Shown one piece after another: positions 1 through 64,000 of a stretch of 64,000 nucleotides of DNA. The notes beneath the pieces were generated by a model that worked only from the letters and a program-made list of their open reading frames with translations, was not told the DNA's origin and ran no database searches. The DNA lies in IMG/VR virus record IMGVR_UViG_3300045988_056908, positions 65,792-129,791 of that record. The stretch is one strand, 5' to 3'. Origin of the DNA: a virus. Both the position numbers and the translations under genes were made by a program. Numbering within the stretch: position 1 is the stretch's first letter; every line of letters starts with the position of its first letter.

Positions 1-774
1 TGATATTACAATCCTGCACAGTATTACCAGAGTCTTTAGCATCATGAATAGTAAACGCACTCTTTCCCTGCTTAAACCTCTCAATATTTCCTTGCTCTCT
101 ATTAGCTTGCTGTATTACTACAGGACTAACGCCACACTTATCTCTAAAGAAGAGAAGATAGCTAGAAAGTAAGTCTATGTCAGGTTTAGTACCAACTAGA
201 CCAATATGATCTACTACGATATTATAGATAAGATTAGGATTATTAGGCTTATATAGAAGTCTTGTCTCACTTTCAGAAAAAGTTCCCATTTCTTCTAACC
301 TAGTTTTCAAGATAGCATACACCTTTTTTGGAGACACTTTCTTGTCATAAATTTCCAGCTTTTTACTAATCTTATCTACCCAGGGCATACATTGCTTAAC
401 TAGGTCATAATGTTCCTCTGACAAAATATATTCCTTTTCTCTTGAAAGAATCTTCTTAAAGGATAATTGTATTCCATACGTTTCGAAGATATATATGGAT
501 AATAGCTTAATATATAAGGCTACTTCTCCCATCTCTAGACTAAAATACAATACCTTAAAATCATCATCATCAAGATGTTCCATTAGTGGTCTATAAACAT
601 AAGCATAAAGGGCAAATGAAGTTTTACCTGCACCAGAGTTAGATAGAATTAGTGTATAGGTTTCCCTAGTAACTCCATCAATAATACTCTCTAGTTTAGG
701 AAGTTTCATAGATATACCATGATTTAACCCCAATCTACCTCTATCAATTTCATAAAGAAGCTTCTCAGAAATCA
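1..774 (-). CDS. DnaB-like replicative helicase, RecA-like C-terminal domain (start at 774, runs off window edge)
   Basis: Minus-strand translation from ATG 772-774 gives MISEKLLYEIDRGRLGLNHGISMKLPKLESIIDGV...SNSGAGKTSFALY (Walker A) ... IVVDHIGLV (Walker B-like). No stop before position 1. Confidence 0.7.
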
Positions 775-1377
775 TAGCAATCTCATGGAATCATAATTAA
801 CTCCGCCTTCATCTTTTAGTGCTTCAAGTTCTTCCCACTTATGGTCTATTACAAAGTTGGCAATAGTGGTACATAGAATATTGTGCTCTCTAGCCCACTT
901 TACTAGCTCTATAATTTGATTATGAATTTCTGGCTTCCATCTGATAGTCCTACCATAAAACCTATAGAAGTCTTCGATGGTGTCAAATTTCTTGGACACG
1001 CTTCTAAGACCCACTTGTGAATTATTAACTATCCCGAATTGAGGATAGGTATCCCATAATTCCTTACCTAGCTCAAATGAGCATTTGTAGAAATCTTTAA
1101 CCACATTTTTGTTTAGTGGAATATCTAAGGGATTAAATACACTTCCTTTTTCAGGAATTTTATAGGATTTATGAATAATTCCAGCATTGCGAAGTCCAGT
1201 TAATAGTTCTATTGTAAAACCACGAGCGCATACTCTAGAAGAGAAATACTCGTGGACAATTTCGGATTCATCACCCTCTTGGGCGATAAGAAGAATTTCT
1301 AACAACAACAGCTCACTTGGGTTTATGCTATATTTTTCACAAAACAAAAGTTGCTGTTTCAGTTCAAGATTTTTCAC
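772..1377 (-). CDS. hypothetical protein; possibly a separate helicase N-terminal domain or helicase-associated protein
   Basis: 201-aa ORF whose TGA overlaps the ATG of the helicase domain ORF (ATGA overlap). Confidence 0.5.
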   Translation of the reverse strand: MKNLELKQQLLFCEKYSINPSELLLLEILLIAQEGDESEIVHEYFSSRVCARGFTIELLTGLRNAGIIHKSYKIPEKGSVFNPLDIPLNKNVVKDFYKCSFELGKELWDTYPQFGIVNNSQVGLRSVSKKFDTIEDFYRFYGRTIRWKPEIHNQIIELVKWAREHNILCTTIANFVIDHKWEELEALKDEGGVNYDSMRLL

Positions 1378-1634
1378 GTGTACAAATTAATAGATTTTCT
1401 ACTAATCTATACACCAAGTCTAGTTTACTTGTTAAAGCGTTAAAACTTGGTTACGTGATAAACTTTAGTCCTCAACTTTTTCGTTGGCGGTTTCAAGAAG
1501 TACTGCGTAATCCTTCTTTAATTCCTTCAACTCAGATGTCAGTTTACTAACTTTAGTTTCTAGCGACTTACATTTCTTAGTAAGTGCAGATTTCATCTCA
1601 TTATACTCTTTCTTAGTGTAATAAGTTTCCATAA

Positions 1635-2912
1635 TTAAAAACGATAAGTAAAATTTTGTATTTTCTTCTTATAAGGCTCATAGGGTTCTCCCCTTAGAAC
1701 TTTCATAAGATTCTCTTCATCAATAGTTATATAATTCACTCCTTCGTGTGATTTCTTGTACCATTCACACTCTACAGTGTTTTCAATAACGATTGTGAAC
1801 ATTTCGGCATACTTAGTAGGTTCTTCCTTTCGTATTACCCTACCAGTTCTCTGCTTACTCTTTATAGGACTGGAATCTAAACCAAGAACAATACCAACAG
1901 ATAAACCCTTACAGTCTAAACCCTCATTAGCTAGCTGGACGCTATTAAGCACTCCAGAACTAAGTGTGGAAAATTCTTCTATGGTTATTCTGTTTTTCTT
2001 TTTACTCTCTCTTCCAGTGTAAACATATCCTATACCTATGCTTTCAGCCATTTTCACATTAGCTGAAAAGGTAATGATTTTCTTATCAGACCTATACTTG
2101 ATTATCTCCTTGGCTATTTCTAGCTTCTTAGCATGATTGTATATGAACTTTTTCCTACTCTGCAAAGCTCTCATGAACGCCGTAGCATGAAAAGTAATTT
2201 CCTTGAAAACTTCTTTCCTATCCAGCTTGCTGTTTCGGTTACATAGTTCGTCCCTATACTTAGCCCTATTGACAAATCCGTTTGGACCTAACATACTCAT
2301 AACTAAGTCAAAATCAAAGTTAAAATATTCAAAATGTTGAACAAACTCCTTGTTATATTTTCTGTACAAGTCTATGTCGTCCACTGTTATTATAACTTGA
2401 TATTCTGAAAAGTTTGATACCCAACCATTGGCTTTGGCTACTTCTATAGAGATATTATCAATCTCTGGACAGTACTTTTCTATGATACTGTGCTTTCCAT
2501 CGAGTCTCTCTATGGTAGCAGTTAAGCCAAGAATAAGTTTATATTTTACCTTAGTAAATACAGAAGAGAAAGTATCAGCAGGACATCTGTGAATTTCATC
2601 CAGAATTAGAAGGTCACAATCATACCCGTTCTTTGCCATGGAATTAATAATTCCAACTTCGACATTCAATCCATATCCCAAACTGTCTAGGATTCCAGAC
2701 CATTGTTCTTGCAAAGTAGAATTTGGAACGACTACTAATACCCTGATAGAAGGATACTTAGAAATAAGTTTTCCTATAATAATAGTAGCAACCCTAGTCT
2801 TTCCATACCCAGTACAAGCAACTATTGTACCTCTTCCTTTGGACTTAATCCACTTTTTGACGGACTCCTCCTGCCGCTCATCACGAGTGACAGGAGTAAA
2901 AAGGTCCTTCAT
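1635..2912 (-). CDS. SF2 (DEAD/DEAH-like) DNA/RNA helicase
   Basis: Motif I ACTGYGKT, motif II DEIH, motif III TAT, motif VI QRTGRVIR in a 425-aa ORF. Confidence 0.85.
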   Translation of the reverse strand: MKDLFTPVTRDERQEESVKKWIKSKGRGTIVACTGYGKTRVATIIIGKLISKYPSIRVLVVVPNSTLQEQWSGILDSLGYGLNVEVGIINSMAKNGYDCDLLILDEIHRCPADTFSSVFTKVKYKLILGLTATIERLDGKHSIIEKYCPEIDNISIEVAKANGWVSNFSEYQVIITVDDIDLYRKYNKEFVQHFEYFNFDFDLVMSMLGPNGFVNRAKYRDELCNRNSKLDRKEVFKEITFHATAFMRALQSRKKFIYNHAKKLEIAKEIIKYRSDKKIITFSANVKMAESIGIGYVYTGRESKKKNRITIEEFSTLSSGVLNSVQLANEGLDCKGLSVGIVLGLDSSPIKSKQRTGRVIRKEEPTKYAEMFTIVIENTVECEWYKKSHEGVNYITIDEENLMKVLRGEPYEPYKKKIQNFTYRF

Positions 2913-3775
2913 TAGTCTATATTTCTAGTGATGTCCCAACCTTTAAGTTCGGCAACTTTCTTAATTTCTTCCATTTTGTCCTTCCACTGCTTGGCTTGAC
3001 TTTCACATTGATTCTGGAAGCGATAAAGAACCTTGCTCGACAACAGTCTCAACTGATCACTAGTTAAGTTTGCATATTTATCTCGTTTCAGTCTACACAT
3101 CGATCTAAACTCAGCATAACTTAATCCAGTATCACAGATTTTAAGAGCAATAGAAGGATTCAAACGAAGTTCCTTACTTACCACCAAAAGTCTATTGACA
3201 GCTTTACCTGTTACAGGGTCTTTACGATACAAGTCCTTTTGCATTTCTTGCTGTGTAAACCAAAGTCCCATCTTGACAATGAAATTCAACGTCAAATGAG
3301 AGTTATCAAACAATCCCAAAGAATCCAGACAAGCGTCCATAACTAAACTTACAGGTACTTCTCTAAACTCTACAGGGATACCATTAAGAATATTTCCAAT
3401 AGGATAAACTTTAATAGCCTCATTGGTCAAAATCTCTTTATTATTCTTGATGGTAATTCTCAGGTCTTCCAAACAGCGAGTGTTTGTGTATTGTTTCTCA
3501 GCTCTAAGCCATCTAATAAGAAGCTCTGCTCGACATCTCTGTATTTGATCGGACACTATATCTAGTAATGTTAAACGACCCGGATTCTTGGTATCCGAGT
3601 TGTACAACATTTGTTCACAGTGGTTATAGAAGCGTTTCAGCTGGTCATAATCAGCATCCACTAACTTTATTTCCTCCTGGACTCCATTTACTTTAGGTCC
3701 TTTCCATACATAGCTATTAACATCGTTTGCTTTATCATTCAAAGCCTCTCTCAGCTTATCTCCTAATACAGTCAT
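2912..3775 (-). CDS. hypothetical protein
   Basis: 287-aa ORF tightly packed (ATGA overlap) with the SF2 helicase. Confidence 0.55.
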   Translation of the reverse strand: MTVLGDKLREALNDKANDVNSYVWKGPKVNGVQEEIKLVDADYDQLKRFYNHCEQMLYNSDTKNPGRLTLLDIVSDQIQRCRAELLIRWLRAEKQYTNTRCLEDLRITIKNNKEILTNEAIKVYPIGNILNGIPVEFREVPVSLVMDACLDSLGLFDNSHLTLNFIVKMGLWFTQQEMQKDLYRKDPVTGKAVNRLLVVSKELRLNPSIALKICDTGLSYAEFRSMCRLKRDKYANLTSDQLRLLSSKVLYRFQNQCESQAKQWKDKMEEIKKVAELKGWDITRNID

Positions 3776-3819
3776 AAATTATTCTTTAAAAATACTTCAT
3801 AGTTCATCTAATTTTAATG

Positions 3820-4143
3820 TTAATCTAATAATATTTGTCCACATTCTAGAGACGGTTTTTCATGAATAAATTTCAAGAAAATTATATTACTATCCTTGTA
3901 TGGAACAAAATCTTTACCATCGTACCATTTATCGATGCCTTCTTCTACGTATCTTAGTGAAACATAGCCGACATCTCCTAATTTCATAGAACACTGGTTC
4001 CAATTCGGGAATCGAACACACATTATATCCTTGTAATCTAGATTATCATATTCTAGCCTTTCAAAGACATAATTAGCGTATCCCATCCCGTCCTCACATT
4101 CAGCAACAAATTTGACATGGTAAGTTACTTCTTTGGTTTCCAC
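3820..4143 (-). CDS. hypothetical protein
   Basis: 107-aa ORF in a co-directional gene train. Confidence 0.45.
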   Translation of the reverse strand: METKEVTYHVKFVAECEDGMGYANYVFERLEYDNLDYKDIMCVRFPNWNQCSMKLGDVGYVSLRYVEEGIDKWYDGKDFVPYKDSNIIFLKFIHEKPSLECGQILLD

Positions 4144-4297
4144 ACTTCAAATGTATTAATATCCTCGAACTTCCTACAACCATAAGAAGCGAAGTCTCCT
4201 TGCAGCTTATCCATGTTAGGCAAGCAAGGGTAATTCTTACACCTAGTGCAGCTACGTTCAGGATGTTTGTAGTGAAAACCATCTTTGTCCTTAAACA

Positions 4298-4672
4298 TTA
4301 CTTCAGTAATAGGCATAATAATATTAATACACATGAACCAGCAGCGCCATATTTAATGACATTCTGCTTCTTTTTTAAAGACTTATTAAGACCTTCAATA
4401 GATCTATTTTTATCTTCAATTATGTTTCCATAATACAGTAACTGAACTCTACGAAGAGAATCCGTTTTTTCCCAACTCTTATTTATTAGTTCTAGATTAG
4501 TTATTCGCTTATTCAATAACGGAACAGTTTCAGACAACTTCTGATGCTCGGCAAATATCAGATTAGTTGTTTTTAGTTGCTCGCTGGTTATTGTAACGGT
4601 CGATGTATTCTGAGAAAAAGCACAAATTGATGCTATCAGAACTAGACATAATAGTAGATACTTTCTCATCAT
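4298..4672 (-). CDS. secreted or lipoprotein-like coiled-coil protein
   Basis: N-terminal signal peptide MMRKYLLLCLVLIASICAFSQ. Confidence 0.5.
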   Translation of the reverse strand: MMRKYLLLCLVLIASICAFSQNTSTVTITSEQLKTTNLIFAEHQKLSETVPLLNKRITNLELINKSWEKTDSLRRVQLLYYGNIIEDKNRSIEGLNKSLKKKQNVIKYGAAGSCVLILLCLLLK

Positions 4673-4854
4673 ACTCTTTGTCTATATACTTAATTTTCTC
4701 CACGATGGAATCGTTAACTATATAGATGCTATCTCTAATTATAGAATCCCTTACTATTTCCTGCACATTAGGCGGAGAAACTGCGGTTTCCTTCTTAGGT
4801 ATTAGCAAATAAATAATTAACAATCCCATCAAGGCTATTAAGATATAGCAAAAC

Positions 4855-5439
4855 TTAGTCCTGTTCATTTAGCTCAACGCCTATTGCCTTGGCTTTAGTT
4901 ACCAGTTCAGCGCATTTAACTACATCTATACCTTCTTTAGCTAGATTCAAAGCTTGCTTCTCTTTATCAGAGAGATTTTTGATTTCATTTTTGAGGGCTT
5001 CTTTTCTTTCAAACCGAGCTTTCATTTGGTTATATCCCTTAATGATACGCTCTGGATTTTCTTTCAAGAAAGTAAGCTCCTGTTCCAAGAATGCTTTTAC
5101 CAGCACTTTACCTGCTACACCTCTAGATGTAGTATAAATAGCTGGACACTTTGGATCATGAAGAGCCTTATCGTAAGCCTTCTTCTGTCCCTTAGCCAAA
5201 TCGAAGGTATCACTAGGATTACATACTGCAATACCAACGGTTACTACTCTACAGATTCTAGCATAGTCCGGATCATTTGTGCATATGTATTCATCGGGAG
5301 CCACCCAACCTACTGCTAAGACACAATCATCCTCACTTACTTCAGCAGCCTGACTTAAAGCACAAGCTACAATTTTACGTTCTTCACCCTTAAAGTCTAC
5401 AAATGAGTCTACCATGTACTCAATCACATCCTGTTTCAT
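4855..5439 (-). CDS. hypothetical protein
   Basis: 194-aa ORF. Confidence 0.5.
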   Translation of the reverse strand: MKQDVIEYMVDSFVDFKGEERKIVACALSQAAEVSEDDCVLAVGWVAPDEYICTNDPDYARICRVVTVGIAVCNPSDTFDLAKGQKKAYDKALHDPKCPAIYTTSRGVAGKVLVKAFLEQELTFLKENPERIIKGYNQMKARFERKEALKNEIKNLSDKEKQALNLAKEGIDVVKCAELVTKAKAIGVELNEQD

Positions 5440-5669
5440 TTTCTACAATTTTAAAACCGTTATTAATTAAATATTCTTCGGGAGCAAATTGTAATTCAAA
5501 GAATCTATGCAGAGAGTATTTCTTCCTCTTACAACATAGTTGACTCTTTTTCAATACAATAGGTTTATTAGAAGAGTAGTATTTTTCTTCCATTAGAGCA
5601 GCTCCCCAGCTCCATATTTGATATACTGAACTACAGTAGATAAACTTATCATGCGTATGCACAATCTGT

Positions 5670-6143
5670 TTATCCTTCTCGTAAGTCCTCCGTGAGGTCG
5701 TCATAAAACACCTTTATAGTCTTAAAAATGAATTGATTCTTTTGAGTATTATAACAGTCATTCCAGCTACATTTCTGATAGTGAGATAGTAGTTCGGAAG
5801 CTTTTACTCCAGTATACACATTTCTGCAAAAGCTATCGTCATCATCACAATCTGCTGCGTTTATGGTGTACTTTCCAATAGAAATCGCATAATGATAATG
5901 ACTTCTCGCTACTTCGCTAAACTTTTCTTCTAGTTCATAATCCTCGTAAATAATGACTTTGAACTTGAATTTATCTCTACTTAGTAGCCTAGCTAGACAG
6001 TATGCTATATAGCAACACCCTCCACAATTAACGTCATATTCCTCATCTAAGAATCTACAAAGCTTATTCAGCCTCTCCGCTAGAATCTCCTGAATCTCCT
6101 GAGACTTCGAGTTTAATTTCCTCCTTTGCCTTTTTAAACTCAT
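5670..6143 (-). CDS. hypothetical Cys-rich protein
   Basis: 157-aa ORF with NCGGCCY motif. Confidence 0.45.
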   Translation of the reverse strand: MSLKRQRRKLNSKSQEIQEILAERLNKLCRFLDEEYDVNCGGCCYIAYCLARLLSRDKFKFKVIIYEDYELEEKFSEVARSHYHYAISIGKYTINAADCDDDDSFCRNVYTGVKASELLSHYQKCSWNDCYNTQKNQFIFKTIKVFYDDLTEDLREG

Positions 6144-6366
6144 CTAAGTACCTACCTAAAGTTATAACTTCATCTTTTCCGAACTTTTTTCTTACTGCAT
6201 AATGGCGACATCGCTCTATAGCAGCTTCTAGGGGATAGCCATAGCCCTCCACTTTAAATTCTTTTCTCGGATTTTTCCCACCAATATCATACAACAATTC
6301 CAAGTCAAACCTCGGAGAAGATTCACTAATGGGAGTAAGTCTGTAAAAAGGACCTTCAATTACCAT
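6064..6366 (-). CDS. hypothetical protein
   Basis: 100-aa ORF. Confidence 0.4.
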   Translation of the reverse strand: MVIEGPFYRLTPISESSPRFDLELLYDIGGKNPRKEFKVEGYGYPLEAAIERCRHYAVRKKFGKDEVITLGRYLDEFKKAKEEIKLEVSGDSGDSSGEAE

Positions 6367-6375
6367 TTTATTTTG

Positions 6376-7185
6376 TTATTTACAAACGTCTATTACAGTT
6401 AAGTTCTCGTTGCTGGGACGATAATTAATATCCCTATGAGAATTAGATACAATAACCTGGTCAAAATTATTACACATATTAATCAGACCTTTATCATTAA
6501 CTGCGTGACATACAATTATGATAAACTTGCTATTTGGATATCTCTCTTTGAGAACCTTAAGCTCTCCTAGGAAAGTTCCTCCAGCATCACACAAGTCATC
6601 AATGAACACAAATGTAGAATAGTAGCAATTCTTAGACTCCTCTATTTCAAAGGACTCAATTCTTCCAGTCTCTAGATTTCTTTCCTTTTTGAAAATTAAA
6701 TAACCATAGTGAGAATAGTTACTTCCATATCTGTCCTTCGCCCCGTGGTCTGGGAACACGATATTACTTTGGGCTGGAATCCAAGAGTGGTGTCCAAATT
6801 CCCAAGGTAAACATCTGTCACCAAGAAGATGAAAAGTTCTACTAGAATGTGCCTCAAGAACATATATGTTTCTATAGCCTAAGCTATTTAACATATTACA
6901 TACTACTTTCAAGGAGAATGGACGATTAAAACTCATTACTCTATCCATACGCATAGACATTAAATAAGTAATGTGTAAATCCCATTCTACTTCTTGTCTA
7001 TCTAAAATATCTCCTACTTGCATTAAGAGGAATAAATCCTCAGTATTAGATATTCTACAAATGACATCAATAGATTCCTTTCTGTTTAATTCCTCAGTAA
7101 GGAAAAACTGAGGCTCTCCATCAGGAAATCTAGTAACATCGTACTTAATTTCACTGATTTCCTTGTTGATTAAGTTTAATTTCAT
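6376..7185 (-). CDS. ribose-phosphate pyrophosphokinase (Prs) family protein; candidate ADP-ribose pyrophosphate synthetase (Adps-like)
   Basis: N-terminal Prs-like KYDVTRFPDGEPQF and the PRPP-binding signature FIDDLCDAGGTF. Adjacent to a NAMPT-like gene. Confidence 0.75.
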   Translation of the reverse strand: MKLNLINKEISEIKYDVTRFPDGEPQFFLTEELNRKESIDVICRISNTEDLFLLMQVGDILDRQEVEWDLHITYLMSMRMDRVMSFNRPFSLKVVCNMLNSLGYRNIYVLEAHSSRTFHLLGDRCLPWEFGHHSWIPAQSNIVFPDHGAKDRYGSNYSHYGYLIFKKERNLETGRIESFEIEESKNCYYSTFVFIDDLCDAGGTFLGELKVLKERYPNSKFIIIVCHAVNDKGLINMCNNFDQVIVSNSHRDINYRPSNENLTVIDVCK

Positions 7186-7615
7186 CTACTACATATTTTA
7201 AGATTTCATAACTTTCTTCCAGACCTGCCCTATCATCTAGGAGGATATTGTAATAAGGTTTCTTAGATTTAGAGAATATAGAACTACTAATGTTTGGAGC
7301 AGATAAAGTATTAGAAGTAATATTTGCTATTCCTAATCGCATACAAATTGTCTGCTTTGCCATAATTTTATAATCATCTTCATCAGTGGTGAATAAAATC
7401 ATTTCAAAACCTAGAAGTGAGCATTCTTTAAGTAGTTCTATAACGCAACTATAATCTCCGCCAGTATTATGGTAATCGAAAATAGTATTATCAAAATCGA
7501 AAGCGACTATTAGCTTTCCGTATTTATGATACTCTTCTAATAGTCGTTTCTTGCAAGCTTCTTTCCCAAAAGGATGATTAAAGTCCACGGTCAATTCTTT
7601 GTCTAATTTCTTCAA
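7151..7615 (-). CDS. HAD-superfamily hydrolase or phosphatase
   Basis: HAD motif I DFDNT (DxDxT) near the N-terminus. ORF sits between the prs-like and NAMPT-like genes. Confidence 0.6.
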   Translation of the reverse strand: MKKLDKELTVDFNHPFGKEACKKRLLEEYHKYGKLIVAFDFDNTIFDYHNTGGDYSCVIELLKECSLLGFEMILFTTDEDDYKIMAKQTICMRLGIANITSNTLSAPNISSSIFSKSKKPYYNILLDDRAGLEESYEILKYVVDEIKLNQQGNQ

Positions 7616-9128
7616 GAGAATATTCTTTCTTCAAGATACCATCTTCAAAGACAGTCTCTAAGCATCCCTCTTTTTCCTCCTCGATTGAGACCTGGTCGGC
7701 AGCAGTATACTTCCCATCCAGACCTTTATAGACAGCAATCAAACCTTTCAAAGAGTTCTTAGTACCATCATCAGTTTTAGGATGTTTGAAGATTTCTTTC
7801 AACTCGCCATTTACTACGCAAGCAGTAGCCTTAATAGCAAACCCAAGACTATCTCTACTTGCATACTGATAGGAATATGAACCTACTCCCAGAACGAGAT
7901 TACAAGCCGCCATATTAGCGTTTTCTAATCTCAAGTAGATTTGCTTTTGACGTTCTAGAGTAATAGAATCTCCATAAAGCAGACCAACCTTAGTGCTAGG
8001 ATAGCGGTAATCCTTTGAAGTAGTATTCCATCCGAAGATTTTACCAAGCATATAATATGCCCCATAATATTGACCTTCGGACACTTCAACATACTCTGCA
8101 TCGTCGTTAAACGGAGCATAGCAGCAATAATACTTACCTTCTTTCATTCTGGTATTGAAGTGAGGATTAGTTCTCAACCCGCAGATTATATCTACTGGGT
8201 CTCCACTATCAGGACGGATTACTACTCTACCATCACGAGCCATAATGTCTTTCTTCAGCTTGGGTAAGAAATTTTCAATTACATTCCAGAAATCCCAAGT
8301 ATCAGATACAATAGAAACAAACCCAGAAGGATACAAATCATTAATTAGACGTTTGAAAGTGCCCAGCTCATCTTCCTCCCCTCCAGCACACATTACAGAG
8401 TGTTCTGTTGCTGGAACTGTAGCAGCAATCAATTCCTCGTCTGAATTAGCTCCATAATATTCTTCCAGGGCAGCAATAGCTGGAATAGTCTCACTTCCCA
8501 CAAAAGAAGTCATATGCGCCATACCAGATATGATTGCAGCTTCCATTCCCGCCATACCTCGCATTGAGAAATCATGACAACAAAAACCAAGATTTACATC
8601 TGTTGGAAAACCAGTCTTGCAAGCATGACGATGTAGCTCTTTCTTATAAAGCCTAGCTCTAGTAGCAGATGTGCATGGCATCCACAAGGTACAGCTGATA
8701 ATAGTCTCTAAGTAGTTAGTTAACCAAAAGAACTCGGGTAGGGTATTTGTAATGGTCATCATGGGAACCCGAATAGGGCACACAGAACCTTCAGGAAGAG
8801 CCTTTATGCGAATTGGTAGATACCCAAGGTCATATAAAGCTTCAATATGTCTGTACCCAACGGATTCAATACCAACAAAGTTGTTTACTCTACGATAGAA
8901 CATCTCCACAGCTTCCTTCTTTGGTAAATTAAAGAAGTTTTTCTCAAACTGTTTAATGAGATATTCTTTGATTAGGTATTGAATACCAAATACTACTGAA
9001 CCTTCGGTTGCTTCTGGGAAGTATTTATTACTTCTAGGAGTCCAGTTACTATAAACTTGTTCAGTACCTTCGGGGTACATTCTGTGATGGCCCAATTTGT
9101 AACCATCTGTAGCATTAATTATTTCCAT
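7578..9128 (-). CDS. nicotinamide phosphoribosyltransferase family (NadV/NAMPT-like; candidate Namat)
   Basis: 516 aa. N-terminus INATDGYKLGHHRMYPEGTEQVYSNWTPRS resembles the NAMPT N-terminus ATDSYK...Y. The length fits the family. Confidence 0.8.
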   Translation of the reverse strand: MEIINATDGYKLGHHRMYPEGTEQVYSNWTPRSNKYFPEATEGSVVFGIQYLIKEYLIKQFEKNFFNLPKKEAVEMFYRRVNNFVGIESVGYRHIEALYDLGYLPIRIKALPEGSVCPIRVPMMTITNTLPEFFWLTNYLETIISCTLWMPCTSATRARLYKKELHRHACKTGFPTDVNLGFCCHDFSMRGMAGMEAAIISGMAHMTSFVGSETIPAIAALEEYYGANSDEELIAATVPATEHSVMCAGGEEDELGTFKRLINDLYPSGFVSIVSDTWDFWNVIENFLPKLKKDIMARDGRVVIRPDSGDPVDIICGLRTNPHFNTRMKEGKYYCCYAPFNDDAEYVEVSEGQYYGAYYMLGKIFGWNTTSKDYRYPSTKVGLLYGDSITLERQKQIYLRLENANMAACNLVLGVGSYSYQYASRDSLGFAIKATACVVNGELKEIFKHPKTDDGTKNSLKGLIAVYKGLDGKYTAADQVSIEEEKEGCLETVFEDGILKKEYSLEEIRQRIDRGL

Positions 9129-9943
9129 TCTAATTTTTTGTTAAAAGTTATTTCTTTTACTTCTTCAGTTTCGAGTTTTCCACCTTTGATAAAGTATTGG
9201 TGAATAAGAGTATTAATTGTTCTTGCTCCAAGAGTATTATTGCGAAAAGAGCTTTCAAGATACCCTTTCAAATCACTAATGACTTGTTCTCTATTCACAT
9301 TAAAGAATAAGTCAAGATAATTCTGTAACAAGTCTGAACACTCCAAGATAGAATACAAATCCTCTAGAGTGAGAGGTTTAGTATTGTAGATTAATCCTAC
9401 TCTTCCAAGAAACTCTGTTTTAACTCCAAAGTCTCTTAGTCTATCTAATGTAATGTGAGGCTCATTATTGAACGCTCCGGCAAACACAAATAGTACATTA
9501 TCAATAGGGACTGATATGTACTTCCCATAATCGCCAAAAACACTAGTAGTATCAGACTCTAAAAGTTTGAGAAACTCGTTCTGTACACTGGCAGTAGATT
9601 CATTAGCTAGTTGGCTATTAGTGTTTCCGTTGATGAAAAGTTTATCAAACTCGTCTACGAAGACTACGATAGGTGTGTGACTATAGTTAACAAGCGGAGA
9701 TAGAATTTTGCTTAAACTATTTCCAGAAATACCCTCTTTAGTTATTTGAGCTGCATTAACTTCTAGAAAGTTAAGTTCATTCATATCACATAACTGTTTA
9801 ATAGTAAAGCTCTTACCAGACCCACTCTCACCTGTAAGAATAAAGTGCGGTCTTATCTTGCAATTACTATTTACAAATACCTGAAATATTCTATTAACTT
9901 CCTTAATTAACTTGTCTTGCCCTATTATCTTACTCATAGTCAA
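9119..9943 (-). CDS. AAA+ ATPase
   Basis: Walker A GESGSGKS and Walker B VVFVDEFDK. Confidence 0.75.
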   Translation of the reverse strand: MTMSKIIGQDKLIKEVNRIFQVFVNSNCKIRPHFILTGESGSGKSFTIKQLCDMNELNFLEVNAAQITKEGISGNSLSKILSPLVNYSHTPIVVFVDEFDKLFINGNTNSQLANESTASVQNEFLKLLESDTTSVFGDYGKYISVPIDNVLFVFAGAFNNEPHITLDRLRDFGVKTEFLGRVGLIYNTKPLTLEDLYSILECSDLLQNYLDLFFNVNREQVISDLKGYLESSFRNNTLGARTINTLIHQYFIKGGKLETEEVKEITFNKKLEWK

Positions 9944-10442
9944 TTTTCAATAAATATTTAATATTACCTCCGGCACTCAAATGCCTAAAGCATTTAGTTA
10001 CGAAGTCCTTGGTTTCGGGATGTATAGCTCTAGGTGAACTTAGAAATTTAATCCACCAGTTGTACTCACTCCCATAGGTAAAATCTTTATTATAGGTTCT
10101 CCCAGCAGCCAGATAATCACAGACTAATTCCAAAGCATATTTTCTTGGCATTTTCGCTGGAACTCCTCCTTCATCTAAACTATGAACCCAATATTCATAG
10201 TGATGTGGATTTCTTCCTCGATGATGTAGGAAGGTTTCAGAATATCCGTGTATGTTTTTCTCATTAGCTAGAGGACTAATAGCATCGTCCCAGTACTTTA
10301 TTGACCTACTAAATTCAGTATAGCTAAACTTAGACCAGTCATGTACTATTCCCTGCCAATAAAGACCTAACTGGAAACAATAGCGTGCTACCCAGTATTT
10401 ATGCTTAATAATCCTAATTAGATGTTTAAATATTCGTGTCAT
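9930..10442 (-). CDS. hypothetical protein (His-rich)
   Basis: 170-aa ORF with HHRGRNPHHYEYWVH. Confidence 0.5.
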   Translation of the reverse strand: MTRIFKHLIRIIKHKYWVARYCFQLGLYWQGIVHDWSKFSYTEFSRSIKYWDDAISPLANEKNIHGYSETFLHHRGRNPHHYEYWVHSLDEGGVPAKMPRKYALELVCDYLAAGRTYNKDFTYGSEYNWWIKFLSSPRAIHPETKDFVTKCFRHLSAGGNIKYLLKIDYE

Positions 10443-10740
10443 GTATTGAGTTTGATAAAAACTTAATAAAAGAAACGTCTACCTCGTAATATTTATCGCC
10501 GAGAAACTTAAGCATATATATAATCCAGCTTACTATAGAAAGCGAGACAGCTACAGGAGGAAGACATAGGCTCACTAGGGCTATAACTACAGCCCAACCA
10601 GGCACAGATATTCTTCTCCACCTTCTCCACCTTCCAGAACCTAAATAATCTAGTTCATAGGTATGATAAAGTGTATAGTATAGGAGCGCATAGAGCACAA
10701 CTCCTATACAATCACTTATCAACATAATCTTTACGTCCAT
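10426..10740 (-). CDS. small membrane protein
   Basis: Two predicted TM helices in a 104-aa ORF. Confidence 0.45.
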   Translation of the reverse strand: MDVKIMLISDCIGVVLYALLYYTLYHTYELDYLGSGRWRRWRRISVPGWAVVIALVSLCLPPVAVSLSIVSWIIYMLKFLGDKYYEVDVSFIKFLSNSIHDTNI

Positions 10741-11005
10741 ACTTAATTAGTATTTCTGGACCACAGAATAATGTATTCCCTATATCCCTTACCATTATAC
10801 CATAATAAGACATTATCCTCTGTAATATCTACATATGGGTCGTAATAAATAAAGGCGATTATCAAGACTATTGCTAGTATAATAGCTAACATAGATTATC
10901 GAGTTTTAACGGAACCAGGTCTAGTGGTTGCAGCTTGGAAATCTTTTCCCTGCTTATCCCACCATGCCTGTTTATCCTTTAACCATTTTACTTTTTTCTT
11001 GTATT

Positions 11006-12022
11006 TCATTGTTCTGTTACGATTACGATTCTGTTAAATTCTCTATCTCCAAACTCAGTAGTGCTTCCGCAGCCTTTAACTATAAGCTTATCCTCTGGAG
11101 CGCCATAACTGATAAGGGCCTTCTTCATAGATTCTGCTCTAGCTACAGCTAAGTTGTCATTAAAATCTACTGGACCTTCTTCAGAAGCATATCCTTCAAT
11201 CATATATGACTTACCACTATTTGAAATATAAGCTGCTAACTCCGATACTGCAACATTAGAAGTTGTAGAGATTTCAGAAGAGTTCTGTAAAAACTGAATT
11301 TTAGGTGTAAGAAGTTCTACCTTAGTAACTACTATAGTATCAGTCTTAATTATTTCTACTGGTTTACGAGATTCCAATTCGCTATTCTTAACCCTCAACT
11401 CGTTAATAGCAGCATTAAGACTTTCTACTTCAGCGTCACTATATAGTTTCATCATAGGAAAGTTTCCTTTATTAGACTTAAACCGGTAAGTGGCTCCTAT
11501 ATAAACATTTACTTCATGATTTAGAGGAGTAGTCTTTGGAAGTAGCATATACTCTGGAGTAACATTTAGTGCCCAACTATCAGTAATATTAAAGTTGCAT
11601 CTAATTGCACCTCTTGCAGATACATTATTATAAACATCACCATAAGTATGATACCAACCAGCACCTATCAGTAATACAGGCTCAAATAAACGTCTAGAGC
11701 CTTCGTATCCACAAATAAGATTAGTTAGATTAGTAGTTACATTAGCTGTAAGGTTATGGGAATCGAAGAACGTTTTACTGCCTTGATTCATACCTGCCAT
11801 CATATCTAACTCTAGTCCGAAGATAGGAGTAATTTCTTTACCCACCGCAATATTTACTAATACATCATGAGGTTCAGCCCAACTTCTTGAGTTGTCCCAA
11901 ATTGTGGTACCTACATTACCAGAAACATACCAGTTATCTTTCAAACTTCCAGTTTCAACAACTTGTGCGCTAGCAAACACGCACATTAAACACAAACAAA
12001 TAATACTAAAAATTTTCTTCAT
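11006..12022 (-). CDS. OmpA-family outer-membrane protein (signal peptide, beta-barrel N-terminus, OmpA-like C-terminal peptidoglycan-binding domain)
   Basis: Signal peptide MKKIFSIICLCLMCVFASAQ. C-terminal MIEGYASEEGPVDFNDNLAVARAESMKKAL...REFNRIVIV matches OmpA C-terminal domain signatures. Confidence 0.75.
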   Translation of the reverse strand: MKKIFSIICLCLMCVFASAQVVETGSLKDNWYVSGNVGTTIWDNSRSWAEPHDVLVNIAVGKEITPIFGLELDMMAGMNQGSKTFFDSHNLTANVTTNLTNLICGYEGSRRLFEPVLLIGAGWYHTYGDVYNNVSARGAIRCNFNITDSWALNVTPEYMLLPKTTPLNHEVNVYIGATYRFKSNKGNFPMMKLYSDAEVESLNAAINELRVKNSELESRKPVEIIKTDTIVVTKVELLTPKIQFLQNSSEISTTSNVAVSELAAYISNSGKSYMIEGYASEEGPVDFNDNLAVARAESMKKALISYGAPEDKLIVKGCGSTTEFGDREFNRIVIVTEQ

Positions 12023-12038
12023 AATTCTATTAATTAAA

Positions 12039-12473
12039 TTAATCCCACCAAGACCTCATACGTTCAAACTTTAGTTTGTTGTATAAGTACCAGGCTTTTT
12101 CTCTTCTCAGATAATCTTTAAGGATTGGAGTATTCCAATCGAGATCAGCAGCCTTAGGGTGGAATCGATTCCAATTTTTAGTATTTATGTGTCTATCTAC
12201 AAATCCCTTTGACCCAGGTCTAAAGTCATGGTGATACGCAGAATCTATTTCTAGCACAATATCTAATAGCTTTAGTGCTAGATTTAGCTCTTTTTCGACA
12301 CGTTCATTGCCTTCCGCAATTCTAGATACCTTAAAGTATTCATACATTCTAATTAGGGCTTGTTTCTCTAAAGAGAGAACAAATCCATAATCGAATGGAT
12401 AAAACTTCATAGCTTCTTTGATAAGTTTCTTATTCTTATTCTTTCTTAGTTTCATATTCCTGACTTGCTTCAA
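12039..12473 (-). CDS. hypothetical protein
   Basis: 144-aa ORF. Confidence 0.5.
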   Translation of the reverse strand: MKQVRNMKLRKNKNKKLIKEAMKFYPFDYGFVLSLEKQALIRMYEYFKVSRIAEGNERVEKELNLALKLLDIVLEIDSAYHHDFRPGSKGFVDRHINTKNWNRFHPKAADLDWNTPILKDYLRREKAWYLYNKLKFERMRSWWD

Positions 12474-12879
12474 CTGCTAATTTATCTGCGAGATTATTCA
12501 TCTGAGAAAAGAAGTCTGAACTTGAAGTATGTCCTTTCACCCAACAAAAATCTATATTAGGACAAAATTGCTTTGCCTTATTTAAGACCTTGTCGTATAA
12601 ATTCCATAACTCTACGTTCTTCTTTCTTTTCCATCCTTTAGTAGCACATCCTATGACGTACTGAGAATCTGAGTAAATAGTCAGAGATTCGATTTTACGA
12701 CTTACTGCATTTAGAGCATAAATTACTGCTAACAACTCACATTTATTATTAGTAGTATTAGGAATCATCTTACTAAATTCATAGGCTTTTTCCCCATCAA
12801 TTACGAATACAACTCCTACTCCTCCTGTGTCTCTAGACGAGCTAAAAGCTCCATCAGTGAACACTTCTAGCCTGCTCAT
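12436..12879 (-). CDS. rnh: ribonuclease H
   Basis: VFTDGA...NNKCELLAVIYAL...DSQYV...KGH...NNLADKLA matches the RNase HI catalytic motifs. Confidence 0.85.
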   Translation of the reverse strand: MSRLEVFTDGAFSSSRDTGGVGVVFVIDGEKAYEFSKMIPNTTNNKCELLAVIYALNAVSRKIESLTIYSDSQYVIGCATKGWKRKKNVELWNLYDKVLNKAKQFCPNIDFCWVKGHTSSSDFFSQMNNLADKLAVEASQEYETKKE

Positions 12880-13267
12880 CAGCAGTATTTACTCTCATGT
12901 TAGTTCCGAGTAATATTGCTATCTTTAGCAAATCGTCTTGATTGTCACAAAATATATTATCTAAAATATAGTTTGCATAATCAACAATTCTAACTCTCTT
13001 TCCTATAGCACCATATTTTTCGTTAAGCCATTTAAGCTGAGGAGCAAAATCTTCTAGGTCGTCCCCTAAATGCCGTAAAGCCTTCCTAATAGGAACAGGA
13101 AACCACATTTTCTCCTTTATCCAGTCTAAATGACAATAACCAAACGCAAATGCTCTACTTAAATCCTTCTGAATAAACTCGTCTAACTCGAAATTTCTCT
13201 CATGCCTACCAGCTTCCTCGAAATCATCTTTCAAATCCTCACAAAAAATCTGATTAAATTCAATCAT
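12854..13267 (-). CDS. hypothetical protein
   Basis: 137-aa ORF. Confidence 0.5.
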   Translation of the reverse strand: MIEFNQIFCEDLKDDFEEAGRHERNFELDEFIQKDLSRAFAFGYCHLDWIKEKMWFPVPIRKALRHLGDDLEDFAPQLKWLNEKYGAIGKRVRIVDYANYILDNIFCDNQDDLLKIAILLGTNMRVNTADEQARSVH

Positions 13268-13658
13268 AACTCCAAGTTTCTAGGCAAGCTATAAGTTCCA
13301 GCATCCCATATCTGCAAATAACCTTGAATGGTCCAGTAGCTATAGAAAGATAAGGACTTTTGTTGTCATTGTACAGCTTCATTACTTCTCTTAGTAGTAC
13401 GCTAGCATTTCTGGATAGTTCGTAAAGAGTGGGAACTCTGTGTTCGTTCGGACCTACATACATTTTCCATGTACTTTTGCCTATACAGCGACCCTCGTCA
13501 TCATATTCTCTATGACTCTTGTCCCACTGCATATACTCCAGAACCTTATCAAAATCAAAGTTCTCCATAATGCTTTTGTATTGTTCCTCCAATGGGGGAC
13601 AATCATCCCTTGTCAGGACTGTTCTCTTTGTTTTGCTCATTTTTGTAACAATTAACAA
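13260..13658 (-). CDS. hypothetical protein
   Basis: 132-aa ORF. Confidence 0.5.
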   Translation of the reverse strand: MLIVTKMSKTKRTVLTRDDCPPLEEQYKSIMENFDFDKVLEYMQWDKSHREYDDEGRCIGKSTWKMYVGPNEHRVPTLYELSRNASVLLREVMKLYNDNKSPYLSIATGPFKVICRYGMLELIACLETWSYD

Positions 13659-13944
13659 GATTCTGTAAGTTGGACAACTTATCAGTTCTTACACTGACCA
13701 GTAGCCCACCCTTACGTAAGTTGTAACTAAGTTTAATTCCGCAATGATTTAGAATTTCGATAAACTCTCTCAATGCGCTTCCCTTTAACACATTTCTGTA
13801 GACTAGTTTCTGACCATCTTGATATCCTGCTCGATAGTATTCATTCGCAACATCAGAAATAAGCCATCGCTTAATAGGAGATACCCTACTTAAGAGTTCA
13901 TTGACTCTGGTTGCGATAAAATCCATATTACTGAATACTATCAA
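13603..13944 (-). CDS. hypothetical protein
   Basis: 113-aa ORF. Confidence 0.45.
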   Translation of the reverse strand: MIVFSNMDFIATRVNELLSRVSPIKRWLISDVANEYYRAGYQDGQKLVYRNVLKGSALREFIEILNHCGIKLSYNLRKGGLLVSVRTDKLSNLQNLVNCYKNEQNKENSPDKG

Positions 13945-14100
13945 TTACAAGACTATCCACACCTAGAGTGTCTACACTCATTGTGTCAGCAACTTCTTTA
14001 ACGATTGCGATAGAATCGTTTTCTGGAGCCTGAGTCTTTGTATTACCTGCACAAGCAGACATCAGTGCAACCATTCCGAAAAGCAATAGTACTTTCTTCA
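13924..14100 (-). CDS. small putative lipoprotein
   Basis: MKKVLLLFGMVALMSACAG: signal peptide with a lipobox-like Cys. About 58 aa, below the ORF-track cutoff. Confidence 0.35.
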
Positions 14101-14158
14101 TTTTTCTTAATTTAAATCAGTTAATAATCATTTTATCTATCAAAAAAAGAGTGGTTCC

Positions 14159-14182
14159 AGTATCTGTGCTTCACCAGATACT
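14159..14182 (-). terminator. hairpin (AGTATCTG / CAGATACT) with a downstream T-run on the minus strand; possible intrinsic terminator
   Basis: Perfect 8-bp stem and 8-nt loop. The T7 run lies about 10 nt downstream on the minus strand, so the spacing is not ideal. Confidence 0.35.
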
Positions 14183-14582
14183 TTCCCCACTCCTATCACT
14201 CCGAAGAGCTTGTACCATTATTAGGTTGGTCAACCTCCCTCTTCATCTTGTTGAGAATTTGGGATAATAGTCACCAAGTTTAAAGATTACTTGTAACTGA
14301 AGCAAATGCTGAAACCCTTAACAGGGCTTCGTAACTCCTCCAACAACTTGGTTGGTGAGCTATAGTAGGAAGCTAACACGCAGGCAAAGATGAAATCAAA
14401 GTCGAAGACCTGGTCACACTAGCGAAGACTAAGACAAAGACTCTCAATAAGAGAGTAATTTCAAGATTTTTGTGAGACCAGCGAATGTGTAAGTCAGAAA
14501 TCCTTAGATTTCCAAATAAAGATTCATATATTATTCCTAACGTATATATAAATTGTTAGCTTCCTACAGAAAATTCCTCTAA

Positions 14583-14924
14583 TTACTTAGAGGAAGGATC
14601 GCCTTGTTTCCTAATCTCTTCGAAAATTCCTAGAAGATTCGTTGGCAAGGTAATCTTTAGTTGAGAGATTCTCTCCTGTTCAGACGTTCTCCAGTTATTA
14701 AACTGACTTCTAAACTCTTGCATTTTAGAATTATATCTCTCATAGTCAGCCTTAAATTCTGCTACTCTATCTTGATATTCCCTTTCTCTAGTCATATCAA
14801 GTTTATTTACAGTCTCTTTAAGTTCTGCCTTCATAGCGTTCAGTTCTTTTTCATAAGAACGATACGTATCTTGAAGAGACATAAACATCGCATCAACATC
14901 CTCTACCTCTGATTTTAATGTCAT
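14583..14924 (-). CDS. coiled-coil protein (start uncertain; overlaps the 3' end of the upstream homing endonuclease gene)
   Basis: 113-aa ORF, heptad-rich. Confidence 0.45.
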   Translation of the reverse strand: MTLKSEVEDVDAMFMSLQDTYRSYEKELNAMKAELKETVNKLDMTREREYQDRVAEFKADYERYNSKMQEFRSQFNNWRTSEQERISQLKITLPTNLLGIFEEIRKQGDPSSK

Positions 14925-15336
14925 GAGCTTTCAATACTTTTCTTACAGTATCATCACTACATCCCACTTTCTCCGCAACTTTTTTGCAAGTATATCCCAT
15001 ATTGTACAGTTCGATTATCTCTTGATAATCATATAACTATGTTCCGTCACCACCCTTAGTAGCATTATAGCCTTTGGAGCCATAAGTTTCCAACTCTTTT
15101 ATCCAATATACCTCTCTTTCTGAAAGTATGTTTTCGTCCTTTACATATTCTAATTCCTCTACTATAAAGTTTTCAACTCCATATTTATTCATAGCATCAT
15201 ATAATGGACGTTTTTCACATCTTTCTTTTCGAGAATCCTTGCAGTGTTCCTAAAATCTTTCCTATATAGTAAAGAGGGTTTTACCAACGTATCTTTTATT
15301 GTTGATAATATTTGTAATGCAATAGATATATCCCAT
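14893..15336 (-). CDS. GIY-YIG homing endonuclease; needs 3 in-frame TAG codons read as sense
   Basis: MGYIYCITNIINNKRYVGKT...(TAG)ERF(TAG)EHCKDS... on the minus strand. GIY...YVG and RFxEH motifs. Ends at TGA. Length 444 nt, in frame. Paralogue of 24237-24812. Confidence 0.75.
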
Positions 15337-15423
15337 ATCATAAACTATTTATAACATTATTAATAATTGATTGAATTAGCTTTACCCAAAACACACCACG
15401 TGGAGGTTTCAATCTTGTGTTTC

Positions 15424-15509
15424 TACCCGAAGTGGGACTCGAACCCACACGCCCATTACTGGGCATCAGAGCTTAAATCTGACGTGTCTACCAATTCCAC
15501 CATTCGGGC
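15424..15509 (-). tRNA. tRNA-Leu(UAA), type II
   Basis: Cloverleaf: acceptor GCCCGAA; anticodon stem TCAGA/TCTGA with loop TTTAAGC; long variable arm; T-arm GTGGGTTCGAGTCCCAC. Confidence 0.85.
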
Positions 15510-15674
15510 ATAGTAATTAGCTATACTCACGTACCGCTAATCAACTTACTATAATAACAGTACAAGTGTTAAATTCAAAGTTAAAAACCGTTAACTTATT
15601 TAAACTGCAAACAAATGTTAATAAATTTATCGACATCAGTTCCGCAATCTACATAATTCGGAGTGATAGCTTCT

Positions 15675-16169
15675 TCAATTTGAGCTTCCATATTTATTAA
15701 GTATATCTAATTCCAATTCCTTAACTTTACTTTCATACAAGGAATCCTCAGCGTAGCCAATTCTGTCTAGGAATTTGTAGTAATCCTCTTCTGGGTTATA
15801 CTTACTAAGGATAAATTGCTTATAAGCGAATACACAGCTTATCCAACTATCGAACTTGAAGTAAGACATTGTTCTGGAATTATACAATCCGAACAGATTG
15901 TTATTGTCCTTACAAAGTTTCGATTTAAAATTGCCAGATTCCAGAACAGCCTGAGCTGTTATAATTGCTGGATTTGGAAAATCGTAATGCTTCAAAGTAT
16001 TGTACAATACTTCTTCGTTTACTTCATCCAATAAGTAGAATGGATGCTCTGGCAGCAATACCATTTCCTCCTGTTTCTGATTGAAATGTATCAGATGATG
16101 CAAAGAATAACCAGTTGCAAATCCGAATACAATACTAATCATAAGGATAATTAAAACTTTCTTTTTCAT
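15675..16169 (-). CDS. peptidoglycan hydrolase, glucosaminidase (GH73/FlgJ-like) domain with N-terminal membrane anchor
   Basis: AQAVLESGNFKS...NNLFGL matches the FlgJ-type glucosaminidase signature. N-terminal TM helix. Confidence 0.7.
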   Translation of the reverse strand: MKKKVLIILMISIVFGFATGYSLHHLIHFNQKQEEMVLLPEHPFYLLDEVNEEVLYNTLKHYDFPNPAIITAQAVLESGNFKSKLCKDNNNLFGLYNSRTMSYFKFDSWISCVFAYKQFILSKYNPEEDYYKFLDRIGYAEDSLYESKVKELELDILNKYGSSN

Positions 16170-16323
16170 AAAACTTCTTCTTCTATTAATCTAATATCCC
16201 AGTAATTTTGAGTTACCGCCCATTCTATAGCGTCTTTCTTCTCTAGAAAAAGAGGAGAGATCTTCTCATAGTTTATAGGGACTTGCCCGTCATATGCCGT
16301 GGGAATTGAAATATAATATACTT

Positions 16324-16626
16324 TCATATCTCAATTGAATTAATAAATCTCGCATCATTAGCTAATTGATATACAGTAGTATTTAGCTCTGGTACATAGA
16401 CTATATAGTAGTAATCAAAGAATTGATTATTATCCTCAAATCCTATGATTACTCCTTTTCGTCCTCCATCTACAATGCAGTCTCTATACATATATTTTGC
16501 AATATCTTGACGGATTCCGTCATGATTTATTACAGCCTGCAATGCAGAAAGTCCGTAGTAAGATGTATTTACACCCCTTATCTCATGTCCAAGCAAATCT
16601 TTATCAAAAGGAGAACTTACTATCAT
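16324..16626 (-). CDS. hypothetical protein
   Basis: 100-aa ORF. Confidence 0.45.
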   Translation of the reverse strand: MIVSSPFDKDLLGHEIRGVNTSYYGLSALQAVINHDGIRQDIAKYMYRDCIVDGGRKGVIIGFEDNNQFFDYYYIVYVPELNTTVYQLANDARFINSIEI

Positions 16627-16946
16627 AACAATACTTTAGTTAGGTCCTCTACAGTTAGATTAGCTATCTTCGATAATTCACAGATTTGGTTTGAGAAATC
16701 TAGCCTTGTTTTAAGTTCTAAATCCCTCCATTGCCGTACCTCCTCTCGACTCTTTCTAAGTTCTTCTTGTAAGTAGGATATAGCCGCCCTTGCTGACTTT
16801 AATTGCTCTGTAGAACAAACGACAAAGTGCTTAGCTCCCTTCTTATTTGTAGAAGGAAGAGCGGCCTCAGCCTCTTCAATACTATCGAACTGTCCTAAGA
16901 TAAAAGGAATATTATTACATTCCTTAATTAAATAGTACTTACTCAT
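16623..16946 (-). CDS. hypothetical protein
   Basis: 107-aa ORF. Confidence 0.45.
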   Translation of the reverse strand: MSKYYLIKECNNIPFILGQFDSIEEAEAALPSTNKKGAKHFVVCSTEQLKSARAAISYLQEELRKSREEVRQWRDLELKTRLDFSNQICELSKIANLTVEDLTKVLL

Positions 16947-17163
16947 CTTTAATTCCTAGATAATCCTTTAATAATTGAATGTTTCCTTCTCTCAAATGCC
17001 GAATAAAAGCCTCCCTTTCTCTCTCAAATAGCAGAATTTTACTCTCTAACAGGTCTATTCGTCTTTGTTGATTTTCCTCGTATTCTTCAATAGCGTCAGA
17101 AATTGCTTTAAGTATAGAAGATTCCTTCATAGCGCTACTCATTGTAGAACTCTTCGTCCCCAT
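16939..17163 (-). CDS. hypothetical protein
   Basis: 74-aa ORF overlapping its neighbours by a few nt (operon-like). Confidence 0.4.
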   Translation of the reverse strand: MGTKSSTMSSAMKESSILKAISDAIEEYEENQQRRIDLLESKILLFEREREAFIRHLREGNIQLLKDYLGIKDE

Positions 17164-17362
17164 TATCGTCGCCTATAGGATTCTCCCATCCGTACTTTAC
17201 AGCAGTAGCCTTAAACAAAGGCAACCCATACATAGCATAATTCTCTTCAGGATAATTCTCTAAGCCCTCTTCTAGAACTTGATTCCACCTTAGTACCACG
17301 TAGAACATTAGGCTAGCTGAAATGCCTCTCTGGTCTAGAGCCTTCTCAAAACCAAACTCCAC
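17135..17362 (-). CDS. hypothetical protein
   Basis: 75-aa ORF. Confidence 0.4.
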   Translation of the reverse strand: MEFGFEKALDQRGISASLMFYVVLRWNQVLEEGLENYPEENYAMYGLPLFKATAVKYGWENPIGDDNGDEEFYNE

Positions 17363-17562
17363 GTCAGACTTAAGTTGCTCTAGGATATTCTCTCTAGTCC
17401 ATTCCTTAGGCTCTGGATAAGGCTCATCACCATCGTACTTGAAGCCTATTTTTCTAACTGCTCTTCTGTTAAAAACTTTGCTAATCTAGAACCGAAACGG
17501 TCATCGAGAACTACGGCATAGTCTTTGTAATTGTCTAAAATCTCATTTAACGTTTTCATTTT

Positions 17563-17883
17563 TTACATATCTTTTAGGTAAATATTTTGAGGATATTCCC
17601 CGAATACTGATAGAGTTACAGCACAAATCCATACCCTGTCATTGTAATTCTTACTTTTGCATAAGTAAGTTGCTCCACATTCATCCTCCTCAATTTTAGA
17701 CAACGTTATCTTAGCTGCAGCTGGGTCAACCATCTGCAATCTAACAAACTTATTATCTAGAGAATCAAGAAGTTCATCTGCACCACCAACCATTGCTAGT
17801 TCCTCTGGTGTTCCGTCATAATCTGGCCACCAATAGAACCAGACTCCTCCAACCTTTATAAACTCAAATGTTTTTCTCATCAA
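17563..17883 (-). CDS. hypothetical protein
   Basis: 106-aa ORF. Confidence 0.45.
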   Translation of the reverse strand: MMRKTFEFIKVGGVWFYWWPDYDGTPEELAMVGGADELLDSLDNKFVRLQMVDPAAAKITLSKIEEDECGATYLCKSKNYNDRVWICAVTLSVFGEYPQNIYLKDM

Positions 17884-17940
17884 TTATTAATTATATTAAA
17901 CAAAAAATACCCCAACAACTTTCGCTGCTGGGGTACATAG

Positions 17941-18012
17941 TAACGCCAACGGGATTCGAACCCGTATGGCAGGCGTGAAAAGCCTAAATCCTAACCATTA
18001 GATGATGGCGCT
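17941..18012 (-). tRNA. tRNA-Glu(UUC)
   Basis: Acceptor AGCGCCA/TGGCGTT; anticodon loop TTTTCAC; T-arm ACGGGTTCGAATCCCGT. Confidence 0.8.
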
Positions 18013-18015
18013 ATC

Positions 18016-18690
18016 CTACTGCACAATCAAGCTATAAGCTTCTTGCAACAGTTTAATAGTTGGAACCATACGGTTATCAACAACTATTATTTTATAAATG
18101 TTCAGAATTTCTTTGTAGGTTAAAGATGTACAAGTTAGAAATATCTGCACATCTTCGTTTACAGAACCATTTGACAATCCCAAATCTACTTTAATCATAC
18201 TGGGTAATGTTCCAATCTGAGAAATATCCCAAGTAGATTTAGTTCTCCTGAAAACTTCCCGCTGTTTGGAAGTAAGTTGCTTTTCTTTCAATCTAGACTC
18301 AATAATAGTACCATCAAACGTTAACGAACCTCCATCGGTATTACTATTATTTAATGCTAGCTGAATCTTCTGAACTGCAGAGTCTTTAGGTTTTGGCTTA
18401 AGTTGCACTCCTTCCTTCAAGCCCTTAATAATCTGCAATGAAGGAATAAAGTCTTTTATTTGAGTTGCATTCCATACAAGAAATTTTCCAGGACTATCCT
18501 TAACAGTAACTATATACTTAGTCCCTCCGTTCAATGGGATAATTACTTGTAAGTCTGCATCACTCATTTTACTTAAATGGTCTGATACTCTAACTTTGAC
18601 GTTTCCAATGACAAAGTAGCGAGAAACAGTTGTTTCCGCTTCGATAATCTCAGTAGCAGTTGCTACTAAATACTTTTCTAATCTAGTCAT
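18016..18690 (-). CDS. hypothetical protein
   Basis: 224-aa ORF. Confidence 0.5.
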   Translation of the reverse strand: MTRLEKYLVATATEIIEAETTVSRYFVIGNVKVRVSDHLSKMSDADLQVIIPLNGGTKYIVTVKDSPGKFLVWNATQIKDFIPSLQIIKGLKEGVQLKPKPKDSAVQKIQLALNNSNTDGGSLTFDGTIIESRLKEKQLTSKQREVFRRTKSTWDISQIGTLPSMIKVDLGLSNGSVNEDVQIFLTCTSLTYKEILNIYKIIVVDNRMVPTIKLLQEAYSLIVQ

Positions 18691-18717
18691 AAAAATTAAT
18701 CTGATTTAATGGTTAAG

Positions 18718-18790
18718 ATCCCCCACTCGGATTCGAACCGAGGTCTCGAGATTACAAATCACGTGTTCTAACCAACTAAACTACAGGGGA
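18718..18790 (-). tRNA. tRNA-Thr(UGU)
   Basis: Anticodon loop TTTGTAA; T-arm CTCGGTTCGAATCCGAG; acceptor has two G-U pairs; one mismatch in the anticodon stem. Confidence 0.65.
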
Positions 18791-18796
18791 ATAAAT

Positions 18797-18834
18797 GCCG
18801 AGACTGGGGGATTCGAACCCCAACCTTCACAGTG
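18797..18834 (-). pseudogene. tRNA 3'-half remnant (T-arm plus acceptor 3' strand only)
   Basis: GGTTGGGGTTCGAATCCCCCAGTCTCGGCA has no matching 5' half. Lies between tRNA-Asp and tRNA-Thr. Confidence 0.45.
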
Positions 18835-18906
18835 CCGAGAGTACCAGACTCGAACTGGTGACCTTCGCATAGACAGTGCACTATTCTACCACTGAACTAA
18901 CCCTCG
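18835..18906 (-). tRNA. tRNA-Asp(GUC)
   Basis: D-arm TAGTTCAGTGGTAGAATA; anticodon loop CTGTCTA; T-arm ACCAGTTCGAGTCTGGT; acceptor CGAGGGT/ACTCTCG. Confidence 0.75.
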
Positions 18907-18917
18907 GTGTAACTGGA

Positions 18918-19469
18918 TTACTCCAGACTAATTAAACCCTTCTCTAACATAATATGGTGATTCGGACATAACCATACTAAATTATTCTCGTTGTTAATCT
19001 CCTTAATAAGAGTGTCTTCGTCAAATCCTAATATTCCTTTAAGATGATGTACTTCAAGTATTGCATCAAATTCATGATTATGACAATATTGACATACTTT
19101 CTCACGTTCGGAACTTTCTAATACTCTACGAGCATTAGTCCTTATTTCTTGACATTTAGATGATAAGTACTTCTGCCCAGATGTATAATAACCTAATGTT
19201 TTGTTACCAATTCCATTAAGTTCTTCCCAGCAACTACGACACATTTCTGAATCTTTATGCTTAGGTTTACCACATCTAGGACATATCTTGTTTTCATCGT
19301 GCTTTATCCTACCTCTATTATTGTAAGAAGCAGCACACGAATGACTACAAAACTGTTTCTTCCTCACATCTGCGACCCTCTGATTATCTAGTACTTCGAT
19401 TACCTTACCACATTCCTTACAGTGGTTAGGATTCTCATAATACAATTTAAGAGATTGTTCTCGATTCAC
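18918..19469 (-). CDS. HNH endonuclease with Zn-ribbon motifs
   Basis: CKECG, CPRCG, and EVHHL...NLVWLCPNHH. No in-frame TAG. Confidence 0.75.
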   Translation of the reverse strand: MNREQSLKLYYENPNHCKECGKVIEVLDNQRVADVRKKQFCSHSCAASYNNRGRIKHDENKICPRCGKPKHKDSEMCRSCWEELNGIGNKTLGYYTSGQKYLSSKCQEIRTNARRVLESSEREKVCQYCHNHEFDAILEVHHLKGILGFDEDTLIKEINNENNLVWLCPNHHIMLEKGLISLE

Positions 19470-19641
19470 AGATAAGTTTAATTAATTTTAATGACAGTGT
19501 GATATGCAAGCCATTACACCACAGCCTCGAAAATGCAGGTATTTATCTCGTTACACCTGCGAGTCCGGCAATCCTTTCTTATATACCGCGTGAGCTGGCG
19601 GTTTTGTAGGGCTAATCAGACTTGAACTGATAACCTCCACA

Positions 19642-20190
19642 TCATAGCGCAATTACTCCTGCGTGAATTTCTCTGTGACACCTACAACAGAGAAGTATAC
19701 ATTTATCTACCTCTTTCTTTAAAAGTTCTATAGGTTTGTGCTACCCAGATAATGAGAAATCTTTCTCGCTTGGGTCGAGGTGATGAAAGTCTAATGCTTC
19801 ATTACATCTATTATAGCCGCATATCTAACACTTTCCACCTTTATACTCGACTAGTTCCTATTTTGTACGCTTTCTATATTCTTTAACGTTGTCGTAGCCA
19901 GTTTTAGGAGTTATCTTTTTGCTTACTATAACGTTTCGAAGTCTATTATAGGATATTCCAGAGAGTCTCGCAACCTCTTTTATGTTACCTATTTCGTCAT
20001 ACATTTTCTAAACTTCTATAATTTTCTCTGGAGTTAGCTCAACTATCTTTTGGCATAATCCAAATTCTTTACAGATATTAGAAACAGAACCTTTTCCAAT
20101 AGACAATTCTTCAGATATTTTATCATAAGAATATCCATTTTCTCTAAGAACTTTTACTTGTTGTTTGATTTGTTCAGAAATTTTCTACAT
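19642..20190 (-). CDS. HTH plus HNH homing endonuclease; needs 5 in-frame TAG codons read as sense
   Basis: Minus-strand reading M(TAG)KISEQIKQQVKVLRENGYSYDKISEELSIGKGSVSNICKEFG...ICGYNRCNEALDFHHLDPSEKDFSLSG(TAG)HKP...CILLCCRCHREIHAGVIAL then TGA. 549 nt, in frame. Confidence 0.7.
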
Positions 20191-20207
20191 ATTATTTACA
20201 GTATTAG

Positions 20208-20279
20208 TTGGGAAGGACAGAGTTGAACTGCCGTCTAGAAATTATCAGTTTCTTGTTCTAACCGTTAAACTACATCCCA
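20208..20279 (-). tRNA. tRNA-Ile(GAU)
   Basis: Anticodon stem AGAAA/TTTCT with loop CTGATAA; D-arm GTTTAACGGTTAGAAC; T-arm GGCAGTTCAACTCTGTC. Confidence 0.75.
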
Positions 20280-20290
20280 ATATTATTGAT

Positions 20291-20320
20291 GTGGTGCTCT
20301 AACCAGTTGAGCTATAGCCC
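20291..20320 (-). pseudogene. tRNA 5'-half remnant (acceptor plus D-arm, no 3' half)
   Basis: GGGCTATAGCTCAACTGGTTAGAGCACCAC, followed directly by the next tRNA. D-arm resembles the tRNA-Met at 29602-29676. Confidence 0.4.
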
Positions 20321-20327
20321 TGTTATG

Positions 20328-20824
20328 TGGACCTAACGGGAGTCGAACCCGTGTCCAAACAACCCTTATTACAAGGATAACGTGCGTCTCATTTTTATTA
20401 CATCAGCTGTTGAGTTCAGCATGTAGATAGTTTTACTAAGAAGCTGAGTGTTAATTCACCAATTACGTCTCCTCGTAAGGCTACGACTTAGTTGTTCACA
20501 AACTACCAAACTGGGCTTGACCGAACGGTCGCTCCACCACTCCATTTACGTTGGAGAACGTCTATTTGTAACCCATAGCTAGGTAGTGGAGATTTCAGCT
20601 TACTAACTCTTAGAGCGTTCGGTTAATGACGTTTGTCAATCCTCTTCTGTTTCTAGGTCTCTCCAGTAACCCGACTTGATTAATAGTGTCTATTAATAAG
20701 CCAGCAGCTTAGGCTGCCATTCTTACAGGTGCAATTTCTGCAGTTATTTGTTTTCGTCGTTTAAAGAGATTGCGCTCTACACGTCCTTATAATTTGTAAT
20801 CGCCTGTCAAATCCAAGTAGGCCC
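20328..20824 (-). ncRNA. ssrA: tmRNA (ssrA-like), about 497 nt
   Basis: 5' end GGGCCTACTTGGATTTGACAGG resembles E. coli tmRNA GGGGCTGATTCTGGATTCGACGGG. 3' end TTTGGACACGGGTTCGACTCCCGTTAGGTCCA resembles TTTCGGACGCGGGTTCAACTCCCGCCAGCTCCACCA. Acceptor pairs GGGCCTA with TAGGTCC, giving a G3:U70 alanine identity pair. Internal A-rich AAAUAACU GCA resume context. Candidate tag AEIAPVRMAA then TAA; alternative AISLNDENK. Confidence 0.7.
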
Positions 20825-20947
20825 ATATAAATAAAATAATTACTAGGTTTGTGTCTTTTTCACTGATTCCGTCACATTGAGGTTGGGGCTACCAACGTGT
20901 GTCCCTGGGCATTACTGTTTTCTTCAGCCAACTATGTAATTATTCTA

Positions 20948-21508
20948 TTAGAGTTTACACTGTTTAAGTATTTCTTTAGTTATTATTCCATCACTAGCAA
21001 GAGAATTTAATTTCTCTAAATCAAACTCACTAGGTTGGAACTTGAATTGAATCCAAGTTGGCTCGCTTGGTCTATAATCTAACCAAGATTCGCAGTCATC
21101 AGTTCCAAGAACTTCTCGTACCATAGCTAAAATGCGTTCTCCAGCAGCTTTAGTTTTTACGAATCCAGATAAATCGTAACCAACACCTCTAGAACGCCAA
21201 TATTCTCCTTCTTCTGGTCTAACGTCTTTAGGCTCCCAATGCCAAGGAGAAATACCTTTTCTAGGATGGTCTATTCTTATAGCTTCTTCCTTTACCCATT
21301 CAGAGTTTGGGTCAGACGGATTCTCTGGATAAGCTCCATACAAACACTTCATAGTAGGATTATCGCTCCTTACTTCAAAATGTATACCACAGTGCCTACA
21401 AGTACCAGAAGTTAAACCTCCTCCAGATACACAACTACCTTTAATGGCATCACAACCACAGTTGGGACAACCCCATTTTAGGTATTCGTCATAAAGTATT
21501 GATAACAT
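20948..21508 (-). CDS. hypothetical protein with N-terminal Zn-ribbon
   Basis: CPNCGC...CRHCG in a 186-aa ORF. Confidence 0.5.
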   Translation of the reverse strand: MLSILYDEYLKWGCPNCGCDAIKGSCVSGGGLTSGTCRHCGIHFEVRSDNPTMKCLYGAYPENPSDPNSEWVKEEAIRIDHPRKGISPWHWEPKDVRPEEGEYWRSRGVGYDLSGFVKTKAAGERILAMVREVLGTDDCESWLDYRPSEPTWIQFKFQPSEFDLEKLNSLASDGIITKEILKQCKL

Positions 21509-21804
21509 TATTTATTGAGTTTAAATTCCACTTCTTTTAGAACAACATACATTTTACCATCCTCTTTCTGTTCAACACAATTATTAGCTTGTAAAAAACT
21601 AATTATAAACTCCATAGGAATATGGTAACTATCAGTAACGAGCATACCACCATCAATATGATAGCGTTCTTTTCTTTCTAATCTAGTGGGATTACCGTTT
21701 ATAGTAATCTCACCAGAATATTCATTATCCTTATCTGGTTTTATCCCTTTTATATAAATAGAACATCCAGAATCAGCTAGATAAACTTGTTGTATTACAC
21801 TCAT
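21508..21804 (-). CDS. hypothetical protein
   Basis: 98-aa ORF. Confidence 0.45.
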   Translation of the reverse strand: MSVIQQVYLADSGCSIYIKGIKPDKDNEYSGEITINGNPTRLERKERYHIDGGMLVTDSYHIPMEFIISFLQANNCVEQKEDGKMYVVLKEVEFKLNK

Positions 21805-22226
21805 AACTTAGGAACATCAGAACGATTATCATGATAACCTTCGTCTCCAACAAGTTGAGCCAGACAACCATGCATATAAGGAACAAGCTCAGGTTTCTCC
21901 TTATAACACCTGTATAGCATCCAACTCATGCTCATAGAGTTTCCACTATGACCATTATCAAAGTAAGGAAGTTTGTCTTTGATAGCCTCAATCAGCTCAA
22001 ATAAGCTAGGATATTTCTCATAGAAGGCTTTACATTCCTCCAGACTCATTTCTTTGAAAAACTCAGAGAATGATAGGGCTTGCTTTATACAAGCCATTTC
22101 ATAACCAAATAGGTCATTTTCTTCAAATGTACCATCACCAGCTTCAACGAACAAACGATTGAAACGTTCGATTCTCTCCTGAAATTCTTTCGGAAGAGAT
22201 TCCTTTGTAAGATTCTTGAAATCCAT
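21801..22226 (-). CDS. hypothetical protein
   Basis: 141-aa ORF. Confidence 0.5.
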   Translation of the reverse strand: MDFKNLTKESLPKEFQERIERFNRLFVEAGDGTFEENDLFGYEMACIKQALSFSEFFKEMSLEECKAFYEKYPSLFELIEAIKDKLPYFDNGHSGNSMSMSWMLYRCYKEKPELVPYMHGCLAQLVGDEGYHDNRSDVPKL

Positions 22227-22258
22227 AATCTAATTTTAATTGTTAAAAATAACTTAGT

Positions 22259-22329
22259 AGCGGGAGTCGGATTCGAACCGACGACCTTCAGGTTATGAGC
22301 CTGACTAGCTACCTCTGCTATCATCCCGC
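22259..22329 (-). tRNA. tRNA-Met/Ile2(CAU)
   Basis: Anticodon stem TCAGG/CCTGA with loop CTCATAA; D-arm TAGCAGAGGTAGCTA; T-arm TCGGTTCGAATCCGA; acceptor has one non-canonical position. Confidence 0.7.
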
Positions 22330-22333
22330 GATA

Positions 22334-22519
22334 TTACAAATGCTTTTTAAATATTTCACAATGATTGTATTCACCTCCCCAACGTATGGGATATTCTTCT
22401 TCCTTGGCTTTCTTATAGCCTTCGGCTTCCTTTTTATCCAGAAATATCTGACACTCAGTTTTATAGTTCTGAGGCGCATTAGCTGGATGATGGTTCACTA
22501 CGACTACGTATACTTTCAT
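22334..22519 (-). CDS. small hypothetical protein
   Basis: 61-aa ORF between two tRNA genes. Confidence 0.4.
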   Translation of the reverse strand: MKVYVVVVNHHPANAPQNYKTECQIFLDKKEAEGYKKAKEEEYPIRWGGEYNHCEIFKKHL

Positions 22520-22537
22520 AATTATTTAATTTTGTTG

Positions 22538-22610
22538 TGGACACGCAGGGACTCGAACCCTATCTTCCGGTGTGCAAAACCAGCGCTCTAGCCATTTGAG
22601 CTAACGGCCC
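22538..22610 (-). tRNA. tRNA-Ala(UGC), with imperfect acceptor stem
   Basis: GGGCCGTTAGCTCAAATGGCTAGAGCG; anticodon stem CTGGT/ACCGG with loop TTTGCAC; T-arm TAGGGTTCGAGTCCCTG. G3:U70 is possible, but only 4 of 7 acceptor pairs form. Confidence 0.55.
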
Positions 22611-22874
22611 ATGTTTGAGATTTTCTTTTTAATTGGTGACATAACTCATAAATTTCCACTGTTAGGATTCCATAACCTAACATCACCAGATAAGTCTTTA
22701 ATTAGTTATATTCTGGATACATAAGTTTGTAACTATATATCTTTTAACGGCAACCATCCGTTTAACAATTCTCAAGTTCAGCTTGCCTATTATAACTACG
22801 CAGGGACTGGCTTCGACTTATTAGCATAAATGCTAACAGACCCCGACTGGATTTTTACCTTGCCAGGTTAGTAT

Positions 22875-23072
22875 TTACTTAATAATTACTTTCTTAGCGC
22901 TTTCTCTAGCTTTAGCTTGCCTAATCTTATAGTCTCTAACTACTTCCTTCATATGGGTATTAAATTCTTTCATGTCCTCCCATGATACAGGATTAGATAG
23001 TTTAGGCTTAGTAAATATGCTATAACTTTCTAGGCTTTTCATTTTCTTCTTTCTGTTTACGAGCCTTCTCAC
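22875..23072 (-). CDS. small basic hypothetical protein
   Basis: 65-aa ORF. Confidence 0.4.
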   Translation of the reverse strand: MRRLVNRKKKMKSLESYSIFTKPKLSNPVSWEDMKEFNTHMKEVVRDYKIRQAKARESAKKVIIK

Positions 23073-23309
23073 ACGCTTTCCGTCTCATTACGTATGGACA
23101 ATCACAGCACCCACTGGCAGGATTATACCAACAACAATAATCACATTGATGCATATCTAACAGCAAATTGTTTATTTCTCTTTGTTAATACTTTAATCGC
23201 TTCCCATATGTCTTTAATATCATTTGGAATTTCACCTTTCTTGTCCATCATATTCCTCTTTCTGCACTCTCTAGACACTTCCCTAAGAACTCGTCTTTTG
23301 ATAGTGGAG

Positions 23310-23675
23310 TTAACCTTCCTTATTTTCATACAAATCTAATTTTTCAAATCTAACAAAATGTCCACCGCCTTGTTGAGGCGGAAGTATCAAGTTTGGGAAG
23401 CGACTACTCCATAGTGCTAATCCAAGAGGAGACGTGCTTGTGAAAAACTCTCCAAGTTCCGATATAGGTTTTTTCAGTTCTCTAAGCTTTTCCGAAATTT
23501 CCTTATACCTTTTACTCTTTTTATTAATCCCACTTCGCTGTGCCTCTAACTCAGCTATATTATCTAATATAGGTTTGACAATAGACTTGTAGTCTTCCTG
23601 AGTTATTAACAGCTTAACTTGACTTATACCATTTGCATAAGTAAGTTTAAACTTTCCAATAGGTTGTACTATCAT
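23310..23675 (-). CDS. hypothetical protein
   Basis: 121-aa ORF. Confidence 0.45.
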   Translation of the reverse strand: MIVQPIGKFKLTYANGISQVKLLITQEDYKSIVKPILDNIAELEAQRSGINKKSKRYKEISEKLRELKKPISELGEFFTSTSPLGLALWSSRFPNLILPPQQGGGHFVRFEKLDLYENKEG

Positions 23676-23835
23676 ATCTAATTAATTAAAAGTTGGTGGA
23701 TGCTAGCCGTTTCTATTCCACCATTGCGTACTACAGTGCTAGCTACCGTCTAGACGACTCTCTTCCTCACATCGGTCTAGAGTTTGCTGGATTACTATTG
23801 CTTAGTTAAAAACTAAGGAGGGTTCAGCAAAAAGG

Positions 23836-23920
23836 CGTATGGTGCAGGATTCGAACCTGCGATGGGATTTCTCACGACGGGTTAACAGCCCGCTGCCGTC
23901 GGCCACTTGGCTAACCATAC
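23836..23920 (-). tRNA. type II (long variable arm) tRNA with anticodon GUU; Tyr-like architecture but reads Asn codons
   Basis: 85 nt. Acceptor GTATGGT/ACCATAC is perfect. Anticodon stem GCGGG/CCCGT with loop CTGTTAA. 16-nt variable region. T-arm GCAGGTTCGAATCCTGC. Confidence 0.6.
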
Positions 23921-24236
23921 ATATTATTTCCTCCCAGACATCTGTAAGTACCCCATTGGTACTTACCTTTTAATGATATTTTTACTCTTGTCCTCTGTAT
24001 GGAGGAGGTATTGTTCCAGACACTAACCAAGTGTAGTTCTTAGAACTCTGTTCAAAATACCATTTAGCAGCTTTCTTTACAACATTAATTACTTTCTTCA
24101 TAACATTAAAGTTTAAAATTGTTAATAATTAATCTAATAACAGAGCCACAAAAGGAGTTTAGTTGCGGAGGTAGGATTATTTCCAAATAAATTTATATGC
24201 AGTTTTCAATTTCCCTTTTACACATAAACTAATCTT

Positions 24237-24812
24237 CTAGCGAACACCTCCATTATAAGTTTTAGCATAGCCATTGTCTACTAACCAGTGTGCAGCATCG
24301 GCTATACTGTTCCAAGTCCTGATAAAGTTATTATTTAAATCATACTGAGATATTGATACAGGTTGCTTGCAACTTCCCAAATAAAATTTGTTCTTTGGTA
24401 TATTGTTTATATTTATTACTTTAGAAACTGTATCAACAGAACATTGCATTTTGGCGGAAACTTCAATCATTGTCATTCCGCTAGTATATAAAGATATTAT
24501 TTCTTTATAATCGAATAAGATAGCTCCATCGCCTCCCATAGTAGCATTATAGCCATTTGAGTATGTGTCTAGCTTATCTATAAATTGAATTTCATAAGAA
24601 GCTAATTCCTCATCATCACATTCATACAGCTACTCAACTATGAAATTCTCAACCCCGTACTTATTCATGGCATCGTACAACGGTCTCTTTTCACATCTTT
24701 CCTTCTTGCAATCATTACAATGTTCTTTAAATCTCTTAGTTACAGAATAAGTAGTTTTTCCAACATACTATTTTCCATTAATTAGATTTGTAATACAATA
24801 AATATATCCCAT
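24237..24812 (-). CDS. GIY-YIG homing endonuclease (paralogue of 14893-15336); needs 2 in-frame TAG codons read as sense
   Basis: MGYIYCITNLINGK(TAG)YVGKTTYSVTKRFKEHCNDCKKERCEKRPLYDAMNKYGVENFIVE(TAG)LYE...GYNATMGGDGAILFDY... continues into listed ORF 24237..24539. 576 nt, in frame. Confidence 0.75.
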
Positions 24813-24895
24813 GTTCTATTCTTATTTAAAATTAAACATATTAGTAAGATTAGCGTTATCCAACTCACACCACGTGGAGGTTCTTACTTGTGAGT

Positions 24896-24975
24896 CTTGC
24901 GGAGGTAGGATTCGAACCGTTTATGACGATTTCTAGGTTATGAGCCTAGCGAGATGACCACTTCTCTACTCCACG
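24896..24975 (-). pseudogene. degenerate tRNA-like element (intact CAU anticodon arm, defective T-stem and acceptor)
   Basis: CGTGGAGTAGAGAAGTGGTCATCTCGCTAGGCTCATAACCTAG...GGTTCGAATCC has no complementary T-stem 5' strand. The acceptor partner is displaced by about 35 nt. Confidence 0.3.
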
Positions 24976-25112
24976 ATATTGGTAGCTACTTTACATCCGC
25001 TACCCAGGGATGCCTCTATCACCAGTGAGGCACGGACTATTCTAACCGTATAGCACGACTGGTTGGTAACGTCTCCAGACACGGCATTTAGACTGAAAAT
25101 GTCGAAACAGTG

Positions 25113-25186
25113 ACTCGGTGGTCAGATTCGAACTGACGAACTAAGGATTTGCAGTCCTAGCCATTAAACCACTCTGGTACACCGAG
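25113..25186 (-). tRNA. tRNA-Cys(GCA)
   Basis: Acceptor CTCGGTG/CACCGAG; anticodon loop CTGCAAA; T-arm GTCAGTTCGAATCTGAC. Confidence 0.7.
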
Positions 25187-25191
25187 ATTTG

Positions 25192-25272
25192 TTCCGATTA
25201 AAGAATTTGAACCCCTGACCTCCCACCAATGCCTTATAGTTGTGGGCGCTCTGCCAACTGAGCTAAATCGGA
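25192..25272 (-). tRNA. aberrant 81-nt tRNA-like gene with an expanded (15-nt) anticodon loop containing a CUA triplet
   Basis: Perfect acceptor TCCGATT/AATCGGA. Canonical D-arm TAGCTCAGTTGGCAGAGC. Stem CCCAC/GTGGG enclosing AACTATAAGGCATTG. Weak T-arm AGGGGTTCAAATTCTTT. Confidence 0.4.
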
Positions 25273-25278
25273 ATATAG

Positions 25279-25350
25279 AGTAGGTAATGAGAATCGAACT
25301 CACATCCTCGGCAGGGCAAGCCGATGCACTAACCGTTGTGCTATACCTAC
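25279..25350 (-). tRNA. tRNA-Gly(GCC)
   Basis: Acceptor GTAGGTA/TACCTAC; anticodon stem TCGGC/GCCGA with loop TTGCCCT; T-arm GTGAGTTCGATTCTCAT. Confidence 0.75.
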
Positions 25351-25355
25351 AAATG

Positions 25356-25430
25356 TGCAGATAGAGAGACTCGAACTCTCCCCTCCAGATTGGAAGTCTG
25401 ACGTGCTCAAACCATTAACACCACATCTGC
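25356..25430 (-). tRNA. tRNA-Gly(UCC)
   Basis: Acceptor GCAGATG/TATCTGC; anticodon stem TCAGA/TCTGG with loop CTTCCAA; T-arm GAGAGTTCGAGTCTCTC. Confidence 0.7.
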
Positions 25431-25467
25431 ATAAGGAGAGTTATACGATACTCTCCTAAACGCTATC

Positions 25468-25809
25468 TTAAGATAGTAATTCCTGCGCCTCAATCTCGCC
25501 GATTATTTTAGTAACCGCAATCTTGAACGGATTTCCCTTAGTTTTGTCAAACAGATGTACATCACGTACCTCGTCAACCTTGTCAGGAACATTCACCTTT
25601 CTTTTCCCTCTTTCTATGGTCTTCCAAGTGATGACTTCGCACCGTTTCACGTCATAAACGCTATCGTTGCGGTCTACATAGACCTTGAAGAAGTTCTTCT
25701 TATGCTTCACAATCTCAACTCTTTTAAAGTTTTTGATGTTAGCATGAAATTTCAAATCGCATTTTCCGTTAGGTAAGAAAATCAATTCTGCCATAATGAT
25801 ACTCCGCAT
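25468..25809 (-). CDS. hypothetical protein
   Basis: 113-aa ORF. Confidence 0.45.
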   Translation of the reverse strand: MRSIIMAELIFLPNGKCDLKFHANIKNFKRVEIVKHKKNFFKVYVDRNDSVYDVKRCEVITWKTIERGKRKVNVPDKVDEVRDVHLFDKTKGNPFKIAVTKIIGEIEAQELLS

Positions 25810-25930
25810 AGTCGGAGATTCAAAGTTAAACTATGTTAATTCCAGTCTTTCGTCTGGCACTCCACCTCGTTTTAACCAATAGCTACTGTTCTTCACTACT
25901 TGAGCTAAGCTCTAAACTGGGATAAAGGTA

Positions 25931-26314
25931 TTATTCTATATAAATAAATGGTTTTCCAAATTCTTGCCTGAAAGACTCAAACCAGCCTTCCATTTCCTCA
26001 TCACTATCAAAATAGATAGACTCATCATGTCTCTCAGAGAACTCTAGAATAATATGCGGCTTCTGGTATACTATTCCATCCTTGTAGAAGGACGTTCTCT
26101 TACTAATTGATTCGAGCATCCCTTTCTCAGAGTAAGTCCCAAAGCATGGGTCTAGAAGATACCAATAGTCAATATGTCTTTTCCAGAATAAGAATTTAGT
26201 ATCTGCTATTTTATGCTCCCATTCTGGATGTTTTCTAGTTTTAAAAACTAGTATCCTCCTTATTAAATTTCCATTAATATATTTATCCATAATTAATCCC
26301 AATATTCTGGACAA
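25931..26314 (-). CDS. hypothetical protein
   Basis: 127-aa ORF. Confidence 0.45.
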   Translation of the reverse strand: MSRILGLIMDKYINGNLIRRILVFKTRKHPEWEHKIADTKFLFWKRHIDYWYLLDPCFGTYSEKGMLESISKRTSFYKDGIVYQKPHIILEFSERHDESIYFDSDEEMEGWFESFRQEFGKPFIYIE

Positions 26315-26709
26315 TCATCTGTCATTAATAATCCTTTCTCGCATAGACCTCCATCATAGAATATACATGATGAGCATGAAAGATTGTCTCTGGACTCATA
26401 TTCCTGAATACCTTCCTGAATATCTTTCTTAGCCTTATATCTATCTTTTCTATTCTCTTTCTTATATTCGTATTGCATCATCTTACTTCTGTAGGGAGAA
26501 GTGCAATTCTTAAGCATTTTGGCATACTTGGAATCATTAAGAAAATCCGTAATTGATTCACAAACTCTAACCGAACCGAAAGTAAATCGTGTTCTATAAT
26601 CTTTAATTCCTTTTATTGGAACATAAAATTCCTTATAAGAATTGTAGATTTTTTTAGCTCTAGAAATCCACTTTCTTTTAGAAAGCTCTCTTCTTAATTT
26701 TCTGTCCAT
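26293..26709 (-). CDS. hypothetical Cys-rich protein (start trimmed to the internal Met so it does not overlap the tRNA)
   Basis: Listed ORF 26293..26805 runs through tRNA-Cys. Internal start MDRKLRRELSK at about 26709. Confidence 0.45.
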   Translation of the reverse strand: MDRKLRRELSKRKWISRAKKIYNSYKEFYVPIKGIKDYRTRFTFGSVRVCESITDFLNDSKYAKMLKNCTSPYRSKMMQYEYKKENRKDRYKAKKDIQEGIQEYESRDNLSCSSCIFYDGGLCEKGLLMTDDCPEYWD

Positions 26710-26729
26710 AGGCAAATAAATTAGTGTAG

Positions 26730-26803
26730 AATCTGGAGTGGGATTCGAACCCACGAAACACGGTTTTGCAGACCGTTCCCTTAGACCACTCGGGCATCCA
26801 GAC
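26730..26803 (-). tRNA. tRNA-Cys(GCA), second copy, different sequence
   Basis: Acceptor GTCTGGA/TCCAGAT; anticodon stem ACGGT/ACCGT with loop CTGCAAA; T-arm GTGGGTTCGAATCCCAC. Confidence 0.65.
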
Positions 26804-26830
26804 ATAAAGGGGAGCTAGTCTCCCCAGTTT

Positions 26831-27571
26831 TTAAAGTACCAAAGAATCGTATCTTCCTGTACGATACAGAGATGGTTTACTGTTAGGATCTTTAATCCAA
26901 TAGTAGTTAATTTCGTTACCGTCCTTAGTAACAACAACATTCAACTTCTTGTCAATAGCGATAATCTCGTCATTGTAGAAGTCGTCTCCTACCTTAAGAT
27001 TGCTGAACTTGGTAGAAGAATAGATAAAGTTATATGACAGGCTGTGGAAGTTATGACGACGATACTCATAATATTCGTTGAGGGCTTTTCTTTCCTCTAT
27101 AGTACAATTATCCTCGTCATCAACAATAGGCTTAGGTATAGGATTATTAAATCTCTCAACAGCCTTGGAGAAGTTTTCAATAGAGAACTTATTCTTGTCT
27201 TGCTCAATTTCTCCAGTGTAAGCGTAACCTCTGATACAAGAATACTCATACTCATTAGTTACTACGTTGAAGAAACTCTTAGCCTTTTTCAAACCTTCAA
27301 TTCCATGAATGTTAACTTCATTAACTATAGTTTTGAGAATATCAATAGTTGATATGGTCAAAGAATCAATGAAGTCAAGCAAATCTTGACGTGCTTCTGG
27401 AACCTCCAAGGCATCGTCTAGATATTCGTTTACAACCTTCAAATCAAGATTTTCAAACTTCTTGACGTAGCGGATTCTGGACGGACGCCCTACCATATTC
27501 TCGTTGATAGACATTGCATTAGTAGTCAACAAGAATACCTTACGATACTTGGAGTTATAAACTCCATCCAT
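26831..27571 (-). CDS. AAA ATPase C-terminal part (Walker B, sensor 1, arginine finger); downstream half of a split gene
   Basis: Frame-extended upstream of the listed Met: CVLFLDEFEKNF...ILQIMDG...KVFLLTTNA...GRPSRIRY are classic AAA motifs. Confidence 0.6.
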   Translation of the reverse strand: MDGVYNSKYRKVFLLTTNAMSINENMVGRPSRIRYVKKFENLDLKVVNEYLDDALEVPEARQDLLDFIDSLTISTIDILKTIVNEVNIHGIEGLKKAKSFFNVVTNEYEYSCIRGYAYTGEIEQDKNKFSIENFSKAVERFNNPIPKPIVDDEDNCTIEERKALNEYYEYRRHNFHSLSYNFIYSSTKFSNLKVGDDFYNDEIIAIDKKLNVVVTKDGNEINYYWIKDPNSKPSLYRTGRYDSLVL

Positions 27572-27621
27572 AATTTGGAGGATTGTAGAATCCGATTCGC
27601 TGAAGTTCTTTTCAAACTCGT

Positions 27622-28242
27622 CTAGGAAGAGAACACAATCCCCTCAATGCCAGAGAGAAACTCAATCATAGATTGATTATGGTCTCCCATATCCTTTACG
27701 ATAATAACAGGAAGGTTCAACTTATTAGCTAATTCTTTAGCTGTGACAGTCTTTCCAGTACCTTTTGTACCAGTAAGCATGATTCCTAAGTTTCCTTCCG
27801 TGTTACTATAAGTTTTGATTACATGGTCTATGAAATCTTCCTGCAGTCCATACATCTTGTACGGAAATACGAACTTGTCTGCATACTTATCCAGGTGATA
27901 ACCTGTCATTGTCAGACAAATACTGTAGATTCCAACTGGGAGAGACTGCTCAACGCTATAGCCTGAGCTTACCTGGGTATATGTAGACCCAGAACACATC
28001 CAAACTTTGTTCATTTTTTCTTTTTCTAAGTTACTTAAAACAGATGCCTGTTTGAGACATCCTACTAATTGATTAGCTATAGATTCTATAGCTTCTTTGT
28101 TATCAGTTTCCTCTGAGAGTCTTTTTACAAACCACTCTTTAGAACGGGCAACTATTTGCTCATCAGTCTCATTTTCAGAGATTGTTTCAGCAAATTCATG
28201 GTAGATACTAGTCAGCTTACCTTCTAATTCTTCTACGGTCAT
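27622..28242 (-). CDS. AAA ATPase N-terminal part (Walker A); upstream half of a split gene
   Basis: IMLTGTKGTGKTVTAKELA P-loop about 40 aa before the ORF end. Terminates at TAG. The Walker B region follows in the -1 frame. Confidence 0.6.
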   Translation of the reverse strand: MTVEELEGKLTSIYHEFAETISENETDEQIVARSKEWFVKRLSEETDNKEAIESIANQLVGCLKQASVLSNLEKEKMNKVWMCSGSTYTQVSSGYSVEQSLPVGIYSICLTMTGYHLDKYADKFVFPYKMYGLQEDFIDHVIKTYSNTEGNLGIMLTGTKGTGKTVTAKELANKLNLPVIIVKDMGDHNQSMIEFLSGIEGIVFSS

Positions 28243-28429
28243 TAGTAATCCTCCTCGTTATGTTCATTAGTTATGAGAGAACGAGCCTTTTCTATGCCGG
28301 ATTTGTAAGCCTCTGTAACAAACACTATGGCAGTTTTTAGGTCCATTTGACCCATGGAATTGCCATTGTCTACCATTTCCTGAATAATTTCACTTAACTC
28401 TTTCATATTACTTAATAAATAAAAGTTGT

Positions 28430-28511
28430 AGGGTAGGAGGGACTCGAACCCTCACGCCTTGCGGCACTAGATCCTAAGTCTAGCGCGTCTACCAATTCCG
28501 CCACTACCCCA
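28430..28511 (-). tRNA. tRNA-Leu(UAG), type II
   Basis: Acceptor GGGGTAG/CTACCCT; anticodon stem CTAGA/TCTAG with loop CTTAGGA; variable arm TGCCGCAAGGCGT; T-arm GAGGGTTCGAGTCCCTC. Confidence 0.8.
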
Positions 28512-28515
28512 ACTG

Positions 28516-28977
28516 TTAGGTTGCTTTTATTTCTTTAGCAACCTTAACCATTTCGTTATATTTCTCTACTACCTTATTAAAGTCTTCTTCAGATATTTGA
28601 AAAACTTTGTGAGAGTTTCCATACCACTCTTCTTGACCAGGAAGCCACATTATATTAATATATCTCTTCTTTTCTAATTCCATATGTACCTTAGATGAAT
28701 CAATATAAACTGAATAGGCATCCTCTTCGATTCTACTACTTCGTGGATCTGTTGGGTCGGATGTAAGTCTGAAAAACATTGTTGACATACCATTGAAGTC
28801 TATCTTGAAACACTTTCCTATATAGCTTTTAAGTAGTGCTTTATGTCTATTGTCGCTGTCTACCTTCTCTTGGTGTCTCTTCCGTTCTTCTTCCTTAACA
28901 TATTCATTATACTCTCTTAGAGAGCTATCTGGATACTTGTCCAGATATTCTTCTATAGGACTCTTTCTTCCCCACAT
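28516..28977 (-). CDS. hypothetical protein
   Basis: 153-aa ORF. Confidence 0.5.
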   Translation of the reverse strand: MWGRKSPIEEYLDKYPDSSLREYNEYVKEEERKRHQEKVDSDNRHKALLKSYIGKCFKIDFNGMSTMFFRLTSDPTDPRSSRIEEDAYSVYIDSSKVHMELEKKRYINIMWLPGQEEWYGNSHKVFQISEEDFNKVVEKYNEMVKVAKEIKAT

Positions 28978-28978
28978 A

Positions 28979-29389
28979 TTATACTACTTTAAGATGGCAA
29001 TAAATACTAAATTCTGGAATTGGAATCCAAGTTGCAATACCATTGCTATCTACTGGTTTACCCTTGTTGATTGTACAAATAGTGATATGAGGTTTAGCAT
29101 TTGCACAAGGCAGATATTGGTCTCCCAATTCTACTCCAAAAGCTATTGCTTTCTCAGAAATCCCTATTTTGTTTACAATTAATCGAAAATTACCATCTAT
29201 ACGATATTGTAGGTCATTAGCCATCTTTTCTTCATGTTGATTTTTATGGAGAAGAGTGCAATGATCTAAATAAATAGTACTTCCTCTTTGGAACACCAGA
29301 TTGCAAATAATGGGATTTCCAATGATAACTTGCATAAGTTTGTTTCTAGTTGGTTCATCTAAGAACAATCCAAAATACTGATAATTCAT
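28979..29389 (-). CDS. 2H phosphoesterase superfamily protein (LigT-like)
   Basis: Two H-x-T/S-x motifs: LDHCTLL and KPHITICT, in a 136-aa protein. Confidence 0.55.
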   Translation of the reverse strand: MNYQYFGLFLDEPTRNKLMQVIIGNPIICNLVFQRGSTIYLDHCTLLHKNQHEEKMANDLQYRIDGNFRLIVNKIGISEKAIAFGVELGDQYLPCANAKPHITICTINKGKPVDSNGIATWIPIPEFSIYCHLKVV

Positions 29390-29527
29390 AAGTTTTATTT
29401 TTTAATTATTTGAAATCAGACCTCATATCCGTTCCATGGAGCGCAATATAAGCCGACTATACTCGTGGCAACCTATATTACTTGATATGTCTTTTCGGTT
29501 GTACTACTTTCTCCGTATCTGATTATG

Positions 29528-29596
29528 TGAACCTATTGGGACTTGAACCCAAATCTAGCCAACGCGTCTAGACCTTTATTCCAATTAGGTAGGCTC
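29528..29596 (-). pseudogene. degenerate tRNA-like element (9-nt anticodon loop, poor D-arm)
   Basis: GAGCCTACC...TCTAG ACGCGTTGG CTAGA...TTGGGTTCAAGTCCCAATAGGTTCA. The acceptor pairs with a G3-U70, but the cloverleaf is non-canonical. Confidence 0.3.
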
Positions 29597-29601
29597 AAGT
29601 G

Positions 29602-29676
29602 TGGACCTAGAGGGCTTTGAACCCCCGACCTTCTGATTATGAGTCAGCTGCTCTGACCGGACTGAGCTATAGGTCC
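29602..29676 (-). tRNA. tRNA-Met/Ile2(CAU), second CAU tRNA
   Basis: Perfect acceptor GGACCTA/TAGGTCC; D-arm TAGCTCAGTCCGGTCAGAGC; anticodon loop CTCATAA; T-arm GGGGGTTCAAAGCCCTC. Confidence 0.7.
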
Positions 29677-29682
29677 TAAATA

Positions 29683-29892
29683 TTATTCGTATGCACTTAT
29701 TGATTTGCATTCAAATATTACTGTCTTCCCTAGAACATCACTTGGTTTTATATTAAACTTAGCAAATTCCAGCATCAACTTTTCCATTTCTTCTACAGAA
29801 TGTGTTTCTCCTATGATACTTTTTCTATCTATAGAAGTTTGAAAATTGGCAAACAATTCTGTAACTAAACAACTATTAATTATTACTCTCAT
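29683..29892 (-). CDS. small hypothetical protein
   Basis: 69-aa ORF. Confidence 0.4.
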   Translation of the reverse strand: MRVIINSCLVTELFANFQTSIDRKSIIGETHSVEEMEKLMLEFAKFNIKPSDVLGKTVIFECKSISAYE

Positions 29893-30048
29893 TTCTTACT
29901 ATTATTTGTTCTTCTGGTTTTAACTTTTCTGCTGCATCAGAGTGTAACTTACCACACCTAACACACCAACAAACTCCGAATGAATTTTCCCGGACTTTAC
30001 ATTTACCTTTGTCACAAAACTTGACAACCTTTCTATAATCTTCTGGCT

Positions 30049-30375
30049 TCATAATTTAGAACGTATATCGTTAATTAACGCTTGAATCATATGAGTTTGT
30101 TCTCTCCATTTGTAATGAAATTCAAGACTGTTAGACTCTTCTTCGGTTAATGGAATATGAAATAATATTTTATGGTATATATTCTTAAACCATTTCCTCT
30201 CAAGCTTCCTACTTTCCTTAGTTCCTACCTCATATCCTCTCTTAGATTTACGGTTCTTAGAACGACCACGTGCCCAACCAAATTGTTTGCCATCATTCAC
30301 CCATTTCCAGTCGGCTCTGGCTTCTTTTTGCCTAAGCCTCTTGTTAATGATATTAATCTTTTCTATCTCTTCCAT
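30049..30375 (-). CDS. hypothetical basic protein (start trimmed to the internal Met to avoid the tRNA)
   Basis: Listed ORF 30049..30447 overlaps tRNA-Gln. Internal start MEEIEKINIINKRL. Confidence 0.45.
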   Translation of the reverse strand: MEEIEKINIINKRLRQKEARADWKWVNDGKQFGWARGRSKNRKSKRGYEVGTKESRKLERKWFKNIYHKILFHIPLTEEESNSLEFHYKWREQTHMIQALINDIRSKL

Positions 30376-30389
30376 ATTTGTTAATTTTG

Positions 30390-30461
30390 TTGGGCTACTA
30401 GGACTCGAACCTGGACTCTCAGAACCAAAATCTGATGTGACTACCATTACACCATAGCCCA
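30390..30461 (-). tRNA. tRNA-Gln(UUG)
   Basis: Acceptor TGGGCTA/TAGCCCA; D-arm TGGTGTAATGGTAGTCAC; anticodon stem TCAGA/TCTGA with loop TTTTGGT; T-arm CCAGGTTCGAGTCCTAG. Confidence 0.75.
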
Positions 30462-30524
30462 GTTTAACTTAACTATTCTCTCGAACCGTTAAGCCCATAT
30501 TTACCATGAAAAACACACAATGCG

Positions 30525-30601
30525 TGGGACGAGGCAGGATCGAACTGCCGCTATCGTCCTGGATTTTCAGTCCAGCGCTCTACCAACTGAGCTATCGTCC
30601 C
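30525..30601 (-). tRNA. tRNA-Phe(GAA)
   Basis: Acceptor GGGACGA/TCGTCCC; D-arm TAGCTCAGTTGGTAGAGC; anticodon stem CTGGA/TCCAG with loop CTGAAAA; T-arm GGCAGTTCGATCCTGCC. Confidence 0.8.
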
Positions 30602-30607
30602 ATGTAA

Positions 30608-30847
30608 TCAGATACTCAAATCTAATACATTTTTGTTCCACCAGTTAGTTAAATCTTGTAAAGAAAACTTAAATTCTTCCTCAAACTTTTCTACTGGAAC
30701 AGTTTCATCTCCTAATTCTATTGCCCATCTCCAGCAAGCTTCTGTTTCTGCTACGTCAATAGGTTCCTCCATTAGCCAAGTATCATCCATAAGTAAGTCA
30801 AGAAATGGCTTATGAAGGGACTTAAATATTTCAATTCTTTCTTCCAT
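30608..30847 (-). CDS. hypothetical acidic protein
   Basis: 79-aa ORF. Confidence 0.45.
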   Translation of the reverse strand: MEERIEIFKSLHKPFLDLLMDDTWLMEEPIDVAETEACWRWAIELGDETVPVEKFEEEFKFSLQDLTNWWNKNVLDLSI

Positions 30848-30863
30848 AACACATTTTATTAAG

Positions 30864-30948
30864 CGGAGGCAGCTGGATTCGAACCAGCGGGACCCGAAGG
30901 CCCTCCGTCTTAGCAGGACGGTGGTTTAAGCCACTCACCCATACCTCC
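30864..30948 (-). tRNA. tRNA-Ser(GCU), type II
   Basis: Anticodon stem CCGTC/GACGG with loop CTGCTAA; long variable arm GGGCCTTCGGGTCCC; T-arm GCTGGTTCGAATCCAGC. Confidence 0.8.
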
Positions 30949-31010
30949 AGATTGCAAAGGGGCTTTTGTTATACTTTACTATTGAAATTGTAAAGCCCCT
31001 TCGCTGTGAA

Positions 31011-32984
31011 TTACTTCACTTCTTCAAACTCAGTTGTTTCAGCTTTCTTCTCCTCCAACTCTTTCTTGCCGAGAACACTTTTCAGTGTATCAGCGAAAGG
31101 TATAGAGCGAAGCAAGTCGAACGCAGGATTCAAGTTCTCAGCAGTTTTAGCCATGAAGTTACCAGCGGTATTCTCGTTACCATAAACAGTAACCTGTCCA
31201 AGGTGAACGTGTTCAAACATCTGAGCAGATGCTTCTGCAATACCTGTCAACTGGTCAACTGTCTTGTACTGAACCACCATTTCCGGAGTCAAGCCAGATT
31301 CAATCATCTTCTGGACTGCCAGAGCAGGAGCCATTTCAATAGCCTGGACTTTATCAGCCTCAGCCATCAAAGATGCTCTCTTACCCTCAGCTTCAGCAAG
31401 CAGTTTCTTTCTTGTACCTTCAGCTTCGGCTTCTAGCTGCAACTTTGTAGCATTTGCTTTAGCCTCCGCTTCTTTCAGAATTTCAGCAGCCTTAGCTTCT
31501 GCTTCAAGTACAGCTTTCTGCTTAACAGCTTCTGCCTCAATCGTAATACGTTCCTTCTCCTTTTGAGCAGGAACAATCGTCTCAGCATGAAGCTTAGCTT
31601 CCATAGCCAATGCAGCTGCTTCATTTACTTCCAGTTGCTTTTCTTGCTTAGTTTTCTCGATAGTCATTTGAGCTTCTACCTTAGAAGTTCCTGCTACCTT
31701 TTCAGCTTCAGCCTTAGCTTTCTCGGCTTCTCCCTTAGCTTTAGAGACTTCAATCGTGGCATTTTGTTCTGCCACTCCTGCAATCTTATCAGCTTCGGCT
31801 GCCTTTACACGCTTGTCTGACTCATACTTAGCAACTGCAGCTTCCTGTTCGTTAATTGCCTTTTGCGTCTCAGCTTCCTGTTTTTGCTTAGCCTGAGCAA
31901 TACGAGTTTGTTTCTCTGCTTCTGCTTCTGCTTTCTTAGAGTCAGCTTCTGCTTTAGCCTTAGCTACATTAGCCTCAGCCAGTGATTCAGACTCTGCTCT
32001 ATTAGAATCGGCTTCTGCTTGAGCTTTAGCTATAGCTGAAATTTTCTCAGCTTCTGCTTTAGCTTTCTCCGATTCCGCTGCAGTATTAGCTTTAGCAATA
32101 TTGGCAGCTTGCTCAGCTTTCTGATTAGCAATACCTGATTGCTTATTCTTCTCAGCTTCTGCAAGTTTGATTTCCTTCTCCTGGTTAATCTCTGCCACAC
32201 GAACCTCTTGCTCTTGTCTAGTCTGAGCAACAGTAGTTTCACGCTCTTTCTCAGCGTCTGCTACAGCAATTTCACGTTGCTTGTTGGTTTCTGCAATCTG
32301 AATATCTCCTTTCTTCTTCTCTTCTGCAATATCAGCCTGTGCCTGAGCAAGAGCTTTAGTTGCAGCTTTCTGACCTAGATTCTTGATATAGTTTGCATCA
32401 TCCGAAATATCAGCATTGTTAATGTTGATAATACTGAAACCTACCTTATTCAACTCGGTCTCAATATTCTCCTTAGCTTTGCCGATAAACTTGATTCTAT
32501 CAGCGTTAATTTCCTCAATCGTCATCGTAGCCATCAAGCTTCTCACTTCACCAATGAGAATATCCTTGATTTGGTCTGAGATTTCAGAAGTTTTAGCTGT
32601 TAAGAATCTGCTTGCAGCATTTTGCATTAATGTTTGAGTAGTTCCAATACCAGTGGTCAATGTTACAGGAATAGTTACCTTAATCATTTGACTGGAAACA
32701 CCAGTAACATTTACTTGAATTTGGATAGGTTTCAAAGACATTTTAGCCCAGTCTTGAATTACTGGCATTACGAATGTACCTCCACCATGAATGATTTTGG
32801 ACGGCAGAATAACTTCCTCAGGCTTTCCAGTCTTCTCGTTAACTACTTTTTTCTTACCAGCCTTACCAAACACAACCAAGATTTCATCACTAGCACACTT
32901 ACGATACCGTGACAAAAGTCCAATAAAGGTTAAAACTACTAGCAATACAATAACACCTGCTACAATAAGAGTTTCTGTTGTCAT
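31011..32984 (-). CDS. flotillin-like SPFH/band-7 protein with a long Ala/Glu/Lys-rich coiled-coil C-terminus
   Basis: N-terminal TM helix and an SPFH-like region (ILVVFGKAGKK...VVQYKTVDQL). About 400 aa of AEAEKxK coiled-coil repeats. Follows an NfeD-like gene, as in bacterial nfeD-floT operons. Confidence 0.7.
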   Translation of the reverse strand: MTTETLIVAGVIVLLVVLTFIGLLSRYRKCASDEILVVFGKAGKKKVVNEKTGKPEEVILPSKIIHGGGTFVMPVIQDWAKMSLKPIQIQVNVTGVSSQMIKVTIPVTLTTGIGTTQTLMQNAASRFLTAKTSEISDQIKDILIGEVRSLMATMTIEEINADRIKFIGKAKENIETELNKVGFSIININNADISDDANYIKNLGQKAATKALAQAQADIAEEKKKGDIQIAETNKQREIAVADAEKERETTVAQTRQEQEVRVAEINQEKEIKLAEAEKNKQSGIANQKAEQAANIAKANTAAESEKAKAEAEKISAIAKAQAEADSNRAESESLAEANVAKAKAEADSKKAEAEAEKQTRIAQAKQKQEAETQKAINEQEAAVAKYESDKRVKAAEADKIAGVAEQNATIEVSKAKGEAEKAKAEAEKVAGTSKVEAQMTIEKTKQEKQLEVNEAAALAMEAKLHAETIVPAQKEKERITIEAEAVKQKAVLEAEAKAAEILKEAEAKANATKLQLEAEAEGTRKKLLAEAEGKRASLMAEADKVQAIEMAPALAVQKMIESGLTPEMVVQYKTVDQLTGIAEASAQMFEHVHLGQVTVYGNENTAGNFMAKTAENLNPAFDLLRSIPFADTLKSVLGKKELEEKKAETTEFEEVK

Positions 32985-33002
32985 CTTTTAAAAATTCTTT
33001 TT

Positions 33003-33521
33003 TTAGTTAAAATAATACTTTCCATTCTCAAATTTAGAAATTACCACACGAGTACCAACCATATATCCCATTTTTGGGACTTCTGGATAGGCTACAATTT
33101 CCTCAGAACCTCCATTTACTTCAATAGTAATGAAGAAATGGTTTTCACAAGGAACTGTGATAATTCCAACCCTTCCAATCAAGGCTTCGCCCTCTTCTGG
33201 AATAACTTGATGCTGGAGTTTTAAACAGAATTTATATAAGTAGTAAAGTATAACCACGAAAAGAATACCGCATACTAATGCGATTAGATAATCATACCAT
33301 TCTACAGAATGGGATACGGATTGCTTAACACAAAGCCATCCACTAGCTCCCATTATAAAATGGATTAATCCCTTAAATGAGACAATATCACTCACGTTCA
33401 TATCTAGTTCTCCATCTAAATCAACATCTAAGTCAGTGTCTCCACCAAACCAAGATAAAATGAATTGAACTAGAAAAATGCCATATGAAATGGCTGCCAA
33501 AAGATAATACACTTCACTCAT
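33003..33521 (-). CDS. NfeD-like membrane protein (OB-fold C-terminus)
   Basis: Multiple TM helices followed by GRVGIITV...IEVNGGSEEIVAY beta-barrel-like tail. Immediately upstream of the flotillin-like gene. Confidence 0.6.
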   Translation of the reverse strand: MSEVYYLLAAISYGIFLVQFILSWFGGDTDLDVDLDGELDMNVSDIVSFKGLIHFIMGASGWLCVKQSVSHSVEWYDYLIALVCGILFVVILYYLYKFCLKLQHQVIPEEGEALIGRVGIITVPCENHFFITIEVNGGSEEIVAYPEVPKMGYMVGTRVVISKFENGKYYFN

Positions 33522-33745
33522 CTCTTACAATATTTACAATCTGGGTCATGAACTACTCCGGAAATCTTATACTGTCCAAATCCTTCAACAAACTTAATGT
33601 ACTGATGATTCTTGTACTTGAAGTGAACTGCGTTATCAAACGGAATAATCCCGTCTGGAGCGCTCATAGTCGCTTTTGACTCTGGTACTGGACCACAGCT
33701 ATATAGCAACATAAGCCCCAATAAAACAATTACTAATCTTTTCAC
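33518..33745 (-). CDS. small lipoprotein
   Basis: MKRLVIVLLGLMLLYSCG: signal peptide with lipobox. Confidence 0.5.
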   Translation of the reverse strand: MKRLVIVLLGLMLLYSCGPVPESKATMSAPDGIIPFDNAVHFKYKNHQYIKFVEGFGQYKISGVVHDPDCKYCKR

Positions 33746-33768
33746 AATCTAATTTATTAATTAAATAG

Positions 33769-33842
33769 CACGCCCGCTAGGATTCGAACCTAGGAATAAT
33801 AGTTTTGGAGACTATCCTCTTAAACCACTTGAGTACGGACGT
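33769..33842 (-). tRNA. tRNA-Trp(CCA)
   Basis: Acceptor ACGTCCG/CGGGCGT; anticodon stem ATAGT/ACTAT with loop CTCCAAA; T-arm CTAGGTTCGAATCCTAG. Confidence 0.75.
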
Positions 33843-33847
33843 ATTTG

Positions 33848-33937
33848 CGGAAGGACAGGGATTCGAACCCTGGGGACGCTCATCACGCCCGACGGTTTTC
33901 AAGACCGTTGCAATAAGCCTGACTCTGCCACCCTTCC
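33848..33937 (-). tRNA. tRNA-Ser(UGA), type II
   Basis: Anticodon stem ACGGT/ACCGT with loop CTTGAAA; long variable arm; T-arm CAGGGTTCGAATCCCTG. Confidence 0.8.
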
Positions 33938-34032
33938 AAAAGCTAGTCTTATGACTAGCCAAAAATCATACCAAGAAGCAATATTACACAGAATATAGCT
34001 AGAATACACCAGCCTATAGCCTGGATTGCTCC

Positions 34033-34512
34033 TCAGCCAAATATACAAATCATTGAAGATATAAAGAATACAGCTCCTCCTACTACACTTATCCAACCTC
34101 CAGCATCTTCATCGTTTTTGGATAGTCTACCTCTACCAGTTAATAGCATAAATACTGATATTCCTAATAGTATGGTGCCTACTACAATTCCGGCTATCTC
34201 CTTATAGAGGAGTTTCCACACTACGATAGTTATTGCTGTTTGTCCTAGGTTGGATTCTGCTATTCTTATGGCTGAATCTTCAACTGCTTTTAAGGTTTCA
34301 TTGACTGCTACGCCAATTTCCTTACCAAGATTTGCATACTCAGAAACTTCCTTGATTTCACCCTTTATAGCTTTCTCTGTTGTTATCTTCTCAATTTGAG
34401 TTCTAGTATCGCTTGGCAACTTATCATAGTCTTCTTGTGATATAGTTATCTGAGAAAAAGCTGCTACGCTCATCCAGAGCATAGCAAGCATAAATACAAG
34501 GAACTTTTTCAT
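34033..34512 (-). CDS. membrane protein (signal peptide plus C-terminal TM helices)
   Basis: MKKFLVFMLAMLWMSVAAFSQ signal peptide; hydrophobic C-terminal third. Confidence 0.5.
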   Translation of the reverse strand: MKKFLVFMLAMLWMSVAAFSQITISQEDYDKLPSDTRTQIEKITTEKAIKGEIKEVSEYANLGKEIGVAVNETLKAVEDSAIRIAESNLGQTAITIVVWKLLYKEIAGIVVGTILLGISVFMLLTGRGRLSKNDEDAGGWISVVGGAVFFISSMICIFG

Positions 34513-35072
34513 TAGTCAAGCCATTCAAATTCTTCACCCTTGAAATGTCTTGCAAAACAAGCATCGAACACTAGCTTTCCAAACTGGGTTGATACGTATT
34601 TGGCAATTTCTTCAGATTTGCACGCTAGCATCCCGACATGGGAATAGGCACTGCCGACGCCATCGTAAGAATAGAAAAAGCCGAGACCCGCAATGCCGCC
34701 ATAAGACGCGCTGCCGCCTACCAACGCGAATTTCTCGCCCTGATAACGGAAGTGACCAATGACCTCTGCATCCTTCGGAACTGATTTCATTCTAAAGAAG
34801 CGAACCCAGGGATACCATATAGTACCAGTTAACAGATTGAACTTGTGACCTTCATTTAGCGCATCCAAGACTGTCTGCAACTTAGCTAGAGAATTTACAG
34901 ATCTATTGTAGTAAATAGTATCTCTAGTAACACACCCTAGATAGTTTACAGCATCCTCATAGGTTCTTATCCGTCCCATAATGTTTTCTGGAACGATTTC
35001 AACATTGCCAGTTTCGGCATTATAGATGGGTTTATAACCATCTGGACATTCAATTTCAATTGTCTTTTTCAT
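34512..35072 (-). CDS. remote DGR target protein (CLec-like variable C-terminal region)
   Basis: C-terminal LVGGSASYGGIAGLGFFYSYDGVGSAYSHVG parallels the tail-fibre VR LLVGGYASDGGNAGLGYFFSNRVVGFASSTVG. Its coding DNA matches TR 59740-59837 except mainly at TR adenines. Confidence 0.7.
   Translation of the reverse strand: MKKTIEIECPDGYKPIYNAETGNVEIVPENIMGRIRTYEDAVNYLGCVTRDTIYYNRSVNSLAKLQTVLDALNEGHKFNLLTGTIWYPWVRFFRMKSVPKDAEVIGHFRYQGEKFALVGGSASYGGIAGLGFFYSYDGVGSAYSHVGMLACKSEEIAKYVSTQFGKLVFDACFARHFKGEEFEWLD
34632..34729 (-). repeat. DGR variable repeat 2 (VR2)
   Basis: About 95 nt align to TR. 17 mismatches sit at TR adenines; 4 non-A mismatches cluster at the 3' end (IMH-like). A GC-rich island in an AT-rich genome. 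Confidence 0.7.
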
Positions 35073-35102
35073 TCGTTATAATATTTAATAAAACATGATT
35101 AG

Positions 35103-35176
35103 GGTGTTATAGCGGATTCGAACCGCTGACCTCTACAGCCACAATGTAGCGTTCTGACCAACTGAACTAATAACAC
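35103..35176 (-). tRNA. tRNA-His(GUG), with encoded G-1
   Basis: Acceptor GTGTTAT/ATAACAC; extra 5' G opposite discriminator C; anticodon stem CTACA/TGTAG with loop TTGTGGC; T-arm AGCGGTTCGAATCCGCT. Confidence 0.8.
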
Positions 35177-35183
35177 CATCAAA

Positions 35184-35642
35184 TTATTCGAATAGCGGCA
35201 GCAACTTCTTTCCTAGTATCTTCACCGCTTTCTGTACATCAGCTACAGTTCTAAAATAAACAACACCTGGATATTTTACGTTTTGATGCATAACGACGTA
35301 CACTCCTTTTATATCAGTTTCCGTCTTTCCAGATAGAGAAGAACCCCTTCCAAGGAAATAACCGCTGTTACTCTCTGTTTTATTCCAACCATTGTTTAAG
35401 TAATTAGCTACTATTTGTAGACAAATTAGAGACTTAGTTTGCTCTGATATCCCTAAAGGTAAAAATAGCACATCCCAATCCTTTTCAGATTCTAATATTT
35501 CTCCAAGAGAAGGGACTAGAACTTCTTCACTAAAAGCGGTAAGAGCTAATTTTTTCAAGTCTTCATTGCCACTCTCATACCATTTACGTGCCTGTTCTAA
35601 AGTTATTTCAAGGCAAGCTTTTGTTTTATTCATTTTATTCAT
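35184..35642 (-). CDS. hypothetical protein
   Basis: 152-aa ORF. Confidence 0.5.
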   Translation of the reverse strand: MNKMNKTKACLEITLEQARKWYESGNEDLKKLALTAFSEEVLVPSLGEILESEKDWDVLFLPLGISEQTKSLICLQIVANYLNNGWNKTESNSGYFLGRGSSLSGKTETDIKGVYVVMHQNVKYPGVVYFRTVADVQKAVKILGKKLLPLFE

Positions 35643-35643
35643 T

Positions 35644-35889
35644 TTATTTATTAGTTTTTAATGGACACCAATCTGGAATTAATACCCTTTCGTAAGGTCT
35701 TAACATTCCTTCAATTAGTTTATTCTCAGACTCCTTACAGAGCGCTTTCTCGTCGTCATCATTGAACCAGTCATTAGGATCTGGGTCAGGAACAATTAAG
35801 CAGTGCGGACATTCTCTACACTGCTTAATTTCTTTTTGAAATACTACACTAGTACCAGATTTCTGGTAAGTATCCTTCTCCGTACTCAT
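35644..35889 (-). CDS. hypothetical Cys-containing protein
   Basis: 81-aa ORF. Confidence 0.45.
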   Translation of the reverse strand: MSTEKDTYQKSGTSVVFQKEIKQCRECPHCLIVPDPDPNDWFNDDDEKALCKESENKLIEGMLRPYERVLIPDWCPLKTNK

Positions 35890-35895
35890 AATTTG

Positions 35896-36111
35896 TCATT
35901 TTGTAATTTCTTTAAATTCGTTTATAACTGTTTTTATAAATGGTTTAATACCAAATAATAGTATTACAATAACAAATATAGTATTTATTACTGGTAATGC
36001 CATTATTGCGAGTCTTCTAACTGTAACAAATCGTTCATTTACTGCCATATAAAAGCCAACTATGTACATGCTTATTATGTATATAAATGCTGAATATACA
36101 AATATCATCAT
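35896..36111 (-). CDS. small membrane protein
   Basis: 71-aa ORF with two TM helices. Confidence 0.45.
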   Translation of the reverse strand: MMIFVYSAFIYIISMYIVGFYMAVNERFVTVRRLAIMALPVINTIFVIVILLFGIKPFIKTVINEFKEITK

Positions 36112-36129
36112 AATATATTGAAATTAGTG

Positions 36130-36213
36130 TGGGATTGGGAGGACTCGAACCTCCAGTCTCAAAAGAGAGCAGATTTACAGTCTGCGCGGCTACCAATTAC
36201 CGGTTACAATCCC
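36130..36213 (-). tRNA. tRNA-Tyr(GUA), type II
   Basis: Acceptor GGGATTG/CAATCCC; anticodon stem GCAGA/TCTGC with loop CTGTAAA; long variable arm; T-arm GGAGGTTCGAGTCCTCC. Confidence 0.8.
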
Positions 36214-36426
36214 GAATCGACCTAGTAGAGAACCCTGGTTTCCTCATTTAAATATGACTAACCTATATGCAGTGGGTATACATATTTCTAAAATCCATAT
36301 CCTAGGTCTCGCTAATAGGGTTTTATTCATAGATAGATTGATAATAATCTATCCAATAGTCTGCCTGCATATCTTCGAAGATTTCTTTGAGTTCTTCATC
36401 AGATAGCCCTTCATATTTGTCTTCCA

Positions 36427-36798
36427 TTATATCTTTCTCCTATTAAATAGTCTAAAATATTCGTCAGAATATACGCTGCATAAGTCCTTATACTTTTTTG
36501 GCATAGGATAATCAAAGTCATCAAATGCAGACTCTTTAATAAATCCATCATGTAGAGCCATATTTGCTGTGGTAACAGCAATATTACAATTACGCTCCTT
36601 TCCCCAGTCAACAATGTTACTCATAACACTATTAAAGTATTCTGTATCATTATCTACTTGGAGATAGATTTCCACTCTGCAAATTGCAGGATTTTTGAAT
36701 CCTTGTCTACCTTGTCTAAGAGTTATCTTAGATACGAAATTCAAGTCTAGCAAATCTGCTATTCTATCCTTAGCTACAATTCTAGAAATTCTTATCAT
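36427..36798 (-). CDS. hypothetical protein
   Basis: 123-aa ORF. Confidence 0.5.
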   Translation of the reverse strand: MIRISRIVAKDRIADLLDLNFVSKITLRQGRQGFKNPAICRVEIYLQVDNDTEYFNSVMSNIVDWGKERNCNIAVTTANMALHDGFIKESAFDDFDYPMPKKYKDLCSVYSDEYFRLFNRRKI

Positions 36799-36825
36799 CT
36801 TTTGGTAAGTTATTTTACATAATTG

Positions 36826-36909
36826 TGGGATAGGTAGGATTCGAACCTACTAAGCCTAAAGGCAACGGATTTACAGTCCGTCCCAACTCTCCATCGTTGG
36901 CGCTATCCC
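36826..36909 (-). tRNA. tRNA-Tyr(GUA), second, divergent copy (type II)
   Basis: Acceptor GGGATAG/CTATCCC; anticodon stem ACGGA/TCCGT with loop CTGTAAA; long variable arm; T-arm GTAGGTTCGAATCCTAC. Confidence 0.7.
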
Positions 36910-37121
36910 ATAAAGCAATTAACAGATTTGTTCTAATTAACATAGCTACTACAATTCTTCCTCTTGGCACCCCAAGTCCTCTAGTAGCTAATAGCCGCAC
37001 TAGTGCGTGGTAACAATTTTAAGGGAACTCACCTCTGTTAATCGGAGTAATCAGGGATTCATCTAAAAGGCACCCTACAGTCCTAATTGCTGTACTAATA
37101 GTGAATGTTGATTACTTCTTG

Positions 37122-37194
37122 TCTGGATAGCAGGATTCGAACCTGCGGTCTCTACATCCCAAATGTAGCATCTTACCAACTCGACTATACCCAG
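37122..37194 (-). tRNA. tRNA-Pro(UGG)
   Basis: Acceptor CTGGGTA/TATCCAG; anticodon stem CTACA/TGTAG with loop TTTGGGA; T-arm GCAGGTTCGAATCCTGC. Confidence 0.7.
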
Positions 37195-37248
37195 ATGCAA
37201 ACACGTGTTTCACAACAAATGTTTACTAGCGGAATAAAAGAAAAAGAG

Positions 37249-37322
37249 TGACTCCGCCGAGATTCGAACTCGGGACCCCGATATTAAAAGTATCGTGCTC
37301 TAACCAACTGAGCTACGGAGTC
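37249..37322 (-). tRNA. tRNA-Lys(UUU)
   Basis: Acceptor GACTCCG/CGGAGTC; D-arm TAGCTCAGTTGGTTAGAGC; anticodon stem CGATA/TATCG with loop CTTTTAA; T-arm CCGAGTTCGAATCTCGG. Confidence 0.85.
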
Positions 37323-37423
37323 ATTAATTTAGCCTCACTATCGTAGGGCTATAAGCTCCCAACGTCTGACTGTTTACAGAAGGTTATTTCTCGAGCTAAT
37401 AACCTATTTGTATGGAATTGACC

Positions 37424-37684
37424 TTACCTATGATTCTCTCTATAATATACTCTATCACTATTTTTATTTTTAGATTTATAAGTATCCAACTGAGAATCGC
37501 AGTTAGGGCAAATGCATCTTAAATTATCTCTTCTATTGTTTGAAGCTTTTCCGTCTATGTGGTCAACTATAAACACTAATGGCTTTCCATTATGTTCTGG
37601 TTTACAACCACATATTGCACATATACCATCTTGTTCGTTAAGAATATCTTCTCTAAATATTGAAGGAGAGTAGTTGGCTCTCAT
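37424..37684 (-). CDS. HNH endonuclease (small, Zn-finger type)
   Basis: CAICGC...VDHIDG...N...CPNCD. Confidence 0.7.
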   Translation of the reverse strand: MRANYSPSIFREDILNEQDGICAICGCKPEHNGKPLVFIVDHIDGKASNNRRDNLRCICPNCDSQLDTYKSKNKNSDRVYYRENHR

Positions 37685-37834
37685 GATAGACTCGTCTCCC
37701 TCTAAAATTAGCTTATATTTTTGTTTATGTTGATATTCTAACTAGCAGACGTTGTTGCAATATTTATTTCTGTTGGGAATCTCCTTCCCACAATTTAAGC
37801 ACTATTTCATAAAGATTAAAATTAAATATTTAAG

Positions 37835-37907
37835 TGAGGCAGGCGAGAGTCGAACTCGCACTCGTCAGATTAGAAGTCTGATGCTTTATCCATTAAGCTA
37901 CTGCCCC
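37835..37907 (-). tRNA. tRNA-Arg(UCU)
   Basis: Acceptor GGGGCAG/CTGCCTC; D-arm TAGCTTAATGGATAAAGC; anticodon stem TCAGA/TCTGA with loop CTTCTAA; T-arm GCGAGTTCGACTCTCGC. Confidence 0.75.
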
Positions 37908-37959
37908 GTCGTGTTCGCTATTATATACAGCGAACTACGTTCTCCTTAGTTAAGAATTG

Positions 37960-38919
37960 TTAAATCTTCTCTTCAGAGATTAGTGCGTTCCCACAAGTAA
38001 TTCGGTCAGAATCTTCCTCCTTAGATGGAACAAACACTATAACATCCCAACCTTCTTTCAATAAAGGTTGTTCAAAGCGACGATAAACGTCATAATCAGA
38101 GTATCCAGTTACCTGGAAACCATTCTCTATAGCAGAAGCTGTTTCATGTATAGGAGTGATTTTAACAATAAATTTCTCCCTATCAAATAGCTTTGACAAT
38201 TCCTTCGCATCGAGAATAGTTTGTGAGGTTACTGGAAAATTTAGAGTATACTTTCTGCCTACTGGCATTGGTAACTCGTCAGCCAACCGGGAAATTTGTG
38301 CTAGTGACAAACTCTTAGAGTCAAACAGCTCATTTCTCTGTTCATCGTCTGTAGAATTGATTGAAAACTGCAAGCCTGCTTCTCCATTGTAGAACTCATT
38401 TTTTATGCTACACCAAACCTGTAAGAAGTTTCCAAGCTTATTATTTGCTTTCGGAAGCATCGTGGAAACTACTGGATGAACAGTTTTAGCTATTAACCCT
38501 GCAGACTTAACCACACCTCTGAGAGCAAGTCCAAATGCTAATACATTATCATTCCATGTTGGTTCTCCCATTCTAGCAAAGTGTACATTAAACCTGTCTG
38601 TTTCTCTGACACTTTCGCCTTCTATAATAGTTCGGATTTGTCTATCCATATCTTCTATAGAAGCATTTCCATAGAATCCAAACTTGGGAACATCACAGAA
38701 TTTACAATGCATAGGACAGCCTTTCTGAGTTGAAATAGTTGCTACCCATTTCTTGCTTAGGTCTACTGCTGTATTCTCTACTCCATTGATTTCCTTAGTT
38801 AGACCTAAGAAATCAGCCTTGATGTTGTTCTCCTTACCATAGTCTCCTACAGTTAAGAACTCTAGTCTATGTTCTGTATCGACATAGATTTTTCCTGTAT
38901 GGGTTAATATTGTTTTCAT
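37960..38919 (-). CDS. radical SAM domain protein
   Basis: CPMHCKFC (CX3CX2C) cluster-binding motif near residue 70. 319 aa. Confidence 0.65.
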   Translation of the reverse strand: MKTILTHTGKIYVDTEHRLEFLTVGDYGKENNIKADFLGLTKEINGVENTAVDLSKKWVATISTQKGCPMHCKFCDVPKFGFYGNASIEDMDRQIRTIIEGESVRETDRFNVHFARMGEPTWNDNVLAFGLALRGVVKSAGLIAKTVHPVVSTMLPKANNKLGNFLQVWCSIKNEFYNGEAGLQFSINSTDDEQRNELFDSKSLSLAQISRLADELPMPVGRKYTLNFPVTSQTILDAKELSKLFDREKFIVKITPIHETASAIENGFQVTGYSDYDVYRRFEQPLLKEGWDVIVFVPSKEEDSDRITCGNALISEEKI

Positions 38920-39196
38920 TCGTCTTCAATCATTTTCCACATGATGATTAATATTATAAATACAACGATGTATGTCATACAATCCTCCAATCTGGTCTAT
39001 TTCTAGTTATACGAAATTTGTTAGCCTCAGACCAGCTTGAGAAGGCCCTAACGACCTTCCCATAACTGTCTAACAGATAATATTTCATAGCGAACTAGTT
39101 CTCCATTTATTTGTACTGTAATTAATACTATTTCTCCTACGATAATCATAGTTTCTACCACAATTATCTCACCGTTTATTTCGGTAATTCTTCTCA

Positions 39197-39448
39197 TCAT
39201 TGCCATAAGTCAAATACTTTTTTGGTTAGCGGATAGTTTCCTCTCCACTTTGTTGCATACTTAAATACACGAGAATCGCCTGTACGACGCCAAGTAGATC
39301 GAAATAGCGGGAATAAAATCGCCATAACGACAAGTCCAAATACTAGAACAATGAAAGTTAAACCTTTCAGTATATGTTCTAATAACCAAACGGGTAAAGT
39401 AATGCCCCATCTAACAATTGCTAATAAATCTTCCATATTAGTTCTCAA
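39197..39448 (-). CDS. small membrane protein
   Basis: 83-aa ORF with hydrophobic core. Confidence 0.45.
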   Translation of the reverse strand: MRTNMEDLLAIVRWGITLPVWLLEHILKGLTFIVLVFGLVVMAILFPLFRSTWRRTGDSRVFKYATKWRGNYPLTKKVFDLWQ

Positions 39449-39671
39449 CTATCAGAGTGTTATGGATTCTCAATTCCTCTTCCGAAATCGGAATTAATTC
39501 TCCAAATACTCTTATGTATTTTTGTTCTTTGATTACTAATGATGTGGTAATTTCAGTGATTACCTCGATGTTAGCATTGTGCCATCTCTTTAAATACTGA
39601 GAATGTATTCTTCTAGACAATTCGTAGTTGTCTGAAGATGCTATTCTCGCAGCTTTGAATCTTTTTCTCAT
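39438..39671 (-). CDS. hypothetical protein
   Basis: 77-aa ORF. Confidence 0.4.
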   Translation of the reverse strand: MRKRFKAARIASSDNYELSRRIHSQYLKRWHNANIEVITEITTSLVIKEQKYIRVFGELIPISEEELRIHNTLIVEN

Positions 39672-41032
39672 GGTTTTCTTTTTAATTCGTTAAATCTTTT
39701 TCTTGCTAATTTTCCATTCACAAATGTTTCTGTAACTGTTCTGATGCCTTCTATGTGAATGGTATACTCGAAGGCGTGGGTTCCAGTGAGAGTTATCACT
39801 CTTCCCCCATGAATCTGTAAATCTTGCGCGAACAGTTGAATCGCAGTGTAATCTGTTGAATTTTCTCATTTTCTTTTTCTTTTAATCCTGACTACCTATT
39901 TCTAGGTAGTTTCGTCTTAATTTTCAAAGACTCGTCAGAGGATTTTTAAAAATATCCCCACCGCTGTGGGATAAAAAATGAACACTATCAAAAGACCTTC
40001 CTGTGCCACTCTCCTTTGAATTGTTTCACAACAATTACATAGTCTCTGGGCGTACCCATTATAATCTCCAATAATACACAACAATAGTTCCCTACTCTGG
40101 ACTTGAACCAGAATCTTCTCCTTTAGAGAGAGATATACTGACTTGTACTAGTAGGGAAATACTCCACCTGCCTAAGCTCCCTATGGGAGCTGTAGGCTAT
40201 CTAGAATAAGATGGAGAGTTATTTAGATAGTTTCCTACGCTATCTACGTTACCAACGTCCACTAAGAATATAGGTAGCTAATCCATATTCTTGCGACTGA
40301 GTTCGAGGTAGGAAATATACCCTTATGAGGTATCCTCTTATCAGCTAGCCTATCCTTATCGCTCCGCGATAAGGGTTTCTAGCGGCTTATACTAGGCAAC
40401 TTCTAAATAAATAAAATGCATAACTATAAGTGATATGCTTTGGTCGACTGGCATATCAGCAGTACTTCATAATGTTGCTATAAGCGACCAACCCTATAGC
40501 TCAATCCTCTTGTAATAGTGTTTAAGTTTGCGAATATACACATTACAATCGTAGCAGTTATTTTCGGATATTGGGCTATCTGCGTAACCCCGCTTTTTGT
40601 TGCCTTTTTATAGGCTGATGTTAGAGTAAATAATCATTGTAGTATGAGTTATAAAACTCGTCCTACTGGCGATTTTTTGAAAACTGGAAAAAGTCGGAAA
40701 ATTGGGTGTCGGGGTTGTGGACAATTCTTCTCCTTACTCTCCATATTTTCACGTGAAACATACACGATTTTACTAGAAATGATAGTCTTTCCTATCAGCC
40801 AGACATAAAACTAAAACTACTACAAAAGTTAACTCGGTTTTTGATTTTTTTTTGTTTTGTTGTTGATTTCTCCGTTGACCAATGTTCCAATGATGGAGTT
40901 CATATGGGCATTTTATTTTAACTCATAATACCTTAGAGCTGCACGTTTGACTTATTTTAAATCTCGTTGTGCGCTGAGATTGACTCTAAGATTCGGTCAC
41001 ACTCTCACTTATTTATACACGAGAGAGTCGTG
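39672..41032. other. about 1.36 kb of ORF-poor DNA carrying several perfect hairpins (39893-39910, 39953-39972, 40168-40182, 40349-40371) and a T-rich tract (40845-40860)
   Basis: No ORF of 60 aa or more on either strand. Examples: CTACCTATTTCTAGGTAG, CCTTATCGCTCCGCGATAAGG, GCTCCCTATGGGAGC. Confidence 0.4.
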
Positions 41033-41227
41033 TTAATCTACAAAGACAATTCTTATTACTTTTGGGATGTCTTCTTCTGACTTTTGATAAGTCATAATCC
41101 ATGCTTCAGAAGTTTTACAATAAACTCTGTCCGCTTTGAGATTTAACTTTTCTCCAGTCTTTGGGTCATAGATTGCTCCCCAGCTATACAAACACTTTTT
41201 CGTTCTGAACTTTTTTCTCGTGTCCAT
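41033..41227 (-). CDS. small hypothetical protein
   Basis: 64-aa ORF. Confidence 0.4.
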   Translation of the reverse strand: MDTRKKFRTKKCLYSWGAIYDPKTGEKLNLKADRVYCKTSEAWIMTYQKSEEDIPKVIRIVFVD

Positions 41228-41278
41228 AACTACAAAGATTATTTGTATATAAAAGAAAGGGGATTTCTCCCCAATCTT

Positions 41279-41725
41279 TTACTCGTAATCCTCAACCTCA
41301 AGTTTGTAAGTTCTCTTGGTATAAGCCGGAACTTCTCCGTGTGCCTCGATGTCTTCAGAGGTGATGCTCTTAACCACAAATGTTACTTTGTGGTCTATGC
41401 ACCAAACAAGGAAATTTGCATTTTCCAAAGGAGTAGAACCAATAGCCGGAGCTTCGTCGTCGATAGTTACGCCAGCGAAGTGTTTAGCTCCGATTGATGC
41501 ACCACTGTCAGTTGTGAAAGTGATAGGCACAAACCTTGCTTGTCCTTCTCTTTGTGTATTGTTTGTCAATTCCATTTTGTTCATAGCAACAATCTGGAAC
41601 TTATCGCCCTTCTTCAAGCCGACAACAACTGAACGTTCATTACCTTCCAAACCTAATGAGTTTACCACTGATTTAGCACGTTCTTCTACGCTGAGATTAC
41701 TGTTCTTTAATTCTTCGAGTGTCAT
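41279..41725 (-). CDS. hypothetical protein
   Basis: 148-aa ORF; last minus-strand gene before the strand switch. Confidence 0.5.
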   Translation of the reverse strand: MTLEELKNSNLSVEERAKSVVNSLGLEGNERSVVVGLKKGDKFQIVAMNKMELTNNTQREGQARFVPITFTTDSGASIGAKHFAGVTIDDEAPAIGSTPLENANFLVWCIDHKVTFVVKSITSEDIEAHGEVPAYTKRTYKLEVEDYE

Positions 41726-42043
41726 AATACTAAAAATTTTTAATTTGTTAATACTGTGAGTTACTTTTGTTTTTGTTTTAGTTTTATATCAATATACAGG
41801 GGGGGACTAAAGGGGTTGTGGACCGCCATAACAGTCTCTCATATAATTTTCGGAATCTAGGTAACTTTCACCTGTATATAAATTCCGAATTTATTAAACA
41901 CCCAGGGGGCTATTTATATAAAGTACCTGTACCCATTTACGGATAACTAAATGAAATATGTATAATATTAGAATTAGAATTTTTTAACTTTGTATTTAAC
42001 TTTTCAGAAGGTATTGTTGTATATAACTAAAAAAGAAACAATT

Positions 42044-42445
42044 ATGATTACAGACTTAGAAACATTACTAAATTAGGACGAGTTTAAGAATCTCGTTGAT
42101 GCAATTAATAAGAACTAGGAGTATTATCTATCAAGTAATGGTCTAACCATTAAAGCGGAATCTACAGATGATTCTTTATTCTTATTAATATCTTATGAAA
42201 GATAGAAAGAGGAAAGCTGTCTAGCTAATGAAGAAGTAGGCAAATTCCAGAAATACTTAGAATCTTTAGATGATGATTTATTTATAGATGTCTGTGAATA
42301 TCTAGGGGAGTCCGAACTGAATAAAATTCAAGAATGTTTGGAAAGTGGAAAATTGGAATCAGTAAGAGCCGGAATTACTAAATTCAGAATGGCATTATCT
42401 AATGTGGTAACTATGAAAATAGAACAACTGAAAGCATATGTATGA
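42044..42445 (+). CDS. hypothetical protein; needs 4 in-frame TAG codons read as sense
   Basis: MITDLETLLN(TAG)DEFKNLVDAINKN(TAG)EYYLSSNGLTIKAESTDDSLFLLISYER(TAG)KEESCLANEEVGKF(TAG)KYLESLDD... ends at TGA. 402 nt, in frame. Confidence 0.5.
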
Positions 42446-42578
42446 ACAAATAGCTCAAATAAGAATGCTTCTTGCTAATGTAAATGCAACTATGTAGGCT
42501 TTATTTCACGAAAACGAACAGTTAAGGAAAGAACTAGAGAAATTGGCAGCGGAGAATAAATCTCTAAAAGAGAAATAA
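42438..42578 (+). CDS. small coiled-coil protein (1 TAG read as sense)
   Basis: MYEQIAQIRMLLANVNATM(TAG)ALFHENEQLRKELEKLAAENKSLKEK. Confidence 0.35.
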
Positions 42579-42582
42579 ATAC

Positions 42583-42654
42583 TGCCCTATGGTGTAATGG
42601 TCAGCACAGATGACTCTAAATCATTTAGTCTGGGTTCGAATCCTAGTAGGGCAA
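42583..42654 (+). tRNA. amber suppressor tRNA, anticodon CUA, derived from tRNA-Gln (predicted to insert Gln at UAG)
   Basis: TGCCCTA TG GTGTAATGGTCAGCAC A GATGA CTCTAAA TCATT TAGT CTGGGTTCGAATCCTAG TAGGGCA A. Anticodon loop CTCTAAA gives CUA. The backbone (TGGTGTAATGGT..., CCTAGTAG...) is closely similar to tRNA-Gln(UUG) at 30390-30461. Confidence 0.8.
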
Positions 42655-42684
42655 CGCCAAAATTAATAGTTATGATAAATTTAA

Positions 42685-42921
42685 ATGAGAATTATGATAA
42701 ATTTAAATGAGAATTATGCTGTAACTCCAACAGGAGCTAAGACCCTTATTATTGAAGAGGGAGATGATTGGAATAAAGTTTGCGATAAGGTAGTTGGATG
42801 TAGATTTGATTACATATTTGTACCTCAAGAATTTGGGAATCAAGCCTGCTACTTTCTTCCACAAATAAGTATTCAAGGAAAGCAGATAGGTAAGATATGT
42901 ACTTATAAAGTAGTGAAATGA
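42685..42921 (+). CDS. hypothetical protein
   Basis: 78-aa ORF. Its start lies inside a 22-bp tandem duplication. Confidence 0.45.
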   Translation: MRIMINLNENYAVTPTGAKTLIIEEGDDWNKVCDKVVGCRFDYIFVPQEFGNQACYFLPQISIQGKQIGKICTYKVVK

Positions 42922-43232
42922 AACAGTGTGCAGTCGTATTGAATGGTAATGATGTTGTCAAAGTTTCTAATTTAAAAAGAAAGTATGACAAAATAATGAG
43001 TAATCCCAATATGAAAATATTGGAAGAGTGTGATAAGGAAATGCTAGATGAGAAATACAACTACTGGAATAGAACATTAAATAGAAATATAGAAGAGGAG
43101 AAAAATGAGGAAGCAAAACTCCATCATTTTAGGAATCCAAAAACAGGTTGCACTATAGCAAGTATCTATCCAGATTTAGAGGAATGTAAATCATATATAA
43201 AAGACTGGATGGATTATGTTAAACTTGACTGA
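42918..43232 (+). CDS. hypothetical protein
   Basis: 104-aa ORF. Confidence 0.5.
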   Translation: MKQCAVVLNGNDVVKVSNLKRKYDKIMSNPNMKILEECDKEMLDEKYNYWNRTLNRNIEEEKNEEAKLHHFRNPKTGCTIASIYPDLEECKSYIKDWMDYVKLD

Positions 43233-43395
43233 TAAATACAACGAACTAACTAAGCCAAATTTAAAAGAGTTATCTGAAACTATACTCTTAGCAGCAGAAT
43301 CTTTAATTGAGATTGTTGCAGAAGAAGGAAAACAAAATGAACAATGGTTTCTAGATTACCTAGATGAATTAAATAGACTAAGTGTGATATATTAA
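43216..43395 (+). CDS. small hypothetical protein
   Basis: MLNLTDKYNELTKPNLKELSETILLAAESLIEIVAEEGKQNEQWFLDYLDELNRLSVIY, 59 aa. Confidence 0.35.
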   Translation: MLNLTDKYNELTKPNLKELSETILLAAESLIEIVAEEGKQNEQWFLDYLDELNRLSVIY

Positions 43396-43397
43396 AT

Positions 43398-43613
43398 ATG
43401 ATAGACTTTAAAAAGACATTAACAAACTTACATAATGAATTTCCAGAATTTGACTTGGATACATTATTTAAAATACTAGATGCTATAGTAGAAACTTCTA
43501 CTCCTACAATAACCATCCCAAGTGGTATTAGACAACCATCAGATAAACCTTGGTGGGAGGATGGTATAAATAGAATCACTTGTACTTATGATACAAAGTA
43601 TAATGTTAAATAA
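43398..43613 (+). CDS. hypothetical protein
   Basis: 71-aa ORF. Confidence 0.45.
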   Translation: MIDFKKTLTNLHNEFPEFDLDTLFKILDAIVETSTPTITIPSGIRQPSDKPWWEDGINRITCTYDTKYNVK

Positions 43614-43644
43614 AAATAGGCGAACCTAATCTCTAGGCTCGCCT
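43614..43644. terminator. bidirectional intrinsic terminator hairpin between convergent genes
   Basis: ATAGGCGA...TCGCCTAT stem flanked by AAAAAT upstream and TTTTATT downstream. Confidence 0.55.
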
Positions 43645-43658
43645 ATTTTATTATATAA

Positions 43659-43850
43659 TATAGTACCAATCAGTTCTCTCCATAACTCCTTTTTCTCTAA
43701 GCTATTTATTATCCAAATGATAATCTCCGTTTCTGAAATTCAATTCCTTTTTAGAATAATCCCAATAAAAATATCCTCTCCATCCAGGAAGTAAGAGAGT
43801 GCGACCTGTTGCCGCATAAAGAGTAGACTTATTATAATCCATATTACTTA
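43659..43850 (-). CDS. small hypothetical protein (1 TAG read as sense)
   Basis: MDYNKSTLYAATGRTLLLPGWRGYFYWDYSKKELNFRNGDYHLDNK(TAG)LREKGVMERTDWYYII. 192 nt, in frame. Confidence 0.4.
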
Positions 43851-43905
43851 TGATTAAATAATAATAGTAAATAAAGATAGATCTTAAGTATAAATTTTCT
43901 AATAT

Positions 43906-44247
43906 TCATCGCTTCTTAGTTTTAATAAATCCATAAGTTCCCTTCTTTAATCTAGTAGTAGGAATCCACCCATTATCTAGAATAGACCTATGCCCACTCG
44001 GTTTATGTATCTTAGCCCCATCTTCGTGTTTCCATTTAGAAGCATTTCTAGCAAAATTAGCTCGCTTCTTCTAAAGAGGGGTAGCGTTAGGATTGTTTAG
44101 TACGTGCTTAGCGTGTTCTTGTACAGATTCTCCTGCTGCCTTGGCAGATGCTGTAAATTTGCCTCTGTTCTTCTCTTTAATGTGGATGCCCGACCCATTT
44201 TTGAAAATTGGACACCCAAATGTTGTAATTTTCTTACTGTTAGACAT
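43906..44247 (-). CDS. hypothetical basic protein (1 TAG read as sense)
   Basis: MSNSKKITTFGCPIFKNGSGIHIKEKNRGKFTASAKAAGESVQEHAKHVLNNPNATPL(TAG)KKRANFARNASKWKHEDGAKIHKPSGHRSILDNGWIPTTRLKKGTYGFIKTKKR. 342 nt, in frame. Confidence 0.5.
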
Positions 44248-44361
44248 TTTTAATATAATGTATTATTTATTGATTTGTATCTTACAAAGAATATTAATAT
44301 ACTTGAAAAGTATCAAATAAATATAGATAAATGTGATAAATGATTAAATGAATTATGACTA

Positions 44362-45276
44362 ATGGACAAAAGTAAAATTACAAAACAAAATGGGAACATA
44401 GCTTTTGAGGAAGAAGCTCATATTTATTATGATGTTACAAAGCCAGAACAGAAGTTTATATCTGTAACGACTTTAATTCATTCTTTCACCCAACCATTTG
44501 ATAAGGAGTTCTGGTCAGCATATAAAGCACTAGAGAAACTCTTACCTAAAGAAGATTGGGCTATAGAAAAAAAGTCTTTGTTGAACACTAAGAAATTTGA
44601 TAAAGTTCTACTTGAACTTCATAACATTACAGAAGACGAGTTTAATAAAGAGCAACAAGCTATCTTAGATGCTTGGGATTTAGAGAATAGAAACTCATGC
44701 GAGAGGGGAACTAAAATCCATGCAGATTTGGAAAACTCTTTCTATAAAAAGAAACAGAACATAGACCTTAGTAAATATCAAATAGGTGGCAAGTTCGAGT
44801 GTATAAAAGACCACAATGAATTAGATTTAGAGAATGGTGTATATCCTGAGTATTTAATATCTAGAGTATCGGATGATGGAAAGCTCAGAATAGCAGGACA
44901 GATTGACTTATTAGTTAAAAGGGGAAATAAGATAATTATAGGAGACTGGAAGACCAATAAGAAAATAGAAACTAAGAGTTTCTTCAATTCTAAAACCAAA
45001 ACTTCTGTTAAGATGAAATATCCTCTAAATAATTTAGATGATGTTAATTACTGGCACTATACTTTACAATTAAGTACTTATGCTTGGATGATTCAAAAGA
45101 AAAATCCAGAGTTTGAAATAGAGGATTTGGTTTTGGTACATTTCGACCATAATGACAATATGACAGTATATCATTTACCATATCTAAAAGATGAGGTTAT
45201 AAAAATGCTAGCCTTCTATAAGAAGGAATCTATATTGGCAGAAAATAAAAGAAAACGTCAACGTATTGAATATTAA
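44362..45276 (+). CDS. PD-(D/E)XK nuclease superfamily protein (YqaJ/Cas4-like exonuclease fold)
   Basis: GQIDLLVKRGNKIIIGDWKTNKK fits the D...(D/E)xK core. 304 aa. No TAG. Confidence 0.6.
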   Translation: MDKSKITKQNGNIAFEEEAHIYYDVTKPEQKFISVTTLIHSFTQPFDKEFWSAYKALEKLLPKEDWAIEKKSLLNTKKFDKVLLELHNITEDEFNKEQQAILDAWDLENRNSCERGTKIHADLENSFYKKKQNIDLSKYQIGGKFECIKDHNELDLENGVYPEYLISRVSDDGKLRIAGQIDLLVKRGNKIIIGDWKTNKKIETKSFFNSKTKTSVKMKYPLNNLDDVNYWHYTLQLSTYAWMIQKKNPEFEIEDLVLVHFDHNDNMTVYHLPYLKDEVIKMLAFYKKESILAENKRKRQRIEY

Positions 45277-45278
45277 TT

Positions 45279-45494
45279 ATGACACTAGAGGAAATAGAAG
45301 AAAGATTTGAGATATGTAGACGCTGCCCAATATGTGACCAAGATAATGGATTATGTAATGGGCATTTGTATCTAAATCCAAAGAATAATGATATAAGTAT
45401 AAGCCCTAAAGAAGGGTATATAAAGGGATGTGGATGTTTACTAGAGAAGAAGATTCCAAACGAAAAGAAACATTGTCCAGCAGGGAAATGGTAA
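45279..45494 (+). CDS. small Cys-rich Zn-binding protein
   Basis: CRRCPICDQDNGLCNGH...GCGCLLEKKIPNEKKHCPAGKW. Confidence 0.5.
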   Translation: MTLEEIEERFEICRRCPICDQDNGLCNGHLYLNPKNNDISISPKEGYIKGCGCLLEKKIPNEKKHCPAGKW

Positions 45495-45814
45495 TCTATG
45501 GAACTCCTATATTATATAAACCAGATAAGCATTATATACTTACTGTCCAAAATATAAATAGGGAAACAAAGGAGGAAGATATGATATGGAAATGGATTAA
45601 AGCAATATTTACTAAACCTTTAACAATATTGAAAAGTATATATTTCAATATATTCGGAATAAATCAAGATTTGACAACCAAAAGATTAAAAATTTGTGAC
45701 GCTTGTTCCCATAAATTACAAACATCTGTTGGGGAAGTGTGCGATGAATGTGGTTGTATATTAGAGAATAAAACAAGAATTGAAGATGAACATTGTGATT
45801 TATGTAAATGGTAA
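45488..45814 (+). CDS. small Cys-rich protein, paralogue of 45279-45494 (start uncertain)
   Basis: C-terminus ICDACSHKLQTSVGEVCDECGCILENKTRIEDEHCDLCKW parallels the preceding gene. Confidence 0.45.
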   Translation: MVIYGTPILYKPDKHYILTVQNINRETKEEDMIWKWIKAIFTKPLTILKSIYFNIFGINQDLTTKRLKICDACSHKLQTSVGEVCDECGCILENKTRIEDEHCDLCKW

Positions 45815-45822
45815 AATGAATT

Positions 45823-46425
45823 ATGGAAACTTTAAGAACAGAATTAAACAGTAACGAAAAACTAGCACTATCATTAACTGGAATGGAAGGTACGGGAGAA
45901 CATTTTATTTTAAATGGAGAAGCTGCAGACCAAACATTATTAAGAGAAAAACAAGAGAAGTTTAATACCTCAGTAGATGAGTTAGAAGATAAATTCTCTA
46001 AACATAATCAGGCACTAGAGGATTACGCTAAATCATTATCTAACGATATGAATGGAGTTGAAATTATGCCGATGTATGGGTATGCATTAATTAAACCCTT
46101 TGAACAAAACCCATTCCAAAAAATAAAAACTACTAAAAGCGGTCTTATTACTGATTTAGGTGGATTTACTCCTACTTATAAATCTAATGAGACTGGAGAA
46201 ATCGAAGAAGAACAACAATTTATTAAAGTAGGAACTGTGATAGAAGTAGGACACAAGTGTGAGTTCTTGAAGCCTGGAGATATTGTATTTTATACAATAG
46301 CTAGTGAATGTATGGTTCCATTCTATAAACTAGGATTTGTAGTAGTTAATGAGAATAGAATCATGGCTGTAGTTAATGAGAAACTAACTGAAAGAAGAGA
46401 CGAATTGAAGCATGGAAACAATTGA
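45823..46425 (+). CDS. GroES-like co-chaperonin domain protein with N-terminal extension
   Basis: C-terminal half IMPMYGYALIKPFE...SGLI...LKPGDIVFY...RIMAVV parallels GroES IRPLHDRVIVK...GGIVL...VKVGDIVIF...DILAIV. Confidence 0.5.
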   Translation: METLRTELNSNEKLALSLTGMEGTGEHFILNGEAADQTLLREKQEKFNTSVDELEDKFSKHNQALEDYAKSLSNDMNGVEIMPMYGYALIKPFEQNPFQKIKTTKSGLITDLGGFTPTYKSNETGEIEEEQQFIKVGTVIEVGHKCEFLKPGDIVFYTIASECMVPFYKLGFVVVNENRIMAVVNEKLTERRDELKHGNN

Positions 46426-46635
46426 TGAAAAAGTTTATTTTAAGCCTGGGGATTGTGTTACTTTACGGTAGTGTAAAGTAATGCACTCTCCAGTTATGCT
46501 TGTTCTAAGAAGAGAAGCAGCTTTATTTAAAGATAACCAAGGATTACGAGGACTAAGATGTAGATGGTTTACTGATTCTGGATTAATGCAGGAAGCAGTA
46601 TTTAATACAAAGGATTTAATTAAAGTAGAAGAGTA

Positions 46636-47208
46636 ATGGCTAATTAGGAAGAATTACAGAAGGCATTCATGGCATACTTGATACAAGATGCCCAAGCACA
46701 AGGAATACAATTACAATCAGAGCAAGATTTATAGGCTTACGCTGAGTAGCTTGGAGAAGATGGAATCAAAGCCAAGTATCAAGAATTTATGTAGAAGATG
46801 CAAGGCGGAGTTATGGCTAGACTTGGAGCTAAACTAGAATACTATAAAAAATTAAAAGGAGTATGCCCAGAAGGAGAGGAACTTGTTTATTTTAAACAGG
46901 GAGGAAGAATCTGCAAAGCTTGCCAAAAAGCATAGAAAGGAACTAAGGTTACTAAGAAAGCTAATGAAGTTGACAAGTTCAAAGCTGGAAGAGCTTAGTA
47001 TAAAAAGGATATGAAATCTGCAAAGGATGAAGCGTCCAGAGATTCCGTATCAATTAATAAATATAATGACCAGGAGGTTATGGCGAACAGGGGACACAAG
47101 GGAAATTTCAAAAATGGAAAATGGGTTCCAGATAGAACAAAGTATGCTAAGAAGGATGCTTGTGGTTCTAAAATGAAAGTAAGTAAATGCGGTTCTAAAA
47201 TGAAATAA
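46636..47208 (+). CDS. hypothetical basic protein; about 8 in-frame TAG codons read as sense
   Basis: MAN(TAG)EEL(TAG)KAFMAYLI(TAG)DA(TAG)AQGIQLQSEQDL(TAG)AYAE(TAG)LGEDG... ends ...CGSKMKVSKCGSKMK then TAA. 573 nt, in frame. Confidence 0.55.
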
Positions 47209-47238
47209 AAAGATTAAAGATGTTAATGTTAATGATTG

Positions 47239-47805
47239 ATGAGTATGAATGTATTTAATTATAACACTTTAACTAAATAGTTAGAGATAAATGAACCAGA
47301 GCTTCTTCTAGTTAAAGAGTTTAAGGCTTTGATACAGAGAGATAAATCTGTTGACAAGGAACGAGTAACTAGAGAATTGTCTTACATTTATCTAGCTATT
47401 GATTGGAAGAGTCCTTATAGCCAATATTCAGAACATGAAAGACATGATGAAGCTATTAGTGACTCTGGACTATCTGAATCCGAATTTAATGACCCGTTAT
47501 TCAGGGAAGCCTGTAGAAAATACCGAGCATTGTAGGATTCTAACAAATCAATAAAACTTCTAGAAGCAGCTAAAAGAGCAGCTGACTAGTTTATTGATTA
47601 TTTTGATACTATAGTAGATTTAAATGAACGTGATAATAATGGCAAACCCGTCTTTCAAGCTGAAAAGGTAATGAAAGAAATGGCTACTCTTCATAAAGTT
47701 CATGAAGAATTAGTAACACTAGAAGAGCAGGTTAAGAAAGAGCTTACAGAACAATCTACTGTAAGAGGTGGAGCTACAGACGGCTTTGACCCAGGAGACT
47801 TTTAA
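47239..47805 (+). CDS. hypothetical protein (4 TAG read as sense)
   Basis: MSMNVFNYNTLTK(TAG)LEINEPELLLVKEFKALIQRDKSVDKERV... ends ...GFDPGDF then TAA. In frame. Confidence 0.55.
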
Positions 47806-47807
47806 TT

Positions 47808-50168
47808 ATGCCTAGAAAGAAAAAAATATTACCTGAAGAAATCTAGAATATAGTAGATTAGGTAAGAGAGAAAGAACAAAAAGAGGATGCCAAAGAAGCT
47901 AGAGAACTAGTATAGAAGATAAGAGAGGAAAGAGGCAAAAATGCTGATTATTGGGATGTAAAAAGAGGAGATAAGATAGAGGTATTTGACCCTACTTTAT
48001 CTTATGAAATAACTGGATATAGACCAATAGATGAAACACATGGTCTTGACTTCGACCCAGATTGGTTTACTGAGACCAGAGAAGTGTATAGAAAAACTGG
48101 AAAGTATTGTCCATATCTAAAAGATAGTAAGAGATATAATGAGTTTTGGAAGGAATAGTATAGAAGATGTAAATATGGAATGACTGTTAATGGTTATACA
48201 ATTACTGGAGATAACTATTTCTTCCTAAACTTCTACTAGCTTCCTATTATTGATGATAACAAGGCATCTGGAGAAGGAACAAGTAGTGACTTTCCTATAT
48301 TTTTCGCATCTCATTATATGTTCTTTCATTATCTATAGATGGCTAGAGTTCTGCATAAACACGCAGCTCTTATGAAAGCTCGTTCTATTGGATTCTCTGA
48401 AATAAATGCATCCTTATCTGCAAGAATGTATTCAGTAATCAGAAGAAGCAGAGTAATGATTACTTGTTTTAATGATACCTTCCTTAAAGGTACTTTTAGT
48501 AAGTTTGATAATGCTTTAACATTCTTGAATACTTGTACAGGAGGAGGATTCTTCAAACTACGTTTGATTGACCAAGACTTAAGAAAGAAGTCTGGTAAAC
48601 AGATTAAGGTAAACGGACAGTTTGAGGATGTTGGATTTAAATCAGAAGTAGTTGGAATAAATGGAGCTAAGGCATCTAATATTCGTGGAGACCGTGTTGA
48701 CCTATTAATATATGATGAAGCGGGGTCTTGGCCCGGACTAGATACTGCTGTAGTGCAGGGACAAGAGCTTTGTGAAGTTCAGGGTAAACCTCGTGGAACA
48801 ATGTTATTTGGAGGTACTGGTGGTGATATGGGTGCTCCATTAGCAGGTCTTAAGAAGATATATTACAATCCAAAAGCTTACAAGGTTCTTCCATTTAGAC
48901 ACAATTATACACAGGACGGAACTACTATTGAAAGTGGGTTCTTCATTCCATATTTTGTCTAGTCTCTAAATTCAGAATACATGGACCATAGAGGTGTATG
49001 TAATACAGTAGAATATAAAAAGTATCTATAGGAAGAGCGCGACAATTTATTAGCAGTTCCAGACGACTATCTAAAGAAGTGTGCCGAACGATGTTGGAAT
49101 GCAGAAGAAGCATTTAATCTTGAAGGTGTTAACAAGTTCAACAAGATTCTTATTGCGGACCAGTTAGCTAATATAAGACTTAAGAAAATAGGACCAAGAC
49201 CAGAATCTGGATACATAGACTACTTCTATAAAAATAATAAACACACCTAGGATAATATAGATGGTTTTAAATGGATTCCTAATATTAACGGAAAAGTAAA
49301 AATACTTGAACATCCTGTATGGTCTGATTTGTATAAAGAGTAGATGGATAAACTTAGATAGGAAGCTGAGGAAAGGGGAGAAGAATTTGAATCTCCAGCG
49401 TACAAAGAAATGCATGATTTATATGTTGCAGGAATAGACGGTATTGATATAGGAGCTAGTCAAACTTCAAAAGAAACAAGAGATCCTTCTGATTTCTGTA
49501 TAACTATAAAAAGAAGAGCATTTGGTCTAAACGAACCGTAGTATGTTGCTATGTATAAAGACAGACCTAATGACATTAGAGAAGCCTATAAAATAGCTAT
49601 GTGTTTAGCTAGATACTATAATTGTAGAATAAACATAGAAGCTACCCGTGTAGGTATGATTACCTGGGCTAGAGAAAAGGGTTGTTTAAACTACTTTATG
49701 AAAAGACCTAGAGCTACTCTAACAGACGTCAAGAATGGAACTACTAAATAGTACGGAACACCCGCTACCAAAACTATTATAGAACAACATACTGATTTGA
49801 CGGCAGCCTTTATTGAGGATTTCTGTCATACTATATGGTTTGAAGAAATGTTAGACCAATTTACTGGATATAATGATGAGAATAAAGGTAAATTCGATAT
49901 TGTAGCCGCTGTGGGAATGACAGAATTGGCAGACTAGGAATTGTCAGGAAGATAGCCAGTGCTTGTTGAAAAAGAAGTTGAACAATTCCAAGATTATGGT
50001 TATTATTACGACGAGAGAGGAATCAAAAGATTTGGGGTTATACCAACTTCTAAGACTTTTGAAACTAACATACAAAAAAATGAATACGATGACCCATACA
50101 GAATTGAAACAAGTGATTCTAGGTTATATGAGAGACTTGTACAAAATGGAATACGTAGGTGGGCTTGA
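47808..50168 (+). CDS. terL: terminase large subunit (TerL); about 25 in-frame TAG codons read as sense
   Basis: Single frame from ATG 47808 to TGA 50168 (786 aa) once TAG is read as sense. ATPase region KQIKVNGQFEDVGF...RVDLLIYDEAGSW. Nuclease region DFCITIKRR...IAMCLARYYNCRINIEATRVGMITWAREKG. Listed fragments 48339.., 49551.., and 49959..50168 are all in this frame. Confidence 0.75.
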
Positions 50169-50424
50169 AATTCAGAACCTAGATCCAGTTGGTTATAAGG
50201 TATCGTTTAACTTTGATAGGTCAGAGATGCCTTTAGTCATTATAGCTGATTTACCTGATGAAGAATTTCTCCCATTTATAAAGGAAGAATTAAGAAGTAG
50301 GAAGTTACAAAGAGTTAAATACTATAATGCAACTAAACTTCCTCCAGAACAGCATAATTTATGTTATGAAAGAAAAAGAACTGATAGACAAGACGAACGA
50401 GGCTATTGCGGAGCTTGTATATGA
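50080..50424 (+). CDS. hypothetical protein overlapping the TerL 3' end in another frame (start uncertain)
   Basis: Frame +1 ORF (listed 49963..50424). First plausible ATG after the TerL core is at 50080. Confidence 0.3.
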   Translation: MNTMTHTELKQVILGYMRDLYKMEYVGGLEIQNLDPVGYKVSFNFDRSEMPLVIIADLPDEEFLPFIKEELRSRKLQRVKYYNATKLPPEQHNLCYERKRTDRQDERGYCGACI

Positions 50425-52537
50425 TAAGTACGAATTATAGAAAGCCTATAATTACTACAACGGAAAGAGAGACCCAGAATAGTTTCGTTACCTGGAAGAA
50501 AACTTCGGAATAGGTAGTCCTACTTCTGTAGAATTTACACCGTTACTAAAGAAGCACGTAGATGCTCTAGTAGGGGAATATCTAGGAACCCCTATCCTTC
50601 CGAAGATTTCTTGTAAGGATTCAGATACCATTAGTAATATCACTAGAGAAAAATAGTTGGAAATAACTAAAGGGATAGTTAAATTTCTTAGAGACCATTT
50701 AAGTAATTCTATTCTGAAATTTATCGACGGAAAAGATATTACAGATAAAGCCGTGAAGACTTAGTTAGATAAAATTATTCAAGACATTGATTAGTCTTTT
50801 ATTTCTCAATATGAGATAGCTGCATAGAATATTATTCATTATATCATGCAGTCTAGAGAAACCGATTTAATAACTAAACTCCGATAGTTACTTACAGATT
50901 TATTAATTACTGGCTATACATTTTTCAGAGTAAAATCATCATCTTCTGGAACTAACATAGAAATAGAAGTTCTGAATCCTTTAAATACCTTCGTAGATAG
51001 GAATCCAGAATCTCCATATGTTAGAAATTCGTACAGAGTAGTAGTTAGAAAATGGATGAGTAAAAGCTAGATATTAGCTAAATACGGAAAAGAAATCTCT
51101 AGAGAAGATTTGAAAAGACTAAAAGATGAATGGAGAGCTGATAATTCAGCTGCAGTTTATAGAAGAGTTTATGGTGACACTTGTACTATAGTAAACGAAG
51201 ATTAGAATCATGAAACTATTCCTGGATATCCAGATAATGAATATAGTGCTCATAGATTTTAGTTAATTCCTGTTTATGATGTAGAGTGGATAGAAACTGA
51301 TGACGATTTTGTAATGTAGAGATACAATACCATTAGAATTGGAGAAGAAATATATATTCTGAGAGGTCTAGACAAGACTGTTATGAGGTCGAAAGATAAT
51401 CCTAATTTCTGCTCTTTGTCTGTGAATGGGGTATATTTCTTAAATCGTTCTCAACAACCGTACTCTCTGATATTAAAGTGTGCACATCTACAGGATAGAT
51501 ATGACTTGTTAAATTATTATAGGGATAACCTGATAGCTAACAGCGGTACTGCTGGAGTAATCATGGATATGTCATTGCTTCCTACTAACCTAGGCGTAAA
51601 ATGGCCAGAAAGAGTATAGAAATGGTTAGCATACAAGAAGGGTGGTATCATGTGGATTGATTCTACTTAGGAAGGGAGAAATGATGGAGCGCAAGCACCT
51701 AACTAGATATACAATGGATTTGATGATACCTTAAAAGCTTAGGCTGTATAGGCTATTGAATTAGCAATTCAATCAGTAGAACAAACTACATCATCTATAA
51801 CTGGAGTATTTAGAGAAAGATTAAATGGAATAGAAACTCACGATGCTGTAACTAACATTAAGCAAGGTGTTACTAACTCTTACATAGTAACCAAGCATTA
51901 TTTCTAGTAGATGGACCTAATCACTTGTGAAATATTATTGGATAGTCTAAACTAGGCTAAAATAACATATAAGAAAGGATTGACTGGTACTATTATACTT
52001 GGAGATAAATACTAGCAGATATTTACAGCGCTTCCAGAATATTTTACGGTTACTGATTATGACATCCATATAACTTCTAGCTCTGAAGTAATGGAAGATT
52101 TACAAACTATTAAAGCCATTATTCCAGAGTTTGTTAAGAGTCAGCAAATGGATCCTGACATCATATTTGAAGCACTAACTGCTAAGAGTCTTACAGACCT
52201 TAAATATAAGGTTAAGAAAGCAGTATAGATTCGTAAAGAAGAAAACAATTAGCTATAGCAGCTATAGGAAAAACTGGAAGAAACTTCACAATAGGCACAG
52301 CAGTTACAGCAAGAACTATAGAAAGCTTAGTAGAAGATAGAAAGTTTGGATGAATAGAGATTAGGATTAGAGTAGCAGAAAATGTAGTTAGAATATAAAG
52401 TTAACTGGCTCAAAGCTCAATCTGATTCTACATATAAAGATAGACAAATGGATATAGAAGAAAAGAGAACTGAAATAGAGTTAGCTTAGCTTCATGATGG
52501 AAATCCATATAATGACAAAATAAGACAAATACATTAA
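50327..52537 (+). CDS. portal protein (many in-frame TAG codons read as sense; start may be 50366)
   Basis: 736-aa frame opens after TAA 50291-50293. M(TAG)LNFL...MKEKELIDKTNEAIAELVYDKYEL(TAG)KAYNYYNGKRD.... Position and size right after TerL. Q-rich coiled-coil C-terminus. Confidence 0.6.
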
Positions 52538-52538
52538 T

Positions 52539-53273
52539 ATGGCAACTGGAACAATTGTATATAATAAGGATTAGCAATAGATTTATCCTATTTCAGATGG
52601 TTCAGTAATTATTAGTAATGCTTCTGGTTCCAAATCAAATGTGGAAGAAGATTTAAAGAAACTATTTAAATAGGTGTCAGACCTTTCTGGTTCTAGTGAA
52701 GCGGTAAATAATATTATTATTAAGATTCATTACTTACCTGCTGACACTGCTGAAGAATCTGAGATAAAATTATCTACTAAATAGTGGACTGATACTTTTG
52801 AACTTCCAACTGAAGAGAATCCATACATCTGGAAAAGAACTAAATTTACTTTCTAGGGAGCTGACGAATCTCAGGGAACTACTATTTATGAGATTGTAGC
52901 AAGCGATGTTTCTACTATTATCTAGAATATATACACTAGAACTGAGGGAATAACTCCAGTTATTGAGTATAAGCAGAAAACAGATGAGGATGGAAATCCT
53001 CTATATGTAGATTCGGAAGGACATGAAACAACGACTGTTACTCCAACTAAAGTGTATGACTATAATTATTATTGGAATGGAAAACCAGCTGGTAAGTTAA
53101 ATAGTCTACCACCGACCCCTAAAGGTTAGTCATATACATGGACAGACTATCCTCAAGATATTAGTTTATCATTTAGTTCAGTTTTTATGTCTAGACGTAT
53201 ACGACAAGAAGGTAAGTGGAAACCATTTTCTACTCCTGCTCAATATGGTCAATGGCCTACTACTGAGTCTTAA
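52539..53273 (+). CDS. virion-associated hypothetical protein (TAG recoded)
   Basis: MATGTIVYNKD(TAG)(TAG)(TAG)IYPISDGSVIISN... 244 aa, in frame to TAA. Confidence 0.5.
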
Positions 53274-53283
53274 TTATTATAAT

Positions 53284-54012
53284 ATGGAATTTAGTATTGA
53301 TATACATACCCAGATTAACGGGGAAATAACTATTGAAGACTTTTCAAAGGAATATGGATAGTATATTGATGAAGATTTAGAGGTAGTAACTTCCTATGAT
53401 TCTTATAAGTATAGTGAAAGTGCTACCCTAAATACTATCATAAAAGTTAGTATAGGAGATGCTACTTTGATAGACGTACTTCTCAATGACCATACAGAGG
53501 ATTTAGACTCTTGTACATTTAAGGTGAAAGAAGATGGATATTATGTAGTAGACCACATAATTCTTCCTAATATGAAATGGTATGAAAATTCATCTGATGA
53601 ATACAAGGAGTATTATGAAACTATCTATATAACTGATGGAGAGAAACTATATAAAGAAGTAGATGGAGAGCTAGAGGAATGTACTGTAAAAGAAATCCTT
53701 GAAAGAAATATAGAAGGGACTACTATCAAAAAATGTAAGGTAGATGTGTTCTTTACAGGAAATCTGCAATAGTGTTATATTAACTACTGTAAGAAACTCT
53801 TTGACTCTTTATTAAATAAGTGTTTAACTAGAGAACATGATGCAGATATATTTGCAAGAGATTTTATCTGGATGACACTTAACATTATAGATTATTTAAT
53901 AGGCTTTAAACAATTCATGGAAGCTGAAAGATTGTTAGCAATGTTCCGTACTTGCGGTGGATTCTGTAACAATCACCATGAACATAAACGTATAGGTTGT
54001 GGATGCTCTTAA
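53284..54012 (+). CDS. hypothetical protein with Cys-rich C-terminus (TAG recoded)
   Basis: MEFSIDIHT(TAG)INGE... incorporates listed ORF 53467..53772 ... ends CGGFCNNHHEHKRIGCGCS then TAA. Confidence 0.5.
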
Positions 54013-54167
54013 AAGAAAGGCTATTAAAAGGTATGAGGATTTCCTTAAAAGGGTTAGAAAGGGATATAGACCAGATTATTAGGATATTTTGAATCTAATT
54101 TGTTTTATTAACCTACCCGTAAAATTAGATAATCACGAATTTATTAAATAGCAATTATTGAATCATA

Positions 54168-55757
54168 ATGATACAGCCTATTTATACTTCGGTAAGCAAT
54201 GCTGATATAAAGCCTTGTGGAAAGAAAGGACATTTAATAAAAAGTGAACCTATACCTCTCCTAAGAAACAACTATCTTGGAGAATATAGAACTGAATTAG
54301 AAAGAGCTAAGGTTAGAAAGAATCTAGGTATTGCTGATGAGTAGAGTCTTCTTTGGGGAAATATAGAAGGAACTATAGAAGCCTAGAAAGATTTAGTATA
54401 GTACATAGAATAGAAATGGACTTATACTAGTGATGTTGCAGAGAATATCAATACTGTAAAAGATGCCTTAGATTATGCTTTATTCTTTATAAGTTAGTAC
54501 GAAGCTAATACAGAAGAAATAGAGGAGATAAAAGTTGATATAAGTAATATCAGAACTTCTATTACTGTACTTAAGGAAGAACTTGAAGAAGAAATTGAAT
54601 CTAACAGAACTGGCATAAACAATCTTTCTGAGAAAATAACCTAGATTAATGAGGCAATAGAGGATATTAACGAGTCTATCAAAAATATAGATGTTGACAA
54701 AAACATCTAGAATTGGATAACTAATAGTCTAAGAAACTCCAAAACCATAGAAATAAAGGATGATAATACTCTAGAAGTAATTCTATCTTAGTAGGAGGAT
54801 AATGCAATACATCTGATTCAGTAGGAAATTCCTCCAGTAGAGGAGGAAGGAGAACCTTCCACAGTAGTTCTACCTGGAATATATGTAAAAGACCTGGAAC
54901 CATCTCTAACAGAGGTAAAGGAAGAAGTTAAGGGAGTATAGGAAGCTTAGAAGAACACTGATTCTAAAGTAGATTCTAATACTGAGAATATCACAAATAT
55001 ATAGACAAGTTTAGAAACTATAGCTACTTATCAAACTGAACTTCCAGATGATACTACTTCTACTGTTATTCAAGGAACTACAGTTGAAAAATTGAAAGGA
55101 AAGCCGTTTAATGAGATTATAGACACTCTATTATTTCCTACTGTTGTTAGAGATTTGGTTTATCCTTAGTTGTATTATAGCTTCACCTCTTAGATTGTGG
55201 AGGTAGGATCCGCTTTACTTACCCCTACTTTAACATTTATAAAAAATGATGCTGGAGAGGAAACTGGTAGAGAAGAAACTATTACCTATAATGATTCTCC
55301 TGTAGAATCTGAAACATATGATTCTATCGGTGTTTATGTGCATTCTGGTACCGTAAATTATGCTGCTGGAGAATATCTTATTAACAACAAGGGAGAGGTT
55401 ACAGACAAGAGGGTGGAGGCTGGTTCAATATCAACTACAGCATAGGTGACTGCTACCTACCCTTGGTATTCTGGTAATACAAATAGTTTAATCAAATAGA
55501 GTCTTGTCCCATTTGGACAATCTTCTGGAATTATTACATTTTCATTAAGTGGAAAGGCTATTATAAAATTACCTGGAAGTAATACTTAGCTAAATTCATT
55601 TACAGTAGATGGAGGACTAGGATACCTAAATGTTGATTTAAGTGGCTGGGAAACTTCTACTGAATAGATAAATGGATTTCCTTATAAAGTATGGACTAAG
55701 AAGGATACTTATTCTTCAGCATTGCCTCATCAAATTAACTTTACTTTATCACAATAA
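54168..55757 (+). CDS. structural (tail-fibre-like) protein with coiled-coil segment (TAG recoded)
   Basis: 529-aa frame MIQPIYTSVSNADIKPCGKKGH... incorporates listed ORF 55197..55445. In frame to TAA 55755-55757. Confidence 0.5.
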
Positions 55758-57625
55758 TGGCATTTAAATATACAGGTGATGCTACATTAGGCGTTGCTTT
55801 AACCGTAGAAACTCCTAAACCTCTTGATAATAGAACAGTAGTCGATAATTTAGACGAATTATATTCTATTCCGGAGAAATATGCTTATCAAGGCATGACC
55901 GTTTCAAATATAGATAACGGAAATATTTATATGCTAGTAGATAAGTCTAAGATTAAATACAAAGAAGGTTGGAAAGCTTCTTATGAATCTATTTAGATAA
56001 TCACCTGTACAGAGGCTGAATATAAGGAATGGTCTGAAAATACCACAGAAGATTTTAAACCTATAGACGAAAATAAAACATATCTTCATGCAGAAACATA
56101 TTATTATATATATGAAGACAGCCTAGATGATGATTAGTTTTATTTATCAGCAGAATGGGGTAAAAAGATAGAGGAATAGTTGAAATAGAAAGCTCTAAAT
56201 ACTACTGTCGTACAGATTAGAACGGATTTAGACTAGACAATCTCTAACCTTTCCAAGTATGCTACTCTTGAAGAGTTAACTGAGAATTATGCCCCTAAAA
56301 CTGATCTAGATTTAGAGGACCCAGAATCCTTGTTATCTAAAGCCTTATCTAACCATTATACTAAGGAAGAAACTGATGACATATTTGTTACCAAAGAAAG
56401 TCTTAGAGGAGAAGGAATGGAAGGAGATGATTTTGTCTTTGTTACAAAGAAATAGTATGACGAAGACCAATAGGCTATTCAAGATGAGCTAGATAAGACT
56501 TTAAAGGTAGATGGAGATGGTTCCCTAGAAAGTATTACTGTAGGATAGATAAAGTCTCCAGTAGTAGAAGGAGAGGATTAGCTAGTAGTAGATGTTAAAT
56601 CTGATGGGTTGTTTGTTGGAGAAGACCAATTCGCAATGATGTCAGATGTTCCTAATCTGGTTACATTAACTGAAGAGGAATATTTAAAACTAGTAGAAGA
56701 GGAGGCTATAGAACCTGACACATATTACTATGTGTATGATGTAACAAATGATGCTAAAGTTTATATTACTAAGGAGTACTTAGATCAAAATTACCATACT
56801 ACACATCAGTATTAGTCCTGGGTTGCCACTAATTATTATTCAAAGACATAGATTGATGAAATTGTTTCTGGTTTATAGAAACTAGGAAGCTACGTTACTA
56901 CAGAAGATATTAAAGCATACTACACTAGCTCGTAGGTAGATGAAAAGTTTCTTACAAAAGAAAATGCTCAATCTACATACGCCACTCAATAGTCGTTAAC
57001 TGACCTTTCCGATTAGATAGCAGAGGAGTATGTGACAAAAGAAAGTTTGAGAGGAGATTCTCCCGAAACCGGTGATGACGATTTTATATTTGTTACCTAG
57101 AAGAAATATTAGGAAGATTAGGATGCCGCTTCTAAGGAATTTAGCACAGAGCTTCTAAAATCAACCTCTATAGAAACTTCTGATATTACTATTTAGAAAA
57201 TTGTCGAAAAAGAAGTACAATAGGGAACAACTGGAGAAAGTTCAGAAGATGAAACAACTGAACAGACTATTGAAAGTTCTGTTAAACTTACTACAGAAGA
57301 CAATAGATTATTAGCATCTGGAAAGCAAGTTGCTCTTACAGAAGAGGTTCCTAAATTGGTATGTCTTCCACAAACAGATTATGATGACTTAGTTGAAAAT
57401 AATAAGACAGAGAACGATACGTACTATTGTACTTATGGAGAAAAAGATATATAGGATACAGGATATGTCAGAAGTGAATATCTGACAGAACGCTACTATA
57501 CAAAAGCTGAGGTGGAAGAATTAATAAAGGCTGCTGTAGACGAATTGTAGAAGAAAATAGATGCAATATAGCCTGGTTCTGGTAACGTACAGGTAGATGG
57601 AGAAAATAAACAATTAATATTTTAA
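55757..57625 (+). CDS. tail-fibre-like protein with internal sequence repeats (TAG recoded)
   Basis: 622-aa frame. Repeated blocks VTKESLRGEGMEGDDFVFVTKK(TAG)YDED(TAG)(TAG)A and VTKESLRGDSPETGDDDFIFVT(TAG)KKY(TAG)ED(TAG)DA. Incorporates listed ORFs 55757..55996 and 56609..56815. Confidence 0.55.
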
Positions 57626-57630
57626 ATAGT

Positions 57631-57840
57631 ATGGGAACAATTTGGGTTGAAGGGTAGTTTAAGAACTCAGCAAAACCAGTAAAAGTTGTTGGAGGAAATG
57701 TAGGAGGATCTGGAATAGACCCAGATACATTAAAGAACTACGCTACCAAGGCTGAACTGTAGAAAGCTGTTGAAGACTTAACTGCCTCCATAGAAGGAAT
57801 AGATCATAATGTAGAAGAAGAAACTTTAATAATACAATAA
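57631..57840 (+). CDS. small virion-associated hypothetical protein (TAG recoded)
   Basis: MGTIWVEG(TAG)FKNSAKPVKVVGGNVGGSGIDPDTLKNYATKAEL(TAG)KAVEDL... 69 aa. Confidence 0.4.
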
Positions 57841-57841
57841 T

Positions 57842-59662
57842 ATGGCAGCTATCAAATCTATAAAGGTTAGAGAAACCGTATATGACTTAAAGGCTACCTA
57901 TGATGGCTCTGGAAATGTTATAGATTAGACATATGCAAAATCTAGTGCCATTCCAACTAAAGTGTCCTAGTTATAGAATGATGAAAATTATTTAAAGGAA
58001 CACTAGGATATAAGTGGTTTAGCTACTAAACCGGAGTTGGAAAGTAAGGTAGATAAAGAATTAGGAAAAGGACTTTCTGAAGCTAATTACACAGAAACTG
58101 AAAAACAGAAACTTAGTGGTATTGCAGATAATGCAAATAATTATGTACACCCAACTACTTCTGGAAATAAACACATACCTGCTGGAGGAGCACTTGGATA
58201 GATTTTAACCTTTTCTGAAGATGGGACTGCATAGTGGGCAGATACTAGTACTAAGTTAAAGAAACAATTTGATGCTCTTAATACTGCTTGGGAAGAATTA
58301 CAAAAAGAGCAATAGAGTCTAAGCAAACAAGTCACAGAGTTAAGCAGTAACGTAGACTTATACTCTTACGGAGTAGAATGGGATATTACCGTATTTTCTC
58401 CTATCCTTACTAGAATAGGAAACCCACTGTTACATAAATCCCTTCCTATTTAGTCTGCTTACAGAGGATGTGTAGCAAATAACGGTGCGGTAAATTACTA
58501 TTTATATCCAGACGATTGGGCTTACAAAGAAGATGGAAATACTCCTTCTGTGCTTGATGGAACTGATGGAACTGTAAGAGTCCACACTCCTAAATTTTAT
58601 GGTAAATCAGGCTCTAATGGAAATAAAAGATGGGTTAGAATTTCTCTAGTAAAGCTTGATGATTCATGGATAGAAATACCAGAACTATTAATTGACGCAT
58701 ATAGAAATACCGTTGATAATACTGTGTCAGCAACCCCTAAAGCTGTGTCTGTGGTCAATACTACAGAAGCATTTAGAGGTGGTGGAAATAGAGCACAATT
58801 CGATGAGTATCTAACTACTGAACTTGATACCAAAGATGCTTTTAGAAGCGATTTAGGAAAACCTAGAACTAATGTTTCTAGAACTAATATGAGAACTTAT
58901 GCTACAAATGCAGGTTCTGAATTATTATGCTATGAATATTATAAATGGATATTCTACTGGAACTATGTAATAGAATATGCTAACTTTAACTCTCAGGCTG
59001 CCTATAATGCCGAGCTTACTTCTGATGGTTATCGTCAAGGAGGACTTGGTCCTGGAGTTACAGACTGGAGTAACTCTGATACAAGTTGGTCTGAATATAA
59101 TGGAACCTATCCTATTACTCCATGTGGTTATTGTAATGATATTGGTAACTTCACTGGAATCAAAGATTTAGTTATTCCAGAGTGTACTGCAACAAACGGA
59201 ACAGGTACAGTAGCGACTAAGACATTTAAAGTTCCAAGATGGAGAGGTTTTGATAATCCATTTGGAGATATTTGGACAAACCTAGATGGAGTAGTTATTC
59301 AAAGAACTGCGGCAAATGAAATCAGTAGTGTATATACTACCACAAACAAGGAAGAGTTTACTGACGTAATTGGCAATAAGACCGTAGCAGGATACGAGGT
59401 AGCGCAAGATGGATACATTAAAGAGCTTGACTTGGGAGAGACAGCAGAGATTATACCATCTTCTTGTACTGGAGCCTCAGCTACAACTTATATGTGTGAC
59501 TACCACTCTTGCAACGCTACCTCTACAGCGCTTCGCACGCTGCTGGTGGGCGGCTACGCGTCTGATGGCGGCAATGCGGGTCTCGGCTATTTCTTTTCTA
59601 ACCGTGTCGTCGGCTTTGCCTCTTCCACTGTCGGGTTCAGGACTCTAAACAGAGTATCTTAA
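57842..59662 (+). CDS. tail fibre or receptor-binding protein; primary DGR target with C-terminal variable region (TAG recoded)
   Basis: 606-aa frame incorporating listed ORF 58550..59662. C-terminal CLec-like segment CDYHSCNATSTALRTLLVGGYASDGGNAGLGYFFSNRVVGFASSTVGFRTLNRVS encoded by GC-rich VR1. Confidence 0.7.
59540..59637 (+). repeat. DGR variable repeat 1 (VR1)
   Basis: Aligns to TR 59740-59837 with about 17 mismatches at TR adenines and about 3 elsewhere. Confidence 0.75.
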
Positions 59663-59739
59663 GATATAAAATATAGAAATCGATTTAGATATAAATCGTA
59701 GGATATTACTTCTAAAAACCGTTGATTGGCAAAAAAGAA

Positions 59740-59837
59740 CTGCTAGTAGGCAGCAACGCGAATAATGGCAGCAATGCAGGTCTCAGCTATTTCAATTCTA
59801 ACAATGGCGTCGGCTTTGCCGATTCCATTGTCGAGTT
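59740..59837 (+). repeat. DGR template repeat (TR)
   Basis: Non-coding A-rich copy of VR1 and VR2, located between the target gene and the RT. Followed by hairpin CTTGCC TCTA GGCAAG (59893-59910). Confidence 0.75.
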
Positions 59838-59978
59838 ATTATATATTTAGAACAATTTATTTTATTTTTTTTTAGTTTGCTAAGTAATATCCTTGCCTCT
59901 AGGCAAAAGACAACGTAGTGTTAAATGAAGGGTGTTAGTAGGTTAAATCTCGAAAGCTTCCGATGAAATATATAAAAA

Positions 59979-61253
59979 TTGAAACGTGTAGGATATTTGC
60001 ACGAACGAGTGTATGATTTGAAAAACATCGAATTAGCTGATGATAAGGCTAGAAGAAATAAATCAATTCGATGTGGTATTAAGTAGCATGATAAGAATAG
60101 ATTAGAAGAAAATAAGGAATTATCAGACAAATTAAAATAGCTAATCTATTAGACTTCTGAATATAGTACATTTATAATATATGAGCCTAAAGAAAGATTA
60201 ATCTTTAGACTTCCATATTACCCTGATAGAATCACTCATCATGCTATAATGAATATTATGGAACCTATCTGGACCAGCATTTTTATAGATTAGACATATT
60301 CCTCTATAAGAAATAGAGGGACTCATAAGGTAGAGTATGATTTATTCAAGGTATTGTAGAAATACCCAGATGAAACTAAATACTGCCTAAAAATGGATAT
60401 AAGAAAATTTTATCCATCTATAACACATGACATCCTGTATGAGATGTTGTAGAAGAAAATAAAGGATAAGAAACTGTTAAGTCTATTGAAGGAAATAATA
60501 TATTCAGCCAAAGGAGTTCCTATTGGAAACTATCTATCATAGTTCTTTGCAAATTTATATCTGACATATTTTGACCACTGGATAAAAGAGGAGTTAAAAT
60601 GTAAGTACTACTTTCGATATGCTGACGATATTGTGATTCTTGGTAATGACAAGAATTATTTGAGAAATGTATTAGTATCTATAAAACTGTATTTGAAACA
60701 AGTTCTTAATTTAGAATTAAAACCTAACTACTAGATATTTCCAGTAGAAAGTAGAGGAGTAGATTTTGTAGGCTACAAATTTTATCACACTTACGTTCTA
60801 TTAAGAAAATCTATAAAAATGAGAATGTTTAGGCTTATAAATCTATATAAGCAAAATAAGATTGATAAAGAAGAATTGGAAAGAAGAATGAGATCTTATT
60901 TCGGCTGGATGAAATTCTGTAATTCTAAGAATTTGTTGAAAAAGATAGAAACTTTGACTGGTTTGAAGTTCTCAAATTGGAATGGAAAGGAAGTCAATAT
61001 ATCTAAGTTTTATAATAAGTATATTCATATCATAGAGGTGGTTGATTATCATAGCCATTTCAGAGTGCACTTTATGTATAACAACAAACCCTATTATTTT
61101 AAAAGCAAGAATAAGAAATTATATTATTCTTTGTTTAGATACAAATTTCCTATAAATTTTAAAGTAACACCTCATGTTAGAACCAAAGAGAATACAAATG
61201 AACGTTTGTCCTTAGGTAATTCAAAAACTTGGCAACGGTACTTATTATTATAA
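59979..61253 (+). CDS. DGR reverse transcriptase (TAG recoded; start TTG 59979 or GTG 60009)
   Basis: RT motifs in one frame: YEPKERLIFRLPYYPDRITHHAIMNIMEPIW (motifs 1-2), LKMDIRKFYPSIT (A), KGVPIGNYLS(TAG)FFANLYL (B), RYADDIVILG (C, YADD), SYFGWMKFCNS. Several in-frame TAG. Ends TAA 61251-61253. Confidence 0.75.
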
Positions 61254-61563
61254 TTATGATATAAGAGAAGTTGAGGCTGAAGTTGAAATACTAGATGAGA
61301 AAGACAGTACTAAATTTGAAACTTAGTACAATTTCATCTAGGTTTTACTTAATGGACAACCTAATTATAAGGATTGCGTAAGAGCTATTATTAGAAGTTT
61401 TATAACCATAGATGAAGAATTTGATTTAATCAACTCGTATAATAGTTATACAAAAAACCTTAGCACAGATTCTTCTATCATAACAGATTATCAAGAATAT
61501 CTTACTAAATTAATGGATATTAAAGACAAAGTCAAAAAAGATTTTGGACTTGTGAATAAATAA
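61198..61563 (+). CDS. hypothetical acidic protein overlapping the RT 3' end (TAG recoded)
   Basis: MNVCP(TAG)VIQKLGNGTYYYNYDIREVEAEVEILDEKD... 121 aa. Frame +1 relative to the RT. Confidence 0.35.
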
Positions 61564-61610
61564 TTTAAAATTGTTAAGTATTATACTTTACAATATTAAA
61601 AATCTAATAA

Positions 61611-62105
61611 ATGGAAAATTACAAAAATTTAAATTTCTCCGCTGAACAAATAAACCAAAAGCTAGCTTGGGTTGGAGATAAGTCTAAGTTAGCAACTACA
61701 TTATAGGAGACTCCTGTAAACTAGATTATGTTTACTAAAGACTAGAAAACTTTAAAAACTATCATAGACGCAAATAACTAGATAATTACCGTAGAGACTA
61801 ATGATATGATAACAGAACCTGGGTCTAAATTGGAGTCTTGGAATGTATATGTGGACCACTTACTCTGCATAAACTCTATATCTTGTGAAGGAACAATGTG
61901 TTCTCATAATTATGTTGAGTTAGGTAATGGCTCTAAAAAGGATATCAATTTAAATGGTTTATACTTATTATACACAGATTGTTCTAAGAGATTAGAATCT
62001 GACATTGGGTATGTTTGGCAATATCTCCCATTGACTGGAGTTATCAAGGCAGGGTCTACTTTTGTTATTAGGGAAAGCAAACTAATACAATTAAAGGTAG
62101 TATGA
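61611..62105 (+). CDS. hypothetical virion protein (TAG recoded)
   Basis: MENYKNLNFSAEQIN(TAG)KLAWVGDK... incorporates listed ORF 61806..62105. 164 aa. Confidence 0.5.
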
Positions 62106-64000
62106 TAAAAGTAGACTCTTATGATATGGAGTGGGATATAGAATTTAAATAGAATAAAGCTGCCTTCTATTTATGTGCTGGAGATTCTTTTAAACCCTTA
62201 TTAGAATCTAATAGCCTTGGCAATCCTTGGGAAGCTAATTTAATTGGGTATATTGATTCTTGTGGATTTGGAGCAGAAGCACCAGCAGAGGGGAATTCTC
62301 CTTTGCTGGTTAATGATAATTGGAATGATATTATCTTTGTTAGATGGTTTATGTTTGAAACGGCTAAACAAGGTACTAAAGCTTTTGCTAAAAGAAAAAC
62401 TAAAGATTTATGGACTTATATAGATTTAACTAAGAATACTACTAAAGCAGGAAATAGTATATAGTATTATTATAGTGACAATATAAAGTTAAAATATGCT
62501 CTTAAAGCTTCATATCTAGGTAAAGATTTCTTTACTATATCTACATTATTTAGATAGGATATTCCTAATTATGTAAATTTAACTTTTGGAAGATAGGCAA
62601 CCGACTCTGGAAGTGGTGCAACTAGATGCTTCAACTGGATTTCTGTTGGATATTATGATGAATATGTGGAGATAAGAAAATAGGGAGAAGAGTGGTCAAA
62701 ACATTATTCTATAATTGAAAAAGATAGTAGTAATACTGCTAACATTAATAAGTTTATAAATTATTATAAAAGATATAAATGGATTGCTCCAGATGGGACT
62801 TTTGTTACTACTCATAAATGTATTATAGATAAATTAACAGCTGGAACTTATGAATATCGAATTAGAAGAGATAATTCTAATTATTCAAGTAAAATTTATA
62901 TTTTTAAAGTATTAGGGGATTCAGAAGTAACTACTTTTAGTTATATTTAGACTTCTGATTAGCAGGGATTTAATTGGCAAGAATATCAAGCTTGGAAAAA
63001 ATCTTCTTATATGATAAGTAAAGAACAAAATATTGAATTTACTATCAATACAGGAGATATTACTCAAAATGGTAATAGAGTTAGCGAATGGTTAGATTAT
63101 TATGATGGTAGAGAATACTTAAATAATCTCCCAGAGATGTTTACTGTTGGAAATAATGATTTGTGTGGAAAAGATTTCTCAGAACTAACAGATGGAGAGG
63201 TAAATACTTCAAAATATAATCATATCAATGTTTTAAGATATTTTACTTTTGAAATGGATCCAGATAATCCATGTTAGGTTACTTGGGAGGAAAATACTTA
63301 TCCTATTTATTCTACATATTCATTTAATTATGGTAAATATCATTTTGTATCTTTAAATTCTGAATATGCTCAAGCTTCTAGTAAAATGTATAAAAATAAA
63401 GATATTGATTCTGATAAAGGAGATATTACATTTGCTCAAGCTGTAAATGCGGCTATTGAAGAATGGTTTATAAAAGATTTAAAATCATGGAAACAAACTG
63501 AAGAATTTCCAACTGGCTGCGAAAAATGTATTGTTTACACTCACGATGCCCCATTTTCAATAGTTACCTATGATTTTATGAATACTAGTACTACTGCTAG
63601 AGCCGGTTCTAAATTAAATACTATAAATAATAATGGAACTTATAGATTTTCTAGGCTCTTTAAAAAGATGGGAATTAGATTAGTAATGGCTGGTCATAAA
63701 CATACTTATGGAATAAGCAAACCTATCTATGATGCACCTATTGAGTATCTAGAAGGTAATAAGGCTAGTTCTGCAGTAGACATATTGTCAGGAGAAATTA
63801 CTACAGATATGTCTAGAAAACCTGTTATTTAGGTGCTACGACAAGATTAGGTATAGGTAAATAATTTTGCTAGATACGAAGTTGTAGAAAATATTACAGC
63901 TCCGACCTATGTAACTTGCTAGGCAACTGGATATAAATTAATCTCTAATAAAGAATAGCCATCTGGGGATGCTTATAGAATACCTTGGTTGCTGGCTTAC
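62102..64000 (+). CDS. large structural protein with calcineurin-like metallophosphoesterase motifs (TAG recoded; runs off window edge)
   Basis: Frame from ATG 62102 (ATGA overlap). Motifs TGDITQNG (GDxxDRG-like), VGNNDL (GNHD/E-like), MAGHKHTYG (GHxH). Incorporates listed ORFs 63011..63277 and 63386..63832. Confidence 0.5.

What the first reader, a model, noticed from the sequence alone, without database searches (positions are those of the whole stretch)
57842..61253. Diversity-generating retroelement (target VR1 - TR - RT) at the tail-fibre locus
The last about 100 nt of the tail-fibre-like gene (VR1, 59540-59637) are repeated 100 nt downstream (TR, 59740-59837). Nearly every mismatch falls at a TR adenine, where VR1 has G, T or C. 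Examples: ctgctAgtAggcAgcAacgcgAATAatggcAgc versus ctgctGgtGggcGgcTacgcgTCTGatggcGgc. Adenine-specific mutagenesis is the signature of DGR mutagenic retrohoming. A reverse-transcriptase ORF with YADD and QGxxxSP-like motifs follows (59979-61253). No Avd-like gene lies between VR and RT. VR1 is GC-rich against an AT-rich genome and encodes a CLec-type motif (LLVGGYASDGGNAGLGYFFS...GFR). The RT itself contains in-frame TAG codons, so the retroelement is only expressed where TAG is decoded.
Basis: partly seen in the sequence, partly recalled or inferred. Interest (0 to 1): 0.85.

Follow-up and report, generated by a model that had tools for sequence, protein, structure and literature searches.

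The report
Two-target DGR in recoded crAss-like phage
A gut crAss-like phage carries a diversity-generating retroelement that rewrites short stretches of two of its own genes; such elements are already described in these phages, but this copy adds a distant second target and a partly overwritten template.

Summary
VR1 (59540-59637) and TR (59740-59837) are an ungapped 98-nt repeat with 19 mismatches, 16 at TR adenines. The RT (59979-61253) is closest to the Bordetella phage DGR RT and has the DGR motif IGxxxSQ, not "QGxxxSP". It needs TAG read as Gln, and two tRNA(CUA) genes lie in the window.

I added four things:
1. A second target, VR2 (34632-34723, minus strand, standard-code arm), lies in a 186-aa protein of unknown fold.
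2. In about 50 related genomes the TR is invariant while every VR differs. Adenine sites are substituted in 73.5% of cells and other sites in 0.23%.
3. The window's TR differs from the family TR at six sites, all ancestral adenines. Against the family TR, 22/22 VR1 and 20/20 VR2 differences fall on adenines.
4. A covarying helix brackets the TR, followed by an RT-17-like spacer RNA.

Avd-less DGRs with amber codons in the RT are already published for zeta crAss-like phages, so this is a new member of a known kind.

The parts
57842..59662 (+). Target gene 1: tail protein, 606 aa with TAG read as Gln (8 in-frame TAG); VR1 encodes its last ~40 residues
   Evidence: ORF map under TAG recoding; phrog_5302 tail protein, E = 1.9e-84; no CLec-type Pfam match (only a sub-cutoff HALZ hit on the coiled-coil); no NCBIfam or PDB sequence match for its C-terminal 430 aa
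59540..59637 (+). VR1, variable repeat (98 nt, 59% G+C)
   Evidence: 22 of 22 differences from the family TR are at adenines; 27 of 27 VR1 copies in relatives are distinct
59630..59635 (+). GTCGGG at the 3' end of VR1: candidate IMH core (TR has GTCGAG at 59830-59835)
   Evidence: TR offset 94 is A in 28 of 29 TRs (G in none) and G in all 57 distinct VRs; the role is inferred by analogy with BPP-1
59700..59711 (+). P1 5' strand (AGGATATTACTT): long-range helix bracketing the TR
   Evidence: Perfect 12-nt complement of 59882-59893; present in the MFE and centroid folds; equivalent helices with unrelated sequences in 37 loci, own-locus -15.7 vs mismatched-locus -8.8 vs shuffled -8.1 kcal/mol
59740..59837 (+). 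TR, template repeat; differs from the family TR at offsets 67, 72, 75, 76, 81, 88, all ancestral adenines
   Evidence: The family TR is identical in 24 of 29 viral-contig copies and 24 of 24 metagenome copies
59882..59893 (+). P1 3' strand (AAGTAATATCCT)
59889..59977 (+). TR-RT spacer RNA with RT-17-like layout: hairpin 59894-59897/59902-59905, outer helix 59930-59935/59956-59961 enclosing UAGUAG, hairpin 59941-59942/59950-59951, then CGAA
   Evidence: Rfam RT-17, 29.7 bits (gathering 40.4), full model length, E = 0.0012. Covariation in 29 loci: 96.8% paired vs 75.1% shuffled; 64 double-change cells vs 15.3; 0 of 500 shuffles reach this
59979..61253 (+). DGR reverse transcriptase, 424 aa, TTG start, 8 in-frame TAG (codons 36, 54, 58, 105, 127, 158, 188, 252)
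   Evidence: RVT_1, E = 1.5e-18; phrog_1423, E = 1e-112; PDB 8ub7 bRT, E = 6.4e-45; 56-58% identity to crAss-like RTs; TAG positions
60969..61250 (+). Basic C-terminal domain of the RT (about aa 331-424, pI 10.0) beyond the bRT-like core; conserved in long crAss-type RTs
   Evidence: No PDB or Pfam match. No detectable relation to the accessory protein of short-RT relatives
34512..35072 (-). Target gene 2: 186-aa protein, standard code (no in-frame TAG), family phrog_11581, function unknown
   Evidence: 836 close homologues whose variability is confined to 11 residues, 121-145. Family of 3,659 proteins in Bacteroidota and phages
34632..34723 (-). VR2, second variable repeat, 25 kb from the TR on the opposite strand; ends in GTCGGG (34632-34637)
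   Evidence: 20 of 20 differences from the family TR are at adenines. 32 of 33 VR2 copies in relatives are distinct
42583..42655 (+). Suppressor tRNA, anticodon CUA, Gln-like body
   Evidence: ARAGORN and Rfam tRNA; alignment with the phage's tRNA-Gln(UUG)
40087..40157 (-). Second tRNA with anticodon CUA

Best explanation
This is a genuine diversity-generating retroelement of the Avd-less, crAss-like type in a roughly 185-190 kb zeta-type crAss-like phage. It has one template and two targets.

Proposed mechanism, with each step marked:
1. Late in infection a phage tRNA(CUA) reads TAG as Gln, which allows translation of the RT; without it the RT would stop at codon 36. Inferred from sequence.
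2. A transcript spanning about 59700-59978 folds so that helix P1 brackets the TR and an RT-17-like spacer sits at its 3' side. The structure is shown by covariation. By analogy with the BPP-1 spacer it recruits the RT and primes cDNA synthesis near the TR's 3' end; that function is inferred.
3. The RT copies the TR and misreads adenines in a context-dependent way. A followed by G becomes G almost always, while AAY and TAT adenines are randomised. The pattern is shown.
4. The cDNA replaces VR1 at the tip of the tail protein and VR2 in a small protein on the other arm. Both VRs end in GTCGGG where the TR has GTCGAG. The pattern is shown; homing is inferred.

The element is active in the lineage. 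In this genome the 3' third of the TR now carries VR-like bases at six former adenines. This cuts the coding repertoire from about 9e12 to about 1e10. Neither VR has been rewritten since that change.
For: - RT identity.
- Adenine bias in the window: (p = 5.6e-10). Against the ancestral TR: 22/22 for VR1 and 20/20 for VR2.
- Lineage-wide test: 57 distinct VRs; adenine cells substituted 1257/1710, non-adenine cells 8/3420. The TR is identical in 24/29 viral-contig copies and 24/24 metagenome copies.
- 13 VR1 and 10 VR2 variants sit between identical flanks.
- Hypervariability of the VR2 protein is confined to the TR's AAY/TAT codons.
- Only three repeat copies exist in the window.
- Recoding. 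Late genes use TAG 105, CAA 53, CAG 24; the sampled minus-arm genes have TAG 1.
- RNA.
- Avd-independent DGRs and non-adjacent phage targets are established (PMC5758913). DGRs with amber codons in the RT are reported in zeta crAss-like phages (PMC12386605). Context-dependent RT errors are reported in bioRxiv 10.64898/2026.06.12.731847.
Against: - No reads were available, so VR heterogeneity within the source sample is untested.
- In this genome both VRs mismatch the present TR at its new non-adenine bases, so there is no sign of homing since the TR changed.
- No accessory protein was found, and the role of the RT's extra C-terminal domain is unknown.
- A hairpin after VR1 is no better than chance.
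- The spacer scores below Rfam's RT-17 threshold.
- Assignment to the zeta group rests on matching features, not on direct sequence comparison.
Confidence: 0.9

Rival explanations
1. The element in this particular genome is a decaying copy. After its template was partly overwritten it no longer homes, and the VRs are frozen products of earlier activity.
For: VR1 differs from the present TR at 59807, 59821 and 59828. VR2 differs at 59815, 59816, 59821 and 59828. The TR now has a non-adenine base at all of these, so neither VR was copied from the present TR. The eroded TR was found in no other assembly.
Against: The RT ORF is intact and 96% identical to RTs of relatives with a normal TR. P1, the spacer and the GTCGAG end are unchanged. 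24 adenines remain in the TR. The change may simply be recent.
Confidence: 0.25
2. The six TR differences are an assembly artefact, a chimera of TR and VR reads, and not a real molecule.
For: Only one of 53 TRs shows this pattern. The source is presumably a metagenome with heterogeneous VRs.
Against: The six sites lie 3-7 nt apart. They are flanked within 6-7 nt by TR-only sequence: unmutated AAC AAT on the 5' side and GAGTTATTATA on the 3' side. Any k-mer of 21 or more therefore has to join them to TR-specific bases (inference). The tract equals neither VR1 nor VR2 of this genome. Two other genomes show smaller adenine-only TR changes (L028 at 4 sites, L037 at 2 sites).
Confidence: 0.08
3. 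The repeat is an ordinary duplication or gene-conversion tract, and the RT belongs to another class (group II intron, retron or defence RT) unrelated to it.
For: NCBIfam has no DGR model. The RT's best NCBIfam hits are group II and retron models, all far below their cut-offs.
Against: The best solved relative is the DGR RT bRT, at E = 6e-45 against 4e-15 for the next class. The SQ motif is present. Substitutions are adenine-only across 57 VRs while the TR is invariant. The tail protein-TR-RT cassette recurs in described crAss DGRs (PMC7290462).
Confidence: 0.01

Closest known systems
[quoted passage not shown]
   Same: Genomes of 183-189 kb, 27 tRNAs, about 34.7% G+C, CTA suppressor tRNA and amber recoding. 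The DGR lies in the structural arm with the order tail-fibre target - TR - RT. There is no Avd, the RT has amber codons, and the RTs are the longest in the group (414 aa reported).
   Different: That paper reports no second, non-adjacent VR for these phages, no TR-flanking RNA structure and no TR variants. I could not compare sequences directly because those genomes are not in the collections I could search.
Bordetella phage BPP-1 DGR (mtd-avd-TR-brt)
   Same: Homologous RT (E = 6e-45) with IGxxxSQ. Adenine-specific TR-to-VR transfer. The VR lies at the 3' end of a tail-fibre gene. A structured spacer of about 140 nt lies between TR and RT (141 nt here). The VR and TR 3' ends differ, as with IMH and IMH*.
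   Different: No Avd. The RT has an extra basic C-terminal domain of about 90 aa. The spacer is RT-17-like, not RT-10. There are two targets, one on the opposite strand 25 kb away. RT translation depends on stop-codon suppression. No significant hairpin follows the VR.
crAssphage LMMB and Suoliviridae (cr7_1, cr55_1) DGRs (PMC7290462)
   Same: RT 52-58% identical, including the C-terminal domain. Same cassette order. Same P1 helix, hairpin and AAGAYAACGU spacer layout. Same AG-to-GG rule. cr7_1 also has TAG codons inside its RT.
   Different: Genomes of about 100 kb from other families. I looked for remote VRs only in the window's own lineage, not in these genomes.
Architecture A / Lineage 3 DGRs of Wu et al. 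2018 (PMC5758913)
   Same: TR-RT core without avd, HRDC or MSL. Associated with Bacteroides and relatives. Phage DGRs with a second target within 50 kb are described there as common.
   Different: Membership of Lineage 3 was not tested because no tree or reference sequences were available. Their acidic CH1 accessory (160-169 aa) could not be compared. The acidic ORF after this RT also occurs in IAS virus without an RT, so it is probably not an accessory.
Rfam RT-17 / RT-18 RNA motifs (Weinberg et al. 2017, PMC5737381)
   Same: Same position, immediately upstream of an RT gene. Same layout: GCC/GGC hairpin, A-rich linker, and a helix enclosing UGGUAG-hairpin-CGAA.
   Different: The score is below the gathering threshold (29.7 vs 40.4 bits). 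The Rfam model does not include the TR-bracketing helix P1. The authors assigned only RT-10 to a DGR and left the others open.

Membership tests
Diversity-generating retroelement (DGR) | Reverse transcriptase of the DGR clade with motif-4 [LIV]GxxxSQ and catalytic YxDD | tested here: met
   VPIGNYLSQ and YADD are present. The best PDB match is bRT 8ub7, E = 6.4e-45, aligned over aa 41-328. The motif is invariant in the crAss-type RT alignment.
Diversity-generating retroelement (DGR) | TR/VR repeat pair whose differences fall on TR adenines | tested here: met
   16 of 19 against the present TR. 22/22 for VR1 and 20/20 for VR2 against the ancestral TR.
Diversity-generating retroelement (DGR) | TR conserved while VRs vary among related genomes or within populations | tested here: met
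   TR identical in 48 of 53 genomes. 27/27 VR1 and 32/33 VR2 copies are distinct. Substitution rate is 73.5% at adenines and 0.23% elsewhere. Read-level heterogeneity within one sample was not testable.
Diversity-generating retroelement (DGR) | Non-coding TR adjacent to the RT gene | tested here: met
   The TR lies 141 nt upstream of the RT start, in the gap between the target gene and the RT.
Diversity-generating retroelement (DGR) | Accessory protein Avd (or HRDC/MSL/CH1); not universal, absent in about 29% of DGRs | tested here: not met
   No ORF lies between VR1 and the RT. Pfam finds no Avd in the flanking ORFs. The ORF after the RT is a general crAss gene. This is consistent with Architecture A (PMC5758913) and most zeta crAss DGRs (PMC12386605).
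Diversity-generating retroelement (DGR) | IMH at the VR 3' end versus IMH* in the TR, plus a downstream hairpin (defined in BPP-1) | tested here: inconclusive
   There is a fixed difference, GTCGGG in all 57 VRs against GTCGAG in the TRs. The 5-bp hairpin after VR1 is matched by 69 of 200 shuffles, and hairpins are no stronger after VRs than after TRs in 37 loci.
Diversity-generating retroelement (DGR) | Variable protein with a C-type-lectin (or Ig) fold displaying the VR | tested here: inconclusive
TAG-to-Gln stop-codon-recoded phage | Long ORFs only when TAG is read through; a suppressor tRNA(CUA); TAG aligned to Gln in homologues | tested here: met
   Plus-arm ORF coverage rises from 0.19-0.40 to 0.93-1.00. 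There are two tRNA(CUA), one Gln-like. RT TAG codons 188 and 252 align to invariant Gln. Late genes have TAG 105 against 1 in the sampled minus-arm genes.
Zeta crAss-like phages (Crassvirales) | crAss-type TerL and portal, ~155-190 kb genome, many tRNAs, two oppositely oriented arms | tested here: inconclusive
   TerL phrog_6681 and portal phrog_6547. Relatives' contigs are 183-192 kb. 27 tRNAs. The arms switch near 42 kb. Nearest deposited DNA is crAss-like at 64-70% identity. No named zeta genome was available for direct comparison.
Rfam RT-17 RNA (RF03020) | Score at or above the curated gathering threshold | tested here: not met
   29.7 bits against 40.4. The layout is the same and the helices covary in relatives, so it behaves like an RT-17 relative without qualifying as a member.

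The most novel reading that the evidence does not exclude
One template serves two expression programmes. Besides the late, TAG-recoded tail fibre, the DGR diversifies a small protein (phrog_11581) encoded in the standard-code arm. Its predicted fold matches no solved C-type-lectin or Ig variable protein. That would make it a previously unrecognised DGR scaffold that may act away from the tail, for example in host takeover or as a separate adhesin. In addition, the adenine-only, 3'-polar change in this genome's TR (with smaller ones in two relatives) would show that mutagenised cDNA or VR sequence can occasionally overwrite the template itself. This would be a self-corruption route for DGRs.
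Probability: 0.2. Interest if true: 0.6.

Novelty: new member of a known kind. Interest (0 to 1): 0.4.

Why it matters
The core finding is ordinary for this phage group, but the locus is an unusually clean natural experiment. About 50 near-identical genomes share an invariant template and carry more than 100 independent VR outcomes. This gives a selection-aware view of DGR RT error spectra, including near-deterministic A-to-G at three synonymous AG sites. The data also assign a function-bearing context to the orphan RT-17-type RNA motif: a DGR spacer plus a TR-bracketing helix. They flag a large, unannotated protein family (3,659 members) as DGR targets. They also show that standard annotation misses or truncates these RTs because of recoding; the RefSeq cr7_1 RT is one example. 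The eroded TR explains the kind of 'non-canonical' TR/VR mismatch that the literature attributes to random drift.

Tried and rejected
1. **Fused accessory protein.** I tested whether the RT's basic C-terminal domain is a fused copy of the ~110-aa basic protein (phrog_19665) that short-RT relatives encode between VR and TR. BLASTP gave nothing and hhalign gave probability 0.1%, so it is not supported. Neither domain has a PDB match.
2. **Acidic ORF 61174-61563 as a DGR accessory (Avd- or CH1-like).** It is phrog_11557, pI 4.8, and has a 45%-identical homologue in IAS virus with no RT nearby. I rejected it.
3. **BPP-1-style hairpin after the VRs.** It is no better than shuffled sequence.
4. **CLec fold for the VR2 protein.** The first AF2 run, with a shallow alignment, failed (pLDDT 43). 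The second run (pLDDT 79) found no PDB neighbour. AFDB was unavailable. BFVD gave only uncharacterised phage proteins.
5. **Homology between the two targets beyond the VR.** Only the VR segment aligns.
6. **A simple 'copy the 3' neighbour' slippage model for AG-to-GG.** It predicts A-to-C before C, but A/G is observed.
7. **Eroded TR in other assemblies.** None was found among 24.
8. **Further VR copies in the window.** None was found.
Full report
**Observation.** Positions 59540-59637 and 59740-59837 align without gaps exactly 200 nt apart at 81% identity. Of 19 mismatches, 16 lie at TR adenines (16 of the TR's 24 A). Three do not: TR 59807 G, 59821 G and 59828 T. Fisher p is 5.6e-10. Adenine-masked versions of the TR never match shuffled copies of the window. 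VR1 is 59% G+C in a window of about 35%.

**Genetic code.** The window has two arms. The minus-strand arm (1 to about 42000) is fully open in the standard code. The plus-strand arm (about 46600-64000) is open only if TAG is read through: ORF coverage rises from 0.19-0.40 to 0.93-1.00. The six late genes sampled (four structural-arm genes, the DGR target and the RT) contain 105 in-frame TAG against 53 CAA and 24 CAG, while the sampled minus-arm genes contain one TAG. Two tRNAs with anticodon CUA lie at the arm junction, at 40087-40157 (-) and 42583-42655 (+). The second closely resembles the phage's own tRNA-Gln. In the RT, TAG codons 188 and 252 align with invariant Gln in standard-code homologues. 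Codon 188 is the Q of the DGR-diagnostic SQ motif. Under the standard code translation would stop at codon 36.

**The reverse transcriptase.** The ORF 59979-61253 starts with TTG and has 8 TAG codons.
- It matches RVT_1 and phrog_1423 (E = 1e-112).
- Its best solved relative is the Bordetella phage BPP-1 DGR RT (8ub7, E = 6.4e-45). The next RT class scores 4e-15.
- Its closest deposited relatives are crAss-like phage RTs at 52-58% identity.
- Those RTs share a basic C-terminal domain of about 90 aa (pI 10) beyond the bRT-like core.

**Targets.** VR1 ends the tail-protein gene 57842-59662 (phrog_5302, E = 2e-84). A search with part of the adenine-masked TR found a third copy on the minus strand. 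This is VR2, 34632-34723, inside a 186-aa standard-code ORF (34512-35072) 25 kb away. No fourth copy exists in the window. Full-length relatives also show three copies per contig.

The VR2 protein belongs to phrog_11581. This family of 3,659 'hypothetical' proteins occurs in Bacteroidota and their phages. In other phages, members are the DGR target adjacent to the RT. Its 836 close homologues differ almost only at 11 residues, which correspond to the TR's AAY and TAT codons.

**Comparative test of activity.** An exact scan of viral contigs with an adenine-masked core returned 68 loci from about 35 contigs of 95-270 kb. A metagenome scan returned 25 more.
- The family TR is identical in 24 of 29 viral-contig copies and 24 of 24 metagenome copies.
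- All 27 VR1 copies and 32 of 33 VR2 copies are distinct.
- Over 57 distinct VRs from relatives, adenine cells are substituted 1257/1710 (73.5%) and other cells 8/3420 (0.23%).
- Thirteen different VR1 and ten different VR2 sequences sit between identical flanks.

This is strong evidence that the element is active in the lineage and that one TR serves both targets.

**The window's TR is itself altered.** It differs from the family TR at offsets 67, 72, 75, 76, 81 and 88. All six are adenines in the family TR (p = 5.6e-4) and all lie in the 3' third. The closest relatives, with RTs 96% identical, have the normal TR in the one copy (L106) whose upstream sequence could be read and whose spacer matches the window's, so the window's state is derived.

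This accounts for every 'non-adenine' mismatch. Against the ancestral TR, 22/22 VR1 and 20/20 VR2 differences are at adenines. It also shows that neither VR has been rewritten from the present TR.

The tract looks like a typical VR 3' end placed in the TR. It stops short of offset 94, where TRs have A and all VRs have G; that site is a likely IMH/IMH* difference. I infer either mutagenised cDNA homing into the TR or VR-to-TR conversion.

An assembly chimera is unlikely, because the sites are 3-7 nt apart and tightly flanked by TR-only sequence. Only reads can exclude it. Two relatives show smaller adenine-only TR changes (L028, L037). The change lowers the amino-acid repertoire from about 9e12 to about 1e10.

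**Substitution spectrum.** Adenines followed by G become G in 437 of 456 cells (A 18, T 1, C 0). This includes three synonymous third-codon positions (CTA, GTA, GCA), where protein-level selection cannot act. Other adenines show all four bases. The same AG-to-GG rule holds in cr7_1, LMMB and cr55_1. Strong context dependence of DGR RT errors has recently been reported (bioRxiv 10.64898/2026.06.12.731847). I could not separate RT bias from nucleotide-level selection.

**RNA.** The TR is bracketed by a perfect 12-nt inverted repeat, 59700-59711 and 59882-59893. In 37 non-redundant DGR loci with RTs down to 51% identity, the equivalent segments pair at -15.7 kcal/mol on average. Mismatched loci give -8.8 and shuffles -8.1. 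In 25 of 37 loci at most 1 of 100 shuffles does as well. The paired sequences are unrelated between lineages.

The 141-nt TR-RT spacer matches Rfam RT-17 over the full model but below threshold: 29.7 against 40.4 bits, E = 0.0012. Its three helices covary in 29 loci. 96.8% of cells are paired against 75.1% in shuffles, there are 64 compensatory cells against 15.3, no shuffle of 500 reaches this, and slid controls collapse.

Weinberg et al. linked RT-10 to the BPP-1 spacer and guessed that other RT motifs serve other DGRs (PMC5737381). This locus supports that for an RT-17-like RNA. Its role in RT recruitment and priming is inferred by analogy.

**Accessory proteins.**
- No Avd was detected in the ORFs I scanned: the RT, both targets and their immediate neighbours.
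- The acidic ORF after the RT (61174-61563, phrog_11557) also occurs in IAS virus without an RT, so it is an ordinary crAss gene.
- Short-RT relatives carry a basic ~110-aa gene (phrog_19665) between VR and TR.
- The idea that the long RTs' C-terminal domain is its fused counterpart failed hhalign.
- Avd-less DGRs are established: Architecture A, 29% of DGRs, and Lineage 3 (PMC5758913).

**Comparison with what is known.** The window matches published zeta crAss-like 'group 2' phages feature for feature: 183-189 kb, 27 tRNAs, 34.7% G+C, CTA suppressor, amber recoding, DGR-positive, longest RTs. That paper already reports DGRs in 18 of 43 zeta genomes, amber codons in seven RT genes, absence of Avd in all but two genomes, and CLec tail-fibre targets (PMC12386605). 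Non-adjacent targets within 50 kb are common in phage DGRs (PMC5758913).

The core finding is therefore a new member of a known kind. I did not find the following in those papers:
- the second target in the standard-code arm,
- the phrog_11581 scaffold as a DGR target family,
- the eroded TR,
- the TR-bracketing helix.

**Verdict.** Confidence that this is a lineage-active DGR is 0.9. Interest is 0.4: ordinary in kind, with several informative details worth a specialist's follow-up.

Noticed in passing
window 40213-40404 (-): A RAGATH-14 RNA (154 bits, above the gathering score) lies immediately beside the tRNA(CUA) at 40087-40157, at the junction of the two coding arms.
   Followed up: no
window 20325-20824 (-): A phage-encoded tmRNA: the full 374-position Rfam model is matched over 500 nt, which suggests an insertion. 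ARAGORN did not report it.
   Followed up: no
window 15423-37907 (-), 40087-40157 (-), 42583-42655 (+): ARAGORN finds 27 tRNA genes and Rfam two or three more (25192-25272, 22538-22610), almost all on the standard-code arm. ARAGORN labels the two CUA tRNAs 'Pyl', but the one at 42583 is Gln-like.
   Followed up: partly
window 35184-35642 (-): The gene just upstream of the VR2 gene is a partial paralogue of the small-target family (hhalign probability 87%, E = 3.7e-6 over aa 8-94) but has no VR. It may be an unvaried sibling.
   Followed up: partly
window 34033-34512 (-): The VR2 gene's stop overlaps the start (TAATG) of a gene for a protein with a signal peptide and C-terminal membrane segments. 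This suggests coupled expression.
   Followed up: no
TR offsets 5, 8, 38 (window 59745, 59748, 59778) and relatives L001-L068: At three synonymous third-codon adenines followed by G, VRs carry G in about 95% of copies and never C or T. The same AG-to-GG rule holds in cr7_1, LMMB and cr55_1.
   Followed up: partly
L028 and L037 (IMG/VR contigs 3300045988_059870 and _056936): Two other genomes have adenine-only changes in their TR: four A-to-G at the 5' end in one and two A-to-G in the middle in the other. Template erosion therefore recurs at low frequency.
   Followed up: partly
L069 (NC_055895.1 cr7_1) 3501-4739: The RefSeq RT CDS of phage cr7_1 is annotated from an internal start (locus 3780). 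The full RT has five in-frame TAG codons, so the deposited annotation is truncated by unrecognised recoding.
   Followed up: partly
L115, L117, L118, L128, L129, L133, L142, L150: Short-RT relatives carry a conserved basic ~110-aa gene (phrog_19665, pI 9.0) between VR and TR. Pfam does not recognise it as Avd. It is either a very divergent Avd or a different accessory protein.
   Followed up: partly
window 55757-57625 (+): The fibre-like gene upstream of the target contains internal direct repeats about 645-651 nt apart (families D3-D5), so it has a duplicated module.
   Followed up: no
window 61611-62105 and 62102-64000 (+): A lamin-tail-domain-like ORF overlaps, in another frame, a large metallophosphatase ORF that is 69% identical in DNA to the 'phosphatase' of IAS virus. 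This may be a programmed or artefactual frameshift, or simply overlapping genes.
   Followed up: no
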